Shown here in pieces: positions 1-64,000 of a stretch of DNA of 64,000 nucleotides. The position numbers and the translations under genes were made by a program. Location of the stretch: contig JANQIW010000139.1 of NCBI GenBank assembly GCA_028281945.1, positions 1,593 through 65,592 of the forward strand, in the 5' to 3' direction. Within the stretch, counting starts at the first letter, position 1. Every line of letters starts with the position of its first letter. Origin of the DNA: Prochloraceae cyanobacterium PL24a_bin.78 (GTDB taxonomy: Bacteria > Cyanobacteriota > Cyanobacteriia > Cyanobacteriales > JANQIW01). The notes below the pieces were generated by a model. That model ran no database searches. It was not told where the DNA came from and saw only the letters and a list, made by a program, of their open reading frames with translations.

Positions 1-220
1 CCAGAAAAAATCCATTAACCAATAGGGTAAACAAGATAATCAATACAGAAAAAACCGAAACCAATATTTATTTTGAAGCTATGGTAAACTCTAAATTAAT
101 AGGTAGGGTAAACCAGAAAATAATGCTAAGAAAAAATGTTATAATAGGCAGAATATTTAAAATTAATAATTCTTTAGTATTTCTATATCTCTGTTTTATT
201 TCAGCCTTACCTCATCTCAT

Positions 221-248
221 TGTTAATTGTTAATTGTTAATCGTTAAT
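221..248. repeat. tandem heptamer array (TGTTAAT)x3 + CGTTAAT
   Basis: Read directly: tgttaat tgttaat tgttaat cgttaat. The same heptamer occurs in reverse complement at 3447..3467. Confidence 0.8.
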
Positions 249-274
249 TACTATAATTGCTAGTAAAAAATAAA

Positions 275-1216
275 ATGATAAAACCCAAAGTTATAGTATT
301 CGGAAGTATCAATATTGACTTAATTGTAAACACCTCCAAGTTACCCCTTCCTGGAGAAACAATTCTAGGAGAAAACTTTACTACTATGCCAGGAGGAAAA
401 GGTGGAAATCAAGCCGTTGGTTTGGCTAAATTAGGAATAGAAACTACTTTGATAGGTAGGGTGGGAGGGGATGATTTTGGCGTAACTTTACTTGATAGTC
501 TTAAAAGAAATCATGTTAATACCAATAGTATTTTGATTGATAAAACAGCAACTAGTGGCATAGCAGTTATCACTGTTGATTCACTTGGAGAAAATCAGAT
601 TATTGTAGTGCCGGGTGCCAATAGTAATATTGATGAAAAGGATATTCTTATCTTAGAAAAAATTTTACCTATAAGTTTATATTTACTTTTACAATTAGAA
701 ATTCCTATCAACTTTATAATTAAAGCTATTGAATTAGCTAATAAATTAGATATTTCAGTAATATTAGATCCCGCACCAGTTAAAGAATTACCCGATAGTA
801 TCTATAGCAAAGTAAAAATTATCACCCCTAATGCCATAGAAGCAACTCAATTAGTAGGATTTACCGTTGATTCTCCTAAAACTGCCGAAAAAGCCGCCAC
901 AATTTTACAACAAAAAGGTGTGGAAACAGTAATTATAACTTTGGGAAATCAAGGAGTATTTTGTGCTACAGTTGACGATCATTTTTTTATACCTCCTTTT
1001 CAAGTAAAAGCAATAGATACCGTTGCCGCTGGAGATGCTTTTAATGCAGGGTTAACTGCGGCATTAGTAGAAGGGTATTCTTTACGAGAAGCGGTAGTTT
1101 GGGGTGCCGCTGCCGGCGCTTTATCTGTTACCCAAAGGGGGGCGCAATCTTCTCTTCCTCATCGTAATGAGTTATTATCTTTTTTAAATGACAACTTACC
1201 AACCATTGATAATTAA
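275..1216 (+). CDS. rbsK: ribokinase (PfkB family sugar kinase)
   Basis: ORF 257..1216. It has VFGSINIDL, GGKGGNQA and the C-terminal DTVAAGDAFNAG PfkB signature. Position 257 is TTG; the first in-frame ATG is 275 (MIKPKVIVFGS). Confidence 0.85.
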   Translation: MIKPKVIVFGSINIDLIVNTSKLPLPGETILGENFTTMPGGKGGNQAVGLAKLGIETTLIGRVGGDDFGVTLLDSLKRNHVNTNSILIDKTATSGIAVITVDSLGENQIIVVPGANSNIDEKDILILEKILPISLYLLLQLEIPINFIIKAIELANKLDISVILDPAPVKELPDSIYSKVKIITPNAIEATQLVGFTVDSPKTAEKAATILQQKGVETVIITLGNQGVFCATVDDHFFIPPFQVKAIDTVAAGDAFNAGLTAALVEGYSLREAVVWGAAAGALSVTQRGAQSSLPHRNELLSFLNDNLPTIDN

Positions 1217-1293
1217 TATTTAGTCAATAGATTTTATCTAAAGATAGTGTTAGGATATTAAGCTTAATAAAAATAATTATATGATAAGAGGCG

Positions 1294-2789
1294 ATGGTGT
1301 TAATAAGTTTTACTGTCAAAAACTGGATGTCTTTTAAGGAAGAAGTCACTTTATCCATGGTAGCTGCAGTTGAAGCTGCCTCTCCCTCAGAAGAAGATTC
1401 CCAACATCTCCAACGTCTACCAGAAATTAAACAATACGATTTCAAAGTATTACCCGTTGCGGCAATATATGGTGGTAATGCTTCAGGAAAAAGTAATTTA
1501 ATTAAAGCTATTAAATTTGCTAAAGAATTTGTTGTTGAAGTAACCCAACCAGATGCTTTAATCCCAGTAGATTATTATCTTTTAGATTCTGAATGTCAAA
1601 AGTTACCAACTGAATTTAAATTTGAAATCCTAGTCAATGAAAAGGTTTACGAATTTAGTTTTAGTGTAACTCGTAAAGAGGTTATGGAAGAGAAATTAAT
1701 CGAAATTCTCCCCACTGAAGAAGAAAAAATACTTTACCACCGCTTTCAAGGTGAAATTAAATTAATAGATGATTCTCTTAAACAAGATAAATTTCTAGAT
1801 GTTTTCTCCCAAACAACCAGAGATAATCAGCTTTTTTTAACTAATTGTATCACTCAAAACGACCAAAATTTTAAGCCAATTTATAATTGGTTTAGAGATA
1901 GTATTGAAATTTTAAGTCCAAATTTTCGCTCTTTAATACTTGGTGAATTTTTAGAAGAGGATGATCAATTTTCTTTTACAATGAATAAAATTATATCAGA
2001 GCTAGATACAGGTATTATTAGTCTTAAAGGGAAATAAATTCCTAGATAAGAATCAAAAATACCCAAAGAAATTATTAAGGAGATAGAAAAAGATTTAAGT
2101 AATAATCAAGCAAAGGGAGTAATTTTGCAAAATCAAGATGCTTTTGTTGTTGTAACAAATAAAAAAGAAGGACTTATTGTTAATAAAATAATTACTTATC
2201 ATGAAAATATAAATAATGAACAGACTGAATTTGATATAAATCAAGAATCTGACGGCACTCGAAGAGCAATTAGTCTAATACCAACATTCTTAGAATTAAT
2301 TTTATCAGATTCACCTAAAGTTTTCTTTATTGATGAATTATATTGTTTTTCTTTAATAGTGATAGATATTGAGAGGAGAATGGGGGGAATGGGAAGAATG
2401 GGGAGAATGGGAAGAATAGGGAGGATAAATTTTGGTTAATTATCCTAGATTTGGAATTTTTTAACTCTATCATTATTAAAGACAATTTGATATTAGATAG
2501 AAGTATGCACTCATTATTAACTAGAAATTTGCTTTCACTATACCTAAACCATTGTAACAATGAAAGCCAATCTCAATTTATCTTTACTACCCATGACTTA
2601 TTATTAATTGATTTAACCTTATTACGTATAGATGAAATATGGATTACAGAAAGAGATAGATATGGAAGTTTATCATTATTTTCCTTTAGCGATTATGAAG
2701 ATATTGATAAAGAAAAAGATATACGTCAAACTTATCTATCTGGCAGAATGGGAGGAATTCCTCGAATTATATTATCTCAGATTTTATAA
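1294..2789 (+). pseudogene. AAA_21/AAA_15-type ATPase (AbiLi/RloA-like partner of RloB), disrupted
   Basis: Track ORFs 1294..2037 and 2125..2439 share one frame, separated by in-frame TAA at 2035 and 2047. The third fragment, 2451..2789, is out of frame by 2 nt. Walker A is GGNASGKSN. Walker B FFIDEL|DRSMH is split exactly by a 155 bp repeat element. FTTHD lies in the last fragment. Confidence 0.75.
2341..2495 (+). mobile_element. MITE-like element (GGGAGAAT-microsatellite family) inserted in the ATPase gene
   Basis: Deleting 2341..2495 joins ...ttt att gat gaa tta | gat aga agt atg cac = FIDELDRSMH in frame. The ends (tattgtttttctttaatagtgatag ... ctctatcattattaaagacaatttgata) match the other copies. 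TTA flanks both sides (2338..2340 and 2493..2495). Confidence 0.7.
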
Positions 2790-2852
2790 AATAAAGAAGA
2801 AGGTTGGAAAATAGAAAAAAATTAATAGTCTTAAGAAAAATAAACTAAAATT

Positions 2853-3455
2853 ATGTCAACAACAAGATTAAAACGAAAAACTAGCTTTCGTAAATTTCGG
2901 ATTTTATTTGTTATTGCTACAGAAGGCACAAAAACCGAACCACAATATTTTCAATTTTTAGTGAAAAAAATCGATTCTCAAGGAATAAATATCCAATACA
3001 AACCCCTTGATAGCAAAAAACATTCCCAAAAAGAAGTTCTTAAAACGATGGAAAGATGGCTTAAAAATAATGATTTGAGAGATAAAGATGAAGCTTACTT
3101 AGTAATAGATAGAGATAACTGGGAAGAAAAAGAAATTAAAGAATTATATCAATGGAGTCAAAAGCAAAATAATTACGGTTTAGCTGTTTCCAATCCTTTT
3201 TTTGAATATTGGTTATTGCTACACTTTGAAAATGGAAAAGGGATTGATTGCCCTCGAAAAAGTAAAGATTCCCTCGATACATATTTACCTAATTATAATA
3301 AAGCACGTTTAGACACAAAAAAACTAGAAAACAAAATACAAAATGCCATTCATCATGCCAAACAAAAAGACATTCCACTTTGCCAAGATTACCCTAAAAT
3401 ATATGGTACTACAGTATATAGATTAGTAGAAAAATTAATAACTATCAACAATTAA
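2853..3455 (+). CDS. RloB-like protein (AbiLii family)
   Basis: 200 aa. The N-terminal ILFVIATEGTKTEPQYF matches the RloB CEGxxTExxYF-type motif. The FEYWLLLHF block is present. The gene lies directly downstream of the ATPase, as in AbiLi/AbiLii pairs. Confidence 0.7.
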   Translation: MSTTRLKRKTSFRKFRILFVIATEGTKTEPQYFQFLVKKIDSQGINIQYKPLDSKKHSQKEVLKTMERWLKNNDLRDKDEAYLVIDRDNWEEKEIKELYQWSQKQNNYGLAVSNPFFEYWLLLHFENGKGIDCPRKSKDSLDTYLPNYNKARLDTKKLENKIQNAIHHAKQKDIPLCQDYPKIYGTTVYRLVEKLITINN

Positions 3456-3467
3456 CAATTAACAATT
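3447..3467. repeat. tandem heptamer array (AACAATT)x3, inverse of the 221..248 array
   Basis: Read directly. It overlaps the rloB-like stop codon (3453..3455). Confidence 0.8.
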
Positions 3468-3527
3468 AAGCAACAACAATGTAGGATATAACTGTCTAGA
3501 ATTAATTAAGATTATAGGTAAAATTAA

Positions 3528-4400
3528 ATGAATAATACAGTAACAGCCATTGAAATTATCCAAACCCTTTATCCAACTCTGAAACTAGCAGGAAAATATG
3601 CTTGCGAAATTCAACATCGAGTTTCTCAGCAACCAGAAAAAGCACAATATGGAGAAAACTTTTATGCCACTGCCTTATCAGATGCAGATTTAACCGTACA
3701 AACAACAGTTGAATTAGCATTACTTGCCCAATTTCCTCAAATTCACTTCTTTGGAGAAGAACACGAAAAGTCCTATAACACTAAATATTTTACTGGAATC
3801 ACCCCTAAAGATGGAGAATTTTTAATCACATTAGATCCAATAGATGGCACAAGACATTATATAGACGGATTATCTAACTTTGCCATTATTCTTAGTATTA
3901 TAAAAGATAACTATTACGAAGCAGGTATTACCATAATGCCTAGAAAAGATCGATATATTTATGCTCAAAGAGGAAAAGGTGCTTTTATAGGAACTCTTTC
4001 TAAAGATAAAGACATAAGTCAAGCACAAAAAATAACTATTGCTCCTCTTAAATCTAGAAAAATATACCTAGGATTTGCCTTAGCTGCCTTAAAAGATACA
4101 TTTGAATCTCAATTTGACACCTACTGTAGCGCAATAGATTACAACCCTTCTACTAATCCCAACCCTCCAGAATATCTAGATATAGTCAAAGGAGAATTAG
4201 CAGGGGTTTTACTAGCCAAAGGAAATTTGATAGATAGCGCGGTATTAGCATTTATTCTCAAAGAAGCAGGTGGCATAGTTACCTATTTAAATGGAGAAGA
4301 TATCCACCCTTTCCCCAAAATTGAAGATATGAAAATTCCACAACTCATAGTAGCCCACAACTCCTCGATTCATCAAGAAATCCTTGCTAAATTGAAATAG
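3528..4400 (+). CDS. inositol monophosphatase / FBPase-superfamily phosphatase
   Basis: 290 aa with FFGEE ... LDPIDGTRHYIDG metal-binding motifs typical of the IMPase family. Confidence 0.75.
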   Translation: MNNTVTAIEIIQTLYPTLKLAGKYACEIQHRVSQQPEKAQYGENFYATALSDADLTVQTTVELALLAQFPQIHFFGEEHEKSYNTKYFTGITPKDGEFLITLDPIDGTRHYIDGLSNFAIILSIIKDNYYEAGITIMPRKDRYIYAQRGKGAFIGTLSKDKDISQAQKITIAPLKSRKIYLGFALAALKDTFESQFDTYCSAIDYNPSTNPNPPEYLDIVKGELAGVLLAKGNLIDSAVLAFILKEAGGIVTYLNGEDIHPFPKIEDMKIPQLIVAHNSSIHQEILAKLK

Positions 4401-4421
4401 AAATAATCATAAACAGTTTAA

Positions 4422-4444
4422 AACCTCGGGTGATTACCGAGGTT
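4422..4444 (+). terminator. stem-loop after the IMPase-family gene
   Basis: aacctcgg gtgatta ccgaggtt, an 8 bp stem 22 nt after the stop. There is no clear T-tract. Confidence 0.35.
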
Positions 4445-4598
4445 GAGAGGAAAACTTAGCAGATTGACTAGAGATAAATGCAACTATAAAACTTAAGTCC
4501 TGTAAATTATCTTAATGAATTTGTTAAGAAATGTCAAGTTGAATTGACAAAGTAAATTAAATAGTATACATAAGTTTAGTTTATCTTTTTCATAATTA

Positions 4599-4772
4599 TA
4601 TCAAGAGAGTTTTTAATAATGAAATAGTTGAAAAATTTTAAATCTAAGATAACTAACCAAAATTGATTTACCCTATTCCCTCCTATCAAAGGATAATTCT
4701 CTATCTTCCCATTCCCCTATTATTCCCATTCTTTCCATTCTCCATCTATACCACAATTAAAGAAAAATGATC
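4599..4772 (-). mobile_element. MITE-like element copy (degenerate core)
   Basis: tatcaagagagtttttaataatgaaatag ... cccattctttccattctccatc ... aaagaaaaatgatc. It has the same end architecture as 13440..13580 and ends 19 nt before the GST ATG. Confidence 0.55.
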
Positions 4773-4790
4773 TTAGGAGCGATCGTCAAA

Positions 4791-5399
4791 ATGTATAAAT
4801 TATATGATTTTTTACCTTCTGGTAACAGTTATAAAATTCGTCTGTTACTTTCTCAACTAGAGATTCCATATAAAAGAGTAGAAATTAATATTCTTAAAGG
4901 CGAAAGCCGCACACCAGAATTTTTGAATAAGAATCTTAATGGAAGGATTCCTCTATTAGAAATAGAAGAAGGAAAGTATTTAGCAGAATCTCATGCCATT
5001 ATGTATTATTTAAGCGAAGGAACTGAATATTTCCCCAATAATCCGCTAGAAAAAGCTCAAGTTATGCAGTGGTTATGTTTTGAGCAATATTCCCACGAAC
5101 CTTATATAGCTACCAGCAGATACTGGATTCATATTTTAGGAAAAGCTGATGAATACAAAATAGAGTTAGAACAAAAGAAAATTCTAGGTTATGCTGCTTT
5201 AAATGTGATGGAAAAACATTTAGAAAATAAAATATTTTTTGTTGGAAATAGATATACCATTGCTGATATTAGCTTGTATGCTTATACTCATATGGCTAGT
5301 GAAGGTGGTTTTGATTTAAGTGGTTTCCCCAATATTCTTTCTTGGTTAAAGGGAGTTGAATCTCAACCGAGATATATAACAATTAATACGATTAAATAA
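4791..5399 (+). CDS. glutathione S-transferase family protein
   Basis: ORF 4767..5399. MYKLYDFLPSGNSYKIRLLL ... IPLLE ... ESHAIMYYL shows the GST N-terminal thioredoxin-like fold pattern. The ATG at 4791 is preferred because 4767 lies inside the MITE end. Confidence 0.8.
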   Translation: MYKLYDFLPSGNSYKIRLLLSQLEIPYKRVEINILKGESRTPEFLNKNLNGRIPLLEIEEGKYLAESHAIMYYLSEGTEYFPNNPLEKAQVMQWLCFEQYSHEPYIATSRYWIHILGKADEYKIELEQKKILGYAALNVMEKHLENKIFFVGNRYTIADISLYAYTHMASEGGFDLSGFPNILSWLKGVESQPRYITINTIK

Positions 5400-5431
5400 T
5401 TAATAAATTTATTTTAAAATTAATTAGGATT

Positions 5432-5812
5432 ATGAGTAAAAATGATCTTGAATCTGAATTAAATCAACAAAAGATTAAAAGATTAAGTAAAATAACCATT
5501 AAAGCTAATGTTTTTATCTTTTCAATATTTCTAGTGCCTTCAATATATTTATCTTCTGAGTTATATAAAATTGTTAATCTCCTCAGTATTGATATAAATC
5601 TAGTTTCAGATATAAGTAAACTATATATTATCAGTTTGTTAACTGTTTCTACCTATCCAATTATTGCCATTTTTACTATTTTCTTTGCTTGGGCTTTACA
5701 TTTTAAATTTAAAAAATATAATCTTTCCTTGTACTTTTGTATATTGCCTTATTTAAATTTGTTATTATTTTTTATCTATTTATGGCCAAAACTTTCTAGG
5801 GGTAAATTTTAA
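5432..5812 (+). CDS. hypothetical membrane protein
   Basis: 126 aa with 3-4 hydrophobic segments. No family was recognised. Confidence 0.45.
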   Translation: MSKNDLESELNQQKIKRLSKITIKANVFIFSIFLVPSIYLSSELYKIVNLLSIDINLVSDISKLYIISLLTVSTYPIIAIFTIFFAWALHFKFKKYNLSLYFCILPYLNLLLFFIYLWPKLSRGKF

Positions 5813-5950
5813 AGCAAAAATCTTATAAATAAATATAGCACTAGTAATCCTTGGGAAGTGCTATATAAAGTTTTTTTAAATGTAGCTAATTTAAAACCAT
5901 CTTTTTTTCATAAAACCAAAATTTCTAGCTTTAAAAAAAATAAATTAATA

Positions 5951-6290
5951 CTCATCTTTCTATGATAAAAAAGAATGGAAAATGAGGCATTTCTTGAGAC
6001 TTGGAAAACTTGGAAGACTTGGAAGAAAAAGGATAGGGAGAATTAACCTCTTGCAAAAGTGAATTTATTTTAACTAGGTAAGCATAATTAAATAGAAAAA
6101 TGCGTAATCTTATTATTTCTCGGTTTAGCCATTGATTTTGAATTTCAATTTTAAAACTTTTTTCGCCCACCTATTTAGGATAAGAAATTTAAAATTATAA
6201 GATAAACCCAATCCCACAATGTCTTTTTTCTAGTTTCCGAATTCCCCATTCTCCATTGCCAATTCCCACTTCTGCAAGAATTCTCATATT
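5951..6290. repeat. degenerate MITE-related sequence
   Basis: Shares tttcttgagactt and ggaa/ggga purine microsatellite stretches (cttggaaaacttggaagacttggaag; ccccattctccattgccaattccc) with other copies. Boundaries are unclear. Confidence 0.3.
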
Positions 6291-6307
6291 ATCTCTTAAC
6301 AAAAATC

Positions 6308-6336
6308 TTGACAAAAACATGGGCATGAGGTACAAT
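6308..6336 (+). promoter_or_regulatory. sigma70-type promoter candidate for rplS
   Basis: TTGACA (6308..6313), a 17 nt spacer, then TACAAT (6331..6336). AGGAGA sits at 6355..6360 and the ATG at 6371. Confidence 0.55.
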
Positions 6337-6370
6337 TGTAAATCGTGAGTTTTTAGGAGAAGTAAAAATT

Positions 6371-6736
6371 ATGAACGCAGAAGCAATAATTCGCTCCATC
6401 GAAGAAAAATACCTCAAAAAAGATCTACCCAAAATTTATGTAGGAGATACAGTAAGAGTAGGAGTAAAGATCAAAGAAGGAGAAAAAGAAAGGGTTCAAC
6501 CTTACGAAGGAACAGTAATTGGTATGAGTAATGGGGGTATCAACGAAACCATTACAGTAAGAAAGATATTCCAAGGAGTAGGAGTAGAAAGAGTATTTTT
6601 AATCAACTCTCCTATAATCGATAAAATCAAAATAATTCGTAGAGGAAAAGTTAGAAGAGCAAAACTATATTATCTACGTAATCGCGTCGGAAAAGCCACC
6701 AGAATTAAACAACGTTTTGATCGACCTTTAAAATAA
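6371..6736 (+). CDS. rplS: 50S ribosomal protein L19 (bL19)
   Basis: 121 aa. The sequence [28 protein letters not shown] ... [16 protein letters not shown] is characteristic of L19. Confidence 0.95.
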
Positions 6737-6850
6737 TAGATTGACCCAAACAAAAATCAAGTAATAAGTAAAATACAACCAATTGATATCTAGTTGGAGA
6801 AAAAAATCCTCAAAAAAATTTAACCAAAACCAAACGAACTCAAAAAAACT

Positions 6851-6860
6851 GTGTTATAAT
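6851..6860 (+). promoter_or_regulatory. possible extended -10 (TGtTATAAT) upstream of tRNA-Trp
   Basis: gtgttataat lies 50 nt upstream of the tRNA 5' end. No good -35 was seen. Confidence 0.3.
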
Positions 6861-6909
6861 CAAGAGAGAATAATAAGCTTAAATCAAATAAGCTCAAAAA
6901 CTCTCAGAA

Positions 6910-6982
6910 GCGTCCTTAGTTCAGTTGGTAGAACGTAGGTCTCCAAAACCTAATGTCGGGGGTTCGAGTCCTCCAGGGCGCG
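6910..6982 (+). tRNA. trnW: tRNA-Trp (anticodon CCA)
   Basis: Folded by hand. The acceptor is GCGTCCT/AGGGCGC. The anticodon stem is taggt/accta with loop cuCCAaa. The T-arm is ggggg-ttcgagt-cctcc. No CCA is encoded. Its position upstream of secE-nusG is typical for cyanobacteria. Confidence 0.92.
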
Positions 6983-7254
6983 TAATCAATCTAATAAACT
7001 TTCTACCACCAAAAGTAGTAAAATCCATCAATAACAATCAAGCAAAGGTTATGATACAAATAGAACAAATTCTAGATGTAGATATAGCTTTTGTAATATT
7101 GATGATGGAAGATTGACAAATATACAGGCCTCTATAATGAGTTTTGAGCCATATTTGTTAGCAAAAATATCAGTAAGCAGTGCTATATGTAATTATCAGC
7201 TACTTAACCAAAAATCATAGAAAAAATAATTATTAATTATAAGGAGAAAAAATA

Positions 7255-7497
7255 GTGGCCAAAAAAGAAACAGTAAACAAAGAAAAAATCAAAAAAGTCA
7301 AAGAAAAGAAAAGCCAATCAAAATTACTCATCTTCTTTAATGACACCAAAGAAGAATTAGGCAAAGTAGTATGGCCTTCTCGCCAACAACTAATTAGTGA
7401 ATCAGTAGCAGTAATGCTAATGGTAACCCTAGTAGGAACAACAATTTATTTAGTAGATAAACTATTTATTTGGGTATCAGGGAGAGTTTTTGGATGA
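7255..7497 (+). CDS. secE: preprotein translocase subunit SecE
   Basis: 80 aa with a GTG start preceded by AAGGAG. It has a lysine-rich N-terminus, the ELGKVVWPSRQQL motif and one C-terminal TM helix. It overlaps the nusG start by ATGA. Confidence 0.85.
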   Translation: MAKKETVNKEKIKKVKEKKSQSKLLIFFNDTKEELGKVVWPSRQQLISESVAVMLMVTLVGTTIYLVDKLFIWVSGRVFG

Positions 7498-8210
7498 ATA
7501 TAACAGAAGAATCAGAAAACTTTGAAGCAGAAATCGAAGACACTGAGGAAACTGAAGAAATAGATGAAAATGAAGAAATAGATGAAGATGAGGAAATAGA
7601 TGAAGACGAAAATGAAGAAATAGATCAAACCAAACCAAAAGTCAAAGGAAAAGCACGTTGGTATGCCGTCCAAGTAGCATCAGGTTGCGAAAAAAGAGTC
7701 AAAAAAAATTTAGAACAACGCATACATACTCTTGACGTAGCTGATAGAATTGTTCAGGTAGATATTCCAGAAGCCCAAATCCTAAAAATTCGTAAAGATG
7801 GCTCAAAACACCATAACCCAGAAAAAATATTTCCGGGATATGTCCTAGTGCAAATGATCATGGATGAAGAAGCTTGGCAAGCAGTCAAAAACACACCCCA
7901 TGTCATCAACTTTGTAGGAGCACAAGAAAAAAGAAGCGTAGGCAGAGGCAGAGGCCATGTTAAACCAATGCCCCTCTCACCAGCGGAAGTAGAGCGAATC
8001 TTCAGACAAACTCAAGAAGAAGAAGTAGCAGTTAAATTTAACATCCAAGTGGGAGATAGAATTATGGTTCTTTCAGGGCCATTCAAAGACTTTCATGGCG
8101 AAGTCAACGAAGTATCTTACGAAAAAAGTACCTTAAAAGCACTTTTATCAATATTTGGGCGAGATACACCAGTAGAATTAGAATTCCATCAGGTAGAAAA
8201 ACAAGGCTAA
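7494..8210 (+). CDS. nusG: transcription termination/antitermination factor NusG with an acidic N-terminal extension
   Basis: The NGN domain (RWYAVQVASGCEKRVKKNLEQRI) and the KOW domain (VGDRIMVLSGPFKDFHGEV) are present. The ATG at 7494 overlaps the secE stop (ATGA). The track start at 7470 lies inside secE. Confidence 0.9.
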   Translation: MNITEESENFEAEIEDTEETEEIDENEEIDEDEEIDEDENEEIDQTKPKVKGKARWYAVQVASGCEKRVKKNLEQRIHTLDVADRIVQVDIPEAQILKIRKDGSKHHNPEKIFPGYVLVQMIMDEEAWQAVKNTPHVINFVGAQEKRSVGRGRGHVKPMPLSPAEVERIFRQTQEEEVAVKFNIQVGDRIMVLSGPFKDFHGEVNEVSYEKSTLKALLSIFGRDTPVELEFHQVEKQG

Positions 8211-8213
8211 TAG

Positions 8214-8636
8214 ATGAAAAAAGTAGTAGCAATGATTAAATTAGCCCTCAATGCCGGAAAAGCTAATCCAGCACCTCCAGTAGGACCAGCATTAGGGCAA
8301 CATGGGGTTAATATTATGGCGTTTTGTAAAGAATACAACGCCAAAACCTCCAATCAAACTGGGATGGTAATACCAGTAGAAATTTCCGTGTATGAAGATA
8401 GAAGTTTTACTTTTGTCTTAAAAACACCACCAGCATCAGTATTAATTAAAAAAGCTCTCGGCATAGAGAAAGCAGCAAGTCAACCCAACCAGCAAACACT
8501 AGGAATCCTTACTCGGGCACAACTCCAAGAAATTGCTCAAACCAAAATGCCCGATCTCAATGCTAATGACATTGAAGCAGCCATGAAAATTGTGGCAGGA
8601 ACCGCTCGTAATATGGGCGTAAAAATCGAAGATTAA
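8214..8636 (+). CDS. rplK: 50S ribosomal protein L11 (uL11)
   Basis: [34 protein letters not shown] is the canonical L11 sequence. Confidence 0.95.
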
Positions 8637-8716
8637 TCAGTTAATTAATCTTACTTATCAAATGTAAATTATGGGGAGAAGTTTACCCTTCGTTAGAACC
8701 CAAGGAGAAACCTTAA

Positions 8717-9430
8717 ATGCCAAAAAAAATCTCACGTAGACTAAAAGAAGCACAAGCAAAAGTAGAAGAAAGACCTTACGAAATCATGGAAGCCCTTTCT
8801 CTACTAAAAGAAACCGCAACAGCAAAATTTGATGAAACCGCTGAAGCTCATATTCGTTTAGGAATCGATCCTAAATATACAGACCAACAATTACGAACCA
8901 CCGTATCTTTCCCCAAAGGAACAGGGCAAAGTGTCAGAGTAGCAGTTATTGCCAAAGGGGAAAAAGTACAAGAAGCTAATACAGCAGGTGCTGATATATC
9001 TGGTTCGGAAGAACTCATTGAAGAAATTCAAGGTGGCATGATGGATTTTGATATCCTCATTGCTACACCCGATATGATGCCCAAAGTAGCAAAATTAGGG
9101 CGTTTATTAGGTCCTAGAGGTTTGATGCCCTCCCCAAAAGGTGGAACGGTTACTCCTAATTTAGAAGCTGCCATTCAAGAATTTAAAGCAGGTAAACAAG
9201 AATTTCGAGCCGATCGAAGTGGAATTGTTCATGTTATGTTTGGGAAAGCCTCTTTTTCCCCAGAAGATTTAGCAACAAATCTCAAAGCATTACAAGAAAC
9301 CATCGATCGAAATCGTCCTTCAGGTGCAAAAGGTCGCTATTGGCGTAGTATTTATGTATCAGCATCCATGGGACCTTCCATTCAAGTTGATGTTAATGCT
9401 TTACGGGATCTAAAATTAACTGAATCATAA
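8717..9430 (+). CDS. rplA: 50S ribosomal protein L1 (uL1)
   Basis: 237 aa. [23 protein letters not shown] ... [15 protein letters not shown] is typical of L1. Confidence 0.95.
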
Positions 9431-9460
9431 CCAAAGCATAATTAACTAAATCAATTAAGT

Positions 9461-9506
9461 CATCGATCTTTCCTAAATTTTTAAATTGTGAGTAGAAAGA
9501 TCGATG
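9461..9506 (+). terminator. long-loop hairpin after rplA
   Basis: There is a perfect 12 bp inverted repeat, catcgatctttc (9461..9472) / gaaagatcgatg (9495..9506), with a 22 nt loop. There is no T-tract, so its function is uncertain. Confidence 0.35.
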
Positions 9507-9807
9507 GCAAATAAGATCATTGTTAGTACTAGAAAAAAATCAATAAGTTAACAGAGATTTTGGAAATTAACTTATTAAAAACCTTGTCAAAAAATTTGAA
9601 AATATGATAAGCTAGTTATCCAACTTAAAAACTTAATACATCCTCCCCCAATAAAATTAAAAATACAATAAAAATGGCGATGGCCAAAGACAGCAGGAGT
9701 CAAAATGACTTAATAACCTGCCGAGGTTGAAGTCCAAAAGTTTTAATTTACTTTTTATTAAATAAAAAAGTCTGATTAATTTATAGGGCTAACTAATATT
9801 TAAATTC

Positions 9808-9840
9808 AACCCCGGCACAGAAGTCAAGGGGTTTTGTTGT
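9808..9840 (+). promoter_or_regulatory. terminator/attenuator-like hairpin in the rplJ leader
   Basis: aacccc (9808..9813) pairs with ggggtt (9828..9833) and is followed by ttgttgt. It lies 43 nt upstream of the rplJ ATG, inside a 452 nt rplA-rplJ spacer. Confidence 0.4.
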
Positions 9841-9882
9841 ATGAAATAAAAAAACATACAAAATTAAGGAGGTGATCCAAAA

Positions 9883-10461
9883 ATGGGGAGAACTCGAGAG
9901 AACAAAGAAGAAGTAGTAGCAGATCTCAAGCAAATATTGAGTGAATCTCAACTAGCCATGATCATTGATTATCAAGGCCTGACAGTAGGAGAAATTACAG
10001 ATTTACGTAATAACTTGCGCCCAACAGGGACCATTTGTAAAGTAACAAAAAATACCTTCATGAGGCTTGCCGTTGAAGAAGATCAAAATTGGCAACCCAT
10101 GAATCAGTTTTTGTCAGGCTCATCTGCTTTTTTGTTAGTCAAAGACGATATTGCCGGAGCCGTTAAAGCTTATCAAGCATTCCAAAAAGCCACCAAAAAA
10201 ACAGAATTTCGCGGTGGGGTAATGCAAGGCCAAGCCCTCAACCAAGAGCAAATCAAGGCAATCTCAGAATTACCTAGCAAAGAAGAACTTATGGCTCAAA
10301 TGGCAGGGGCACTCAATTCCATCGCTACTAAATTGGCAAGGAGTATTAACGAAGTACCAACTTCTCTGGGCAGAAGTATCAACGAAGTACCTTCTTCCTT
10401 GGGACGGTGTTTGCAAGGTATTGCTGCCAAACAAGAAGGAGAAGACCAAGGGGCAGGTTAA
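9883..10461 (+). CDS. rplJ: 50S ribosomal protein L10 (uL10) with an internal 11-aa tandem duplication
   Basis: 192 aa with AAGGAGG upstream. The L10 N-terminal domain is present (LAMIIDYQGLTVGEITDLR). The C-terminal helix carries RSINEVPTSLG RSINEVPSSLG. Confidence 0.95.
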   Translation: MGRTRENKEEVVADLKQILSESQLAMIIDYQGLTVGEITDLRNNLRPTGTICKVTKNTFMRLAVEEDQNWQPMNQFLSGSSAFLLVKDDIAGAVKAYQAFQKATKKTEFRGGVMQGQALNQEQIKAISELPSKEELMAQMAGALNSIATKLARSINEVPTSLGRSINEVPSSLGRCLQGIAAKQEGEDQGAG

Positions 10462-10519
10462 AAAAATTAGGTTTTATTAAGTACAACAAAAATTATTCAC
10501 AATAAGAAGGAGTTTATCA

Positions 10520-10924
10520 ATGTCTGAAGCAACTGATGAAATTTTAGAAAAATTAAAAACTTTAACTCTTTTAGAAGCATCTGAGTTAGTTAAACAAATT
10601 GAAGACGCATTTGGTGTTAGTGCTGCCGCTCCTGCTGGTGGCATGATGATGGCTGCTCCCATGCCCGGTGCTGGAGGTGGTGGTGCCGCTACTGCAGAAC
10701 CAGAAGAAGAACAAACTGAATTTGACGTTATTCTTGAAGATGTTGGTGCTAACAAAATCAAAGTACTTAAAGAAGTTCGTGGAATTACAGGTTTGGGACT
10801 TAAAGATGCGAAAGAATTGGTTGAATCAGCACCTAAACCAATTAAAGAAGGTGTTGCCAAAGAAGAAGCTGAAAAAATGAAGAAACAGTTAGAAGAAGTT
10901 GGAGCAAAAGTTACTGTTAAGTAA
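10520..10924 (+). CDS. rplL: 50S ribosomal protein L7/L12 (bL12)
   Basis: 134 aa. It has an N-terminal dimerisation helix, an Ala/Gly/Pro hinge, and a C-terminal domain ([24 protein letters not shown]). Confidence 0.95.
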
Positions 10925-10933
10925 TTTAAGAAA

Positions 10934-10987
10934 CCCATCTCCCCTTTTTCCTGGGAAGAGGCTATGGGAAGAAATTGGGTAGTTCAT
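10934..10987 (+). repeat. solo IS605-family right-end-like sequence
   Basis: It ends in attGGGTAGTTCAt, the same motif that ends the tnpB element (16418..16427) and the mini-element (11871..11881). An imperfect hairpin precedes it. Confidence 0.35.
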
Positions 10988-11005
10988 CTATATCAAAATT
11001 ATTGG

Positions 11006-11032
11006 GCAGGGAATTCCTTGCTCTTTTTTTTC
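11006..11032 (+). terminator. rho-independent terminator of the rplKAJL cluster
   Basis: gcaggg aatt ccttgc (6 bp stem including one G-U pair) is followed by tcttttttttc. Confidence 0.6.
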
Positions 11033-11092
11033 TATTTTTGAGGATTTTGTTTGGGAATTTCCATCTTCCTGCTTGTAGAAAGAAATAGAGTT

Positions 11093-11355
11093 ATATCGTT
11101 TTTCCCGTAATAGTGATAGACACCTTCGTGGAGAATGGGGAGAATGGGAGTTTCTTGAGACTTCTGGTTATCCAGAGGCGGAAGCCAACGGTTAACTTCT
11201 GCTTACGCAGAGGCGGAAGCCAACGGTTGATTGGGATAATTTAGTACATCTTAATTACTTATTACTTAAATCTTGGATGGAGATAATAAATTTTAGTTAA
11301 TTATCCTAGATTTAGGATTTTTTAACTCTATCATTATTAAAGATAAATTGATCTT
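11093..11355 (+). mobile_element. MITE-like element copy carrying a nested duplicated 34 nt GC-rich module
   Basis: The ends are tatcgtttttcccgtaatagtgatag ... ctctatcattattaaagataaattgatctta. The internal core is ggagaatggggagaatgggag. Two 34 nt units lie at 11159..11192 and 11194..11227. Confidence 0.55.
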
Positions 11356-11550
11356 ATCAGTTATAACAGTGTTTAGCTTACTGTTGAGCTGTAAAGCTTA
11401 TGAAAGAAAATTATGCTATAATAAAAATATAGTTCTATAGTAAAAAGGTTACTAATATCTAAAGTTTAGAAAAAATTCAGTTTCTGCTAAATTTAAGCTA
11501 AAAAACCATTAAAAATCGCATTAAGATTAATTAATTATTAATGTCAAAAC

Positions 11551-11881
11551 AATTCCCCATCTTCAATGAGGTGATGATAAACTTTAACCAGTAAAAAAGT
11601 TTCCATCTAGCACAAAAAACTAATTGTGTGCTAAAAAAGAGAACGATCTACACGGGGAATCTATGACGTTCGCGCAGCGTCTACCTCAGGAGAAAGCCAA
11701 GTCAGACACATATAATTATTTTATGATAACCGTGATTTCTACCTTAGTTATAAAGATCTAACCTACCTCAAGGAAATTAGGGAATAGCCTATAATTCAGA
11801 ATATAAGACCAAAACGTTTTGAGCATCATCGGCAATTCCTTAGACAGGAAATCCATCTCACCAAAGGGTTGGGTAGTTCAT
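11551..11881 (+). mobile_element. non-coding mini-derivative of the IS605/IS1341-type element (left-end-like and right-end-like sequences, no tnpB)
   Basis: The left part aattccccatcttcaatgaggtgatgataa resembles aattccccattcatctacagggtgaggatgaa at 15097. The right part ggaaatccatctcaccaaagggttGGGTAGTTCAt resembles ggaagctccatcctccttgaggtgGGGTAGTTCAc at 16394..16428. No ORF lies between them. Confidence 0.4.
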
Positions 11882-11914
11882 ATACTAGTTTACTAACAAC
11901 ATTAAAGTCAGCAT

Positions 11915-13201
11915 ATGGTAATTACAAAAAAAAGTATAATAGTTGGTGCAACAGCCATGGGCTTAACAGCTTTAGCTGTAACTTTACCGGGAATCTTTCG
12001 TAGCGAACCGGGTGGAGCCTTTTTTCGCGATAATCCTAAAGAACTTGTAGATGAAGTATGGCAAATCATCAATAAGCAGTATGTTGATGGTACTTTTAAT
12101 GGCAATGATTGGAGAGCAGTTCGTCAAGAGTATTTAGAGCGATCCTACAACGATAAGCAAGAAGCTTATACTGCAATTAAGGAAATGCTCGAAAAACTTA
12201 ACGATCCCTACACTAGATTTTTAGAGCCAGAACAATTTAAAAATATGCAAATTGATACTTCTGGGGAATTAACAGGAGTAGGTATCCAAATTAGTAAAGA
12301 TGAAGAAACAGATCAAATTATCGTAATTTCTCCTATTGAAGATACTCCAGCTTTTGATGCAGGTATTTTAGCTAAGGATATTATTATTAAAATTGATGGT
12401 CAAAGTACTGAAGGGATGGATATCAATGATGCGGTACAACTAATTCGCGGTAAACCCGGAACAGAAGTTACTTTAACTATTCAAAGAGGTTCTCAAGAAA
12501 TAGATTATCCTATTACAAGAGCAAAAATTCAAATACATCCTGTCAGAGCAAGTCTTCAAGAAACAGGTATTGGTCAAGTAGGATATATTCGTCTAACCCA
12601 GTTTAGTGCCCAAGCTTCTAAAGAAATGCGTGAAGCGATTCTTAACATGGAAGAAGAAGATATCGTGGGTTATGTATTAGATCTAAGATCTAATCCTGGA
12701 GGACTGTTATATTCCAGCATTGAAATTGCCAGAATGTGGCTCGATGAAGGTAGAATTGTTTCCACTGTAAATAGAATTGGAAATAATGAAGTCCATAGAG
12801 CTAATAGAAATGCTCTGAGTGATAAGCCATTAGTAGTATTAGTAGATGGTGGGTCTGCTAGTGCCAGTGAAATTCTTTCCGGTGCTCTACAAGATCATGG
12901 AAGGGCAACTCTAGTGGGAACAAAAACATTTGGTAAAGGTTTAGTTCAATCAGTTCGTGGTTTAGGAGATGGCTCTGGTTTAGCGGTAACCATTGCTAAA
13001 TACCTTACTCCAAACGGAAGAGATATCAATAAAGAAGGAATTCCCCCAGACTATATTTCAGAAATTTCCGAAGAGGAAAAGAAAAAATTACAACAAGATC
13101 GCACCTTAATCGGTACTATTGAAGATCCTCAATTTTCCAAAGGGATTGAAATCCTCAAAGAAGAAATTGCTTCAAAAACAAAAACAAGTAGCTCAAAATA
13201 A
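11915..13201 (+). CDS. S41 family carboxyl-terminal processing protease (Ctp)
   Basis: 428 aa. It has an N-terminal signal anchor, a PDZ region (GVGIQI ... ISPIEDTPAFDAGILAKDIIIKIDG), and catalytic LVDGGSASASEI ... TFGKG motifs. Confidence 0.9.
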   Translation: MVITKKSIIVGATAMGLTALAVTLPGIFRSEPGGAFFRDNPKELVDEVWQIINKQYVDGTFNGNDWRAVRQEYLERSYNDKQEAYTAIKEMLEKLNDPYTRFLEPEQFKNMQIDTSGELTGVGIQISKDEETDQIIVISPIEDTPAFDAGILAKDIIIKIDGQSTEGMDINDAVQLIRGKPGTEVTLTIQRGSQEIDYPITRAKIQIHPVRASLQETGIGQVGYIRLTQFSAQASKEMREAILNMEEEDIVGYVLDLRSNPGGLLYSSIEIARMWLDEGRIVSTVNRIGNNEVHRANRNALSDKPLVVLVDGGSASASEILSGALQDHGRATLVGTKTFGKGLVQSVRGLGDGSGLAVTIAKYLTPNGRDINKEGIPPDYISEISEEEKKKLQQDRTLIGTIEDPQFSKGIEILKEEIASKTKTSSSK

Positions 13202-13221
13202 AAGTTTAAGATGCAAATGTT

Positions 13222-13401
13222 TCACATAGGCTGACATTTGCCAGAACGAATCAATCCCACTCGACGGGCAATAGCATCACTTTGAGAATCAAAAGGACCC
13301 CAGTAATTTTCTGAATCTGGGGTTTGTTTTCCATGAAAACTAACAATTTGACAAGTCTGATCTTGGGTCTTGACAATATACCACTTTTGTGTATTACTCA
13401 T
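13222..13401 (-). CDS. small conserved-looking protein (59 aa), below the ORF-track size cutoff
   Basis: Hand translation: MSNTQKWYIVKTQDQTCQIVSFHGKQTPDSENYWGPFDSQSDAIARRVGLIRSGKCQPM*. The WYIVK...C.IV and ARRVGLIRxGKCQP pattern is one I recall from small cyanobacterial proteins. It is convergent with the protease gene, and tataat sits just upstream of the ATG. Confidence 0.5.
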   Translation of the reverse strand: MSNTQKWYIVKTQDQTCQIVSFHGKQTPDSENYWGPFDSQSDAIARRVGLIRSGKCQPM

Positions 13402-13439
13402 AATTATATTATATTAGAGCTAAAAAAATATATAACTAA

Positions 13440-13580
13440 TATCAAGAGAGTGTTTAAGGTTGATAGAGTTTGAATTTCCTAAATCTAGGATAATTAACCA
13501 AAATTTATTCTCCCATTCTCCCACTCTCCCACTCTCCCATTCTCCCACTCAATGTCTATCATAGTTAAAGAAAAACGATA
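13440..13580 (-). mobile_element. MITE-like element copy (compact, best-preserved ends)
   Basis: tatcaagagagtgtttaaggttgatagag ... ctcccattctcccactctcccactctcccattctccc ... ctatcatagttaaagaaaaacgata. The imperfect terminal inverted repeat is visible (ctttaac-tatgatag vs gtttaaggttgatag). Confidence 0.65.
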
Positions 13581-13586
13581 TAACTA

Positions 13587-13967
13587 ATGACAAACTCGGA
13601 TTCCAAATTAAATAAAGCAGTAAAAAGATTATATCAATTCCAAATATACTGTAAATGGTTATTAGTAATTATTTGTTGGCTAAGTTTAGGAGCTTTTGCT
13701 ATTTGGGAATTACGAGAAGATATTTCTCTATGGTTAGACTATTTTACTTGGGCAGCAGTGCGTTATGGTTTAGCCTATAATCTTAAAGCTACTATCTGCC
13801 TTAGTATATCTATAGGAATGACTATTAGTGTATTAATAAGACAAATAGAAAATCTTTTCTTAGGAATCCCTAATAAAGAAAGATATCGCTTAGAAAAACA
13901 AGTCAAAGAAATTCAGCAAAAAGGCCCAAAGCATATTTTATATCCATGGATTTTTAAGGGTGAATAA
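13587..13967 (+). CDS. hypothetical membrane protein
   Basis: 126 aa with 2-3 hydrophobic helices. The start is 6 nt after the MITE end. The 3' end overlaps the convergent cheB by 14 nt. Confidence 0.45.
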   Translation: MTNSDSKLNKAVKRLYQFQIYCKWLLVIICWLSLGAFAIWELREDISLWLDYFTWAAVRYGLAYNLKATICLSISIGMTISVLIRQIENLFLGIPNKERYRLEKQVKEIQQKGPKHILYPWIFKGE

Positions 13968-15024
13968 TTTTCTTGATAAATTTAGGGGCAATCTGTTCAA
14001 TAGGTAAAATTTCATCAGCAGCACCTAATTTAATTGCTTCATGAGGCATACCAAAAACTATTGAAGTAGCTTCATTTTGAGCAATAGTAAACCCACCAGA
14101 TTCAGATATTTTAAGTAAACCTTCCGCTCCATCTTTTCCCATACCTGTTAGTAAAATACCAATAACACCTTTCCCATAATAACTAGCCAATGATTTAAAT
14201 GTAACAGTAACCGAAGGACGATGCCCTAAAACAGGAGGAGATTTAGAACACATAAAACTGCCTGTAGGACTTATTTGTAAATGATGTCCTTCTAAAGGAA
14301 AATAAATCTTTCCCGGTTTTGGATATAAACCAGATTTAGCTATTTCAATTGGTAATAGACAATTATTACTTAACCAATCAATAAATCCTTGTAAAAATCC
14401 TTGACTGATATGTTGGACACAAATAATCGGTAAAGGAAAATCTTTTGGTAATTGACTAAAAATCTCACTTAAAGCTTGAGGACCACCAGTAGAAGCACCA
14501 ATGCCTACAATTTTAAAAGGGTGAATATGTTTTTTATGTTTTGGATAGTTATTGATTTCTACATTTTGAATAAGCGTTTGAGGTTTTTGGATTGTAGATG
14601 AATGTTTTCTTCTGGTAAAAACCTTGATTCCAGAAAGAACTTTGATTTTATTGATTAAAGGTTGTTGCATAGACTCATAATCTTGAAGTTGCCCACTACG
14701 AGGCTTCGGAAAGATATCAACTGCTCCTGCTTCCAATAGATTAAAAATATTTTCCACATCATCTTCCAAAACTGAAGCACTAATAACTAAAATTGGCCGT
14801 GGATAAGATGCCATTACTTCTTTTGTAAATTCCAAACCATTCATTTTTGGCATATGCAGATCGGTGCAAATCACATCTGGATTTACTTTGGGAATTAAAT
14901 CTAACCCTTCCACTCCCGTAGATGCGGTACCCACTACTTCTATTTCTGGTGATGAATCTAAAATCCTTTTGAGAATAGTTAAAGCGATTGATGAATCTTC
15001 TACTAAAATAACTCTGATTGGCAT
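13954..15024 (-). CDS. cheB: chemotaxis response regulator protein-glutamate methylesterase CheB
   Basis: 356 aa. The N-terminal REC domain (ILVEDSSI ... DVICTDLHMPKMNG) precedes the CheB catalytic domain (GASTGGPQAL, VQHISQGF, LTGMGKDGAEG). Confidence 0.9.
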   Translation of the reverse strand: MPIRVILVEDSSIALTILKRILDSSPEIEVVGTASTGVEGLDLIPKVNPDVICTDLHMPKMNGLEFTKEVMASYPRPILVISASVLEDDVENIFNLLEAGAVDIFPKPRSGQLQDYESMQQPLINKIKVLSGIKVFTRRKHSSTIQKPQTLIQNVEINNYPKHKKHIHPFKIVGIGASTGGPQALSEIFSQLPKDFPLPIICVQHISQGFLQGFIDWLSNNCLLPIEIAKSGLYPKPGKIYFPLEGHHLQISPTGSFMCSKSPPVLGHRPSVTVTFKSLASYYGKGVIGILLTGMGKDGAEGLLKISESGGFTIAQNEATSIVFGMPHEAIKLGAADEILPIEQIAPKFIKKIIHP

Positions 15025-15096
15025 TGTTTTTTATCTTTTTATTTTTATCCAGACATATTGTAATTTAAAATTAGTTTTAACAAAAATATCAAAAAG

Positions 15097-16428
15097 AATT
15101 CCCCATTCATCTACAGGGTGAGGATGAATTTTTGACCAACAAAAAAAAATTGCGAAGCGTCCACACAAGACAAATTTCTTGTGCCATAATAAAATTATCA
15201 AAAATTATTGTTTGCGATAAAATGCTCAAAGTAGTCAAAGTTGGTCTATACCCAACTGAAAATCAAAAAGAGCAGCTAGAAAAAGGATTTGGCTGCTGCC
15301 GTTGGTTGTGGAATAGATTTCTAAATTTGACTAACAAAACTTATAAAGAAACAGGTAAAGGTTTATCACGATACGATCTACAAAAACAACTTCCTGAATT
15401 GAAAAAGGAATTTCCGTGGCTGAAAGAAACTTATAGTCAGTCCTTACAAGTGATTTGTTTGAATTTAAGTAGAGGATTTATTAATTTCTAGGAAAAAAGA
15501 GCGAGATACCCAAGATTCAAATCTAAACATGGAAAACAATCATTAACTTATCCACAAAATGTAAAAATAGTTGGAGATTATCTCAAATTCCCTAAGATAG
15601 GGGAAATTTATGCCAAAATTCATCGTCCTTATAATGGAAAAATAAAAACTGTTACTATAACTAAAAATAAATGTAATCAGTATCATGGCTCTATTTTATT
15701 TGACGATGGGAAAGAACCACCAAAACCATCTAAGAATGGAAAAGCTATTGGACTTGATCTGGGAATTAATGATTTTTGTATCACTTCAAATGGGAGTAAA
15801 TTCAATAATCCTAAATGGTTAAATAGACATAAAAAAAACCTAAAAATCAAACAAAAAGCACTATCTAGAAAGCAAAAAAGCTCTCAAAATAGAAATAAAG
15901 CAAGATTATTGGTAGCAAAAGTTCATAACAAAATAGCACGATGTCGAGAAGATTTTCAGCACAAATTATCACGCAGGATAATAAACGAGAACCAAGTTAT
16001 TGTAGTGGAAAATCTAAATATAAAAGGAATGGTAAAAAATCATTGTCTAGCTCTTACTATCTCACAAGTAGGTTGGGGACAATTCTTGACTATGTTGAAA
16101 TATAAAGCTGAGAATGAGGGGAAGATTTATTTGGAAATTGATAGATTTTTTCCTAGTTCTAAAACTTGTAATCATTGCTTAAATGTAGTAGATAGTTTAC
16201 CATTAGATGTGAGACAATGGACTTGTCATCAATGTCAAACAACCCACGACAGAGATGTAAATGCCGCCAGAAATATTCTCGAAGAAGGACTGGGAATTTT
16301 GGCTTCAGGATCTGGAGTTACAGCCTATTGTCCAGATGTAAGCCCTAGTAGTGGAGGACGAAAGAAATCTACTACCAGGCTATCTGTTGGGTAGGAAGCT
16401 CCATCCTCCTTGAGGTGGGGTAGTTCAC
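15097..16428 (+). mobile_element. IS200/IS605-family (IS1341-like) element, tnpB only, inserted between cheA and cheB
   Basis: It contains tnpB and no tnpA ORF. The left-end and right-end sequences recur elsewhere in the window (11551.., 10977.., 11871..). Boundaries are approximate. Confidence 0.65.
15222..16394 (+). pseudogene. tnpB: tnpB (RNA-guided nuclease family) interrupted by one in-frame TAG
   Basis: ORFs 15132..15491 and 15909..16394 are in the same frame (offset 777). The 139 codons between them have no stop, and TAG at 15489..15491 is the only interruption. RuvC-like motifs are GLDLGIND, VVVENLNIKGM and HDRDVNAARNI. The zinc ribbon is CNHC...CHQC. The probable start is MLKVVKVGLYPT at 15222. 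Confidence 0.75.
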
Positions 16429-19400
16429 ACCAACTTACTTAAAGTTTCCAAAAGGACATCTTGATTAAATTTTCCCTTAATAATATAAGCATTTGCTCCA
16501 GCTTCTGCACCTCTTTTTCGATCTTCATCTGACGAAAGAGTTGTTACTAAAATTATCGGCAATTCATTATATTCTTTACTTTGACGAACTTTAGCTGTTA
16601 GTTGTAAACCATCTAAATTAGGCATTTGAACGTCAGAAACTAATCCATCAAATGGACGAGTTTGTAATTTATTAAAAGCATCTAATCCATCTACTGCTGT
16701 TACCACTTCATATCCTGCTGCTTCTAAGATTCGTTTTTCTTGAGTACGAGTAGTGATAGAATCTTCCGCTAAGAGAAGAACTGGTTTTGTTTTCACCTTT
16801 TGTTCACTAGCTTGAGTAGTAACCACAGAAGATATTATTTGTTTTTGCATTGATTTGAACAAATCTTGAGGATTGAGAATCATACAAACTTCTCCTGATC
16901 CTAAAATAGCTGCTCCTGTCACATTACGAACTCTTTTTAAAATTTTACTTTGAGGTTTGAGAACAACATCTAAGGTATCTAACACTCGATCGACTAATAA
17001 TCCAAAGCTTTCTTGTCCAATATTCATAACAATACAAGCTTGACGATGGCTATCTTCTAAAATATTTTCTTCTAGATCTTGATTTTGAACACTATTATTT
17101 TTAATTGGATATTTAACGGAATTCGATAACTCTAATAAATCTGCTAAATTGACTAAAGAAATAGGTTTATTATTAAAAGAAAAAGTTTTTCTACCTTCAA
17201 TAGTAAAAATATCTTGTTCTTGAATAAATAAAAATGTCTGAATAAACTCAACAGGAAGAGCAAAAATTATTCCCTGTACCGATAACAAACCAACAGTTGC
17301 AGTTGCTAAAGTAATTCCTATAGTAATTATAAATTTACATCCTTTTCCTTTAACAGATTCTACATCAATATTTCCTTTTAATTGCTCAATATTGGCACGA
17401 ACTACATCTAATCCAATCCCTCTTCCAGATACTTCTGTAATAAAACTTTGGGTAGAAAAACCAGGACGAAAAATTAAAGATTGAATCTGATTGACACTCA
17501 TGGTATCTAATTCTTGTTGATTATGTAATCCTCTTTTAATGGCTGTTTCTTTAATTTTCTGAAGATTTAAACCTTTACCATCATCTTGTATTTCAATGAT
17601 AATATTATTACCATTTTGATAGCCTCGCAACCAAATTTGAGCTAGAGGAGGTTTTCCTGATACTCTTCTTTCTTCTTTAGTTTCAATGCCATGATCGATG
17701 GAATTACGAATCATATGCATTAAAGGATCTTTTAATTCTTCAATCAATTGCTTATCTGCTACAGTATCACCGCCTGAGAATTTTAATTCTATCTGTTTGT
17801 CTTTTTCTTTAGCTAAATCTCTCACCATTCTCGGGAAAAAGTTAAAAAGGGTAGACAATGGCAACATCCGCAATCCACGAATTTTTTCTTCTAATTCTTC
17901 TGCGATTAAATCCAATCTAGTGGTAGTTTCTACCGCAGAGATTTTGAGGTTATCAATTGCTTTTTCTAGCTTTTCTGAAAGGGGATTATTAATGAGGTTT
18001 TCTGTGGAGTTGATAATACTCATTTGATAGTAATGAGATTTACATTGTTGCCAAAGGAATGCTATTCGATCGATTTCTGAGGCTAAATTAGCAATACGAA
18101 TTTTATTAACAGTTAACTCTCCTGTTTGGATAATCAAGTTATCTAAATTCTTGGTTTGAACTCTAATTGTATCGATTTTATAAGGCTCATTAAGAGGAGT
18201 TGGTGGAGATAAAGCAACTTGTTGGTTGAAAGATTTATTATTAGTTTTTCCTGTATTTTTATTTGGTTTGATTATTTTTTCTGGTTTACTTTTGCCTATT
18301 TTTAGTTGGTGGAGAATTTCTTGAAGATTTAAATTATGTGGAATACCTGTAATAGCTTCTTTCGCTAATGTTTTAATTGCATCTAAGGCATTATAGAGAC
18401 GATCGCTTATTTGAGGTGTTAAGGTTATGTCGTTATCTTTTACTTGTATTAATACATCTTCCATACCATGAGCAATTGTTTCAATGATATCTATGCCAAT
18501 TGTTCTAGCATCTCCTTTAATACTATGAACTTCTCTGAGTAATTTCTCTAGAAAAGCTATATTTTGAGAATCTTTTTCTAAATTTAGTAAGTCTGTTTCT
18601 AGTTCTTCCAGATGTTCTGTAGAAGATATTTTATAGTTTTGTCTTAATTCTTCATCTTCTATAAAGATTGATTCAGTTTTAATTTGTTCTAATACTAATT
18701 TATCATCTTCTAGTAATAGTTTCAAATCTTGATTGATATTGTTTTCTAATTCTCTTTCTGGTTTTTCTCCCGTGATTTCTTGGTCTAATAGTTGTAAAAT
18801 TGTCGATAAATCCCTGTTGTGTGGGAAACCTGTTACTGCTTCTTGTATTAATTCTTTCATAGCATCTAAGGAATTATAGAGAAGCTCACTTATTTGATAA
18901 GTAAAATTTCTTTGACCATTTTTTACTTTTATTAAAATATCCTCCATAGCATGAGAAATCTTTTCAACACTATTTATGCCAATTATCCTAGAATCTCCTT
19001 TAATACTATGTAATTCTCGTAATAATTTATCTAAAGAAGGAATATCGTTAGGATCTTTTTCAATATTTAGTAGATTTGTTTCTATTTTTTCTAGATGTTC
19101 TTGAGAAGATATTTTATAAATTTCTCTTAATTCTTCATCTTCTATATAGATTGATTGAGATTCAATTTCTTCTAAATTTAGATTAGCTTCTGTTTCTGAT
19201 AAGTTGATTTCTTGATTTTCTTGGTTATGTAATAAATCTTTATCAGTTTCATTTGATAAATCTTCTGATATCTGTTGAGTTATTGCTTGAGTTAATCCAT
19301 CTACAATGGTAAGAGTATCAATATTATGAGGGATTCCCTTCACTGCTTGTTCTAATAATTTGCGAATTGGATTTAGGGTTACTTGGATTTGCTCTCTTAA

Positions 19401-20153
19401 TTGTGAAGTTAATTTTAGCTCATTTTTCAAGATTTTTTTGAATATTTTTTCTATTGTATGAGTAATAATTTCAATGCTTTCTACTTCGACAATTCTAGAG
19501 TCTCCTTTAAGAGAGTGAGCTTTAATAGATAATTCTTCGATACATTCTAAATCTTCTGGATTACTTGCTAATTTAATTAAACCTGCTTCCAATTTATCTA
19601 GATTTTCTGTAGAACTTGTTTCATAAATAACTCGTAGTTCTTCATCTTGAATTAAGAAACTTTGAGATTTATTTTGATTATTTTGATTATTTAATTCAGT
19701 TGTTTCTTGGCTTTTTTCAGCTTTTTCTGGTATTACTTTTTCTATTATTTCAGGTTTTGCTTTAGCATTTTCCTCTACAAGAATTTCCTCTAGTTTATTT
19801 ACTATTTTTTGCCAATCTACTTTACTAGGAGATTCACTAACTGCTTCATTTACTAATTGACTTATTACTGTAATTGTTTCGTAAAAAATTTCATAAAGTT
19901 CTGAGTTATAAATAATTTCTTTCTTTTGTATTTTAGTAATGATTTGTTGAAAATTATTAGCTATTTTTCCAATAATATCTAATTCAACAATTTGAGAATC
20001 GGCTCTTAGAGTTTTTAATTCCTGTATTAACTCGTTTAAATAAATTTCATTATTTGGATTTTTTCTTAAAGCTAATAAATTAGTTTGTAACTTTTCTAAA
20101 CGTTCTTGGCTAGAAAATTTATACAATTGTCTTAATTCTGGATCTTTTATCAT
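16425..20153 (-). CDS. cheA: hybrid CheA-type histidine kinase with four N-terminal Hpt modules and a C-terminal receiver
   Basis: 1242 aa. Four ~170 aa repeats begin (I/L)xDxELRxxY. The repeats carry AHSLKGDSR, LHSIKGDSR and VHSIKGDAR, while the first has KTLRADSQ. These are followed by a dimerisation region, HATPase (HMIRNSIDHGIE, DDGKGL, GRGIGLDVV), a CheW-like P5 domain and REC (LLAEDSITTR ... DVQMPNLDG). Confidence 0.9.
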   Translation of the reverse strand: MIKDPELRQLYKFSSQERLEKLQTNLLALRKNPNNEIYLNELIQELKTLRADSQIVELDIIGKIANNFQQIITKIQKKEIIYNSELYEIFYETITVISQLVNEAVSESPSKVDWQKIVNKLEEILVEENAKAKPEIIEKVIPEKAEKSQETTELNNQNNQNKSQSFLIQDEELRVIYETSSTENLDKLEAGLIKLASNPEDLECIEELSIKAHSLKGDSRIVEVESIEIITHTIEKIFKKILKNELKLTSQLREQIQVTLNPIRKLLEQAVKGIPHNIDTLTIVDGLTQAITQQISEDLSNETDKDLLHNQENQEINLSETEANLNLEEIESQSIYIEDEELREIYKISSQEHLEKIETNLLNIEKDPNDIPSLDKLLRELHSIKGDSRIIGINSVEKISHAMEDILIKVKNGQRNFTYQISELLYNSLDAMKELIQEAVTGFPHNRDLSTILQLLDQEITGEKPERELENNINQDLKLLLEDDKLVLEQIKTESIFIEDEELRQNYKISSTEHLEELETDLLNLEKDSQNIAFLEKLLREVHSIKGDARTIGIDIIETIAHGMEDVLIQVKDNDITLTPQISDRLYNALDAIKTLAKEAITGIPHNLNLQEILHQLKIGKSKPEKIIKPNKNTGKTNNKSFNQQVALSPPTPLNEPYKIDTIRVQTKNLDNLIIQTGELTVNKIRIANLASEIDRIAFLWQQCKSHYYQMSIINSTENLINNPLSEKLEKAIDNLKISAVETTTRLDLIAEELEEKIRGLRMLPLSTLFNFFPRMVRDLAKEKDKQIELKFSGGDTVADKQLIEELKDPLMHMIRNSIDHGIETKEERRVSGKPPLAQIWLRGYQNGNNIIIEIQDDGKGLNLQKIKETAIKRGLHNQQELDTMSVNQIQSLIFRPGFSTQSFITEVSGRGIGLDVVRANIEQLKGNIDVESVKGKGCKFIITIGITLATATVGLLSVQGIIFALPVEFIQTFLFIQEQDIFTIEGRKTFSFNNKPISLVNLADLLELSNSVKYPIKNNSVQNQDLEENILEDSHRQACIVMNIGQESFGLLVDRVLDTLDVVLKPQSKILKRVRNVTGAAILGSGEVCMILNPQDLFKSMQKQIISSVVTTQASEQKVKTKPVLLLAEDSITTRTQEKRILEAAGYEVVTAVDGLDAFNKLQTRPFDGLVSDVQMPNLDGLQLTAKVRQSKEYNELPIILVTTLSSDEDRKRGAEAGANAYIIKGKFNQDVLLETLSKLV

Positions 20154-20372
20154 AGTTATTTATAGTATTGTTTTGTAAATAGTTAATTTGTTTTATTTTT
20201 ATATAGAATATTATTGAAGTTAAAATGATTATTTTAGGATTTCCATAACTTAATATTTAATTTTTATGCTATTAAACTATGGAAATTATTGATGTTATTG
20301 CTAGGAGTTAATCTAAATTAAATAATTCTAATCTTAATAGCATCAAAAAAAGATTTCATTGATTAGATTTTT

Positions 20373-20411
20373 TTTGAAACTTAATTTTGAAACTTGATTT
20401 TGAAACTTGAT
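20373..20411. repeat. 3 x 13 nt direct repeat (TTTGAAACTTRAT) upstream of cheA
   Basis: Read directly at 20373..20385, 20386..20398 and 20399..20411. It lies in the 520 bp MCP-cheA spacer. Confidence 0.8.
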
Positions 20412-20507
20412 TGTTTAATTAATTATTCCTCAATTTACTCCTTTTTTTCAGAGTGTTTTTACTTAAGTTTTGATTATAGCTTAATGCTATTTTCTAGTTT
20501 TTTTGAT

Positions 20508-20537
20508 GTTGATTAATGTTGATTAATATTGATTAAA
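20508..20537. repeat. 3 x 10 nt direct repeat (GTTGATTAAT)
   Basis: Read directly as gttgattaat gttgattaat attgattaaa, in the same spacer. Confidence 0.8.
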
Positions 20538-20674
20538 ATATCATGAACGATATTAACTTTATCTGGTAAATTTTGAGCTGAACTTGCAAAGTATTAATGA
20601 TTTTTTTGTGATACTTTCCAATGGCAAATCTGTTTTTTACGAATCAGTGTTTCATTAATAAATTAATCAATATT

Positions 20675-22132
20675 TTATACTAAACTCTGAAGATTCTTAG
20701 TTGCACTATCTAATTTCTTAGTTCCTTCTTTAGTTTGATTGATCCCTACAGAAGTTTCTTGTGCTCCTTGATTAATGGCATTCATAGCATTTAAAACTTG
20801 CTCAAAAGCCGTAGCTTGCTGTTTGATATTAAGAGATATTTGTTGGTTATTAATTACCACATCATTAACTGCATCAGTAACACCTGTAAAAGCCGTCAAA
20901 GTATTTTCAGTCACTCGCAAACTAGTCTTTACTTTTGTCGTTCCTTCGTCAGTAACCATTACAGTTGAACCAATAGAAGTTTGAATTTGAGATACTAAAT
21001 CACTAATTTTATTGGCTGATTGTTTGCTTCGATCGGCTAATTTGCGAATTTCACTAGCAACAACACTAAAACCTTTTCCATGCTCCCCAGCTCTGACGGC
21101 TTCAACTGCTGCATTAAGAGCCAACATATTGGTTCGATTAGAAAGATCCCCTACCAATTGAGATATATTACCAATTTCACTAGTTTGATCCCTGAGATCA
21201 GAAATTTTATTAGCTATTTCTTCTACTTTCTCTTTTAAATCCGACATTTGATCAAATGCTTTTTCTGCGGCTAAATTACCAGCTTGGGCCATGACTAGAG
21301 CCTCTTGTGCCGAACTTGCGGCTGCTTCTGCTTGTTTGATAGATTGTCTGGCAGAAACGTTTAACTCATCCATTGTGGTTGTGGTTTCGTTAACTGAAGT
21401 AGCTTGCTGAGTGGCAGTATATTCTTGTTGTTGTAAAGTTGCGGCAATTTCGCTAGAAGAGGATTGAATAATATGACTCGTTTCATTAATAGTTTTTCCT
21501 ACTCCTGAACTAATCCAATAGGCTAAGGCAATACTTAACAAGGAAATAATAATAACAATAATTACTAATGTAAATACCATAAAGGAAACAAATCTTTCAG
21601 ACTCTTGATTTTTTTCTTGTAATATTTCCAACTCTGATAAGTCAAATTCTAGATGTACTTGGTTTAAATTTCTAATTAATTCTAGGTTGCTTTGGTCTGT
21701 GAATAAATTAATAGCCTCTGCTCTTTTGCCTTCTTGAATTAAACTGAGAATAGAATCAGCATTGTTTTGATATTCTTCTGTTAATTGAATAATTCTATTC
21801 AACCTTTCTCTTTCTTGAGAGCCTTGGATTAGATTCTCTTGATTAAGTTCTTCAATACCTTGGTTAAATAATTGTTTTGCTTCTTGGTATTGTTGTAAAA
21901 ACTCTTGGTTAGGATTAATCATATAACTCTTAGAAGAACTAATTATATCTCTAATTCCTCTGTCTATATTTTTTGATTTCTCTAGGATATCTTCTACTTT
22001 ATGTACTTCTTCAAATCCTTCAAATACTCTAGAACTTGTCCACCAGCCGAAAATAATGGTTCCAATTAATCCAAAAATTGGAATTGCGTAACCTAGTAAA
22101 ATTCTTTTTTGTAGTTTTAAATTGTTGAACAT
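20675..22132 (-). CDS. methyl-accepting chemotaxis protein with a CHASE3-like periplasmic sensor
   Basis: 485 aa. The order is TM, a helical sensor ([27 protein letters not shown]3-like), TM, then the MCP signalling domain ([35 protein letters not shown]). No obvious HAMP domain was seen. Confidence 0.88.
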
Positions 22133-23017
22133 TGATGTTTTCTCTTGGGCTAAATTTTTCTATAGATAATACTCTTTTTGCTTTAGTAGTAAGATGGTTA
22201 GTTGTTTCAATAACGTAGGAAAAAATACTGATTTATTTGTAATTTTCTGGTTAATGTTAGTGTACATTAATTATCAGAGAAAATTGTAACCTGTATTGAC
22301 TCTTTTTATATAGAGAATTAAAGAGAATCAAGAAGTTTTGATTTTGAGATTTTAAGTAATATTTTAATCTATTAATATTAGCCTATATTCCTGACTATGT
22401 CTATCTTATATATTTATTGAAAACTATTAGTTTTTTCAATTTGATGATCAAAGGTTAACTAACTGGTTTACATTATTTTTAATCCAAAATTAAATCATTC
22501 TTAATGGAAAAAATTTAACTTAATCAAGATTAATTAACTCAGGATAAGAATCTAAAAAATAAATTGTATTTTTTCCTATTTCGAGTTAAAATTTAAAATA
22601 AACCTAGATCAAATTATAAAATATTTATAATTAAGTTTAGATTGATTTATTACTCAGATAGAATTAAGTAAGGAGAAAATTAAGTATCCTGTAGATATAA
22701 GTTAGTTCAAAGTTAGGATTGAGCTAAAAATAGATAGGATTATGGTATGTATAGATATATATTGTTAAATTTCAATAATGATTTTTTTTTAATTTAAAAA
22801 ATTAAGATACTAAAAGGCTAATCAAATCAATAATTCAATGATATGAAATTCAAAAAATACTATTTTACTACAAGTATTACCAAAACAAAGAAATTATTAA
22901 TAATGAGAAAAAGTTAATGACTAACATCACATAAACTTTAAAAACTAAATTATCGACAAATAAACTTTCGATAGAGTATAATACATACCTAATTAACCGT
23001 ATAATGGATTATAATTT

Positions 23018-24175
23018 ATGATTACAGAAAAATTAATAACATTAAACAAAATAAGAGAACAACTAGAAAATCTTCATCAAGAATCCGCCACAGGACAATT
23101 AATTTTTAAAACAACAAAATTAATCGGAAGAATCCATCTTTATTCGGGAAGACTGCTTTATGTTACCAATGAAATTCATCGAGTAAGACAATGGTATAGA
23201 GCTACTGAGAAATATTCATCAAAATTAAATATGGATAGAGAGGAATTAAATCAAGATGGACTTTGGGAATATTCCATCCTTTATGGAGCCATCAGCAAAA
23301 AACAACTAAGTTTAACTCAAATCAAAGAAATTATTAGAGAAGTTGCTCAACAATGTCTTTTTGAAGCTAGTGGCTATAAAAATTTAAAAATTGAATGGAA
23401 TCCCCAATCGAAAAAAAATTCAGCCCTTTCTTTAGTATTAACCTTATCTTTTCATGAAATCAACTTAGCTATTACAAAAGTAGCACAAATGCGAAAAGAA
23501 TGGATGAAGGCAGGTTTAGGAATGCTTCAACCAATGCTGGCTCCGGTTTTAAAACCTGATTCAAACCCTGAAAAGCTTCCTGTTTCTCAAGAATATCTTG
23601 ATGGCAAGAATACTCTTTGGGATGTTGCCTTAAAAGAAAAAAAATCTTTAGTAGAAGTCACCCGTTCTTTATTACCTTTTTATGGCAAAGGTTTACTAAA
23701 ATTTCGAGAAGTTGCTGATTTAGATATACCCACTAGCAAAAAATTATCAAGCCAAACTCCAACTACAACTCCAGTAGCTAAAGCAACTGTACCTAAAGGA
23801 AAGAAACCTTTAATTGCTTGTATTGATGATAGTCCTGTAGTGGCACATAATTTAAAGAAAACTTTAGAACCTATGGGATATAATATTTTAAGTATTAAAG
23901 AACCTATGCAGGGTTTTTCCCAATTAATTGAAAATAAACCTGATTTAATTTTATTAGATATTAATATGCCTAACGCTAATGGTTATAGTGTTTGTCAATT
24001 TTTACGCAGTTCTCCAGTTTTTGAAAAAACTCCTATTATTATTCTTACAGGTCAAGATACAGTAATCGATCGTGCTCGTGCCAAATTAGTTGGAGCTACT
24101 GACTTTATTGGTAAACCAGCCCCCAAAAGTGAATTACTTCAAACCATTGAGCAATATTTGACCAAAGAAGAATAG
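23018..24175 (+). CDS. PatA-type response regulator (N-terminal PATAN domain + C-terminal REC)
   Basis: 385 aa. The N-terminal domain is PATAN-like (GRIHLYSGRLLYVTNEIHRVRQWYRA). The C-terminal REC is LIACIDDSPVV ... LLDINMPNANGYSVCQFLR ... ILTGQD ... GKP. Confidence 0.85.
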   Translation: MITEKLITLNKIREQLENLHQESATGQLIFKTTKLIGRIHLYSGRLLYVTNEIHRVRQWYRATEKYSSKLNMDREELNQDGLWEYSILYGAISKKQLSLTQIKEIIREVAQQCLFEASGYKNLKIEWNPQSKKNSALSLVLTLSFHEINLAITKVAQMRKEWMKAGLGMLQPMLAPVLKPDSNPEKLPVSQEYLDGKNTLWDVALKEKKSLVEVTRSLLPFYGKGLLKFREVADLDIPTSKKLSSQTPTTTPVAKATVPKGKKPLIACIDDSPVVAHNLKKTLEPMGYNILSIKEPMQGFSQLIENKPDLILLDINMPNANGYSVCQFLRSSPVFEKTPIIILTGQDTVIDRARAKLVGATDFIGKPAPKSELLQTIEQYLTKEE

Positions 24176-24185
24176 GTATTTAAAT

Positions 24186-25235
24186 TTATATAGTTTCATT
24201 TACTACTAATTTATCTCCGAGAAAAATAGACTTTAAGTCTAGAATACTCATAGTTTTTCCTTGAAATTTAGTAGTGCCTTCTAAATATTGCTCGTCATCG
24301 ATATAATTAACACTAGGTGGTGATAAGATTTCTTGAGGATTAACAAAGATTATATCAAAGACTTCTTTAATATAAATACCAACTAAAATATCTTGAATTT
24401 CAACTATCATCACTTGAGAATCGGAACTTATATCATCCATCGGCAAATTTAATATACTACGAAGATCGATTAAAGTAATAATTTCACCTCTTAGATTCAT
24501 ATTCCCAATAATATGAGAAGGAGTACATGGAATAGGAGTTGAAAGCTCAAAATCTGTAAATTCCCGTATTAAGGTTAAATCTATACCATAATATTCATCA
24601 TTTAAAATGATTACTGCCAGAGATTTAAATCCAGTGAAATCTTTTTTTGCTGTTAAAGAACTTAAAGTTTTAGCCCTTTGTCGGAAAATATGCTTCTCTT
24701 TATCGGTGGCGTGAGAAAAAAGAAATAATTTTTGTTCTAATAAAGCTTGAGAATCCTCGGTTTTTGTCGCTTTTCCATCTTGATTATCAGAAATTTTTCT
24801 TTCTACATATCCCAATAATTTTTCTGAATTCAGAATAAAAATAATATCCTCATTTTTTTTAGCAATACCATCAATAAATTTTTCCCTTCCATCACTTAAT
24901 TCTCTTCTTAAATAAACTTCAAAAGTGATTTTATCTACTTTGAGATTAGATACTTCTTGAACGCCATTAATAATCAAACCCATTCGGATGTCTTTAGATT
25001 TAATAACAACAATGGTATCTGTTAGTTTATATTTCTGAGGTTGATAACCAAAACGAATATTTAAATCCATTACAGGGATAATATATCCTCTAACATCAAC
25101 TAAACCAATAATATCATCAGGAGTATCAGGGATTGTTTTTAACTCTGGTAAGAAAAAAACTTCTTCAACTCCATAACTATCAATACCATACAAAGAATCA
25201 TTTAACTTAAAAATTAGATAAGGATGCTCATTCAT
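24186..25235 (-). CDS. cheW: tandem double-CheW-domain coupling protein
   Basis: 349 aa with two CheW-like domains (YLIFKLNDSLYGIDSYGVEEV ... VRGYIIPVMDL, and LAVIILNDEYYGIDLTLIREF ... LRGEIITLIDL). Confidence 0.85.
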   Translation of the reverse strand: MNEHPYLIFKLNDSLYGIDSYGVEEVFFLPELKTIPDTPDDIIGLVDVRGYIIPVMDLNIRFGYQPQKYKLTDTIVVIKSKDIRMGLIINGVQEVSNLKVDKITFEVYLRRELSDGREKFIDGIAKKNEDIIFILNSEKLLGYVERKISDNQDGKATKTEDSQALLEQKLFLFSHATDKEKHIFRQRAKTLSSLTAKKDFTGFKSLAVIILNDEYYGIDLTLIREFTDFELSTPIPCTPSHIIGNMNLRGEIITLIDLRSILNLPMDDISSDSQVMIVEIQDILVGIYIKEVFDIIFVNPQEILSPPSVNYIDDEQYLEGTTKFQGKTMSILDLKSIFLGDKLVVNETI

Positions 25236-25320
25236 TGTTTTTCATTTCTCTTTTAATAATTATTAATTTATAGTTGACACTAATTGAGTCAAAATTATCG
25301 TTACTTGATTTATAAAATAA

Positions 25321-25472
25321 TGATAGAGTTAAAGCTATCCAAAATCTACTGATTCCAAACCTAAAACCTATCTTCCTTATACCCTTTGTCTTCCTTATCC
25401 TCCTTGTCTCACTTTAACCTTGACGTAGCCTCTGGGTAAGCAGAAGTATATCATACTTTTGTAAAAATGATC
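25321..25472 (-). repeat. partial MITE-related sequence with one copy of the GC-rich hairpin module
   Basis: tgatagagttaaag ... pyrimidine microsatellite cttccttataccctttgtcttccttatcctcc ... cctctgggtaagcagaagt (the reverse complement of the 11194.. module) ... aaaaatgatc. Confidence 0.35.
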
Positions 25473-25583
25473 TTAGTACAGTTTTCTTGTTGTTCTGAAT
25501 ATTTTTTAGCATTTGTTAAAAACTAGAAAAAATAGTAAAAATACTTAATCTGAGATCAAATTTTTTTTAAGAAAACTTTATAA

Positions 25584-27149
25584 TTATTCTTGATTTAAAG
25601 TTTTTTCTAATTCTGAAATAAGTTCAACCGCAGTAATATTTCCTCTTTCTGGAATCAGAGTATGAGGAGGAAATTTTTTAAGAGTTTTTAAAGCTGCCTT
25701 TTGCATTTTTAAACTTCTGGGAAAATCTTGTTCTTGTTGATAAATATTGCTTAATTCAAAATAAGGAAATAAAATATTAGGTTTTAAATAAATTATTTTC
25801 TTTAAAAAAGTTTTAGCATTTTCTAAATTTCCTTCCTCCTCTGAAATTTGACTCAATAAATAATAAACTTGAACATTTAATGGATCTATTTCTAAAGCTT
25901 GATGAGAATATTCAATTGCTTGTTGATATTTTCCAGTATTGGCATAGATTTGAGCCATGAGATAATAACCTTCAAAATTTTTAGGCCATTGATCCAACAG
26001 TATTTGTAGTTGCTCAATTGCTAAATTATATGATTTTTGTTTTATATATTGTTGAGCATTTTCTATTAATTCTTCTTCGATTAATTGTGGCTTAATTTCT
26101 TTAAGAAAATCTTTTTTTTGTGTTGAAGATGTAATTAAATATTTATGATTTTGATGATAATTATTTGAAGTTTCAAAAGCTTTGATGGATGGTCTAAATT
26201 TTTTATTATTAGAATAGGAATTATACGATAAAGATTTTGTTTTAAAATTAGGAAAATTTTGTGAGTTAGATTTCTGTTGAGTTTTTGTTGATTTTTTTGC
26301 TTTTTCTTGAGGCTGATAAATTATAGATTGAGGAAAAATCTGAGATTGAAAATTATCTAAATTTAACCCTGAAATTTCAGCATGACCAGTTAGTAAATAG
26401 CCTGATTTTTTAAGAATTTTATAAAATTTATTGATAACTTTTTGAACTGCTGATTGATCAAAATAGATAAAAACATTACGACAAAGGATGAGATCAAAAT
26501 TTTTCATTTCTAAATTAATATTAGGAAAATCTGAGTTCACCAAATTCAAATTTTCAAACTGAACCATCTCTCTAATGTCTTCAAGCAGATGATATCCTTC
26601 TCTTGTTTCTTGAAAATAATTCTGTTGAATTTCCGGATCAACATTTCTAAAAGACCAAGAACTATAAACACCTTTTTTAGCTTTTTTAAGTGCTTCTTGA
26701 TTAATATCTACTCCCAAAATTGTTAGATTCCAATTTTCTAAATCGGGGATAACTTTTTTAGCTAAAATAGCTAAAGAATATGGTTCTTCACCTGTGGAAC
26801 ATCCCGCGCTACAAATACGAATTGTTTTCTGAGTTTGGTTATTACTAATTAATTGGGGAAAAATAACTTTTTCTAACAAAGAAAATTGTCCTTTATCTCT
26901 AAAGAAATAACTTTCAAGATTAGTAAGTAGAGAAACCAATATTTTCCATTCTTTTTGACTATCTAGATGATTTAGAGTTAAAAATTGATAATATTGTTCT
27001 AATGAATTGAATTTAAGTTCTTTATTTCTTAAGGATAGTTTTTGTTGTAAAATATCTCCATCGACTTTTCTAATTTTTAAACCAGTATATTGAGCAATTA
27101 AATTAATGAATTTTTGTTGTAATTCCAAGCTTAAATTTTGTTCTAACAC
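25584..27149 (-). CDS. cheR: CheR-type protein-glutamate O-methyltransferase fused to C-terminal TPR repeats
   Basis: 521 aa. ESYFFRD, IRICSAGCSTGEEPYSLAI and LILCRNVFIYFD are CheR SAM-methyltransferase motifs. The C-terminal ~170 aa are TPR-like (AIEQLQILLDQWPKNFEGYYLMAQIYANTGKYQQAIEY...). Confidence 0.88.
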   Translation of the reverse strand: MLEQNLSLELQQKFINLIAQYTGLKIRKVDGDILQQKLSLRNKELKFNSLEQYYQFLTLNHLDSQKEWKILVSLLTNLESYFFRDKGQFSLLEKVIFPQLISNNQTQKTIRICSAGCSTGEEPYSLAILAKKVIPDLENWNLTILGVDINQEALKKAKKGVYSSWSFRNVDPEIQQNYFQETREGYHLLEDIREMVQFENLNLVNSDFPNINLEMKNFDLILCRNVFIYFDQSAVQKVINKFYKILKKSGYLLTGHAEISGLNLDNFQSQIFPQSIIYQPQEKAKKSTKTQQKSNSQNFPNFKTKSLSYNSYSNNKKFRPSIKAFETSNNYHQNHKYLITSSTQKKDFLKEIKPQLIEEELIENAQQYIKQKSYNLAIEQLQILLDQWPKNFEGYYLMAQIYANTGKYQQAIEYSHQALEIDPLNVQVYYLLSQISEEEGNLENAKTFLKKIIYLKPNILFPYFELSNIYQQEQDFPRSLKMQKAALKTLKKFPPHTLIPERGNITAVELISELEKTLNQE

Positions 27150-27670
27150 TTTAATCTCCTATTTATATTTTACTGTCAATATTTGGTCGTGGAAATATTG
27201 GGGTTGCTGATTGTATTGTGGCAATGGTATTAATAGATAGAGTAGCTTTGTAATCAGTAATTACTCTAGGGCCTCAGTTAAAGAAAATAGACATTGTTAA
27301 TTGAACTAAAGTAATAAACTAGTTGGCTCAAGCTAATATACAGTATACCCAGAATCTATTTACAACAAACATAATCGAAAAACTCTAAAATTAAAGCTTT
27401 TATGAATTCTTAATTCTCAATTTTCAATGCTTAAGATTATAAATTTCTTGAGAAAAAAAACTAAATATTAGCTTTAATAATATATATAATATTGCATAAA
27501 TCATGAAAGAAAAGTTATATAATTAGGGTATAATTTAATAGATTGGGGGATAAAAAATAAAAATTATAAGGATTATAGCATTTTCAAAAGCTAATTTCAT
27601 AACAAACAAGAATAACATCATTAAAGTCAAAGCTAAACCAGAAAAAACGAATTAAAACAATAAGAATAAT

Positions 27671-28489
27671 ATGAAAATAATCGAACCAATTTCATCACAA
27701 ACACTTTTGAATCGTAGGAAACAATTAAAAAATCAAAGAAGATTCAAAGCAGGATTAACATTATTAAGAACTTTAATATTAATAGGCATGGTTTATGGAT
27801 CTTATACACTGATAATTTTACCAAAATGGTTACTCAAAGATAGTTCTCAAATTGAGATTAGAGGTAATCGATTCCTAGATGAAGAAGAATTTCGCAGTTT
27901 AATTCCCATATCCTATCCTCAATCAATCGTAAAATTAAAACCTGAAAATTTAAAAGAAAAATTGAAATCTAATACACCTGTAATAGACGCTAGAATTTCT
28001 CGTCATTTATTGCCAGCTAAATTAATTATAGAAATTGAAGAAAGGCCACCAGTTGCTGTTATCACCCTAGGGAATACAAAAGTTTCTCAAAATTCACCAC
28101 AAAATAGAGGCTATATAGATGAGAAAGGAAATATCATCCCCTTTGATTTCTATAAAAATCCTCAAGAAAAAGAATTCAAATTGCCAGAATTGTATGCTAA
28201 TGGTTATTTAGAGCAATATAAATCAGATTGGCAACAACTATATCAAGAAATCACAAAATCTTCCCTAAAAATTTTTGCCGTAGATTGGCGAAATCCTAGT
28301 GATTTAATTCTGAAAACAGAATTAGGAAAAGTTAACTTTGGGCCATTAACTTCTCAGTTTTCTTATCAATTAACTGTTTTAGAAAAAATGAGAGATCTAC
28401 CCAATAAATTACAAATAGATAAGATTGAATATATTGATTTAACAATTCCAACATCACCTAAAGTAAAACTTAAAGAAGAAATTAAATAG
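27671..28489 (+). CDS. ftsQ: cell division protein FtsQ/DivIB
   Basis: 272 aa. It has an N-terminal TM and a POTRA-like segment (IEIRGNRFLDEEEFRSLI), and lies immediately upstream of ftsZ. Confidence 0.75.
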   Translation: MKIIEPISSQTLLNRRKQLKNQRRFKAGLTLLRTLILIGMVYGSYTLIILPKWLLKDSSQIEIRGNRFLDEEEFRSLIPISYPQSIVKLKPENLKEKLKSNTPVIDARISRHLLPAKLIIEIEERPPVAVITLGNTKVSQNSPQNRGYIDEKGNIIPFDFYKNPQEKEFKLPELYANGYLEQYKSDWQQLYQEITKSSLKIFAVDWRNPSDLILKTELGKVNFGPLTSQFSYQLTVLEKMRDLPNKLQIDKIEYIDLTIPTSPKVKLKEEIK

Positions 28490-28741
28490 TCAAAAATTTA
28501 TAATTTAGCCAGAAGTTTGCAATAATCAACATAAACAGTATAATTAATGGTAATTAGCTAAACTTTATCATAGCTATAGTTGATTTTATTGATTGGTTAT
28601 GGGTCTAAGTAAACTCAAAATTTAAAAACTAAGCAATAAATTCAGTAAATGTTACTAATCTGGTAGTCTAGAAAGAATTAAGTTAATTTCTAACTAATAA
28701 AACCTTTAAATTTTTTGAGCACTCCATCATTACAAATAGTT

Positions 28742-30025
28742 ATGAAAGATACTACTAAAGTAGGCATTCAACCTCAAAACGTACATATTCCAAATTACCC
28801 TGAAGGAAGTCTGAATATATCAAATAATAACTTTGGGATAGAGGATTATACTAATATAGAACCAAGAGTGGGATCAAGAGAAAGTTCTAAGAAAAACCAA
28901 ATTATACCTAGTTCCGTTGCACATATTAAAGTAGTGGGAGTAGGTGGTGGTGGTTGTAATGCAGTAAATCGAATGATTAGTAGCGATTTAAGAGGAGTAG
29001 AGTTTTGGGCTATTAATACCGATGCTCAGGCATTAGAACAATCGCTTGCTGATGAACGTTTACAAATTGGACAAAAATTAACTAGAGGTTTAGGAGCGGG
29101 TGGCAATCCTGCAATAGGTCAAAAAGCAGCAGAAGAATCTCGAGATGAAATAGCAGCAGTATTACAAAAAACTGATCTAGTATTTATTACCGCAGGTATG
29201 GGGGGTGGTACAGGTACTGGAGCTGCTGCCATTGTGGCTGAAGTTGCTAAGGAAATGGGTTGTCTTACTGTAGCGGTGGTAACTCGTCCGTTTACTTTTG
29301 AGGGCCGTCGTCGGACTAATCAAGCGGAAGAAGGAATTGCTGAACTTCAAAGTAAAGTAGATACTTTAATTGTAATTCCTAATAATCAATTACTTTCGGC
29401 TATTTCTCCAGAAACCCCCATTCAACAAGCTTTTAAAATCGCTGATGATACTTTACGCCAAGGGGTACAAGGTATTTCGGATATTATTACGATTCCAGGA
29501 TTAGTCAATGTTGACTTTGCAGATGTTCGGGCGGTGATGGCAGATGCGGGATCAGCTTTGATGGGAATTGGTGTGGGATCCGGGAAATCTAAGGCTAAAG
29601 AAGGTGCAGTAGCAGCTATTTCTTCTCCTTTATTAGAATCATCTATTGAAGGGGCTAAAGGTGTAGTTTTAAATATTACAGGTGGTTCGGATTTAACCTT
29701 ACATGAAGTGAATACAGCCGCAGAAACTATCTATGAAATCGTGGATCCCAATGCCAATATTATTTTTGGTGCGGTAATCGACGATAAAATGGAAGGTGAA
29801 GTGAGAATTACGGTAATAGCAACAGGTTTCTCTCAAGAAGTAGAACCAAAAGCTCAAAAAACAAGTACTCCTGCTAAAACTCCAACTCAACCCCGAACTA
29901 ATGTTGCTAAACCCCCTACTCCTACTCCAAGGCAAAAACCAGCAACTCAAGAACCTAATTCTAAACCGTCTTTGGATATTCCTGAGTTTTTACAACGTCG
30001 TCGCTTTCCTAAGAACAATAACTAA
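28742..30025 (+). CDS. ftsZ: cell division GTPase FtsZ
   Basis: [26 protein letters not shown] and [16 protein letters not shown] are tubulin/FtsZ signatures. The C-terminal DIPEFLQRR peptide is present. The track start at 28715 is TTG; the first in-frame ATG is at 28742. Confidence 0.95.
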
Positions 30026-30069
30026 TCCATTGATTCTGTGATGTATCCAATGGATCAAATAGATCCGAT

Positions 30070-30882
30070 ATGAATATTATACCAGTAGCTTTAACCATTG
30101 CAGGCTCCGATAGTGGTGGAGGTGCGGGGATTCAAGCTGATTTACGAACTTTTTCTTTTCATTGTGTACATGGCACTAGTGTAGTAACTTGTGTTACCGC
30201 TCAAAATACAATAGGTGTTACTAGAGTAGATGGAATGAGTGTACCTTCCGTTGTGGCTCAAATAGAAGCTCTGATGGATGATATTTCTATTGCTGCTGTT
30301 AAAACAGGTATGTTACTCAATGGGGAAATAATTGAAGCAGTGGTAGAGCAGGTGAAAAAATACAATTTATCCCCTTTAGTGGTGGATCCCGTCATGGTAT
30401 CACGTACGGGATCCCAATTGTTAGATTCTCATGCTTTATCTGCTATCAAAGAGATGTTGTTACCTCAAGCTACTATTGTTACCCCCAATCGTTATGAAGC
30501 CCAATTACTAACAGGGATGGAAATTAATACCATTGAAGAGATGAAAAAGGCCGCTCAAGAAATCTCTGATCTAGGGGCATCCACTGTTTTAGTTAAAGGG
30601 GGAGCCATGAAAGGTGCTCTCAAGGGGGTAGATATCTGGTTTGATGGCAACAAGTTGGAAGTTTTATCTACTACAATGGTAACAACTAAAAATACTCATG
30701 GTACTGGTTGTACTCTCTCTGCTGCCATCACTGCTAATTTGGCATTGGGAAAAAACCTTAATTTGGCAGTAAAAGAGGCTAAAAATTATGTAACAGAAGC
30801 TCTTCAATATTCTTTAGATATTGGGGAAGGAACCGGCCCTATTGGACATTTTTTCCCTCTTCTTTTAAAGAAGGAAGATTAA
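30070..30882 (+). CDS. thiD: hydroxymethylpyrimidine/phosphomethylpyrimidine kinase
   Basis: 270 aa. LTIAGSDSGGGAGIQADL, VKTGML and THGTGCTLSAAI are ThiD motifs. Confidence 0.9.
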   Translation: MNIIPVALTIAGSDSGGGAGIQADLRTFSFHCVHGTSVVTCVTAQNTIGVTRVDGMSVPSVVAQIEALMDDISIAAVKTGMLLNGEIIEAVVEQVKKYNLSPLVVDPVMVSRTGSQLLDSHALSAIKEMLLPQATIVTPNRYEAQLLTGMEINTIEEMKKAAQEISDLGASTVLVKGGAMKGALKGVDIWFDGNKLEVLSTTMVTTKNTHGTGCTLSAAITANLALGKNLNLAVKEAKNYVTEALQYSLDIGEGTGPIGHFFPLLLKKED

Positions 30883-30931
30883 GGAAATTTATCAATATTT
30901 TTAAATTAAATAAGATAAGGTTATAGCTTTA

Positions 30932-32200
30932 ATGAGCGCAATTCAAAAAATACGAGGCACCAGAGATATCCTGCCAGAAGAAATTGGTTATTGGCAACAA
31001 TTAGAAGCAACTGTTGCTGAAATTCTCCATCGGGCTGCTTATCAAGAAATTCGATCGCCAATTTTTGAACAAACTTCTCTGTTTAAACGGGGAATCGGTG
31101 AGGCAACTGATGTTGTGGGCAAGGAAATGTATACCTTTGACGATCGAGGTAATCGCTCTTTAACTCTTCGCCCTGAAGGAACCGCAGGTGTGGCTAGGGC
31201 TTACATCGAAAATAATCTCCATAGTCTTGGCAATGTCCAGCGTTTATGGTATATAGGCCCTATGTTTCGCTATGAACGTCCTCAAGAAGGCCGTCAGCGG
31301 CAATTTCACCAAATTGGTTTGGAGTTGTTTGGAACAAGAGATCCAAGGGCAGATGTGGAGGTAATCTCATTGGCTACAGAAATCTTACAAGCTCTAGGGC
31401 TTAAAAGTTTGTCTCTTCAACTGAACTCCGTGGGGAGTGGAGAAGATAGACAAAATTATCGCGAAGCTTTAGTGAATTATTTAAATCCTTATAAAGATGA
31501 TTTGGATGCTGATTCTCAGGAGCGTTTGACACGAAATCCTCTACGGATTTTAGATAGTAAAGATGAAAAAACCCAAGAAATCGCCCAAAATGCCCCTAAA
31601 ATTTTAGATTCCCTGAATCCAGATTCTCGAAAACATTTTGAAAAAGTCTGTCTTTTATTAGATGATTTAGATATCAAATATGAAATAAATCATTGTTTGG
31701 TGAGAGGTTTGGATTATTACAGTCATACTGCTTTTGAAATTCAATCTCAAGATTTAGGAGCACAAGCTACGGTTTGTGGTGGAGGGCGTTACGATGGCTT
31801 AGTTAAGCTGTTAGGTGGGCCTGATACTCCTGCCATTGGTTGGGCCATGGGAATGGAGCGTTTAATTTTATTACTTCAAAAGCTTCAAACTACTTCTGGG
31901 CTAAAACCTGATTTATATCTAGTTTCTAAAGGGGAAAAAGCTGAAGTCCAATCGGTGATCTTAGCTCATAAGTTACGTCATATTGGCTTGAAGGTAGAAT
32001 TAGATTTGAGTGGTAGTGCTTTTGGGAAACAATTTAAACGCGCCGATCGCTCTGGTGCTACTGCTTGCGTAATTTTAGGAGATGCGGAAGTATCTAATCA
32101 AACGGTTCAACTTAAATGGATGGAATCTCAAGAACAAGAAGAGATTAGCATTGATGTTTTATTAAGTAAGATAAAAGAACTACTTTTAAAACATAAATAA
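30932..32200 (+). CDS. hisS: histidine--tRNA ligase
   Basis: 422 aa. RGTRD, LRPEGTA and FRYERPQEGRQRQFHQ are the class II HisRS motifs. Confidence 0.95.
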   Translation: MSAIQKIRGTRDILPEEIGYWQQLEATVAEILHRAAYQEIRSPIFEQTSLFKRGIGEATDVVGKEMYTFDDRGNRSLTLRPEGTAGVARAYIENNLHSLGNVQRLWYIGPMFRYERPQEGRQRQFHQIGLELFGTRDPRADVEVISLATEILQALGLKSLSLQLNSVGSGEDRQNYREALVNYLNPYKDDLDADSQERLTRNPLRILDSKDEKTQEIAQNAPKILDSLNPDSRKHFEKVCLLLDDLDIKYEINHCLVRGLDYYSHTAFEIQSQDLGAQATVCGGGRYDGLVKLLGGPDTPAIGWAMGMERLILLLQKLQTTSGLKPDLYLVSKGEKAEVQSVILAHKLRHIGLKVELDLSGSAFGKQFKRADRSGATACVILGDAEVSNQTVQLKWMESQEQEEISIDVLLSKIKELLLKHK

Positions 32201-32253
32201 TGATAATAAATTATAAAACTTAGATATTGTAAACTTATTTAGGAATTGGAGCC

Positions 32254-33957
32254 ATGGAATATTATTCATTTCTTCTCCAAAAAGAAGGGGGAAAGGATTG
32301 GTTAGATCTTTCTCAACCAATTGTAGAAATTAAAGAAGGTAAATACAGATTAATTGCCCAATGTCCGCAGGCGAATGTTGAAGTAATGGTCAGTATGATT
32401 CGTGAATTTGAAGAAAATGGTGAAGTTATTCGTAGGGTAAAAAAGCGTTTGCGTCCTACTAATGAGGAGGGAATGTTAGTGATTTGCTCTTTTACTGACT
32501 TTAAGCCTGGAATGTGGCAGATATCTTTAGCTAATGAGTTAGATAAAACAGAAGCTAATCTTAAATTAATTATTTGGGCGAAAGAGGTAGAAACGTCTGA
32601 TTTAATGCCTAACAAAATATGGAATCAAGATATTTCTTCTCAAGATTTAAATACAGAAAATTTATCTCAAGAAAATTCATCTTCTTTCGTTTTAACTGAG
32701 GAAAAAAGAGAGCAAAATTTAACAGAGGATAATAATATCTCTATTGCTAATGGGGAAAATCCTATTGATTTAGGATTGCGATTGATTTTAGAAAAAGATT
32801 CTTTTATTAGATGTAATGATGAACCAATTTTGGTTTCTGGGGAAATAGATAGTTGGTATCATGTATGTAATAAAATTTTTCAAGGTACTATTTATTATCA
32901 ACTTCGGGATCCAGAAACAGGGGAAACAATCATTGAAGAAAAACAAGATATCTCTCCACAAAATCTCCCAGTTATTTTCCATCGCAATCTTGATTTACCA
33001 TCAACTTGTAATAGTTATTTAATTTTAGGAGAGGTAATTATTGAGGGTAGTTATGAGTCTTCAGATTTGAAAGATTCACTCTTTTTTGTCGAGCGTCAAT
33101 CTTTTACAATTACTAGTAATGTTAATGATTTATTAGTCAAAGTTCAACCTCAAAAACAAGAAATTATAACTAAACAAGAAGTAATTAAAACTCAAGAAAA
33201 ACAATCTTTGTCTTCTAAAGAAAATCAAAAATTGAATCCTTCTACTCCTACTACTCCTAGTTTATTTAATACCAAAAAATGTAAAAAGATAATGACTTTA
33301 CAACCTGTTTCTAGTAAGGTATTACCTGATAAAATTAAAGAGCGTCGTTTTAATAAAGAGGGTAAAAAACTTCCTGATTTACCAGGGTTTTTAAAGTCTA
33401 AACAAAAGCAAGTTGATACTTGGAAAAATGATTTAGTAAAGGAAGTTTCAGAAGATATTTCAGAAGACATTTCAAAAGCAATTCCAAAAGAAATTCCAAG
33501 AGAATTCCAAGAAGAATTGTTAGAAAATATCCCAGAAGAAACTCAATCTATGGGGGAAATTCAAGAGACTATTCCACTAGAAATTGAGGATGAAACTGAA
33601 GCAAATATTGAAGAAAAAATCAGAACAAATCTAATTGAAGTAATTGAAACTATTGAGACAATTGAGCCAATTACGATTAATAATAAAGAAGAAATTACTA
33701 ATACTAAAAATCAGGAAATAGATAATGAAACAGTTGCAACAGATAAGACAATAAGAATATCTAATAATTTTGATGAAACTAAGATAATTTCTAATTCTTT
33801 TCCTGATGAATCAAAAGTTAATCAAACAGAAACTCTATCAGAAACTCTATCAGAAAATATCGATATTATGGAAGAAAGATTGTTTGAATATTGTTATGTG
33901 GAAGTAAATAATCAATCTATTGATGAAAGTTATCCAATATCAAATAATCAGGGATAA
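32254..33957 (+). CDS. hypothetical protein, acidic and low-complexity in its C-terminal half
   Basis: 567 aa long ORF. No family was recognised. Short repeats are present (EDISEDIS, ETLSETLSE, IETIETIE). Confidence 0.5.
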   Translation: MEYYSFLLQKEGGKDWLDLSQPIVEIKEGKYRLIAQCPQANVEVMVSMIREFEENGEVIRRVKKRLRPTNEEGMLVICSFTDFKPGMWQISLANELDKTEANLKLIIWAKEVETSDLMPNKIWNQDISSQDLNTENLSQENSSSFVLTEEKREQNLTEDNNISIANGENPIDLGLRLILEKDSFIRCNDEPILVSGEIDSWYHVCNKIFQGTIYYQLRDPETGETIIEEKQDISPQNLPVIFHRNLDLPSTCNSYLILGEVIIEGSYESSDLKDSLFFVERQSFTITSNVNDLLVKVQPQKQEIITKQEVIKTQEKQSLSSKENQKLNPSTPTTPSLFNTKKCKKIMTLQPVSSKVLPDKIKERRFNKEGKKLPDLPGFLKSKQKQVDTWKNDLVKEVSEDISEDISKAIPKEIPREFQEELLENIPEETQSMGEIQETIPLEIEDETEANIEEKIRTNLIEVIETIETIEPITINNKEEITNTKNQEIDNETVATDKTIRISNNFDETKIISNSFPDESKVNQTETLSETLSENIDIMEERLFEYCYVEVNNQSIDESYPISNNQG

Positions 33958-34139
33958 TAAATTACCAATAACAATTAGTTAAGCTTTTTTTGGGGTTTTT
34001 AATCCGATTTTTTGTCAACATATCAGCAACAAATTACTATAAATTAAAATTCGATTTTTAGGAACTTTTTTAGTAGTTTTCTCGACTAAGTTATTGACTA
34101 AGATATTGGAATCTTTTCATTAGAAAATTTAAAATAAAT

Positions 34140-35165
34140 ATGTTGAAAAACACTGGTAAACTTGTTTTATTTAGTTTTGCTTATCTAGGATTTGTAACCC
34201 CTGCTTTAGCAATTCCCCAGACTACGATTCAAGAAGTTTTCATTGACGGAAATGATAATACCATTCAACAGGATTTGTTTCAACAAATAAATTTTAATTT
34301 GGTACTTTTACCAGAGGTTGAAACTACTTTATTCCCTCAAGTTCAAATTCAAGGGGATTTTGTGAATGGAGAAAATAACGATATTCAACAAAGTATCGAC
34401 CAATTTATCCCTGATTTTTTAGTACCTTTTGCTACTTCTTTAGATGAAACACTGACTTTCGATCCTCTTGATGATTTGAATTCTGTTCAATTTACCAGTC
34501 AATTGGTTGATATTATTGGCAATGATAATGAAACTTTCCAATTTAGTGAGCAGACTTTTATCACTTCAGTAGATTTTACTGATAGTAATTTTCTTGGTAT
34601 TGAAGAATTTATTGATACTGTTTTCAATGATAATTTATTGGATGGAATTCAATTTGGAATTCAAGATTTGATAGTTACTGGTGACGGTAATTTTGTTGAA
34701 CAAAGTATTACTCAAACAATCGAAACTTTTTTTATTTTGGATGGGGATTTAGATTTAGATTTGGCTAGTTTATTAACTGATGAAATAAATTCTCCACTAC
34801 AATTTAGTATTCAGGAAACTTTTATCCAGCCAGGAAATGATAATATTGTTTCTCAATCTATTTCTCAAGTAATTGGTGATATATCGGAGTTTAATTTATC
34901 ACTCTTAGAAGAAGATACTACTGGTTTAGATGATTTTGATATTGATAGTTTTATCGATACTGTTTTAAATCAAGCTGATATCAATACTACTCAATTTAAT
35001 CCTCAAAGTATTGTTATTGAAGGGGATGAAAATTTTGAGAGTCAAACCAATTCTCAAACTATTAATACAATTCCAGAGTCTGATTCTACTAATGCTATAT
35101 TATTTTTTGGTATATTAGCCATTTTTTGTGGGTTATTGAGAAGGAAAAAAGGTAGTTTAGGTTAA
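34140..35165 (+). CDS. secreted repeat protein with a PEP-CTERM-like C-terminal sorting signal
   Basis: It has an N-terminal signal peptide (VLFSFAYLGFVTPALA). Six G(N/D)(D/E)Nxx(Q/E)Q-type repeats follow. The C-terminus IPESDSTNAILFFGILAIFCGLLRRKKG has a PEP-like motif, a TM helix and a basic tail. Confidence 0.55.
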   Translation: MLKNTGKLVLFSFAYLGFVTPALAIPQTTIQEVFIDGNDNTIQQDLFQQINFNLVLLPEVETTLFPQVQIQGDFVNGENNDIQQSIDQFIPDFLVPFATSLDETLTFDPLDDLNSVQFTSQLVDIIGNDNETFQFSEQTFITSVDFTDSNFLGIEEFIDTVFNDNLLDGIQFGIQDLIVTGDGNFVEQSITQTIETFFILDGDLDLDLASLLTDEINSPLQFSIQETFIQPGNDNIVSQSISQVIGDISEFNLSLLEEDTTGLDDFDIDSFIDTVLNQADINTTQFNPQSIVIEGDENFESQTNSQTINTIPESDSTNAILFFGILAIFCGLLRRKKGSLG

Positions 35166-35226
35166 TTTTATTAGTATTTTTTTATAAAAAATTTATTACA
35201 GTGGAGTTAATATTGTCAATCAATTT

Positions 35227-36393
35227 CTAATTATTATCGATTAATATTGCTCCTCTTCGCTTTAAATTCTGTTTTAGTTCCTCAGAAATTCCTTCATTAT
35301 CACTAAATTTCGCATCATGGACATCAGCATAATCAAAAATAGCATCAATTAAATTAGCACCACTGAAATTAGTTTTATTAAGATTGGCATCACGGAAATT
35401 AGCTTTTTCTAAATCAGCATCTTCTAAATCTGCTTCATCTAAATCTGCCCCACAAAAGTTAGTACAAATAGAGTTAGTTTTCTTTAAGTTAGCCCTACTT
35501 AAATTTGCTTCAGTGAAATCTGTTTTTTCTAAATCGGCATCTTCTAAATTTGCATCCTCTAAGTCGGCACAACAAAAGTTAGCATTGATTAAATTAGCTT
35601 TTTCTAGATTAACATGATTAAGATTAGTACCATTTAAATTTGCATTTTCTAAATCGGCAGCATATAAATTTGCTTTTTCTAGATTCCCTCTAGTAAAATT
35701 AGTATTGATTAAATTGGCAAGAGTTAAGTTTGTAAGGGTTAAATTAGCTCTACTCAAATCAGAATTTTGTAAATTAGCCTCTTCTAAAATTCCTCCACTT
35801 AAGTTAATTTCAATTAAATTGGCTTCACTCAGATTGGCTTCAGTTAGGTTGGTTAGGCTGAGGTTGGCATTATTGAGGTTGGCTTTTTGGAAAAATACTC
35901 CTGTTAAGTCGCTAAGTTTTAGGTTGACTCTTTCTAGGTTTCTTCTTTCAATTTTTTTACTCCTGATTTCTTGGATTAGTTTGTTTTTGGTTTCTATTGT
36001 TTCTTGAAGTTTTGCTTGTGTTGCTTCGTCTTGGATGAGTTGGATATCTTCTATGGTTTTGTCGCATATTTGAGTAAGTTTTCCTGATTTGATTAGTTCT
36101 TCTAATAATTGAAGTTCTTCGATCGATCCTTCTAAGGTTATTTTTATACTGCTATTTTCCAAATTAATAATTTTGATTGTATTATTATTAGTATTTTTGA
36201 GGTTTGATATAATTTCTTTTTGGATTTTGAGGATATTTATTAAGTTTATTTTTTCAACTGTATCTTTAAGTTTCAATTCTAGATATTGGTTTTTGCTTTG
36301 TATATCGTTAATCCTAGATTTTGTAGATAAATTTTTTATCCTTTTTTGTTCTGCATTTTCCATGGTATTCCTTTTATTTAGTTTTTGTATCAA
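35227..36393 (-). CDS. pentapeptide-repeat protein with an N-terminal coiled-coil region
   Basis: 388 aa. About 200 aa are A(N/D)LxX pentapeptide repeats (ANLSEANLIEINLSG...ADLEDANLEDADLEKTDF...). Confidence 0.85.
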   Translation of the reverse strand: MIQKLNKRNTMENAEQKRIKNLSTKSRINDIQSKNQYLELKLKDTVEKINLINILKIQKEIISNLKNTNNNTIKIINLENSSIKITLEGSIEELQLLEELIKSGKLTQICDKTIEDIQLIQDEATQAKLQETIETKNKLIQEIRSKKIERRNLERVNLKLSDLTGVFFQKANLNNANLSLTNLTEANLSEANLIEINLSGGILEEANLQNSDLSRANLTLTNLTLANLINTNFTRGNLEKANLYAADLENANLNGTNLNHVNLEKANLINANFCCADLEDANLEDADLEKTDFTEANLSRANLKKTNSICTNFCGADLDEADLEDADLEKANFRDANLNKTNFSGANLIDAIFDYADVHDAKFSDNEGISEELKQNLKRRGAILIDNN

Positions 36394-36417
36394 TTATTGT
36401 TTAACTAATTTATAAAG

Positions 36418-36990
36418 AAGCAATAGCTAAAAACCAAAAGCCATTACTTCTAAATATTAGATTTAGTGATTATTTAACCAATTTTCTAGATCTTCTTCAC
36501 TCTGAAAATCTAATAAGTCATCTCCTAAAGTTTCTAAATTCTCTAAAGAAAGTTGGTTTATCTGGTTTTCAAAGGTAGAAGATAGATTTCTAAACCGACG
36601 CTTAAGTATCCGCAATACCATTTCACGTTTCCCTCGATCGATTCCTTGTTCAATACCTTCTTCAACCAAACGATTCATAACAGTCATAATTGCACCTCTT
36701 TATGAATAAGTAATAGCTAAAATTAGAAGCCATTACTTCCAAATATTAGATTTAGTGATTATTTAACCAATTTTCTAGATCTTCTTCAGTTGTAAAATCA
36801 AGTAAAGACTTAGCTAAATTTTCTATATTTTCTAAGGAAAGATTATTTATTCTCTCTTCAAACTTAGAAGATGATGAACCAAACTTGTAATTGAGTAATT
36901 CCAATGCTAAGATACGTTTCCCTCGATCGATACCTTGCTCAATCCCTTCTTCAACCAAACGATTCATAACTGTCATAATTGCACCTCTTT
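36418..36990. repeat. tandem duplication (~289 bp x 2) of the 3' end of the Rpn-like gene plus its downstream flank
   Basis: 36441..36495 is nearly identical to 36730..36784, and 36650..36701 to 36939..36990 (offset 289). The central ~130 bp of the two units has diverged strongly. Confidence 0.8.
36463..36687 (-). CDS. stand-alone DUF4351-like C-terminal cassette (duplicate of the Rpn-like gene C-terminus)
   Basis: 74 aa, MTVMNRLVEEGIEQGIDRGKR ... EEDLENWLNNH. It has the same first 21 and last ~10 residues as the C-terminus of the 306 aa protein. Whether it is expressed is unknown. Confidence 0.45.
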   Translation of the reverse strand: MTVMNRLVEEGIEQGIDRGKREMVLRILKRRFRNLSSTFENQINQLSLENLETLGDDLLDFQSEEDLENWLNNH

Positions 36991-37672
36991 GTGACGATTC
37001 AATTGCTTCTAACTCAGATTTATAAACTTCATTCTCTTCCTGATTCAACTTCAAATAAGTTTCAAGGAAATTCAAAATTAACTCTATCTTTGCAGGATTC
37101 AGACGCAAAGAAGCAAGCATCCGAAGACACTCACATTTCACCCTAAGACGTTCATTTTCAGGAATTCGCATCTTAGTCATCAAAGCAGCAGCCACTGGAT
37201 TGGGATTTTTAAGATATTCCTTCCAATTCAGACGATTTAGCTGAATACTTTTAAAACTAAAATAAAGAACCTGACGATCGGGAAAAGACAACTCATATAC
37301 ATTAGATTCCTCACGATAAGGAGAATCAAAAGAAAACAAAGCCACAGGATAAATAGGTAGCTGATATTTCTCATGTAATCGAGCGAAATACTTAAACATT
37401 CTTTCGGCGAAATCAGATTTAGAAGAAGCTTGGGTTTCGATATGAATCAGAAAAAAAACCTCCTCCTCTTTCATTTTAACTTGCGCTAAGATATCAATGA
37501 TTTTCTTATCACCGGAAGTAATATCCGTTAAAATCTCTTGAGGCATAAAATCAAGGGATTCCTTCTCCACATACGCCAATACTTCAGGAATAAATAATTC
37601 AATAAATTCCCAAAAAAAAGTCTCGATTAACTGCTTAAAATGCCTATCATGGTCAATATCATTATCAGTCAT
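36752..37672 (-). CDS. Rpn-family recombination-promoting nuclease / putative transposase (PD-(D/E)xK) with a DUF4351-like C-terminus
   Basis: 306 aa. FKQLIETFFWEFIELF ... DILAQVKMKEEEVFFLIHIETQ is the PD-(D/E)xK core pattern of cyanobacterial Rpn/YhgA-like proteins. Confidence 0.7.
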   Translation of the reverse strand: MTDNDIDHDRHFKQLIETFFWEFIELFIPEVLAYVEKESLDFMPQEILTDITSGDKKIIDILAQVKMKEEEVFFLIHIETQASSKSDFAERMFKYFARLHEKYQLPIYPVALFSFDSPYREESNVYELSFPDRQVLYFSFKSIQLNRLNWKEYLKNPNPVAAALMTKMRIPENERLRVKCECLRMLASLRLNPAKIELILNFLETYLKLNQEENEVYKSELEAIESSQRGAIMTVMNRLVEEGIEQGIDRGKRILALELLNYKFGSSSSKFEERINNLSLENIENLAKSLLDFTTEEDLENWLNNH

Positions 37673-37773
37673 TAGATATCAAATTACTTAAAAAGAAATA
37701 AAGATAGGAATATTATAAACAAAAAGCATAATCTTAAAACTTTAAATATTCCCAATAATTACTTAAAAAGAAA

Positions 37774-39483
37774 CTATTTAACCTTACTTTTCTTTTTCTT
37801 ACTACCTTTTTTCGCATCTTTAGCAGCTTTTTTCTCAGCTTTTTTAGCAGCTTCGATCCTTTGACGCTCCTTTTCCTTCTCTTCTTCTAACTTCTCTAAA
37901 TAATAATGATAATCCCCATTATAAACTAATAACTCACCATCACGAATTTCCACAATTTTATTAGCCACCTTAGAAATAAAATAACGATCGTGAGAAACAA
38001 CAATCATAGTGCCATCATAATTTTGAATAGCCTCCTCAAGCATTTCCTTAGCAGGAATATCCAAATGATTAGTAGGCTCATCCAAAATCAATAAATTCAC
38101 AGGAGCTAATAACATTTTTGCCAAAGCCAAACGTGCCTTTTCACCACCACTAAGGGCATGAACTTGTTTAAAAACCGTATCACCACTAAATAAAAAATTC
38201 CCTAATAAACTTCGCACTTCGGAATTTTTCCAAGTAGGGACTTCATCATGAATAGTTTCCATTACAGTTTTATCTAAATTCAAAGCCTCAGCTTGATTTT
38301 GTTCAAAATAACCAGGGATCACATTATATTCCCCCAACTTAACAACACCTTCATTGTGTTTTTCCATGCCCATAATCATCTTCAAAAGAGTTGATTTTCC
38401 CGCACCATTAGGACCTAAAATCGCAATACGATCGCCCCTTTCAATTAATAAATTAGCCCCAAGGAAAAGGATATTATCATTATAAGTATGGACTAAATCC
38501 TCAATAATAACCACATCCAAACCACTGCGAGGAGCAGGAGGAAACTTAAATTTTAAACTCCTCAAATCAGAAATAGGAGCTTCAACCCGATCGATTTTTT
38601 CTAATAACTTTTCCCGACTTTTAGCTTGGGTACTACGGGTAGCACTTGCCCGGAACTTTTCAATAAAAACCTGTTGTTTTTCGATTTCCTTTTCCTGACG
38701 TTCAAAAGTTTTTAATTGAGCAATTTTTGCCTCCTCTTTTTGTTGCAAATACTGAGAATAATTACCAGGATAAGTAGTAGAAACACCCCTTTCAGTTTCC
38801 ACAATTTTCGTGCAAAGACGATCGATAAATTCCCGATCATGAGAAACAATCACCATAGGAGTTTTCAACCCTTTAAGATAAGTTTCCAACCACTCAATAG
38901 TCTCCAAATCAAGATGGTTAGTCGGCTCATCCAGCAGTAAAATATCAGGACTTTGGAGTAAAATTTTCCCCAAACTAATACGCATTTGCCAACCGCCACT
39001 AAAAGAACTAACCAAACGATCGCCATCCTCAATTTGGAAACCCATTTCAGGGAGAATCTTTTCAATTTGAGCATCCAAACCGTAACCATCAAGAGCCTCA
39101 AATTTGCGTTGTAACTTATCCAACTTATGAATCAACTCATCCAACTTATCAGGATCAGCCGATTCCATCTCCAACTGCACCTTAGAAATAGAACGATTCA
39201 CCTCATTAGCCTCAGTAAAAACCGTCCACATTTCCTCACGAACAGTGTAACTAGGCTCCACCTCAAACTCCTGATTCAGATAAGCAATATGCAAACTATT
39301 AGGGCGAATAATTTCACCAGTAGTCGGCTCCACCTTCCCCGTAATAATTTTCAACTGAGTTGACTTACCCGCGCCATTAACACCCACCAAACCAACTCTT
39401 TCACCAGGCTTTACCTCCCAGTTAATACTTTTTAAAACCTCCCCTGTGGGGTAAACCTTGCTAATATTTTCCAGTCGCAACAT
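37774..39483 (-). CDS. ABC-F family ATPase (two ABC domains, lysine-rich C-terminal tail)
   Basis: 569 aa with two Walker A motifs (GVNGAGKST, GPNGAGKST) and two signatures (SFSGGWQMR, LSGGEKARL). No TM domain is present. Confidence 0.9.
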   Translation of the reverse strand: MLRLENISKVYPTGEVLKSINWEVKPGERVGLVGVNGAGKSTQLKIITGKVEPTTGEIIRPNSLHIAYLNQEFEVEPSYTVREEMWTVFTEANEVNRSISKVQLEMESADPDKLDELIHKLDKLQRKFEALDGYGLDAQIEKILPEMGFQIEDGDRLVSSFSGGWQMRISLGKILLQSPDILLLDEPTNHLDLETIEWLETYLKGLKTPMVIVSHDREFIDRLCTKIVETERGVSTTYPGNYSQYLQQKEEAKIAQLKTFERQEKEIEKQQVFIEKFRASATRSTQAKSREKLLEKIDRVEAPISDLRSLKFKFPPAPRSGLDVVIIEDLVHTYNDNILFLGANLLIERGDRIAILGPNGAGKSTLLKMIMGMEKHNEGVVKLGEYNVIPGYFEQNQAEALNLDKTVMETIHDEVPTWKNSEVRSLLGNFLFSGDTVFKQVHALSGGEKARLALAKMLLAPVNLLILDEPTNHLDIPAKEMLEEAIQNYDGTMIVVSHDRYFISKVANKIVEIRDGELLVYNGDYHYYLEKLEEEKEKERQRIEAAKKAEKKAAKDAKKGSKKKKSKVK

Positions 39484-40651
39484 AATATAATACCTTTTGT
39501 ATTTTTTACTAAATATCTGTTAATTTTTATAACAAATTATTACAATTAAAGCAAATCAGCCAACTCATAAAATCTTCTAAAAATCTCCAAAAAATTCCAA
39601 TCATCTTAAATGGTTTAGTTCGTCATAAACAATTTAAAAACAGGAAAAACTAGCAAAGATTAGTAATTTTGTCAAAGTAATAGATTTCTTACCAGATGCC
39701 TCTAGATTGGCTTCAAAGTGCAAAAAATCAGCTTGCCAATCCCTTTGATCAACATTTGACACCAGTAAGATTGTCATTAACCTCTTGAATTGCCTCTTCC
39801 CTTTTCTATATCTTAGGCAAATTTGAAATATTTCTTAAAACACTTTCATGATCAATTTCAAAAAATATCATTAATTCAATGTTTCGTCATTTTATTATAA
39901 CAGATAATTTTATTCTTTTCCTTACTACAAATCCTGAAAATCAAGTATAAATTGCCATTGATTTTGATTTTAATTTAGAGAATATGGAAACAAACTAAAA
40001 ACCATAGATTGCCATTTTTTCTCTCTTTTTTTTTGAAAATTTCCTCCTAAATTTCCACAACTTTAACCGTAATACTAACAGTTATTATCTAATTTTTATT
40101 AAGGATTAAAACTTGATATTTTACTTTTTTAGAACCTTCTCTTATCATAACTTACAGAACAAATAAATACTTGAAGCAATAACCAAAAAGATTCAAACTC
40201 AAAAAAGTCTCACCTTGAATTCTTCCACTCATAATTTCCAGAAATAATCGCAATAATCATCGCAAAAAATTTCCCAATTTATATCAATTTCTTGACATAG
40301 TTACCAACAGACACAAATCTTACAACACCTAGATTAGACGAGAATCTATAAAGCTTAATTTATATTCCTAAATCTACAAAAAAACCATCATGATTAATGC
40401 ATTAAATCTCAGAAAATAAGGTATAATTATTAATAAGGGAAATCACCTTAAAATAGCACGATCATAATCATAAAAACATTCCATAGAAAAATATGTTAAC
40501 CGATTACCCTGATAAGGTAAGTGATTTAAAAGTAAATGATTCAAAACTTAAACATTAAAAAATCCTCCCTAAAAATTTAAATTCTAAATCTGCCCAAATA
40601 AAAATCCTACCCATAATTAATCCTTTTCTAAAAATTTAAATTGTCAGAAAA

Positions 40652-42547
40652 ATGAGCGAAATTCCTAGGGTGCATCCAGAAACAATTGAAGAAGTTAGCG
40701 AAAAAGCAGATATAATTGATGTAATTTCCGAATATGTAGTCTTACGTAAACGAGGCAAAGATTATGTAGGGTTATGTCCTTTTCATGAAGAAAAAACACC
40801 AAGTTTTACAGTTAGCCCAAACAAAAAACTGTATCATTGTTTTGGTTGTAATGCAGGAGGAAATATTTTCAACTTTTTAAAAGAAATAAACAAACAATCT
40901 TTTAGTGAAGTTGTTCTCAATTTAGCCCAAAAATATCAAGTACCCATTAAAACAGTAAACCCAGAAAAAAAACAAGAACTTCAAAGACAAATAACCCTCA
41001 AAGAAAAACTCTACGAAATTCTAGCATTAGCAGCCAATTTTTATCAGTATACCCTCTTTCAAAATCAAGGAAAAATAGCTCTTGACTATTTAAAATCAGA
41101 AAGAAAACTAACAGAAACCACCATTCAACAATGGCAATTTGGGTATGCACCTCCTGGGTGGGAAACACTGTATCGTTATTTAATCGAACAAAAACGCTAT
41201 AGTATTGAATTAGTTGAACTTGCAGGATTAATTAAAAAGCGTAAATCTGGTAATGGGCATTACGATTTCTTTCGTAATCGATTAATCATTCCCATACAAG
41301 ATTCCGTAGGTAGAATTATAGGTTTTGGCAGTAGAAGTTTAGGAGAAGAATTACCCAAATACCTTAACTCTCCCGAAAATACCCTATTCAATAAAAGTAA
41401 AATTTTATTTGCAATCCATCGTGCCCATAAAAGTATTACTCAAGAAGATGAAGCCATAATCGTAGAAGGATATTTTGATGCGATTACCCTTCACGATGCA
41501 GGGATTCATAATGTAGTAGCTTCCTTAGGAACAGCATTAACTCAAGATCAAATAAAACTCCTGCTACGTTATACAGAATCAAAAAAAATCACTCTCAACT
41601 TCGATGCCGATAATGCAGGAATACAAGCCACCCACAAAGCAATCAAAGAAATCGAACCTCTCATTTATTCAGGGCAAGTACAATTAAAAATAATCAACCT
41701 TCCTGATGGAAAAGATGCCGACGAATTTTTCAAATCCAATCCCGATGCCATGGAAACATATCAAGATTTAATGGAAAATGCTCCTCTTTGGATTGATTGG
41801 CAAATAGATTTATTAAGAGAAAAAAACTTAAATCAAGGAGATGAATTTAAACTTGCAACCCAAAAAATCGTCCAATTATTAAATAAAATTCAAGACAGAG
41901 AAATACTCCCTTATTACATTGCAAAAAGTGCCGAAATTCTAAGCAATGGTAATAGTCAATACTTCAAAAATGTACAAGAATCTCTTTATCGTCAAATAAG
42001 AAATAAAAAACCAATTCAATTACTAAAAAAAACTAAATATGATGAAAAAATAATTACCTTAAATCAAGAGAGGGAACTTTTAGCAAAATCAGAATCCTTA
42101 ATTTTACGTATTTATATACACTCTCCAGAAAATAGAAAATATATCATAGAACTTTTAGAAGAAAAAGATTTAATATTTACCATCCCTTACCATCGAATAT
42201 TATGGCAAAAAATTATCCAATTAGAACAACTTGAGATCATCAATAGTAATCAACTACTGCTTTACTTACAAAATTTTGGCATTAATCTACCTGAAGAAAA
42301 CAATAAAATAAATCATCTTTTCAATCTCAATGAATATACAGAAGTAGATATTCTTTGCGCTCATCAGTTAATTACCAAAGCAATTGCTTCAATGGAAATA
42401 GTAAAACTAGAAAAATATCAACGTTATTGTCTTGAAAAATGGCAAAGTCTCAATCCAGAAACAGTAGATTATTATTCTCAAGAATTCGAGAATACCAACA
42501 AAAAAATTCAAGAACTACAAAAACAACGCCGTGATTTTATCAATTAA
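40652..42547 (+). CDS. dnaG: DNA primase
   Basis: 631 aa. It has a zinc ribbon (CPFHEEKTPSFTVSPNKKLYHCFGCNAGG) and TOPRIM motifs (VEGYFDAITLHDAG, NFDADNAG). Confidence 0.93.
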   Translation: MSEIPRVHPETIEEVSEKADIIDVISEYVVLRKRGKDYVGLCPFHEEKTPSFTVSPNKKLYHCFGCNAGGNIFNFLKEINKQSFSEVVLNLAQKYQVPIKTVNPEKKQELQRQITLKEKLYEILALAANFYQYTLFQNQGKIALDYLKSERKLTETTIQQWQFGYAPPGWETLYRYLIEQKRYSIELVELAGLIKKRKSGNGHYDFFRNRLIIPIQDSVGRIIGFGSRSLGEELPKYLNSPENTLFNKSKILFAIHRAHKSITQEDEAIIVEGYFDAITLHDAGIHNVVASLGTALTQDQIKLLLRYTESKKITLNFDADNAGIQATHKAIKEIEPLIYSGQVQLKIINLPDGKDADEFFKSNPDAMETYQDLMENAPLWIDWQIDLLREKNLNQGDEFKLATQKIVQLLNKIQDREILPYYIAKSAEILSNGNSQYFKNVQESLYRQIRNKKPIQLLKKTKYDEKIITLNQERELLAKSESLILRIYIHSPENRKYIIELLEEKDLIFTIPYHRILWQKIIQLEQLEIINSNQLLLYLQNFGINLPEENNKINHLFNLNEYTEVDILCAHQLITKAIASMEIVKLEKYQRYCLEKWQSLNPETVDYYSQEFENTNKKIQELQKQRRDFIN

Positions 42548-42569
42548 ATCAATCAACTAAATCAATCAA

Positions 42570-43502
42570 CTAATTTTTACTAGGAGAATTATCCATAGAA
42601 ATCAAATCTTCTTCAAGAGGAAATTTGCCATGAGAAATATTACCATTAGGGCTATTAATGCTTTCAGTTTTCATCCTATCTTCCAACTTTTCTAAACGAT
42701 TAATTTCTGAAGCTTTAAGTAAAATCAAATATTCATAAAAAGCCTGTAAAGTGCACCAAGCAAAACCCGCCTTCCCATCCAAAATCCCCCTCAAAATAAA
42801 ATACATATAAAACCAACGCAATAATGGGCGAAAAGGCAAACGCAAAGATAAATCTTTCAAAGCTCGTCGTCTTATAACTTCCGAACTACCAAAAAATAAA
42901 TCCCACCAATTAACACGACCTTCTTTTAGCTGAATTAAAGTTTCAAGAGCTTCATCAGTAGAATAACGATTATGCTTTTCAATCCAACGACTTAAACCTT
43001 TACTACAAGTAAAATGGGGGTAAGTTTCCTTTAAATATTCAACTTCTCCAGAATAAATTTCCCTTTCAGTATGGCCATAATCCCCAAACCAAACCGCACC
43101 CTTTTTTAAAAGACGCATTTGATAACGAGGATATTGAGTGCTATAACGAATCCATTTCCCCATAAACATCACTCTTTCTGCCACATAATAACCAACTATT
43201 TCCTGACTTTTAATAGCATTTAAGCATTCTTTAAATAACTCAGGAGTCATACGTTCATCAGCTTCAAGAATATAAGCCCATTCATATTTAGAAGGAACAT
43301 CTTTTAACATCCATGTTCTTTGTTTCCCATGACTTTCAAATTTATGCTGGACAATTTTCACAGGATATGTCGAAGCTATTTCAATTGTCTTATCGGTACT
43401 AAAAGAATCTACTACAATAATATCATCGGAAAGTAATGCAGATTCGATACAAGCTGCAATATCTATTTCTTCATTATAGGTAAGGATATAAATTGAAAAC
43501 AT
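42570..43502 (-). CDS. family 2 glycosyltransferase
   Basis: 310 aa. The N-terminal SIYILTYNEEIDIAACIES ... VVDSFSTDKT shows the GT2 pattern. Confidence 0.75.
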   Translation of the reverse strand: MFSIYILTYNEEIDIAACIESALLSDDIIVVDSFSTDKTIEIASTYPVKIVQHKFESHGKQRTWMLKDVPSKYEWAYILEADERMTPELFKECLNAIKSQEIVGYYVAERVMFMGKWIRYSTQYPRYQMRLLKKGAVWFGDYGHTEREIYSGEVEYLKETYPHFTCSKGLSRWIEKHNRYSTDEALETLIQLKEGRVNWWDLFFGSSEVIRRRALKDLSLRLPFRPLLRWFYMYFILRGILDGKAGFAWCTLQAFYEYLILLKASEINRLEKLEDRMKTESINSPNGNISHGKFPLEEDLISMDNSPSKN

Positions 43503-43680
43503 AAATCAAAATTTGTTAATTAAAGTTAAACTATAATACAATACTCAAAATAAAGTATATTTTATATTGGATCGATCCACTGCCGTAAATATCAGCAAAT
43601 ACTGCAAGATAATTCAGCTTAAATTGTGGAAAAATCCCCAAATACCACCTAGTGAAAAAAAATTCTATAGAAATTCTACA

Positions 43681-44481
43681 ATGGATTGGCAAGAAATTTC
43701 TGACAGTTATGTTTTAATTCCCAAGCAACCCATGGGTATTATCCATTTTCTAGGAGGTGCCTTTGTCGCAACCGCTCCTAATATTACTTATGGTTGGTTA
43801 TTAGAAGAATTAGGAAAAGTCGGCTATATAGTTATAGCCACCCCTTTTATCAATACCCTAGATCACAATGTAATTGCACGTAATACATTAAATCGTTTTG
43901 AAAATATTGTGGCTCGATTAAAAGCTAAATATTTTAGAAATACATTTTATTTACCCATTTATGGTATGGGACATAGCATGGGAGCAAAACTACATTTACT
44001 CATTGGTAGTCTCTTCTCCGTAGAAAGAGCAGGAAATATCCTTATATCTTTTAATAATTATCCCATTCGTCGTTCTATTCCTCTAGTAGAACAACTAGAA
44101 TTAGATACAAATTTTAACCTTGAATTTACTCCTTCACCAGAAGAAACTCAAAAATTAATCAAATCTGACTACATCGTTCGCCGGAATCTGTTGATTAAAT
44201 TTAAAAATGATGAGATAGATCAAACCTTAACTTTAAATCCAATTTTACAAAATCGTTTTTCTCAAATGGTTTCCCTCTTAACCCTCCCAGGAAATCACCT
44301 GACTCCTTTAACACGAAATTTTGATTGGCAAGTTGGAGAAGTTTTTACTCCATTTGATGCTGTTGGGCAATGGTTAAAACAAGGTTTTTCTAATAATTTA
44401 TCTCAACTCAGAGGAGAAATTCTCCGTTGGCTTAATCCCACAAGCAATATTACTCCAGAAATCAACCACATATCCAACTAA
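43681..44481 (+). CDS. DUF1350-family alpha/beta-hydrolase-like protein
   Basis: MDWQEISDSYVLIPKQPMGIIHFLGGAF ... GHSMGAKL (GxSxG). The track start at 43567 is TTG; the ATG at 43681 gives the typical N-terminus. Confidence 0.65.
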   Translation: MDWQEISDSYVLIPKQPMGIIHFLGGAFVATAPNITYGWLLEELGKVGYIVIATPFINTLDHNVIARNTLNRFENIVARLKAKYFRNTFYLPIYGMGHSMGAKLHLLIGSLFSVERAGNILISFNNYPIRRSIPLVEQLELDTNFNLEFTPSPEETQKLIKSDYIVRRNLLIKFKNDEIDQTLTLNPILQNRFSQMVSLLTLPGNHLTPLTRNFDWQVGEVFTPFDAVGQWLKQGFSNNLSQLRGEILRWLNPTSNITPEINHISN

Positions 44482-44652
44482 AGTATTCTAGGCTCAATTT
44501 CTTCTTTCCCTCATCAAAGGGAAAAATACCTTGGTTTCTAGGTCTACAAATACTTATTTTTTTTATCTTGAAAATTAATAACTAATAAAATTTAATTTTT
44601 TAAATATCAGAAAAAAGATTTATAACTTGAATCTCCAGTTCTCAATTCAAGT

Positions 44653-45354
44653 TCAATCCTTCATAATCATAATTTCATCAGAATCCAAAGGTTTTACCAA
44701 TGCGCGATAAAGTATTTTTTCACCTTTACGGTAACCTATATAACGAACTTTAACCCGATCGCCATCCTTAGCAGCACCTTCACTTAACTTGTGTAAAATA
44801 GGATTAAAAGGAATTTCTTCTCCCACACTACCAATAGTTTCTAAACCCCAATTTTTTAACAACTGCACTACAGGATTAACCAAAGGCAATAACTTTAAAG
44901 CTGGTAACTTAGGATTTTTTTTAGCCATAGCATAGGCAGTGGGCCATTGTATTAACCAAGGCTCCAAAACATTAATACTACTTTGTTGAAATTCAGCCAT
45001 CAAAACCTCTCGCTGTTGTTCCATTTGTTGGCGCAAATATTGATATTCTTCCTTGAGAGATTCATCAGATTCAGTTGATTGATTCTGGGAAACAACTTTT
45101 ACCTCAGCCGTTTCAACCTCAATATTAGTTTCAGTAAATAAAGAGATTAACTTAGACAATGGCACTTTTAAAGTTTGAGATAATTTCAACAAAGTTTCAA
45201 GCTGCATTTTATAAATTAAACCATGCAAGAGTCGATACAATTGCAATTCAGAAACTCCAGATATTTTACTCAGCTCTCTGAAACTACAAATTTCACACTC
45301 TTCCATTAGTTTGTGCAACAATTTGCTGTTTTCTTGGTAATTTGATTTTTGCAA
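44653..45354 (-). CDS. HTH-domain protein with a GrpE-like C-terminal beta domain
   Basis: 233 aa. The N-terminal region is HTH-like (FRELSKISGVSELQLYRLLHG). The C-terminal GEEIPFNPILHKL ... VKVRYIGYRKGEKILYRALV resembles the GrpE C-terminal pattern. The start is uncertain (TTG at 45354 or ATG at 45306). Confidence 0.45.
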   Translation of the reverse strand: MQKSNYQENSKLLHKLMEECEICSFRELSKISGVSELQLYRLLHGLIYKMQLETLLKLSQTLKVPLSKLISLFTETNIEVETAEVKVVSQNQSTESDESLKEEYQYLRQQMEQQREVLMAEFQQSSINVLEPWLIQWPTAYAMAKKNPKLPALKLLPLVNPVVQLLKNWGLETIGSVGEEIPFNPILHKLSEGAAKDGDRVKVRYIGYRKGEKILYRALVKPLDSDEIMIMKD

Positions 45355-45791
45355 TAGTTATTATAGTAAATAGTAAATTTTTTAAATCTCTTAGAATATT
45401 ATAGTATTTGTCTTTAGAAATGAATAGATTTCAATAAAAGTTAACAATTTGTTATTACCTAAATTTTGTAATTTTTCTTTAAAATTGCTTAATCAGAAAT
45501 TTTTAATAATTAATCTTTAAGTATTAACTAAGTATTAAAAATTTATTAGTACAATACATCATTTAAAAAATAGATAAATACAAACAACTATTGGTAAGAT
45601 ATAATTAATATGGGTCTTAATTTAGGTAGACAAAAAAGAGTTATGGCTAGAATCTTTTTTCAAAAGATGCTTTAATTGAAATAAATATCTTCTTCCATAG
45701 AAAAGAACTCTGGATAACTTATGTCTTCTCATCCCAAAACCTAAAATTAAATTAATCTCAGAAAGAAATTTACATAACCTTATAGAAAAAA

Positions 45792-46583
45792 ATGACTGTT
45801 GAAACTAATTGTTATAGAATCCCAATTCGCCAATTTATTGGAGCCAAACAAACTACTTTATTTCAAACTTTAAAACAACCTAGATTTAGTGGTCAGCTTA
45901 TCATTTTAGGGCAATCTCGGCAAGAATGGATTTTTTATCTTTATTTAGGTCGTATCATATATGCAACAGGAGGAATACATCCTGTTCGGCGTTGGCGAAG
46001 AAATTTAACTGCTTATCTTCCTAAAATAGCTTCTGATTTACCATCTTTACAACAAGATTTAATATGTACTCAAGGGGTAAAATATTGGGAATATGAATTA
46101 TTATGTATCTGGGCTAATCAGAAAAAAGCTCCAAGAAATTCTATCATGAAGATGATAAATGGTGTTATTATAGAAATTTTATTTGATATTACTCAGGAAA
46201 TGGAAATTACCTTTGAATTAAAAGAAGATCGAGGATTATCTCAGCAATTAGTTTTAATAGATTCCGATCAAGTAATTGCAGAAGCATGGAAACTTTGGGC
46301 AGGATGGCTTGGCGCAAAATTAGCCGATCGTTCCCCCAATAGTGCACCAATAATCAAACAACAAGATCAATTGCAAGGAAAAACTTCACCTCAAACTTTT
46401 CAAGCCATGATCAAATTAATGCAAGGGAAATATAGTTTAAGGGATCTTGGGATTCAACTAAAAAGAGATGTATTAGAAGTAACTCATCTTTTAATGCCTT
46501 ATATTGAATCTGGATTAGTTGAATTAAGAGAAATTCCTGATTTACCTTCTCCAGTCGCTCATTCCCAAAATCAATTATCTTAG
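45792..46583 (+). CDS. PATAN-domain-only protein (PatA N-terminal domain, no receiver)
   Basis: 263 aa, collinear with the N-terminal ~260 aa of the two downstream PatA-type proteins (FSGQLIILGQSRQEWIFYLYLGRIIYATGGIHPVRRWRRNL ... ADRSPNSAPI). It ends at the linker (IPDLPSPV), just where the paralogues continue into REC. Confidence 0.7.
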   Translation: MTVETNCYRIPIRQFIGAKQTTLFQTLKQPRFSGQLIILGQSRQEWIFYLYLGRIIYATGGIHPVRRWRRNLTAYLPKIASDLPSLQQDLICTQGVKYWEYELLCIWANQKKAPRNSIMKMINGVIIEILFDITQEMEITFELKEDRGLSQQLVLIDSDQVIAEAWKLWAGWLGAKLADRSPNSAPIIKQQDQLQGKTSPQTFQAMIKLMQGKYSLRDLGIQLKRDVLEVTHLLMPYIESGLVELREIPDLPSPVAHSQNQLS

Positions 46584-46843
46584 GCTAAATGCTTTTTTAA
46601 AACTGAAAGAGGAGCTTGACGTATTCTACACCTAATAGTTTTCTTTCCTAAGTTTTGATGAGCCTCAAAGCGATGGCAACCAGAAAAACCATAGTATTTT
46701 CCTTCTACTAATAAAACATCAATAGGTTCTTGAAGACCAATTTCTGCAATTGACTCCATTAAAAGTTTAACTTTATCAGAATCAGTTTGTCGTGGTAGAG
46801 GACGACGAATTTGCTCCAAAGGAATTTCTTTAATTTCAATCAT
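46580..46843 (-). CDS. srxA: sulfiredoxin (ParB/Srx fold)
   Basis: 87 aa. The FSGCHR active-site motif and IPLEQIRRPL are typical of sulfiredoxin. Its stop overlaps the convergent PATAN gene stop (cTTAGg). Confidence 0.75.
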   Translation of the reverse strand: MIEIKEIPLEQIRRPLPRQTDSDKVKLLMESIAEIGLQEPIDVLLVEGKYYGFSGCHRFEAHQNLGKKTIRCRIRQAPLSVLKKHLA

Positions 46844-47026
46844 GAGAATCTGATTAATCTTATTTGCAAGTATTTAATTTGATCTTAGTAGTTATAATTT
46901 GATTTTGACAAACAACTAGTACAAAATGCCAATAAATTTACGATTAATTAAACTCAATTAGCTAAAAAAAATCTGCTAAAATCTATATTAGTTGCCAAGT
47001 GCAATATAAAGAAAGTAACAGGAATT

Positions 47027-48226
47027 ATGAATGCACAAAAGCATGATTATCTGATTTCTATCAAAGAATTTGGAGCATTAAAACAAACTAACTTATTTAA
47101 AAGTTTAAGACAGCCTCAATTTACTGGTAAAATCACTTTAACGGGCCCACAAGGAAAACCATGGTTTTTTTATCTTTATTTAGGTCGTTTATTATATGCT
47201 ACAGGTGGAATTCATTCAGTGAGAAGGTGGAAAAGAAATTTAACTATACACCTTCCTATGATAGTAAAAAGACATGATTTATTAGATAAATATTTTAAAA
47301 AAATTAATGAGTTTGATGTTTGCTGGGAATATGAATTCTTATCTATGCTGATTAAAGATGAAAAAATATCTCGAAAAAAAATAAATGAACTATTAGAAAC
47401 AATTATAGAAGAGGTTTTTTTCGATTTAACTCAGGAAGCACAAGTAGACTTTATTTTAAATAACAAAGAATATCTATCAAAACAATTAGTTTTAATGGAT
47501 ACAGATAAAATAATTACCAAAGCTTCAGAAGCTTGGAAAGCTTGGCGAAATGCCAAATTAGCCGATCGTTCTCCTAATATGGCTCCTGTAATTAGACAGC
47601 CAGAAGAATTACGCAAGAGAACTACCATTCAAAGTTATGAAAATATCACCAAAATTTTAGATGGAAAACATAGTCTGCGAGATTTAGCAGTAAAAATAAA
47701 AAAAGATATACTACAGATAACTCGTCTCCTAATACCTTATATTGAATTAGGAATAATAGAATTAGTAAAAATACCAGATTTACCAAATCCAATTCCACAA
47801 ACACCAAAAAAAGAAGGAATAAATAAAGCAGAAGATAAGAAACTATTAATAGCTTGTATCGATGATAGCCCATTAATTTGCCAAAGAATGGAAGAAATAA
47901 TAACAAAAGGAGGATATGATTTTATAGGAATCAAAGATCCAATTAAGGCTATTGCGGTGATTTTAGCTCACAAACCAGACTTAATTTTTTTAGACTTACT
48001 AATGCCTAATACAAATGGATATGAAATTTGTAGTCAATTACGTAAGTTATCATTATTTCGGAATACTCCTATAATAATATTAACAGGACAAGATGGAATG
48101 ATTGAAAGAGTCAGAACAAAAATAGTAGGATCTAACGATTTTTTAAGCAAACCAATCGAAGCAAATCTGGTATTAGAAACCATAAGCAAATACCTATTAA
48201 ATAATTCAAACGAGCAAATAGAATAA
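47027..48226 (+). CDS. PatA-type response regulator (PATAN + REC), PixG/TaxP-like paralogue
   Basis: 399 aa. The PATAN region is followed by REC (LIACIDDSPLICQ ... FLDLLMPNTNGYEICSQLR ... ILTGQDG ... SKP). Confidence 0.85.
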   Translation: MNAQKHDYLISIKEFGALKQTNLFKSLRQPQFTGKITLTGPQGKPWFFYLYLGRLLYATGGIHSVRRWKRNLTIHLPMIVKRHDLLDKYFKKINEFDVCWEYEFLSMLIKDEKISRKKINELLETIIEEVFFDLTQEAQVDFILNNKEYLSKQLVLMDTDKIITKASEAWKAWRNAKLADRSPNMAPVIRQPEELRKRTTIQSYENITKILDGKHSLRDLAVKIKKDILQITRLLIPYIELGIIELVKIPDLPNPIPQTPKKEGINKAEDKKLLIACIDDSPLICQRMEEIITKGGYDFIGIKDPIKAIAVILAHKPDLIFLDLLMPNTNGYEICSQLRKLSLFRNTPIIILTGQDGMIERVRTKIVGSNDFLSKPIEANLVLETISKYLLNNSNEQIE

Positions 48227-48397
48227 TAAGATCAATAGTTAAAGTTGTTTCAAAGTTAAAAAGGAGATTTTGAAAAGAGAAAATCCTCAAGATTGAATCA
48301 TTAATAGAAAATACTGACAGAAATTCAGGATTGATGACATTTATATTAATAATTATCAGTAATTTCATGTCTGTAAATTAAAAATCAACACAAACTA

Positions 48398-48574
48398 ATA
48401 CCGTTTTTCGCGTAATTGTGATAGAAATAGAGAATGGAGACAATGGGAAGATGGGAGACAATGGGAAGATCAGAAATAGGAGTTGATATGAAAGAGTAGG
48501 GAAAATAAATTTGGATTAATTATCCTAGATTGATAAGTTTTAACTCTATCATCATTAAAGACTCTCTTACAGAT
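48398..48574 (+). mobile_element. MITE-like element copy
   Basis: ataccgtttttcgcgtaattgtgatag ... agaatggagacaatgggaagatgggagacaatgggaag ... ttatcctagat ... ctctatcatcattaaagactctcttacagat. Confidence 0.6.
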
Positions 48575-48798
48575 CAACCAAAATCAGCAAAATTAATGTT
48601 GACAAAAAAACTAGAAAGCATTAAACGAAATCAAAAAATAGTAGATCTAAACCACTGTAGCAAAAAAGCTAAAACTATCTTATACTAAGGTTTAAGAGGA
48701 CATAGATTCTTAAACTCGGCTAAGTATTGCGCTTTCATTTGAAGGCAAAATATCATCGAGATCGAGATTTGTCAGTTAACCACAGAAGCGTAAAAATA

Positions 48799-49998
48799 AT
48801 GACCGCTAACGATACTACTCAAAATCCTATCCAATTTAAAGAGTTTACTGCTTTTAAGCAGGCTGATTTCTTTGAAAATCTGAAGCAGCCTCGATTTAGC
48901 GGTCAACTCTTGCTGACAGGTCCAAAACAAAGAAAATGGGTATTCTATCTATATTTGGGAAGAATAATCTATGCAACAGGAGGAATGCACCCCGTTCGGC
49001 GTTGGCGCAGAAATATCGCCGGAACCTTTCCTCATCTACCCACTCATATAGGGGCATTACAAGAAGAAATATCAAACTTGCCTCTCCATCAAAGCAAAAC
49101 TTGTTGGGAATATGAGTTATTGTGCTTATGGGTAGATCAGCAAAAAATTAGCATCGATCAAGCAGCAAAAATGATTCGCTCCACCATCGTGGAAGTACTT
49201 TTTGATCTAACCCAAATCATGCAAGTAACCTGTCAGCTAAAATCAGATAACGGATTATCAACTAAATTAGGAGTTTTAATCGATTCAGAACAAGTAATCT
49301 CAGAAGCTAAAAAACTTTGGCAAGCATGGCAATTGGCAAAAATAGCCGATCGCTCCCCAGATATGGCTCCTGTGATTACCCAACCAGAAGAGTTACAACA
49401 GCATACCTCAGCCCAAATTTATCAAACCCTTAGTCAATTATTAGACGGACAACAAACCTTAAGGGATTTATCAGTGCGGATGAAAAGGGATGTCTTAACA
49501 GTTACTCGCTCTTTATTACCTTATGTTCAATCAGGATTGGTAAAATTAATCGAAATCCCGGATCTTCAATCTCCAGTGCCACCTGATGATCCTGAAGTTG
49601 TCACAACAACAGTTACACATAAGCCTCTCATTGCCTGTGTAGACGATAGCCCCTTAATCTGTCAAACTATGGAAAAAATTCTCACAGAAGGAGGTTATAA
49701 CTTTTTAGGAGTAAACGATCCTTTACGGGCAATCGCTATTCTCTTATCTCGCAAGCCAGATTTAATCTTCTTAGATTTGATCATGCCTAATGCCAATGGA
49801 TATGAAATTTGTGGTCAATTGCGCAAACTTTCTTTTTTCCGCTATACTCCAATTGTTATTTTAACTGGTAATGATGGTTTAATCGATCGAATGAGAGCAA
49901 AAATGATCGGCTCTTCTGATTTTGTTAGTAAACCAATTAACTCAGAAATAGTTTTAGAAACAATTCGTAAACATCTTAAATATGAACCAGTAGAATAA
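48799..49998 (+). CDS. pixG: PatA-type response regulator (PATAN + REC), first gene of the pixGHIJL-like unit
   Basis: The track ORF starts at TTG 48727; the ATG at 48799 gives MTANDTTQNPIQFKEF. It has the same architecture as 47027..48226. Its position directly upstream of the CheY/CheW/MCP/MCP/CheA genes matches Synechocystis pixG. Confidence 0.8.
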   Translation: MTANDTTQNPIQFKEFTAFKQADFFENLKQPRFSGQLLLTGPKQRKWVFYLYLGRIIYATGGMHPVRRWRRNIAGTFPHLPTHIGALQEEISNLPLHQSKTCWEYELLCLWVDQQKISIDQAAKMIRSTIVEVLFDLTQIMQVTCQLKSDNGLSTKLGVLIDSEQVISEAKKLWQAWQLAKIADRSPDMAPVITQPEELQQHTSAQIYQTLSQLLDGQQTLRDLSVRMKRDVLTVTRSLLPYVQSGLVKLIEIPDLQSPVPPDDPEVVTTTVTHKPLIACVDDSPLICQTMEKILTEGGYNFLGVNDPLRAIAILLSRKPDLIFLDLIMPNANGYEICGQLRKLSFFRYTPIVILTGNDGLIDRMRAKMIGSSDFVSKPINSEIVLETIRKHLKYEPVE

Positions 49999-50220
49999 AA
50001 TGGGAAAAATATTAAATTAAACGGTTAAAAGAACGTTAGTAGAAAGTTGATATTATTTAGATAAAATAAAAAAAATATGTTGAAAAAGATTAAAAGCGTA
50101 AAAAATAAACGCCATTTAATCTATAAAAAACCGAAATCCATTGAGCAATATTGCTATAAAGGATAATTTATGATCGAGCAATTGTCAGTATTCTAGATTC
50201 TAGTTAAAAGAGGTAAATTT

Positions 50221-50586
50221 ATGGGTAAAGCCCTCGTAGTTGATGATTCCAAAACAGACAGAACAGTGGTAATCGACTTATTACAAGCAATGGGAATCAA
50301 TGTGGTAACCGCAGATTCAGGAGAGGAAGGTTTGGAAAAAGCCAAAAATGCTATGCCAGATATCATTGTCTTAGATGTAGTCTTACCAGGAAGAAGTGGC
50401 TTTGAAGTATGTCGCGAACTTAAAGCAACTGATGAAACTAAAAATATCCCCGTCATTATGTGTTCTACTAAAGGCAGTGAAATGGATAAATTCTGGGGCA
50501 TGAAACAAGGTGCAGATGTCTATCTCCCAAAGCCCATCGATCGAGATGAATTTCTCAAACAAGTTAAAACTCTAATTCAAGCTTAA
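50221..50586 (+). CDS. pixH: single-domain CheY-like response regulator
   Basis: 121 aa REC domain (ALVVDDSKTDR ... VLDVVLPGRSGFEVC ... MCSTKG ... LPKP). Confidence 0.85.
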   Translation: MGKALVVDDSKTDRTVVIDLLQAMGINVVTADSGEEGLEKAKNAMPDIIVLDVVLPGRSGFEVCRELKATDETKNIPVIMCSTKGSEMDKFWGMKQGADVYLPKPIDRDEFLKQVKTLIQA

Positions 50587-50594
50587 ACACTATT

Positions 50595-51164
50595 ATGGTT
50601 TTCGACTTTTTAAATTCTCCAAGTTCATCTATTCTCCCAACTTCTCAGCCTAAGCCTAGTAAAAATACCTCCAATTTGGAGCAGTTTTTACGGTTTATCC
50701 TTACCCCTGATACAAATGTCATGTTGCCTATTTCTCAGGTGACAGAAGCTTTAAAAATTCCATACGACAAGATTATTCCCATTCCCCATATGCCCCCTTG
50801 GGTGATGGGAGTTTATAATTGGCGAGGTGAAATTCTTTGGATGATAGATTTGGGCCATTTAGTCGGGCTTACCCCAAGGCATCAACAATTAGCTAGTTTT
50901 TCCACCCACCGAGCTATTGTCATCCATTCAGGCTCTAAAGGTGGTAAATCTAGTCAATCTAGAGGAGAAACTCTAGGATTGGTGGTGACACAGGTTGAAG
51001 ATATTGAGTGGTGTAATCTTGATGATATTTATTCACCTCCCAGTTCTTCTGTGACTGCTGATTTAGCTCCTTTTTTGCGTGGCTATTGGCTTAATCCTGA
51101 TGACGGTAATATGGTAATTACTATTGATGGAGATGCAGTTATGGCCGCAATGCCTAAGCCATGA
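50595..51164 (+). CDS. pixI: CheW-like coupling protein
   Basis: 189 aa with a CheW domain pattern (FLRFILTPDTNVMLPISQVTEAL ... MGVYNWRGEILWMIDLGHLVG). Confidence 0.8.
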   Translation: MVFDFLNSPSSSILPTSQPKPSKNTSNLEQFLRFILTPDTNVMLPISQVTEALKIPYDKIIPIPHMPPWVMGVYNWRGEILWMIDLGHLVGLTPRHQQLASFSTHRAIVIHSGSKGGKSSQSRGETLGLVVTQVEDIEWCNLDDIYSPPSSSVTADLAPFLRGYWLNPDDGNMVITIDGDAVMAAMPKP

Positions 51165-51434
51165 TTTGTAATTTCTCCAAATCTATTTATTTATTAATTA
51201 ATTAATGCAATCTTAAATTTATTGAGAATTTGTTCCTCATACTCCTGTTATCTAAAAATGCCTATGAAAATCCCCTCTTTGAGATACCTCCATCGGCTTT
51301 CTCTAGGTGTGGGATTATCTTTATTGCAAAATTTTAGGGTTTGTCTTCTATTTGATGAGTAAGTATTATTTCCTATGTGATTGAAAGTATTCTATCTGTT
51401 ATAGATAATTTTGATTTGGGCACAATATAACTAA

Positions 51435-51650
51435 GATCGTTTTTCTTTAACTATGATATACACCCTCGTGGGAGAATGGGAGATGGGAGATGGGGAGAAT
51501 GGGAGATGGGGAGAATGGGAGAGGGGGAGAATGGGAGATGGGGAGAATGGGGAGAATGGGAGATGGGGAGAATTCTGTATTATCTTCTTGTTTCTTACTT
51601 GTTACTTGATACTTAATCAACTCTATCAACCTTAAAGACTCTCTTGATAT
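51435..51650 (+). mobile_element. MITE-like element copy with the longest microsatellite core
   Basis: gatcgtttttctttaactatgatata ... about 100 nt of GGGAGAATG/GGGAGATG units (51470..51572) ... ctctatcaaccttaaagactctcttgatat. It lies in the pixI-pixJ spacer. Confidence 0.65.
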
Positions 51651-51816
51651 AAGACACAAATTAAAATACAAAGGTTTGAGGATATAATCCGAATTATTAT
51701 CAGGGTTTAATAGAGAGAATTTAGGATTACTAAGTATATTTACCAAAAATTATACTAGCTATTAAAACTAAAATGTAGAAAAATTTATTACTAACTTTAT
51801 TAAAGAGGCCTATTTT

Positions 51817-54800
51817 ATGAGTAAAATTTCTTCTAGTAAAACTCCAGAAAATTTTGAAACTCAAGAGAGAAATCAAAAAAATTATACAGAAAATGGTAAA
51901 GAAATAAATTTAGAAAATAATAATCAATCAGAAGTTATACCAGAAAATGAGGATGAGAATCTATCATTTGCTTCCTCATCTCCATTAAGTAAATTATCTT
52001 CCATAGAAAAACCCTCGAAAGAAATCTTTACTCAAATAGGAGAGAATGGTAAATCTACTGTTGATTTTAGTGAGATTGATAATTCTAACTTGTCTTGGTG
52101 GCAAAAGCAAACTATTCGTTGGAAAGCAACTACTCTTGGTATTCTAATTGGGGTTATTCCTACCATTATTTTAGGTGGCTTTTCTTTATTTCTAACAAGC
52201 CGAGAATTTGAAAATCAAATTTATCAAAATTTAGAGGAAATATCTACTGACTCAATTAATGCACTAGATATATTCTTGCAAGATAGAGTTGAATATATAA
52301 AAGAATTTTCAAAAAGAGAAATTTTTACTAATTCACAAATAGCTCAAATCTTAGGGGCAGAAGGTCAAAAAGAAGCATTAAATAAAATAGATCGGAACTT
52401 TAGTTTCTATGATATTGTAGCCATCATTGATGGGGATAATGGTGAAGTATTAATTCAATCAGATGTACAAACAGGTGGAATTCTTTCTAATCAAAAAAAT
52501 CAAGATTATTTTACTAAGTTAAATGAAGGAAATCAGTCAATCGTTATAGATAGCCACATCGAAACAAATAAGAAAAGTTATATATATATAGCCAGTAAAA
52601 TACAAGGAGATCTAAATAGGATTCTTGTGACGAGAATTCCAGCGGACAGAATAAATAAACTATTTTCATCATTTCAAGAGGATAAAAATATTTATGTGGT
52701 TAACAATGAATATGAAATAATTTCTTCAAAAAACGAAGAAGAAATAGAAGACAGTATAAGGGAAAAATATCCAACATTAGATAATAAAATAATAGAACTG
52801 GAAAGTAAAGGAGTTGAAAAACCACAAAAGATTCTTTTAAAAGAAAGTTTAAATAATCAAGATGATATTTTTGTACTTAATTCAATACCAGAAACGGAAG
52901 AAGAACATAGTGTTGATTGGTATATGTTGGTAGCAGAAGACGTAGACATAGCTTTTCAAGGACAAAGACAATTAACTTGGATTTTAGTATTAGAAATAAT
53001 CGTAACCTTGGTTATCGTAGCCGTGGTGGCAATCATTATAATCAATCGCTTCACTCGTCCTCTGGTAGATGTAGCTAATACTCTAGAAGATATGGGGCAA
53101 GGGAATTTAAATGCTCGGATCAACATAAAAGGAAAAGACGAACTAGCTATTGTGGGCAAAAACATCAATAACTTGGTCAGCAAAATTCAAGGCTTAATTC
53201 AAGAACAAAAATTATCAGCAGTACAATCCGATCTCTTGAAAAATATTACCTTGAAAATGGCGGAAGCATTAGATACCACTATGGTATTTGATATTGCCGT
53301 AGAGCAAATCCGTCAAACTTTACAATCCGATCGAGTAATTGTGTATCGTTTTGACGAAAACTGGCAAGGCAAAATTATTGCCGAATCAGTAGGGGAAAAT
53401 TGGCCAAAAGCCATTGGGGCAACTATTAACGATCCTTGTTTTGCAGATAGATATGTAGATAAATATAAAAAAGGCCGTGTTCAAGCGACACCAGATATTT
53501 ATGAAGCAGGTTTAACAGAATGTCATATCCAACAATTAGAGCCTTTTGCAGTAAAAGCCAATTTAGTCGCACCCATTATTGTAGATAACAATCTTGTTGG
53601 TTTATTAATCGCCCACCAATGTTCAGCACCAAGGTATTGGGAAAAAGGTGAAATTGAATTTTTTGGTCAAATTGCCACTCAAATCGGGCCAGCAGTAGAA
53701 AGAACAATATTGCTGGAAAAACAACGCATTGATGCAGAATTATCAAAAGGACTCAAGGATATTACTATTGGTATTGCTGCTGCCTTGAATACTGAAGCAG
53801 TATTTGATATCGCTGTGAGCCAAACTCGCTTAGCTTTAAATGCCGATCGAGTCATTGTCTATCGTTTTGATCAAGACTGGCTAGGGGAAATTATTGCCGA
53901 ATCAGTTGAGGGTAATTGGCCTCAAGCTATTGGTAACTTTATCAAAGATCCTTGTTTTGCAGATAAATATGTGGATAAATATCAAAAAGGTAGAGTAAAG
54001 GCCACAACAGATATTTATAATGCAGGTTTAACAGAATGTCATCTCCAACAATTAGAACCTTTTGGGGTAAAAGCTAATTTAGTTGCTCCTATCTTATTAC
54101 AAGACGAATTAATGGGATTATTTATAGCACATCAATGTTCTGGGCCAAGGGAATGGCAACAAGCAGAAATAGATTTTATGGCTCAAATTGCTACCCAAAT
54201 AGGACCAGCTTTAGAAAGGGTTGTTTTGGTGGAAAGGCTTCAAGAAGCAGAAGAAGAACAACGTCAAGCCAGAGAAAATATTCAACAGCGTGCCCTTGAA
54301 TTGTTAATGCAGGTGGATCCAGTTTCTCAAGGGGATTTAACTATCCGTGCTCAAGTAACAGAAGATGAAATCGGGACCATTGCTGACTCTTATAACGCTA
54401 CCATCGAAAGTTTACGACGGATTGTAAATCAAGTACAACAAGCGGCTTTACAAGTGGCACGAGTTACTATCGAAAATGAAGGCTCTATTGGTTCCCTATC
54501 AACTGAAGCCATGCGTCAAGCAGATGATATTAATAAAGTACTCGATCGAATCCAAGGCCTAACAGCATCAGCCCGAAATGTAGCTACTAACGCTGAACAA
54601 GCAGAAGCCGCAGTTCAACTGGCAAATGAAAGTGTATCGGCTGGGGAAGTTGCCATGAATCGTACGGTGGATGGTATTTTGGCAATTCGAGAAACGGTGG
54701 CTGAAACCGCTAAGAAGGTAAAACGTTTAGGGGAATCTTCCCAAAGAATTTCTAAGGTGGTTAACTTGATTGGTAGTTTTGCCGATCAAACTAACCTTTT

Positions 54801-55266
54801 GGCTTTAAATGCTTCCATTGAGGCGGCACACGCAGGAGAAGAAGGCCGAGGTTTTGCGGTGGTTGCAGAAGAAGTTCGATCGCTGGCTCGTCAGTCGGCT
54901 GAAGCAACGGCTGAAATTGAAAAAGTGGTGGTGGAAATTCAAGAAGAAACTAATGAAGTGGTAAAAGCTATGGAAGCAGGTACAGAACAAGTGGTAACTG
55001 GTACTAAACTGGTGGAAGAAACACGAGCTTCTCTGAACCAAATTACTGCTGCTAGTGCTCAAATTAACCAATTAGTAACAGCTATTGCTGCTGCTGCTAC
55101 GGAACAATCTTTAACTTCTGAGGAGGTAACTGAGACGATGACTGATGTGGCTTCTATTTCTAATAATACTTCTATGGCAGCTTCTGATGTGACTGATTCT
55201 TTTAAAGAATTATTAAAAGTTGCGCAAAAATTGCAAGATTCTGTGGGTAAATTTAAAGTTAATTAA
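51817..55266 (+). CDS. pixJ: PixJ-like photoreceptor MCP: 2 TM + HAMP + two DXCF-type cyanobacteriochrome GAF domains + MCP signalling domain
   Basis: 1149 aa. GAF1 has DPCF (Cys codon 53437..53439) and TECH (Cys 53521..53523). GAF2 has DPCF (53953..53955) and TECH (54037..54039). The MCP core is [35 protein letters not shown]. Confidence 0.88.
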
Positions 55267-55380
55267 TAAAGTTTATTAGTTATCAAGGGGTTAGTTTAAG
55301 TTGGATTTAAATTAACCTGAGATTTGTAGTTTTTATCAAGCAATTATTCAGTAATTATCTAGTAAATATCAAGTAAGATT

Positions 55381-58300
55381 ATGACTCAGTTTTCACCTCC
55401 TAAAGCTCCAAAAGATTCTAATGATCAAAGTCAAGGAAAACCAAAAGTTTCAAAGCTTTCCTTGAATTCTCAAACGACTAATTTTAATCAAAATAATTTT
55501 AATCAAGAAAAATTACCTGAAAAGTCTCCAAGTAAACCTCAATTAAAGGGTTTTCAAAAATGGTTTTATGATCTTCCTATTGGCAAAAAACAGTTAATTG
55601 CTTTATTTACTTCAGAGGTTATTTCTGTTGTGGGTTTGGTAGGTGTGGGGGCATATTTATTAGTTACTTCTGGCAGAAATCAATTGGTTAATCAGGTTAA
55701 ATCTGAATCGGTGGTTACGGAAATTAATTACAATATTAAAATCAATCAAATGGGTTTTGGTTTCCGTGGCCAATCTGAGAATTCGGCTATTATTGAAGCG
55801 GCTCAAACTGTGGCTAATGGCAGACAATTAAGTCGAAGTTTACGTGAGCAAGTTAAGGAAATTTTGGTTAATGAAACTAGAGCTAGAGAGATTGAATATG
55901 CTACTTTAGTTGGCACAGATTTACGCATTATTGTTAATGCTAATGAAGATCGAACTGGACAAATTTTTAATCCTAATAATTTAGTTCAAACAGTTATTAA
56001 TAATCCTGAGCAAATTAAAACTAGCGAAATAGTTAGTGGTGAGGAATTAGGTAAAGAGTCTCCAGAAATATCTTCAACAATTGGCGACAAAGATGCTTTA
56101 ATTCGTTATACTTTAACTCCTGTAAAAAATCGTGATACTAAAGAGGTAATTGGGGTATTAGTTTCAGGAGATATCGTTAATGGTAAAAAGGCTATTGTTT
56201 CTACAACTTTAGACGCTTTTGGTGATGGTTATAGCGGAGTATATAAATTAAAAGATAACGGTGAGTTTGAAGTAGCAACAAGCTTATTAAAAAAGGATGA
56301 TCTTAGTGAAGCAGAATCTAATGTCACATTATCAGATACCTCTATTTTAGAAAAAGCTCAAGAAAATCCAGAAGAAATAGTTACAGATAGAGCTATTTTA
56401 AATGATAAAAGATATACTATTGCTGCTAAAAGTTTAACTAATAATGATGGTGAACCAGTGGCAATTCTCTTGCGAGGCACTCCAGAAAGTTCTTTAAATA
56501 GTTTATTGTCAGAAAGTATTCAAACACAATTGGGAATAGCCATCTTTGCTATCATAGTTGATATCTTTTTGGCAATTTATTTAGGTAAAGTTATTGCTAA
56601 AAGGATTAAAGAATTAACTGAAAATACTCAAGAATTTGGGCAGGGAAATTATCAAGTTAGAGCTAATATTGTGGGTGAAGATGAAATCGGGCAATTAGCT
56701 GATAGTTTTAATAAAATGGCTTCTCAGTTAGAGCTAAATAAGGAAAAAATCTTAGCAGATGAAGAAAAAGCTCTTTTATTAGCAGAGGTTACAGCTACTA
56801 AAATCACTAAAAACCAAGATCTTACTCTAATATTGAATAAATCTTTAGAAAAAGCAAGGAAAATTTTAGGAGCAGATCGCTTAGTTATTTATCGTTTTAA
56901 TCAAGATTGGAGCGGTTATATTGCTAACGAATCGGTAAAACAAGGATGGATATCCGCCCTCAACGATAAAATCGAAGATCCTTGTATTCCTAAAGAGTTA
57001 AGAGATGAATATCTCAATGGTAGAGTGGTAGCCACAGAAAATGTATTTGAAGCAGGATTTCATGAAGATCATCTAGCTTTGATGAAAAGACTCAACATAA
57101 AAGCTAATTTGGTTGTACCAATCTTGAATCAAGGTGAATTATATGGTTTGTTGATCGCCCATCAATGTAGTAATGTTCGTCATTGGAAAGAAGATGAGAG
57201 TTTATTTTTACAAAGCTTAGCAAAAACCTTTGGAATTTCAATTGAGCGTCTAATAACTCTAAAGAATCAAAATGCAGCAATAAGAAATAATCAAATCCTC
57301 AAAGATATTACCGTAAAAATCAATGAAAAATTCCAGACAGAAGAAGTTTTAAATGTTGCAGTTGAAGAAATTCGTAAAGCATTAAGTATCGATCGAGTTT
57401 TGGTTTATCTTTTTGATACTAATTGGGAAGGAATAGTGGTGGCTGAATCAGTGGCTTCTAATTTAACTGAAACTTTTGGGGAAAAAATTACCGATCCTTG
57501 TTTTACTGAAGACTATGTAGAACAATATAAAAACGGAAAAGTAGTAGCAATAGGAGATATTTATAATGCAGGTTTAACAGATTGTTATATTGAACAATTA
57601 GAATCTTTTCAGGTAAAAGCTAATTTAGTAGTCCCTATTTTAGTTCAAGGAGAGCTTATTGCGTTATTAATTGGTCATCAATGTTTTGAAACTCGATATT
57701 GGGAACCTGAAGATGTAGTATTATTCACTCAACTAGGCAATCAAATAGGTTTAGCTGTCGATCGAGCTAATCTTTTGGAAATACAAAGTCAGTTTTCTAA
57801 GGAACAAAAGATAGCAAAAGAAGAATTGCAAAGAAGAGCATTAGAATTATTAATGGAAGTAGATCCAGTTAGTAGTGGGGATCTTACCATTCGTGCTCAA
57901 GTTACAGAAGATGAAATTGGCACAATTGCTGATGCGTATAACTCTACTATTGAAAGTTTAAGAGCAATTGTAATTCAAGTTAAAAGTGCCGTGGGTAAAG
58001 TAGCAGAATCTACTAATCTCAATAATAATGAAATTACCATTCTTTCTCAAGAAGCAATCCGTCAATCAGAAGAAATTAATGTGGCTTTAGGAGTTGTAAA
58101 ACAAATGGCAGAATCTATGGATTTGGTGCTAAGTAATGCTTCTCAGGCGGAAACTGTGGTGGAAAAAGCAACCCAAAGTGTACAAGCAGGGGATCAGGCT
58201 ATTACTCAAACGGTAGAAGCTATTAATGAAATTCGCTCTACTGTGATGGAAACCTCGGAAAAAGTGAAGCGTTTAGGAGAATCTTCTCAAAGAATTGCCA

Positions 58301-58812
58301 CCGTAGTTAACTTGATTAGTCGTTTTGCGGCCCAAACTCATTTGTTAGCTTTAAAAGCTTCTATTGAAGCAGCAAGGGCAGGTGAACAAGGTAAAGGTTT
58401 TGCCGTAATCGCAGATGAAGTACGAGTTTTGGCTGCTCAATCAGCGGAAGCAACGGCGGATATCGAAACCGTGGTAACGGAAATCGAAATGGAAACTAAG
58501 GAAGTTTTAGAAGCTATGGAAACAGAAACTCACAGGGTAGCTGAAGGTAGTAAATTAGTGGAAGAAACTCGAAATAATTTGAATCAAATTACTGCTGCTA
58601 GTTTACAAATTAATCAGTTGGTGGAAGCTATTTCTTCTGCGGCTTTTGAACAATCCCAAAATTCTAAATTTGTAACTAATGCTATGTCTAATGTGGTTTC
58701 AATTTCTGAGGAAACTAGTTTATCTGTTAATAAAGTATCTGGATATTTTCAGGATTTATTGGGAGTAGCTGAAGAATTACAAGAAAATGTGGCTAAATTT
58801 AAGATTAATTAA
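55381..58812 (+). CDS. second PixJ-like MCP with two divergent GAF domains
   Basis: 1143 aa with the same architecture. GAF1 has DPCI but HEDH in place of the canonical Cys-His. GAF2 has DPCF and DCY (Cys kept, His replaced by Tyr). The MCP core is [35 protein letters not shown]. Confidence 0.85.
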
Positions 58813-58989
58813 GTTCATAAAATTAACTAATCTAAATAATCATGGTAGGTTTTTCCATCAAAGGTTAAAATAATAACAAATATTCAGCTAACATTCTTAT
58901 TATTAATCTTTAATTAACAAAAATATTATCTCACCAAAATACAATCACCGTAATCAGGCTTTTGGGGAGAAAAACTAAGGAAAATAACT

Positions 58990-61900
58990 ATGACAACTCA
59001 TAATAATATTGGCGATCGTGCTTATCAATTTTTTATTGAAGAAGCCCCCGAATTATTACAAATTATAGAATCACGATTATTAACTCTCAAAGATGGATGT
59101 GATACCACTAAAATACATGAGATTATGCGGGCAGCTCACTCTATTAAAGGTGGAGCCGCTAGTGTAGGCTTGGAAGGTATTAAAAATATTGCTCACAAGT
59201 TAGAAGATACTTTTAAAGCTTTATATCAAACTACAGAAATAGATACGGAATTAGAAAGTTTAATTTTAGAAGCATTCGATTTATTACGCACTCCCTTAAT
59301 GGAGCAACTAGAAACCAGTGAATATGATGAGGAGGGTGCAATTAATGCTGCCTTACCAGTGTTTACCAAGCTAGAAGAAAAGTTAGGAGATGCTTTCAAA
59401 CGTGCTGATGATTATATTCCTACTTCTAGTGATTTGGGGGTGGATATGGTATCTTCTATGTTTGAAGTGGATGTGGCCGAAGAAATAGCCCGTTTAGAAG
59501 CAGTTGTGGCAAATCCAGAAGAGCATCAGGTGGCGGGGGAGTTGCGGGCAACTATTGATGTTTTTACAGGTTTCGGGGAAATGCTTAATCTCCCAGGTTT
59601 TATGGAAATCTCCAAAACAGCAGGTGCGGCTTTAGAACAACATCCAGATTTGGCTTTGGAAATAACTCAATTGACTATTGTTGATGTTAGAGATGCTAGG
59701 GAGGCTGTTTTACAAGGCGATCGTCAATATGGAGGACATCCTTCATCTAAGTTATTGGCTTTGGGGGGAAATTCAGAAGCAAAATTAGATGAAATTCAAT
59801 TAGAAAATAAGCAGACAACATCAGAAGTATTGATAGATATTCATGATAAATCATATCAATTCTTTATTGAAGAAGCTCCAGAATTATTACAAATTATAGA
59901 ATCAGAATTATTAAGTCTTAGGGAAGAACGCAGTACTGTTAAAGTACATGAAATCATGCGAGCGGCTCATTCTATTAAAGGTGGTGCAGCTAGTGTGGGA
60001 TTAGAAACTATTAAAGATATTGCTCATAGTTTAGAAGATATTTTTAAAGCTTTATATGATAAAGAACTAAATTTAGACTTAGAATTGGAAAGACAGTTAT
60101 TAAATGCTTTCGATTGTCTTAGAGATCCTTTAGAAGAACAAATAGAATATGGATATTTTGATAAACAAGAAGCTTTAGCTAAAACCGAAACAGTATTTGG
60201 CGAAATAATAGAAAAATTAAGAGAAAATCTTGAGAAAATGGGTGATTATTTGCCTAGTGCTAATGATCTTGGAGTGGATATTGTATCATCTATATTTGAA
60301 ATAGATATTGCAGAATCTATCCAAAAGTTAGAAGGGATTTTAGAAGCTTCGGAAAATCCGGAAAAACAACTAGAAAATCAATTAGATGTATTAAAAGGAT
60401 TTGGGGAATTGCTAAATTTACCAGGCTTTAGTAGGATTGTTTCAACGGCAAGTCAGGCATTAGCAACTAATCCTCATCAAGCTTTAGAGATAACTTCTTT
60501 ATTAATCTCAGATTTGCAAAATTCAAGGGAAATTGTTTTACAAGGCGATCGAGAAAAAGGAGGGGAAGCATCAGAAGAATTAAAAGCATTAGTAGAAAAT
60601 CAAATCTTTGATAACTTTACCAATGATGAAGGTTTATTTGATATTAAAGAAGAAGAGGAAATAATAGATACAAATTCTACCACATATCAATTTTTCATCG
60701 AAGAAGCCCCAGAATTATTGAAAACAATAGAATTAGGCTTATTAAGTGTAAAAGAAGAATTAAATATTGCTAAAGTACATGAAATTATGCGTTGTGCTCA
60801 CTCCCTTAAAGGAGGAGCTGCCAGTGTAGGTTTAGAAACAATCAAACAAATTGCTCATAAATTAGAAGATATTTTTAAAATATTATATGATAAAGATCTA
60901 CAAGTAGATACAGAATTAGAAAATGATTTATTAAAAGCATATGATTGTCTAAGGCAACCATTACAAGAACAAATAGATAATGGCTCTTATAACCAAAAAG
61001 CAGCTAAAGAATATGCAGAGCCAATTTTTGCAGAAATAGAAGAAAAATTTACAGAAGTTATCAAAAGAGTTAATGAATATATCCCAAGTTCAAGTGATTT
61101 AGGGGTAGATATAGTTGCATCTATCTTTGAAATTGATGTGGCAGAATCTATCAAAGAGTTAGAATCAATTCTAGAGAATCCAGAAAATCAGCCAGCAGAA
61201 AAATTAAAAGCTCAGTTAGATGTGTTGACAGGGTTTGGAGAAATGCTAAGTTTAAATGGATTTAGTACCATTGTAGGCATTGCCTCAGAAACCCTAGCTC
61301 AAAATTCCCAACAAGCATTAGATATAACTAAATTATTAATCTCAGATCTCCAAAAGGCAAGGGAAGCGGTATTAGCAGGCGATCGTATTTCTGGAGGAAA
61401 TCCCTCAGAAGCATGGATTAATTTAGTGCAAAATGCCAATACCTACAAACAAGAAGATGAAATCTTCCCATATGATGAAAATTTAGAAAATTGCGATATT
61501 AATGGGGATTCATATCAATTCTTTATCGAAGAAGCCCCAGAATTACTGGAAAATATAGCATCTGGATTGGTAAATATTTCAGAAGATAAAAGCAAAATTC
61601 ACGAAATTAGTAGGTCGGCACACTCGTTAAAAGGAAATTCAGCCACAGTAGGGTTAGAAGCAATCAGACTTATTGCCTTAAGATTAGAAAAAATCCTCAA
61701 AGCTCTCGCTCATCAAGATTCAGAAATAAGTAAAGAATTAGAAAATCAGTTATTTACTGCTTACGAATGTCTCAGAAAACCTTTAGAAGAACAAATCCAA
61801 ACCGGAAGTTATCATCCAGAAGCAGCATTAGCAGAAGCAAAACCTATCATATACCAAATTCATCAGCAATTAGGGGATGCCATCAAACGAGCAGAAGATT

Positions 61901-64000
61901 ATATTCCACCAAGTTCAAGTGATTTAGGTATTGATATAGTATCATCCATATTTGATATTGATGTGGCTCAAGAAATAGAAAATCTTCAAACAGCACTAAA
62001 ATCTGGCAATAACGAGGAAATAGCCGAACAATTAACCACAAGTCTGGAAATGTTAGGAGGCTTTGGGGAAATGCTTAACCTCCCAGGATTTAGTTCCATT
62101 ATTTCTCAAGCACAAGTTGCCCTAGAAATTAATCCCCACAAAGTGACAGAAATAGCACAAATAACTATAGAAGATTTAACAGCATCACGAGAAGTAGTTT
62201 TAGAAGGCGATCGCCAATCAGGAGGAAATCCCTCAGAAGAATTAATGGCATTGGCAGAAAGCAAGATAGAAACTCAATCAAACGAAAATACAGCTACTAA
62301 TAAAGCTAAAAGAAACAGTCTGCCATCATTAGAAGATGTTTTTGGTGGAGAATTAGATTTAGATGAAATACAACATAATTTTGATAATGACTTTTTTGAG
62401 ATCCAAAATGTCGAAGAGTTTGAAGAAATCCCAGATATAGATGAAGAAGAGGAAGAGAATCCTACCTTATCTCAAGTATTTGGTGGTTTAGGAATCGATT
62501 CCCAATCCATAGATAATCTTGAACAAGCAGCGAGAGAATCAGAAATAGATTCAGAAGAAGTACCTCTTTTAGAAGATGTGTTTGGTACCCCTGATAACTC
62601 TGGAGAAACTAATCTATTTCCACAAAATGCCCTTGAAGAAGGAGAAGAAGTATTATCACCATCACTTGAAGATGTCTTTGGGGATGCTTCCATTGATGAA
62701 TCCACTATGGAAAAACTAGAGGAAGCTGCAACTGAAGATGCAACTGAAGATACTTCATCACCAGAGTTGGAGACTCCTTCCTTAGAAGATGTCTTTGGTG
62801 AGGCCATCATTAATCCTGAGCAAATTGAACAACTTGAAGCAGAAGCTGAAACTATCTTGGATGAAAGTCAATCTACTCCCCCTTCCTTAGAAGATGTCTT
62901 TGGGGAAAGCCTCATGGCAAAAAATCCTAATAATCTTCAAGAAGCTATTCAATCTCTTCAAGATGAAATGGATGTGTTACCAACGGTGGAAAATCTAGCT
63001 TTGCCAGAAACACCCGAAACTCCAAATCAAACCATCTCTCCACAAGCAACTCCTAAAAATGGTAAAGTTGCTAAAAATCAACTAGCTAAAAAATCTACTC
63101 CCAAATCAGCTAATCTCTCAGTAAGGGTAGATTTAGATCGTCTGGAAAGAATGAATAATTTGGTGGGTGAATTGTCCATTAATCGTAACAGTCTCTCTCT
63201 CCAAAATGACAAACTCCAAAATGCTGTTAAAGAGTTATTGAGTCGTTTCGATCGTTTCCAACAAAAAACCTCTAAACTCAGAGAAATGTCTGATCAAATG
63301 CTTATATCTCCCGATCGTTATGGGGTATCTGGTCAATTTATTCCCCTTCCCATCAATCAATTAACTAATCAAGCCCAAGGAATTACCTCAGAAGCAGATT
63401 TTGATTCATTAGAAATGGATACTTATGGCGGGATGTATTCTATTCTTCAGGACTTATTAGAAGAGATTATCCAAGTAGAAGAAGCTGTAGATGATATTGC
63501 CTTATTTGCTAAACAGTCAGGGGAAGCGGTAGATGACCAACGTCAGATGTTAAATGGGGTAAGGGATGAGTTAATGTGGGCACGAATGTTGCCTTTAGGA
63601 GAAGTACTTAACCGATTCCCTAGGGTGATCAGGGATTTATCTATTAAATTTAACAAAAATGTTTCTCTTAAATTAACTGGAACTGGAGTATTGGTAGATA
63701 AAGCTGCATTAGAAAAACTATATGATCCTCTAATGCATTTAATTCGTAATGCTTTCGATCATGGTATTGAACCACCACAAATCAGAAAAAAATTAGGTAA
63801 ACCAGAACAAGGAAAAATCGAAGTTCGTGCTTATCACCAAGGAAATCAAACTATTATTGAAATAAATGATGATGGTAGTGGCTTAAATCTTGAGAAAATT
63901 GGCAAGAAAGCAGTAGAAAAAGGTTTGATTTCTCAAGAACAACAATTAGTACTTTCTAAAGAAGATTTATTGGATTTGATTTTTCAACCAGGATTCTCAA
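58990..64000 (+). CDS. pixL: PixL-like CheA histidine kinase, 5' partial (continues beyond the window); absent from the ORF track
   Basis: By hand translation the frame is open from ATG 58990 to the window end (about 1670 codons). It has four Hpt domains (AAHSIKGGAASVG x3, SAHSLKGNSATVG). It also has a dimerisation region (VRVDLDRLERMNNLVGEL) and the start of HATPase (HLIRNAFDHGIE, NDDGSGL). The minus-strand ORF 62472..62810 is its shadow. Confidence 0.85.
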   Translation, partial: MTTHNNIGDRAYQFFIEEAPELLQIIESRLLTLKDGCDTTKIHEIMRAAHSIKGGAASVGLEGIKNIAHKLEDTFKALYQTTEIDTELESLILEAFDLLRTPLMEQLETSEYDEEGAINAALPVFTKLEEKLGDAFKRADDYIPTSSDLGVDMVSSMFEVDVAEEIARLEAVVANPEEHQVAGELRATIDVFTGFGEMLNLPGFMEISKTAGAALEQHPDLALEITQLTIVDVRDAREAVLQGDRQYGGHPSSKLLALGGNSEAKLDEIQLENKQTTSEVLIDIHDKSYQFFIEEAPELLQIIESELLSLREERSTVKVHEIMRAAHSIKGGAASVGLETIKDIAHSLEDIFKALYDKELNLDLELERQLLNAFDCLRDPLEEQIEYGYFDKQEALAKTETVFGEIIEKLRENLEKMGDYLPSANDLGVDIVSSIFEIDIAESIQKLEGILEASENPEKQLENQLDVLKGFGELLNLPGFSRIVSTASQALATNPHQALEITSLLISDLQNSREIVLQGDREKGGEASEELKALVENQIFDNFTNDEGLFDIKEEEEIIDTNSTTYQFFIEEAPELLKTIELGLLSVKEELNIAKVHEIMRCAHSLKGGAASVGLETIKQIAHKLEDIFKILYDKDLQVDTELENDLLKAYDCLRQPLQEQIDNGSYNQKAAKEYAEPIFAEIEEKFTEVIKRVNEYIPSSSDLGVDIVASIFEIDVAESIKELESILENPENQPAEKLKAQLDVLTGFGEMLSLNGFSTIVGIASETLAQNSQQALDITKLLISDLQKAREAVLAGDRISGGNPSEAWINLVQNANTYKQEDEIFPYDENLENCDINGDSYQFFIEEAPELLENIASGLVNISEDKSKIHEISRSAHSLKGNSATVGLEAIRLIALRLEKILKALAHQDSEISKELENQLFTAYECLRKPLEEQIQTGSYHPEAALAEAKPIIYQIHQQLGDAIKRAEDYIPPSSSDLGIDIVSSIFDIDVAQEIENLQTALKSGNNEEIAEQLTTSLEMLGGFGEMLNLPGFSSIISQAQVALEINPHKVTEIAQITIEDLTASREVVLEGDRQSGGNPSEELMALAESKIETQSNENTATNKAKRNSLPSLEDVFGGELDLDEIQHNFDNDFFEIQNVEEFEEIPDIDEEEEENPTLSQVFGGLGIDSQSIDNLEQAARESEIDSEEVPLLEDVFGTPDNSGETNLFPQNALEEGEEVLSPSLEDVFGDASIDESTMEKLEEAATEDATEDTSSPELETPSLEDVFGEAIINPEQIEQLEAEAETILDESQSTPPSLEDVFGESLMAKNPNNLQEAIQSLQDEMDVLPTVENLALPETPETPNQTISPQATPKNGKVAKNQLAKKSTPKSANLSVRVDLDRLERMNNLVGELSINRNSLSLQNDKLQNAVKELLSRFDRFQQKTSKLREMSDQMLISPDRYGVSGQFIPLPINQLTNQAQGITSEADFDSLEMDTYGGMYSILQDLLEEIIQVEEAVDDIALFAKQSGEAVDDQRQMLNGVRDELMWARMLPLGEVLNRFPRVIRDLSIKFNKNVSLKLTGTGVLVDKAALEKLYDPLMHLIRNAFDHGIEPPQIRKKLGKPEQGKIEVRAYHQGNQTIIEINDDGSGLNLEKIGKKAVEKGLISQEQQLVLSKEDLLDLIFQPGFS
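59008..62230 (+). repeat. four tandem intragenic modules of about 830 nt (about 277 aa) in pixL
   Basis: The landmark tatcaatt(t/c)tt(t/c)at(t/c)gaagaagc recurs at 59024, 59854, 60685 and 61513 (periods 830, 831, 828). Confidence 0.85.
62326..62904 (+). repeat. six spaced (S/L)LEDVFG peptide motifs in the pixL linker
   Basis: In-frame motifs are at 62326 (SLEDVFG), 62467 (LSQVFGG), 62566 (LLEDVFG), 62662 (SLEDVFG), 62779 (SLEDVFG) and 62884 (SLEDVFG). They are separated by 32-47 mostly acidic residues. Confidence 0.85.

Follow-up and report, generated by a model that had tools for sequence, protein, structure and literature searches.

The stretch of DNA analyzed here, 64,000 nucleotides from Prochloraceae cyanobacterium PL24a_bin.78 (hereafter the window), encodes six che-type proteins between positions 13954 and 27149, all of them intact and with their catalytic and phospho-acceptor residues present. 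We propose, with a probability of roughly 0.6, that these form one complete, adaptation-competent pathway that belongs to the ACF class ('alternative cellular functions'), with a PatA-type response regulator as its output, acting most likely on the pilus motor. Pfam searches recovered the domains of all six proteins where the initial annotation had placed them, in the order CheB, hybrid CheA, MCP, PatA-type regulator, double CheW and CheR-TPR, as follows:

13954..15024, minus strand: CheB methylesterase/deamidase, 356 aa, receiver (REC) plus catalytic domain (Pfam CheB_methylest, E 1.4e-59, and Response_reg)
15222..16394, plus strand: tnpB, an IS200/IS605-family OrfB, between cheA and cheB and on the opposite strand to both
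16425..20153, minus strand: hybrid CheA, 1242 aa (Pfam Hpt, HATPase_c, CheW and REC)
approximately 16428-16781, minus strand: C-terminal receiver of CheA
approximately 16839-18191, minus strand: kinase core of CheA (dimerization-HATPase-CheW)
approximately 19779-20153, 19284-19664, 18774-19154 and 18279-18671, minus strand: four Hpt-like modules of CheA
20675..22132, minus strand: transmembrane MCP, 485 aa (Pfam 4HB_MCP_1, CHASE3 and MCPsignal)
23018..24175, plus strand: PatA-type response regulator (PATAN + REC), 385 aa, transcribed toward cheW and away from mcp
24186..25235, minus strand: double-CheW scaffold protein, 349 aa (Pfam CheW, 3.2e-52, two stretches)
25584..27149, minus strand: CheR methyltransferase with C-terminal TPR, 521 aa (Pfam CheR, 1.2e-54)

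A phyletic survey, suggested alongside that annotation, found the same gene set in dozens of genomes, and because of this recurrence its clustering lies far beyond chance. The host itself has a very low GC content (about 30%), and no sequenced genome is close to it (FtsZ identity reaches 79% at most). Within 13500-27800 no stand-alone REC ORF occurs, in keeping with the reported absence of a stand-alone CheY. The downstream pix-type locus is confirmed (45792 to beyond 64000), the cluster being supported as a complete pathway distinct from it. The three transcription units proposed earlier have gene orientation as their sole basis, and the intergenic gaps (348 bp between cheR and cheW, 521 bp between mcp and cheA, and 1.4 kb between cheA and cheB) permit more units; a promoter scan of the cluster gave signal no better than that of shuffled sequences.

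Degenerate catalytic residues in CheB or CheR would have counted against the initial annotation, and alignment shows that they are not degenerate. Against a solved CheB (6ymz), the window CheB conserves GASTGG (Ser), QH (His) and GMGKDGA (Asp) and keeps its receiver Asp in 'CTDLHMP'; it scores 342.7 bits against the NCBIfam CheB subfamily (cut-off 342). Against Salmonella CheR (1af7), the window CheR conserves FFR, STGEEPYS, the DI(D/N) motif and CRNV(M/F)IYFD, with several TPR families of Pfam matching at residues ~365-460. The receptor was correctly described as a CHASE3-like MCP with no obvious HAMP domain, in that Pfam matches the former and gives no match for the latter; a scan for transmembrane segments places these at residues about 10-30 and 181-210. 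Its signaling domain of ~272 aa (residues 214-485) matches positions 282-553 of the CtpM model, the two spans being equal at 272 residues. The search for methylation pairs recovered two strict consensus matches, TLQQQEYT (232) and TATQQATS (239), and, among 57 orthologues, conserved positions at which E and Q alternate (235, 249, 444 and 459) and near-invariant QQ pairs (242/243, 430/431 and 438/439), such that the candidate Q/E pairs are heptad-spaced and conserved on both helices. Taken with the intact CheB and CheR motifs, this supports the earlier suggestion of an adaptation-competent pathway: judged from its sequence, the cluster appears competent for methylation-based adaptation. The double-CheW protein has a counterpart of 331-475 aa in most complete related loci, both cyanobacterial and proteobacterial.

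Between cheA and cheB an insertion sequence had been annotated; the element is there, but as a lone tnpB, one continuous frame in single-frame translation with a single in-frame TAG at 15489-15491. HTH_OrfB_IS605, OrfB_IS605 and Cas12f1-like_TNB are all matched on its two ORF pieces, and no Rfam RNA family matched; with the TAG and no such match, it does not have the form of an intact TnpB ORF with its guide. The cheA-cheB gap is 1400 bp here as against 19-164 bp in orthologous loci. The insertion has left every gene of the cluster intact, and has probably uncoupled the transcription of cheB from that of cheA.

The hybrid CheA does contain four homologous Hpt-like modules, as first noted, but in the Hpt alignment only modules 2-4 bear the phospho-accepting His (H213, H382 and H543), module 1 having a Lys in its place; Pfam scores three Hpt stretches. 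The residues of its receiver, read from the sequence, are intact. Repeats of 300 nt within the gene are 77% and 62% identical at the DNA level. Since 60 of the 85 related CheAs have a single HxxKG motif, and Hpt3 and Hpt4 are the pair with 77% identical DNA, the multi-Hpt form is a lineage-specific expansion.

The class of the pathway was assigned from the descent of this kinase. In a neighbor-joining tree, its core forms a clade (97/100 bootstraps) with those of cyanobacterial clusters comprising CheR-TPR, double CheW, CheA-REC and CheB, and of proteobacterial and Nitrospirota clusters that have the same order and end in a REC-HisKA-HATPase protein. Core identity within this clade is 46-53%, as against about 28% to CheAs that are WspE-named, ChpA-like or of the cyanobacterial Tax type; the Tax-type proteins L008_18836 and P0096 (~28%) fall outside it, the WspE-named group is monophyletic (100/100) and separate from it, and the ChpA-like proteins are likewise separate. 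A MiST-based CheA census (2023) lists as 'cheaACF' Halothece PCC7418_RS05040 (931 aa; our P0052), Geminocystis herdmanii SYN6308_RS03875 (939 aa; our P0045) and Acaryochloris AM1_RS22990 (777 aa). Through such census-listed orthologues of matching length and placement in the tree, the window CheA is most likely of the ACF class in the Wuichet-Zhulin/MiST scheme. The CheR-TPR fusion, matched here by both the CheR and TPR families of Pfam, is a marker of ACF clusters (PMC3447774), and a multidomain response regulator, the PATAN-REC protein at 23018-24175, is present in the cluster as expected of that class. The core components do not form a mosaic of unrelated classes.

The cluster had instead been called Pil-Chp-like, and a homologue of that Tfp-class system, a ChpA-type pilus system that a cyanobacterium had acquired or retained, would superficially have the same composition of multi-Hpt CheA-REC, CheB, CheR and two CheW domains. 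Multi-Hpt CheAs are indeed mostly Tfp or ACF, and a multi-Hpt CheA-REC with CheB and CheR is therefore unspecific; moreover, CheR-TPR, two CheW domains, CheA-REC and CheB also make up ACF systems such as Wsp. The CheA core shares only ~28% identity with ChpA-like proteins and is set apart from them at 97/100, its orthologues carry the ACF label and mostly a single Hpt, the CheR-TPR is typical of ACF, and no pair of PilG/PilH-type single-domain CheYs occurs within 13500-27800. We hold this account to be very improbable, Pil-Chp ancestry as such being refuted. The cluster likewise lacks the Tax/Pix/Hmp arrangement, patA-cheY-cheW-mcp-cheA on one strand with neither cheB nor cheR, and its CheA does not group with the Tax-type (Tfp-class) kinases.

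What sets the cluster apart is its regulator. The PatA-type protein matches DUF4388/PATAN (PF14332) at 25.1 bits (cut-off 25) and REC at 85 bits; over 374 aa, aligned with one gap of a single residue, it shares 45% identity with the PatA_N-annotated PixG-type protein P0174, and in a full-length alignment 35% with the PatA of the window's own pix locus. The residues CIDDS, LLDINMP, ILTG and IGKP, read from the sequence, align with the same residues of the pix PatAs and supply the acidic pair, Asp, Thr and Lys of a phosphorylatable receiver. The same gene set recurs with a full-length linked PatA (42-48% identity) in Rippkaea PCC 8801, Halothece, Plectonema, Waterburya, Egbenema, FACHB-471, three Fischerella/Nostochopsis genomes and several MAGs, amounting to at least 12 related loci and about 12 of the 15 informative loci of clade B. 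In seven further cases the PatA and CheA matches have equal longest-contig figures (52743, 48949, 302926, 14217, 84271, 16732 and 5349), which suggests that the two lie on one contig. Other branches either begin with a gene for a divergent PATAN-like-REC protein or carry a receiver of 128 aa and like sequence type, and no further conserved gene besides PatA was found around the related clusters. On these comparisons, the PATAN-REC regulator is a conserved sixth gene in this branch of the subfamily.

It is nevertheless possible, if unlikely, that the ACF core and PatA are mere neighbors, PatA being an orphan that serves another input and CheA acting through its own receiver or an unlinked regulator on a non-motility output such as aggregation, exopolysaccharide or development. 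ACF systems characteristically control outputs other than motility, although the PatA output suggests that this one may touch on the pilus. PatA lies on the opposite strand, by which co-transcription with the cluster is excluded here, and homologues at similar identity occur as orphans in G. herdmanii and Gloeothece verrucosa and within an ordinary pix locus in Synechococcus NIES-970; such orphans are known to originate in duplications of chemosensory PatAs. In the proteobacterial relatives the output is a REC-histidine kinase, and a sister branch has a small receiver only. Judging by the genes it is reported to contain, and by its Nostoc relatives L033, L034 and L036, the Nostoc punctiforme cluster NpR0244-NpR0250 is a probable member of this branch; deletion of that whole cheR-containing locus gave no hormogonium or phototaxis phenotype. 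Against mere adjacency, genomes of Chroococcales-like, Pleurocapsales-like, Nostocales and filamentous non-heterocystous type have all retained the linkage although their gene order is rearranged, no extra gene but PatA is conserved, PatA has PatA-family receivers as counterparts in other branches, and, with a handful of PatAs per genome, we estimate that one would fall within 10 kb by chance at a few percent of loci. The tree of PatA proteins does not resolve the cluster-linked members as monophyletic (24/100 bootstraps); no pil genes lie within this window. Both observations, like the strand of PatA, its orphan and pix-locus homologues, the usual ACF outputs and the N. punctiforme deletion, weigh against the proposed pathway.

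Even as the output, PatA might address the cell-division or patterning machinery, or another PATAN partner, an option we consider improbable. Anabaena PatA is reported to localize to division sites and to interact with divisome components; the window cluster adjoins ftsQ-ftsZ (27671-30025) and that of Halothece an FtsI-like PBP. This neighborhood is, however, not conserved, the neighbors in Fischerella and Rippkaea being unrelated ones; moreover, the closest PatA relatives found in chemosensory operons are pix-type, and those chemosensory PatA regulators that have been studied act on pili. Interaction with the pilus motor is known for PATAN regulators: the PatA-type regulators of Synechocystis bind PilB1/PilC, and PilB1 is bound by PixG only when phosphorylated.

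The favored reading, an ACF pathway with PatA as its output, may be set out as follows. The core common to the cyanobacterial subfamily is a CHASE3/4HB receptor with no HAMP domain, a double CheW, CheA-REC, CheB and a CheR that is usually TPR-fused. An extracytoplasmic signal would be read by the CHASE3/4HB domain and passed directly, with no intervening HAMP, to a signaling bundle of ~40 heptads, predicted to control CheA in arrays with the double-CheW protein. CheA would autophosphorylate on at least one of the three Hpt modules that keep the His, and phosphate would move on to CheB, to the PatA-type regulator and to the receiver of CheA itself, the last serving as sink or modulator. CheR-TPR would methylate, and CheB deamidate and demethylate, the conserved Q/E pairs, giving temporal adaptation. 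By analogy with PixG and PilB1, phosphorylated PatA might then engage a cellular machine by way of its PATAN domain; the likeliest such machine would be the type IV pilus motor, with pilus activity or polarity biased as a result. Observed here are the genes present, the integrity of their catalytic and phospho-acceptor residues, the class affiliation and the conserved linkage of PatA; we infer the role of PatA as cognate output, its pilus target, the signal and the function of the additional Hpts.

The nearest known systems are the ACF clusters of Rippkaea (Cyanothece) PCC 8801 and Halothece PCC 7418, with the same six gene families at 42-59% protein identity; the present cluster differs from them in its rearranged gene order, in the tnpB between cheA and cheB, and in the four Hpt-like modules of its CheA, as against one in most orthologues and two or more in some. 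The N. punctiforme cluster has both CheB and CheR, the latter fused to TPR (B2J4R2), but it is entered as 'NO RR in cluster' in the CheR-TPR survey and no PatA-type regulator is recorded for it; among its Nostoc relatives, loci L033 and L036 have only a receiver of ~127 aa on the opposite strand, and L034 has none. An insertion mutant of cheR in N. punctiforme is impaired in motility and in symbiotic infection of Blasia. The proteobacterial and Nitrospirota clusters share the order cheR(-TPR), double cheW, mcp of ~483 aa, cheA-REC and cheB, and in the tree they form the closest outgroup (CheA core 46% and CheB 48-57% identical), but they have a REC-coiled-coil-HisKA-HATPase output after cheB and not a PATAN-REC regulator; their architecture resembles, by published description, that of Rhodospirillum centenum Che3 with CheS3 (PMC4436063).

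The Tax/Pix/Hmp/Ptx systems (Type 1-4, Tfp class) likewise join a PATAN-REC regulator to a hybrid, often multi-Hpt CheA, and offer the best precedent for the action of PatA, as in the binding of phosphorylated PixG to PilB1. They differ in having a CheY partner and in opening with patA on the strand of the other genes, neither of which holds for the present cluster, in receptors with photosensory or other modules, and in a CheA of another clade at ~28% identity; the literature bears out the statement that the Synechocystis Tax systems lack CheB and CheR. Pseudomonas Pil-Chp and Wsp and Myxococcus Frz are generic parallels, each combining CheB and CheR with a hybrid CheA-REC and two CheW functions. 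Frz and Pil-Chp steer pilus-based motility. The three systems have outputs other than a PATAN-REC regulator: the diguanylate cyclase WspR in Wsp, the CheYs PilG/PilH in Pil-Chp, and FrzZ/FrzX in Frz. ChpA has multiple Hpt domains, and Wsp and FrzF both show the CheR-TPR fusion (PMC3447774). As to whether the cluster had already been described in relatives, its type has been catalogued, the regulator of Cyanothece PCC 8801 being listed as 'UNKNOWN - REC' in the CheR-TPR survey (Munoz-Martinez et al., 2012), but the literature surveyed contained no experimental study of these cyanobacterial ACF orthologues. What is known, then, is a cluster type catalogued in many cyanobacteria; what is unusual is its conserved neighboring regulator, of the kind that steers pili.

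The region at positions 13954-27149 carries six intact genes, and the ORF listing and Pfam scans bear out the six-component chemosensory cluster, with the domain architectures, proposed in the initial annotation. The features on which the argument draws are:

CheB: REC and methylesterase domains (Pfam)
15222-16394, + strand: tnpB of the IS605 OrfB family, in opposite orientation to the cheA and cheB genes that it separates
Hybrid CheA, 1242 aa: Hpt modules, HATPase, CheW domain and C-terminal REC (Pfam)
MCP, 485 aa: 4HB/CHASE3 sensor, HAMP match absent (Pfam)
23018-24175, + strand, opposite to the other five genes: PATAN-REC (PatA-type) regulator, 385 aa (Pfam)
Double-CheW protein, 349 aa: two CheW domains (Pfam)
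CheR, 521 aa: TPR repeats at the C-terminus (Pfam)
45792 to beyond 64000: pix/Tax-type locus, separate from the che cluster
2412-2495, 11273-11356 and 48492-48541 (direct), 13450-13514 (inverted): copies of a dispersed repeat

Housekeeping genes flank the cluster (one flank has a gene for an S41 protease, the other ftsQ, ftsZ, thiD, and hisS), and the region is therefore chromosomal; a nusG-rplKAJ cluster lies further up from it. The best matches of FtsZ, CheA, and PatA are all cyanobacterial, but distant. Those of FtsZ, from diverse Cyanobacteriales, are 74-79% identical, and the next-best match of CheA is 47% identical; as these values are the ceiling in a collection of 5.8 billion proteins, the source lineage of this low-GC window (~30%) must be poorly sampled.

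The components of an adaptation module are all preserved. CheB can be aligned over its full length to solved CheB structures and retains its serine (in GASTGG), histidine (QH), and aspartate (GMGKDGA) as well as the aspartate of the receiver, while the CheR domain, aligned to Salmonella CheR, keeps the FFR, STGEEPYS, and CRNVxIYFD motifs, such that the catalytic residues of neither enzyme are degenerate. The PatA and CheA receivers, by direct inspection of their sequences, likewise keep the acidic pair, Asp, Thr, and Lys. The MCP has two transmembrane segments (residues ~10-30 and ~181-210), the second only ~20 residues from the first methylation-type heptads. A HAMP domain would not fit in this interval, in agreement with the earlier description of the receptor as having no obvious one. 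A search of the MCP for methylation-site pairs recovered two strict consensus matches spaced seven residues apart, and an alignment of 57 orthologous receptors revealed near-invariant Q/E pairs on both helices, with several positions alternating between E and Q (235, E27/Q26; 249, E29/Q28; 444, Q30/E20). Such alternation would be the pattern expected of sites deamidated by CheB and methylated by CheR. Residues 214-485 match positions 282-553 of the Pseudomonas CtpM-type receptor model over an equal span, and we take the signaling domain, like that receptor class, to belong to the ~40-heptad class.

Two elements depart from the initial description. First, the CheA does possess four homologous Hpt-like modules, but the HS(L/I)KGD histidine is found only in modules 2-4, with a Lys in its place in module 1. 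Given the 77% DNA identity between modules 3 and 4 and the presence of just one such Hpt motif in 60 of 85 related CheAs, the multi-Hpt state is a recent, lineage-specific expansion. Second, the ‘IS’ between cheA and cheB is indeed an insertion (the intervening gap is 1400 bp, versus 19-164 bp in orthologous loci), but it consists of a single tnpB with one in-frame stop. Its HTH, RuvC-like, and zinc-ribbon parts lie in one frame, the sole break being a TAG at 15489-15491, and the insertion probably uncouples the transcription of cheB from that of cheA. The RuvC-like D/E/D contexts (GLDLGIND, VVVENLN, HDRDVNAARN) are kept, as is the zinc ribbon. With just 30 nt between the stop codons of tnpB and cheA, a guide sequence, if present, would fall in the 3' end of cheA. 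An Rfam scan of 13000-28000 returned no match, including for a TnpB guide RNA.

A promoter and terminator scan performed at the level of shuffled sequence (68 found versus 76 expected) and supports no operon model. Searches of the long intergenic gaps (20154-20674, 22133-23017, 25236-25583, 27150-27670) by tblastn with all related-locus ORFs recovered neither decayed genes nor a remnant of a second MCP. On the cheB side, a predicted membrane protein of 126 aa with no family match (13587-13967, + strand), also found on an independent Logan contig (L001), is convergent with cheB and shares 14 nt with the 3' end of that gene. Just upstream of this flank is one copy of a dispersed intergenic repeat of ~50-80 nt (core ...AAATTTTGGTTAATTATCCTAGATTTGGAATTTTT...; copies 73-88% identical), which resembles a miniature mobile or regulatory element; the inverted copy is adjoined at 13509-13550 by a tandem array of ~5 copies of the 8-nt unit TCTCCCAY. 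Another copy lies within the 815-bp gap between a gene for an RloB-like protein and one for an AAA_21 ATPase that, at 247 aa, is small for its family (1294-3455); the two may be a disrupted OLD/Abi-type defense pair.

The composition of the cluster had suggested kinship with the Pseudomonas Pil-Chp system of the type IV pilus (Tfp) class. NCBIfam matches CheA, CheB, CheR, CheW, and MCP generically, without class-level models, and hence makes no decision between Tfp and the ‘alternative cellular functions’ (ACF) class. In a neighbor-joining tree of the CheA core (100 bootstraps), three cyanobacterial branches and a set of proteobacterial clusters form one clade (97/100), with the window protein in branch B, to the exclusion of WspE-named, ChpA-like, cyanobacterial Tax-type, and classical CheAs. 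Core identities to the window protein are 53% in branch B, 52% in branch A, 49% in branch C, 46% in the proteobacterial group, and ~28% outside the clade. A MiST-based census of CheA architectures labels the Halothece, Geminocystis herdmanii, Acaryochloris, and Moorea orthologues ‘cheaACF’, and CheR-TPR fusions mark ACF pathways according to a survey of such proteins (PMC3447774). Together, these lines of evidence indicate that the cluster is of the ACF class and not Pil-Chp-like by descent, an assignment from sequence that we hold to be very probable. The composition that it has in common with Pil-Chp is generic to several hybrid-CheA systems.

Searches with the CheA recovered orthologues across cyanobacteria, and neighborhood look-ups found the same gene set with an opposite-strand PatA-type regulator in Halothece PCC 7418, Fischerella NIES-4106, and Rippkaea orientalis PCC 8801. 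Species-representative genomes were scanned and their loci compared, one ORF at a time, with the window proteins by BLAST, which allowed 80 loci to be grouped. In branch B, about 12 of 15 informative loci have a full-length PatA (42-48% identity). Branch A (Microcoleus, Arthrospira, Nostoc, and others) usually has only a receiver of ~128 aa on the opposite strand after cheB, and in branch C (Acaryochloris, Scytonema, Pseudanabaena, and others) the first gene codes for a divergent PATAN-like-REC protein with a sub-threshold PF14332 match across its full length. All-against-all clustering of the ORFs around 15 branch-B loci turned up antisense shadow ORFs but no further gene conserved alongside the six. 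Among individual loci, L040 (7913-12100), from a cyanobacterial metagenome-assembled genome, has a tandem row of three PatA-type genes immediately upstream of its CheA orthologue. In G. herdmanii (L002, 10001-15147, and L088), the orthologous ACF-class CheA is an orphan with no MCP, CheW, CheB, or CheR nearby, adjoining a gene for a PilB-like ATPase (MshEN + T2SSE); the PatA homologue is a separate orphan ~42 kb away, and thus the cluster has dispersed in that lineage.

The separate pix locus noted downstream is confirmed. It has an unusual front end for a pix/Tax-type locus, a stand-alone PATAN protein (263 aa, with neither REC nor a downstream REC remnant) and two PatA paralogues, followed by CheY, CheW, two tandem GAF-MCP paralogues (~70% nucleotide identity), and a CheA that runs off the window and has four or more repeat modules of 831 nt, all of them bearing an HS(I/L)KG Hpt motif. 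The cluster PatA is 33-35% identical to both pix PatAs and 45% identical, over 374 residues with one single-residue gap, to the PatA of a pix-type operon of Synechococcus NIES-970; orphan PatAs of G. herdmanii and Gloeothece are as similar to it. Cluster-linked PatAs and this pix-type group form a clade in 80/100 neighbor-joining bootstraps. As the cluster-linked PatAs alone are monophyletic in only 24/100, we refrain from calling them a fifth PatA clade. In our reading of these sequences, a PATAN regulator of the Tax/Pix type appears to have been acquired by the ACF core within cyanobacteria. The notion of an assembled mosaic would accordingly apply at the output step only, and does not hold for the core components.

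From the gene content, intact residues, class, and conserved PatA linkage established here, we infer a mechanism in which the CHASE3/4HB domain of the MCP would read an extracytoplasmic cue and modulate CheA within arrays scaffolded by the double CheW. The Hpt modules would then pass phosphate to CheB, the CheA receiver, and PatA, with CheR-TPR and CheB resetting the receptor, and phosphorylated PatA would act via its PATAN domain. For the PatA step, the strongest precedent comes from Synechocystis, in which PixG must be phosphorylated to bind PilB1 and mark the leading pole; there, too, the CheA receiver domain tunes the kinase. By this analogy, a PatA-to-pilus output is plausible at somewhat below even odds. 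Against a motility role, deletion of the whole NpR0244-0250 locus of N. punctiforme, a putative relative of the cluster, is reported to give no hormogonium or phototaxis phenotype, although a cheR mutant of that strain did show one. ACF systems also typically control outputs other than motility; further, the cluster PatA is on the opposite strand, and orphan PatA homologues exist. As for the neighborhood, ftsQ-ftsZ (27671-30025) adjoin the cluster and an FtsI-like PBP does so in Halothece (L004, 14926-16671), recalling the divisome link of Anabaena PatA. This adjacency is not seen in Fischerella or Rippkaea and is probably coincidental; we set it aside as a functional hint because the neighborhood is not conserved. 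Taking ACF identity and PatA-to-pilus output in combination, we place the probability of the reading at roughly 0.6. The fullest version, a fifth PatA-linked cyanobacterial pathway in which a methylation-adapting ACF core, ancestrally tied to a REC-histidine kinase in other phyla, would steer type IV pili on an extracytoplasmic chemical or surface cue by means of a captured PATAN regulator, is less likely than not.

Research on cyanobacterial motility signaling centers on the Tax/Pix/Hmp systems, which are without CheB and CheR, making adapting chemotaxis in cyanobacteria the question at stake. If the proposal is true, cyanobacteria would gain a temporally adapting chemotaxis or surface-sensing input beside their non-adapting phototaxis systems, by way of a widespread cluster family that joins a full adaptation module to a type of regulator shown to dock on the pilus motor. 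The cluster is not a new kind of system: its type is listed in both the class census and that of CheR-TPR proteins, and cultured strains have it, but we found no characterization in the literature, nor, in the literature searched, any discussion of the ACF-PatA linkage. What this window contributes is one further member of the family, whose host is a divergent cyanobacterium of low GC and in which the Hpt array is expanded and a tnpB is inserted. The linkage gives a concrete identity to the PCC 8801 cluster regulator, tabulated in the CheR-TPR survey only as ‘UNKNOWN - REC’, and its main value is as a hypothesis, that of an adapting ACF core feeding a pilus-type PATAN regulator, testable in culturable strains (PCC 8801, PCC 7418, and Fischerella). 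The related loci of Proteobacteria, Nitrospirota, and Magnetococcus have the order cheR-cheWW-mcp-cheA-cheB followed by a REC-HisKA-HATPase protein; whereas the output of these relatives is a REC-histidine kinase, the cluster described here has a PATAN regulator instead.

Follow-up and report, generated by a model that had tools for sequence, protein, structure and literature searches.

A probable IS1341-group element with an inactivated tnpB gene at the stop codon of a hybrid cheA gene

The analyzed stretch of 64,000 nucleotides (hereafter the window) carries a chemotaxis-like gene cluster in which cheA and cheB are accompanied by an MCP gene, cheW and cheR-TPR. Pfam comparison identified the cheA product (16425..20153, minus strand) as a hybrid protein with three Hpt domains and HATPase, CheW and REC domains, and cheB (13954..15024, minus strand) as an intact gene with Response_reg and CheB_methylest domains. 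An element of 1348 bp lies antisense to both genes, on the plus strand at 15081..16428. It contains a tnpB pseudogene (15222..16394, plus strand) of 390 codons, encoding an HTH domain, a RuvC domain (D179, E263 and D345) and a zinc ribbon. The right end of the element was taken from 14 related loci and the left end from family comparison together with an empty site (see below). A second chemotaxis-like cluster was also observed in the window at 50221..58812 (plus strand); its members are a response regulator made of a single domain (50221..50586), a CheW protein (50595..51164) and a pair of ORFs, each of about 1145 aa.

The tnpB region was first seen as two ORFs (15132..15491 and 15909..16394), which lie in the same frame. 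Translation of 15222..16394 gave 390 codons with a sole stop, TAG at 15489..15491, and the 139 codons between the two ORFs are open, as had been stated in an earlier note on this DNA. At the composition of the window (32 % GC), a stop-free run of 139 codons is expected by chance with P ~1e-5 and one of 389 codons with P ~1e-14. The motifs GLDLGIND, VVVENLNIKGM, CNHC/CHQC and HDRDVNAARNI were all found in the translation. When Pfam profiles were applied, HTH_OrfB_IS605 (57.7 bits), OrfB_IS605 (100.8 bits) and Cas12f1-like_TNB (82.2 bits) matched above their cutoffs, and the NCBIfam model guided_TnpB scored 338.7 bits (cutoff 100). The product also aligned with the structure of ISDra2 TnpB (8bf8) over residues 5-380 (E=1.4e-64), and its RuvC triad D179/E263/D345 fell on D191/E278/D361 of ISDra2, so the triad is kept. 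No tnpA was found in the 1348-bp element, which holds the tnpB frame alone, and no Y1_Tnp match was obtained among the window ORFs scanned, small ORFs included. The earlier note, which had proposed a profile search, was thus right to describe an IS605/IS1341-type tnpB-only element antisense to the che genes with intact catalytic motifs.

A protein database search returned 7626 homologues, mostly cyanobacterial, of which the nearest is 92 % identical and the others at most 77 %. Closest to the window copy is one of metagenomic origin (protein P0001, locus L001), with 92 % protein and 91 % DNA identity, and the lineage is common in Cyanobacterium-like cyanobacteria. Neither blastn nor tblastn detected a second full copy in the 64-kb window, which holds one full copy and one decayed derivative of the lineage of about 340 nt (~11543..11882). 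Every testable defining trait of an IS1341-group element is present with the exception of an intact ORF. Since the tnpB frame, which is uninterrupted in active copies, is broken here by the TAG at codon 90, the copy was classed as a family pseudogene.

The boundaries were set by comparison with about 17 related cyanobacterial copies and one pair of empty and filled sites in Cyanobacterium species. The right terminus GGTAGTTCAC is invariant in 14 related cyanobacterial loci and divergence begins immediately after it, which places the right end at 16428; the similarity of L001 to the window ends at 16429. On the other side, the left end of related copies lies 140-200 nt upstream of the tnpB ATG and is directly preceded by (T/C/A)TTAA. 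The corresponding putative target (TAM) in the window is TTTAA at 15076..15080 (plus strand). Read on the minus strand, the complement of 15080 completes the final sense codon of cheA as its third base and that of 15077..15079 is the native cheA TAA, which persists adjoining the left end.

The phoU site of Cyanobacterium species was used to define the mode of insertion. The empty site in Cyanobacterium sp. Dongsha4 (L095) reads ...AGA AAT TAA|GGAAAAG, and the filled site in C. aponinum (L086) reads ...CGA AA[G TGA ACTAC ... CATTCACG]|T TAA GGAAAAG. From this pair it follows that the lineage inserts directly after TTAA without duplication, starts with C and ends with GTTCAC. In addition, three CheA homologues (..RLV, ..KLI and ..RLV) stop at exactly the final column of the window CheA, and a junction after TTTAA restores the native GTT TAA at this very column. 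Because of the CheA C-termini and the phoU pair, the C at 15081 was assigned to the element and not to the flank. A boundary after TTTAAC had been our first placement and implied an 11-aa truncation of CheA; it was rejected, as the 11 extra residues are found in no homologue and the phoU site is cut after TTAA. The mode of insertion (3' of TTTAA, without target duplication) is thus shown for the family at phoU, and at the cheA locus it is indicated by the flank and the CheA C-terminus. As for the ends claimed by the earlier note, the right one (16428, with the complement of the cheA TGA inside it) was exact and is common to the 14 loci; the left one (15097) had to be moved 16 bp further left, to 15081, after the family and empty-site comparison.

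An empty site for the cheA-cheB locus itself was searched for in metagenome contigs using the exact pattern with either junction, and no match was obtained; the same was true for a 28-mer of the right end. The nearest CheB relative is just 65 % identical. The expected native cheA-cheB junction would be ...AGTTTTAA|ACCAACTTAC..., i.e. ...GTTTTAA|ACCAAC....

Subterminal hairpins are present at both ends, as in other IS1341-group elements. The left one (15101..15123, plus strand) consists of CCCCATTC, a 7-nt loop and GGGTGAGG with one C.A mismatch; L001 has GGGTGGGG in this hairpin and would pair perfectly. The right one (16399..16420, plus strand) is formed by CTCCA(T)CCTC, the loop CTT and GAGGTGGGG. 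Every relative has a right-end hairpin of different sequence in the same place, between GAAGC and GGTAGTTCAC, and left-end hairpins of different sequence are found at the matching position.

The position of the right end affects the end of cheA. The TGA at which cheA now stops is the complement of 16425..16427, within the right end of the element. Judging from the sequence, the family right end and the CheA homologues, 16425..16428 (minus strand) would represent an element-derived G, which occupies position three of the Val codon at the end of cheA, together with the TGA stop. The native end GT|T TAA thus appears to have become GT[G TGA...], with the G and the TGA supplied by the right terminus of the element. 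Because the Val codon was kept and the stop is found at the same position, the C-terminus of CheA is unaltered. The earlier note had described the element as wedged antisense between cheA and cheB. Its orientation is correct, but the element does not simply lie between the genes: it sits in the last sense codon and the stop codon of cheA. What had been overlooked is that the cheA stop is replaced and not merely abutted, by which CheA remains unchanged.

An independent swap was observed in phoU of C. aponinum, where AAT TAA became AAG TGA and the last residue, formerly N, is now K. Of the 15 family loci inspected first, only the window copy supplies a stop codon in this manner, and the C. aponinum case was found later. 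As the swap is absent from the other loci of the first 15, it was considered an occasional outcome and not the rule. Altogether it was seen twice among about 16 insertions (at cheA in the window and at the C. aponinum phoU gene, for which the empty site was verified). When the TTTAA sites of the window were inspected, about 1.7 % of the non-coding or stop-overlapping ones had the swap configuration, which gives a binomial P of about 0.03 by our own arithmetic. The two swaps are most simply explained by survivorship of near-neutral insertions at TTTAA sites which overlap TAA stops. We consider it unlikely that, instead of such a survivorship bias, the swap is a selected property of the lineage, in which the terminus ...GTTCAC and the TTTAA target convert xxT-TAA-A into xxG-TGA at a convergent gene end. 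If it were, gene 3' ends would be near-neutral landing pads and the omega-RNA guide would be aimed antisense at the 3' end of a host mRNA.

The premature TAG (15489..15491, plus strand) occupies codon 90 of tnpB. The earlier note had asked whether other copies carry a sense codon at this site, and all relatives do: L001 has TAT (Tyr), and Phe is encoded by the remaining 15 members of the alignment. Since TAT is found in L001, the TAG can be derived by a single T-to-G change. As the earlier note had claimed and the 390-codon translation agrees, it is the sole lesion that breaks the ORF. An independent Logan assembly of SRR20820736 (contig L082) is 100 % identical to the window over 13554..16169 (2616 nt) with the TAG included, although this contig may derive from the window's own reads. 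An assembly artefact is therefore unlikely. The gene call on the Logan contig ends at 89 aa, and the gene calls of the source record are likewise split into 89 aa and 161 aa; the stop thus explains the two-piece annotation of the gene. The 89-aa product is without any RuvC residue. Past the TAG, no in-frame ATG/GTG/TTG occurs before 15909, which already lies beyond D179, so that re-initiation would give no catalytically complete product.

Readthrough of the TAG, by a suppressor tRNA or by its context, would give low-level full-length TnpB. The downstream frame is fully open, the catalytic motifs are conserved, and bacteria naturally read through UAG at a low level. However, TAG is the stop codon of 7 of the 35 ordinary genes in the window, a tRNA with a CUA anticodon was not found in the window, where the sole tRNA is tRNA-Trp, and no relative has a stop at codon 90. 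Readthrough was thus regarded as extremely unlikely.

The substitution pattern was also compared with that of the relatives. The dN/dS of tnpB against L001 is 0.16, which indicates that purifying selection acted during most of the divergence. The lineage-specific replacements number 19 in the window copy vs 6 in P0001, and four of those in the window copy (R8G, A156G, R358G and T364S) affect residues that do not vary among the other 16 sequences. The C-to-G change behind R358G also breaks one omega-RNA pair (see below). A putative extended -10 promoter of tnpB, TGTGcCATAAT, was recognized at 15180..15190 (plus strand) from its consensus match and the family upstream alignment; its -10 box is CATAAT in the window vs TATAAT in several relatives including L001. 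We read these changes as relaxed constraint for a modest time, which would correspond to about 1 % neutral divergence as estimated from the excess replacements. This excess could partly reflect AT-biased mutation in a host of 32 % GC rather than lost constraint.

These data also qualify two statements of the earlier note. It called tnpB intact except for one amber codon, which holds for the reading frame and slightly overstates the condition of the copy, given the four invariant residues, the -10 box, the left-end hairpin and the omega-RNA pair. Its very recent pseudogenisation is recent in a relative sense: dN/dS of 0.16 is in favour, and the 19:6 replacements, the weakened -10 box, the hairpin mismatch and the broken pair point to some time having passed.

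The same observations bear on a rival reading in which the TAG stems from faulty sequencing or assembly or represents a minority variant; a sequencing artefact had been among the alternatives of the earlier note. In that case tnpB would be intact and active in the organism. It is true that the frame has just one such lesion in 1170 nt and no indels, that the catalytic residues are intact and dN/dS is low against the nearest relative, and that the source is apparently a metagenome-derived contig, in which population heterogeneity is possible. However, the Logan assembly has the TAG (possibly from the same reads), and the changes in four invariant residues, the weak -10 box, the hairpin mismatch and the broken pair fit a real loss of constraint. 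We therefore consider an error or minority variant quite improbable and prefer a genuine nonsense mutation.

For the omega RNA, the 3'-terminal 260 nt of 12 members of the family were aligned. The RNAalifold consensus contains 34 pairs, compensatory changes being seen in 16 of these, and pairing is kept in 97.1 % of the cells, compared with 34-51 % when the partners were slid by 1-3 columns. None of 500 shuffles attained the observed paired percentage, the counts of pairs changed on both sides or the covariation score. The window keeps 33 of the 34 consensus pairs, which span 16287..16426, and the pair 16293-16420 is broken. Covariation thus points to a predicted omega-RNA scaffold with a minimum extent of 16287..16428 (plus strand), overlapping the 3' end of tnpB and the right end of the element. 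An Rfam scan of 13000..21000 at E<=1 gave no family matching an omega RNA, and the single-sequence fold of the region is unremarkable (z = -0.99), the support being comparative throughout. The Logan contig L082 ends at window position 16169, inside the 3' part of tnpB, and the omega-RNA segment may recur elsewhere in the sample.

TnpB is an RNA-guided nuclease that takes its guide from the DNA flanking the right end on its 3' side. A guide that matches the flank lets TnpB cut the TAM-plus-flank joint left after excision. According to this mechanism, the predicted guide of 16-20 nt (ACCAACTTACTTAAAGTTTC) would be encoded at 16429..16448 (plus strand). It would be identical to the plus strand and hence antisense to the last cheA codons, in line with the earlier note, which had the guide complementary to the cheA 3' terminus. 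The present locus would not be a target, because the guide-matching DNA follows GTTCAC and not TTTAA.

It could be argued that the element was co-opted, i.e. that the omega RNA or an antisense tnpB transcript regulates cheA/cheB, or that another TnpB uses the omega RNA in trans, so that the protein part is dispensable. The 33 of 34 covarying pairs kept, the perfect antisense match of the predicted guide to the cheA 3' end, the exact preservation of CheA by the insertion and the persistence of an omega-RNA-only remnant in a relative (226 nt, PCC 10605) would all be in accordance with this. However, a flank-matching guide is, to our knowledge, the default for every IS200/IS605 copy. Furthermore, the -10 box has a weaker sequence, the window contains no further full copy, the protein database has none above 92 % identity, and the locus is not conserved across species, with no orthologous filled site known. 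Co-option was thus judged highly improbable, and ordinary decay of the copy is preferred.

Several related remnants were observed. The tnpB-less derivative of about 340 nt (11543..11882, plus strand) lies between rplL and a ctpA-like peptidase gene and follows TTAA at 11539..11542. Its left-end-like segment gave a local alignment score of 68 vs a maximum of 50 in 200 shuffles, and its right-end-like segment, which ends with GGGTAGTTCAT (11872..11882), scored 34 vs a shuffle maximum of 28. It was not detected by nhmmer with the left-end and right-end profiles of the family, so that these pairwise scores above shuffles are its support. At 10924..10987 (plus strand), TTTAA directly follows the rplL TAA, and about 60 nt ending in GGGTAGTTCAT come next, which may be a minimal remnant. 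When 10929..10987 was examined as a family remnant, it was rejected, as it scored no better than shuffles and its 10-mer alone matches, which is within chance.

In PCC 10605 (L091), a right-end-proximal remnant of 226 nt, covering the omega-RNA-encoding part, is joined directly to a TTAA flank and its right end is mutated to GTATTTCAC. An insertion of the same IS lineage is located in the phoU stop codon of the C. aponinum strains L086, L087 and L088, and the Dongsha4 site (L095) is empty. In the right flank of L005, a 213-codon minus-strand ORF runs into a related element through its right end, in a different frame from that of the TGA, and may be a host gene that the insertion has shortened or lengthened. 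Elsewhere in the window (1294..3455, plus strand), an AAA_21 ATPase is apparently split into an N-terminal part (1294..2037) and a C-terminal part (2451..2789) upstream of an RloB-like gene (2853..3455). This region may be a disrupted ATPase and RloB gene pair.

In the case of cheB, the spacing from cheA consists of 1400 nt of antisense element at present and would have been 52 nt in the reconstructed native arrangement. Among relatives, gaps of 14 and 70 nt were found, and cheW separates the two genes in one relative. A short distance upstream of cheB, AATTCTTTTT comes directly after the left-end hairpin on the minus strand, an arrangement that resembles a terminator. The terminator scan found 1 site vs 1.0 expected by chance, and the counts of the terminator and promoter scans were both at chance expectation. 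A polar effect, in which cheB is uncoupled from the cheA transcript, as the earlier note had proposed, and less expressed, is plausible. Lower expression is predicted because of the increase of the gap from 52 to 1400 nt, the antisense insert and the upstream hairpin with its T-run. It would concern the adaptation methylesterase of the chemotaxis-like cluster.

We consider it very probable (roughly 0.85) that 15081..16428 is a single non-autonomous element of the IS200/IS605 family, IS1341 group (tnpB-only), which sits on the cheA stop codon and whose tnpB was recently inactivated. The following course of events is proposed. A Y1 transposase acting in trans would have placed the element 3' of TTTAA without target duplication. 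As the opposite strand of TTTAA was the cheA end GT|T TAA, the right terminus ...GTTCAC would then have been read as G TGA, regenerating Val and the stop. Subsequently, tnpB lost its function by the TAT-to-TAG change at codon 90, and further changes with a mildly damaging effect (the four replacements of invariant residues, TATAAT to CATAAT, the mismatch in the left-end hairpin and the loss of one omega-RNA pair) show that constraint was relaxed across the element. The predicted omega-RNA scaffold is otherwise intact; if transcribed, its guide would match the cheA 3' end, with no nuclease partner in cis. Expression of cheB was probably lowered by the longer gap, the antisense insert and the hairpin with its T-run.

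The kind of element is already known: it is an ordinary IS200/IS605 (IS1341-group) copy, itself new, in an unusually tidy position. The swap shows, modestly, that an IS200/IS605 element can sit within a gene end without a change of the protein, and the current view of TnpB systems is unaltered. The exact ends, the target motif and the omega-RNA region of this cyanobacterial TnpB lineage are now defined.

When compared with the IS1341 group as described in ISfinder, the element shares a single tnpB ORF with HTH, RuvC and zinc ribbon, the lack of tnpA, a subterminal hairpin on either side, a short conserved target motif 3' of which it inserts without duplication, and an omega RNA that overlaps both the 3' end of tnpB and the right end. 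It differs in its premature stop and several weakened cis elements, which mark a decaying and not an active copy. The TnpB of ISDra2 from Deinococcus radiodurans (PDB 8bf8, 8ex9 and 8h1j) is homologous, and the equivalents of its catalytic triad are present in the window copy. However, ISDra2 has the TAM TTGAT and lies beside tnpA, whereas the window element has TTTAA and no tnpA. A TAM of 5'-TTTAA has been reported for ISAam1 TnpB and SisTnpB7 (review PMC13639567), which are likened to the window element by this TAM alone.

The TnpB elements of C. aponinum and C. stanieri (P0038, P0021 and P0036) show 73-75 % protein identity and have the common right terminus GTAGTTCAC with CTTAA or TTTAA as the left flank. 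The C. aponinum copy is also located in a TAA stop (phoU) and supplies TGA. These copies have intact ORFs, unlike the window copy, which is nearest to the metagenomic P0001 (92 %). Finally, the TldR proteins (nuclease-dead, TnpB-derived RNA-guided transcription regulators) share the TnpB origin and a guide RNA that is aimed at a host gene. TldRs are associated with their target gene in a conserved manner, and no conserved orthologous locus is known for the window copy. TldRs have lost the RuvC residues and kept the ORF, whereas the window copy has intact catalytic residues and a broken ORF. By this reversed pattern, it is neither a member of the TldR group nor a domesticated regulator of that type.
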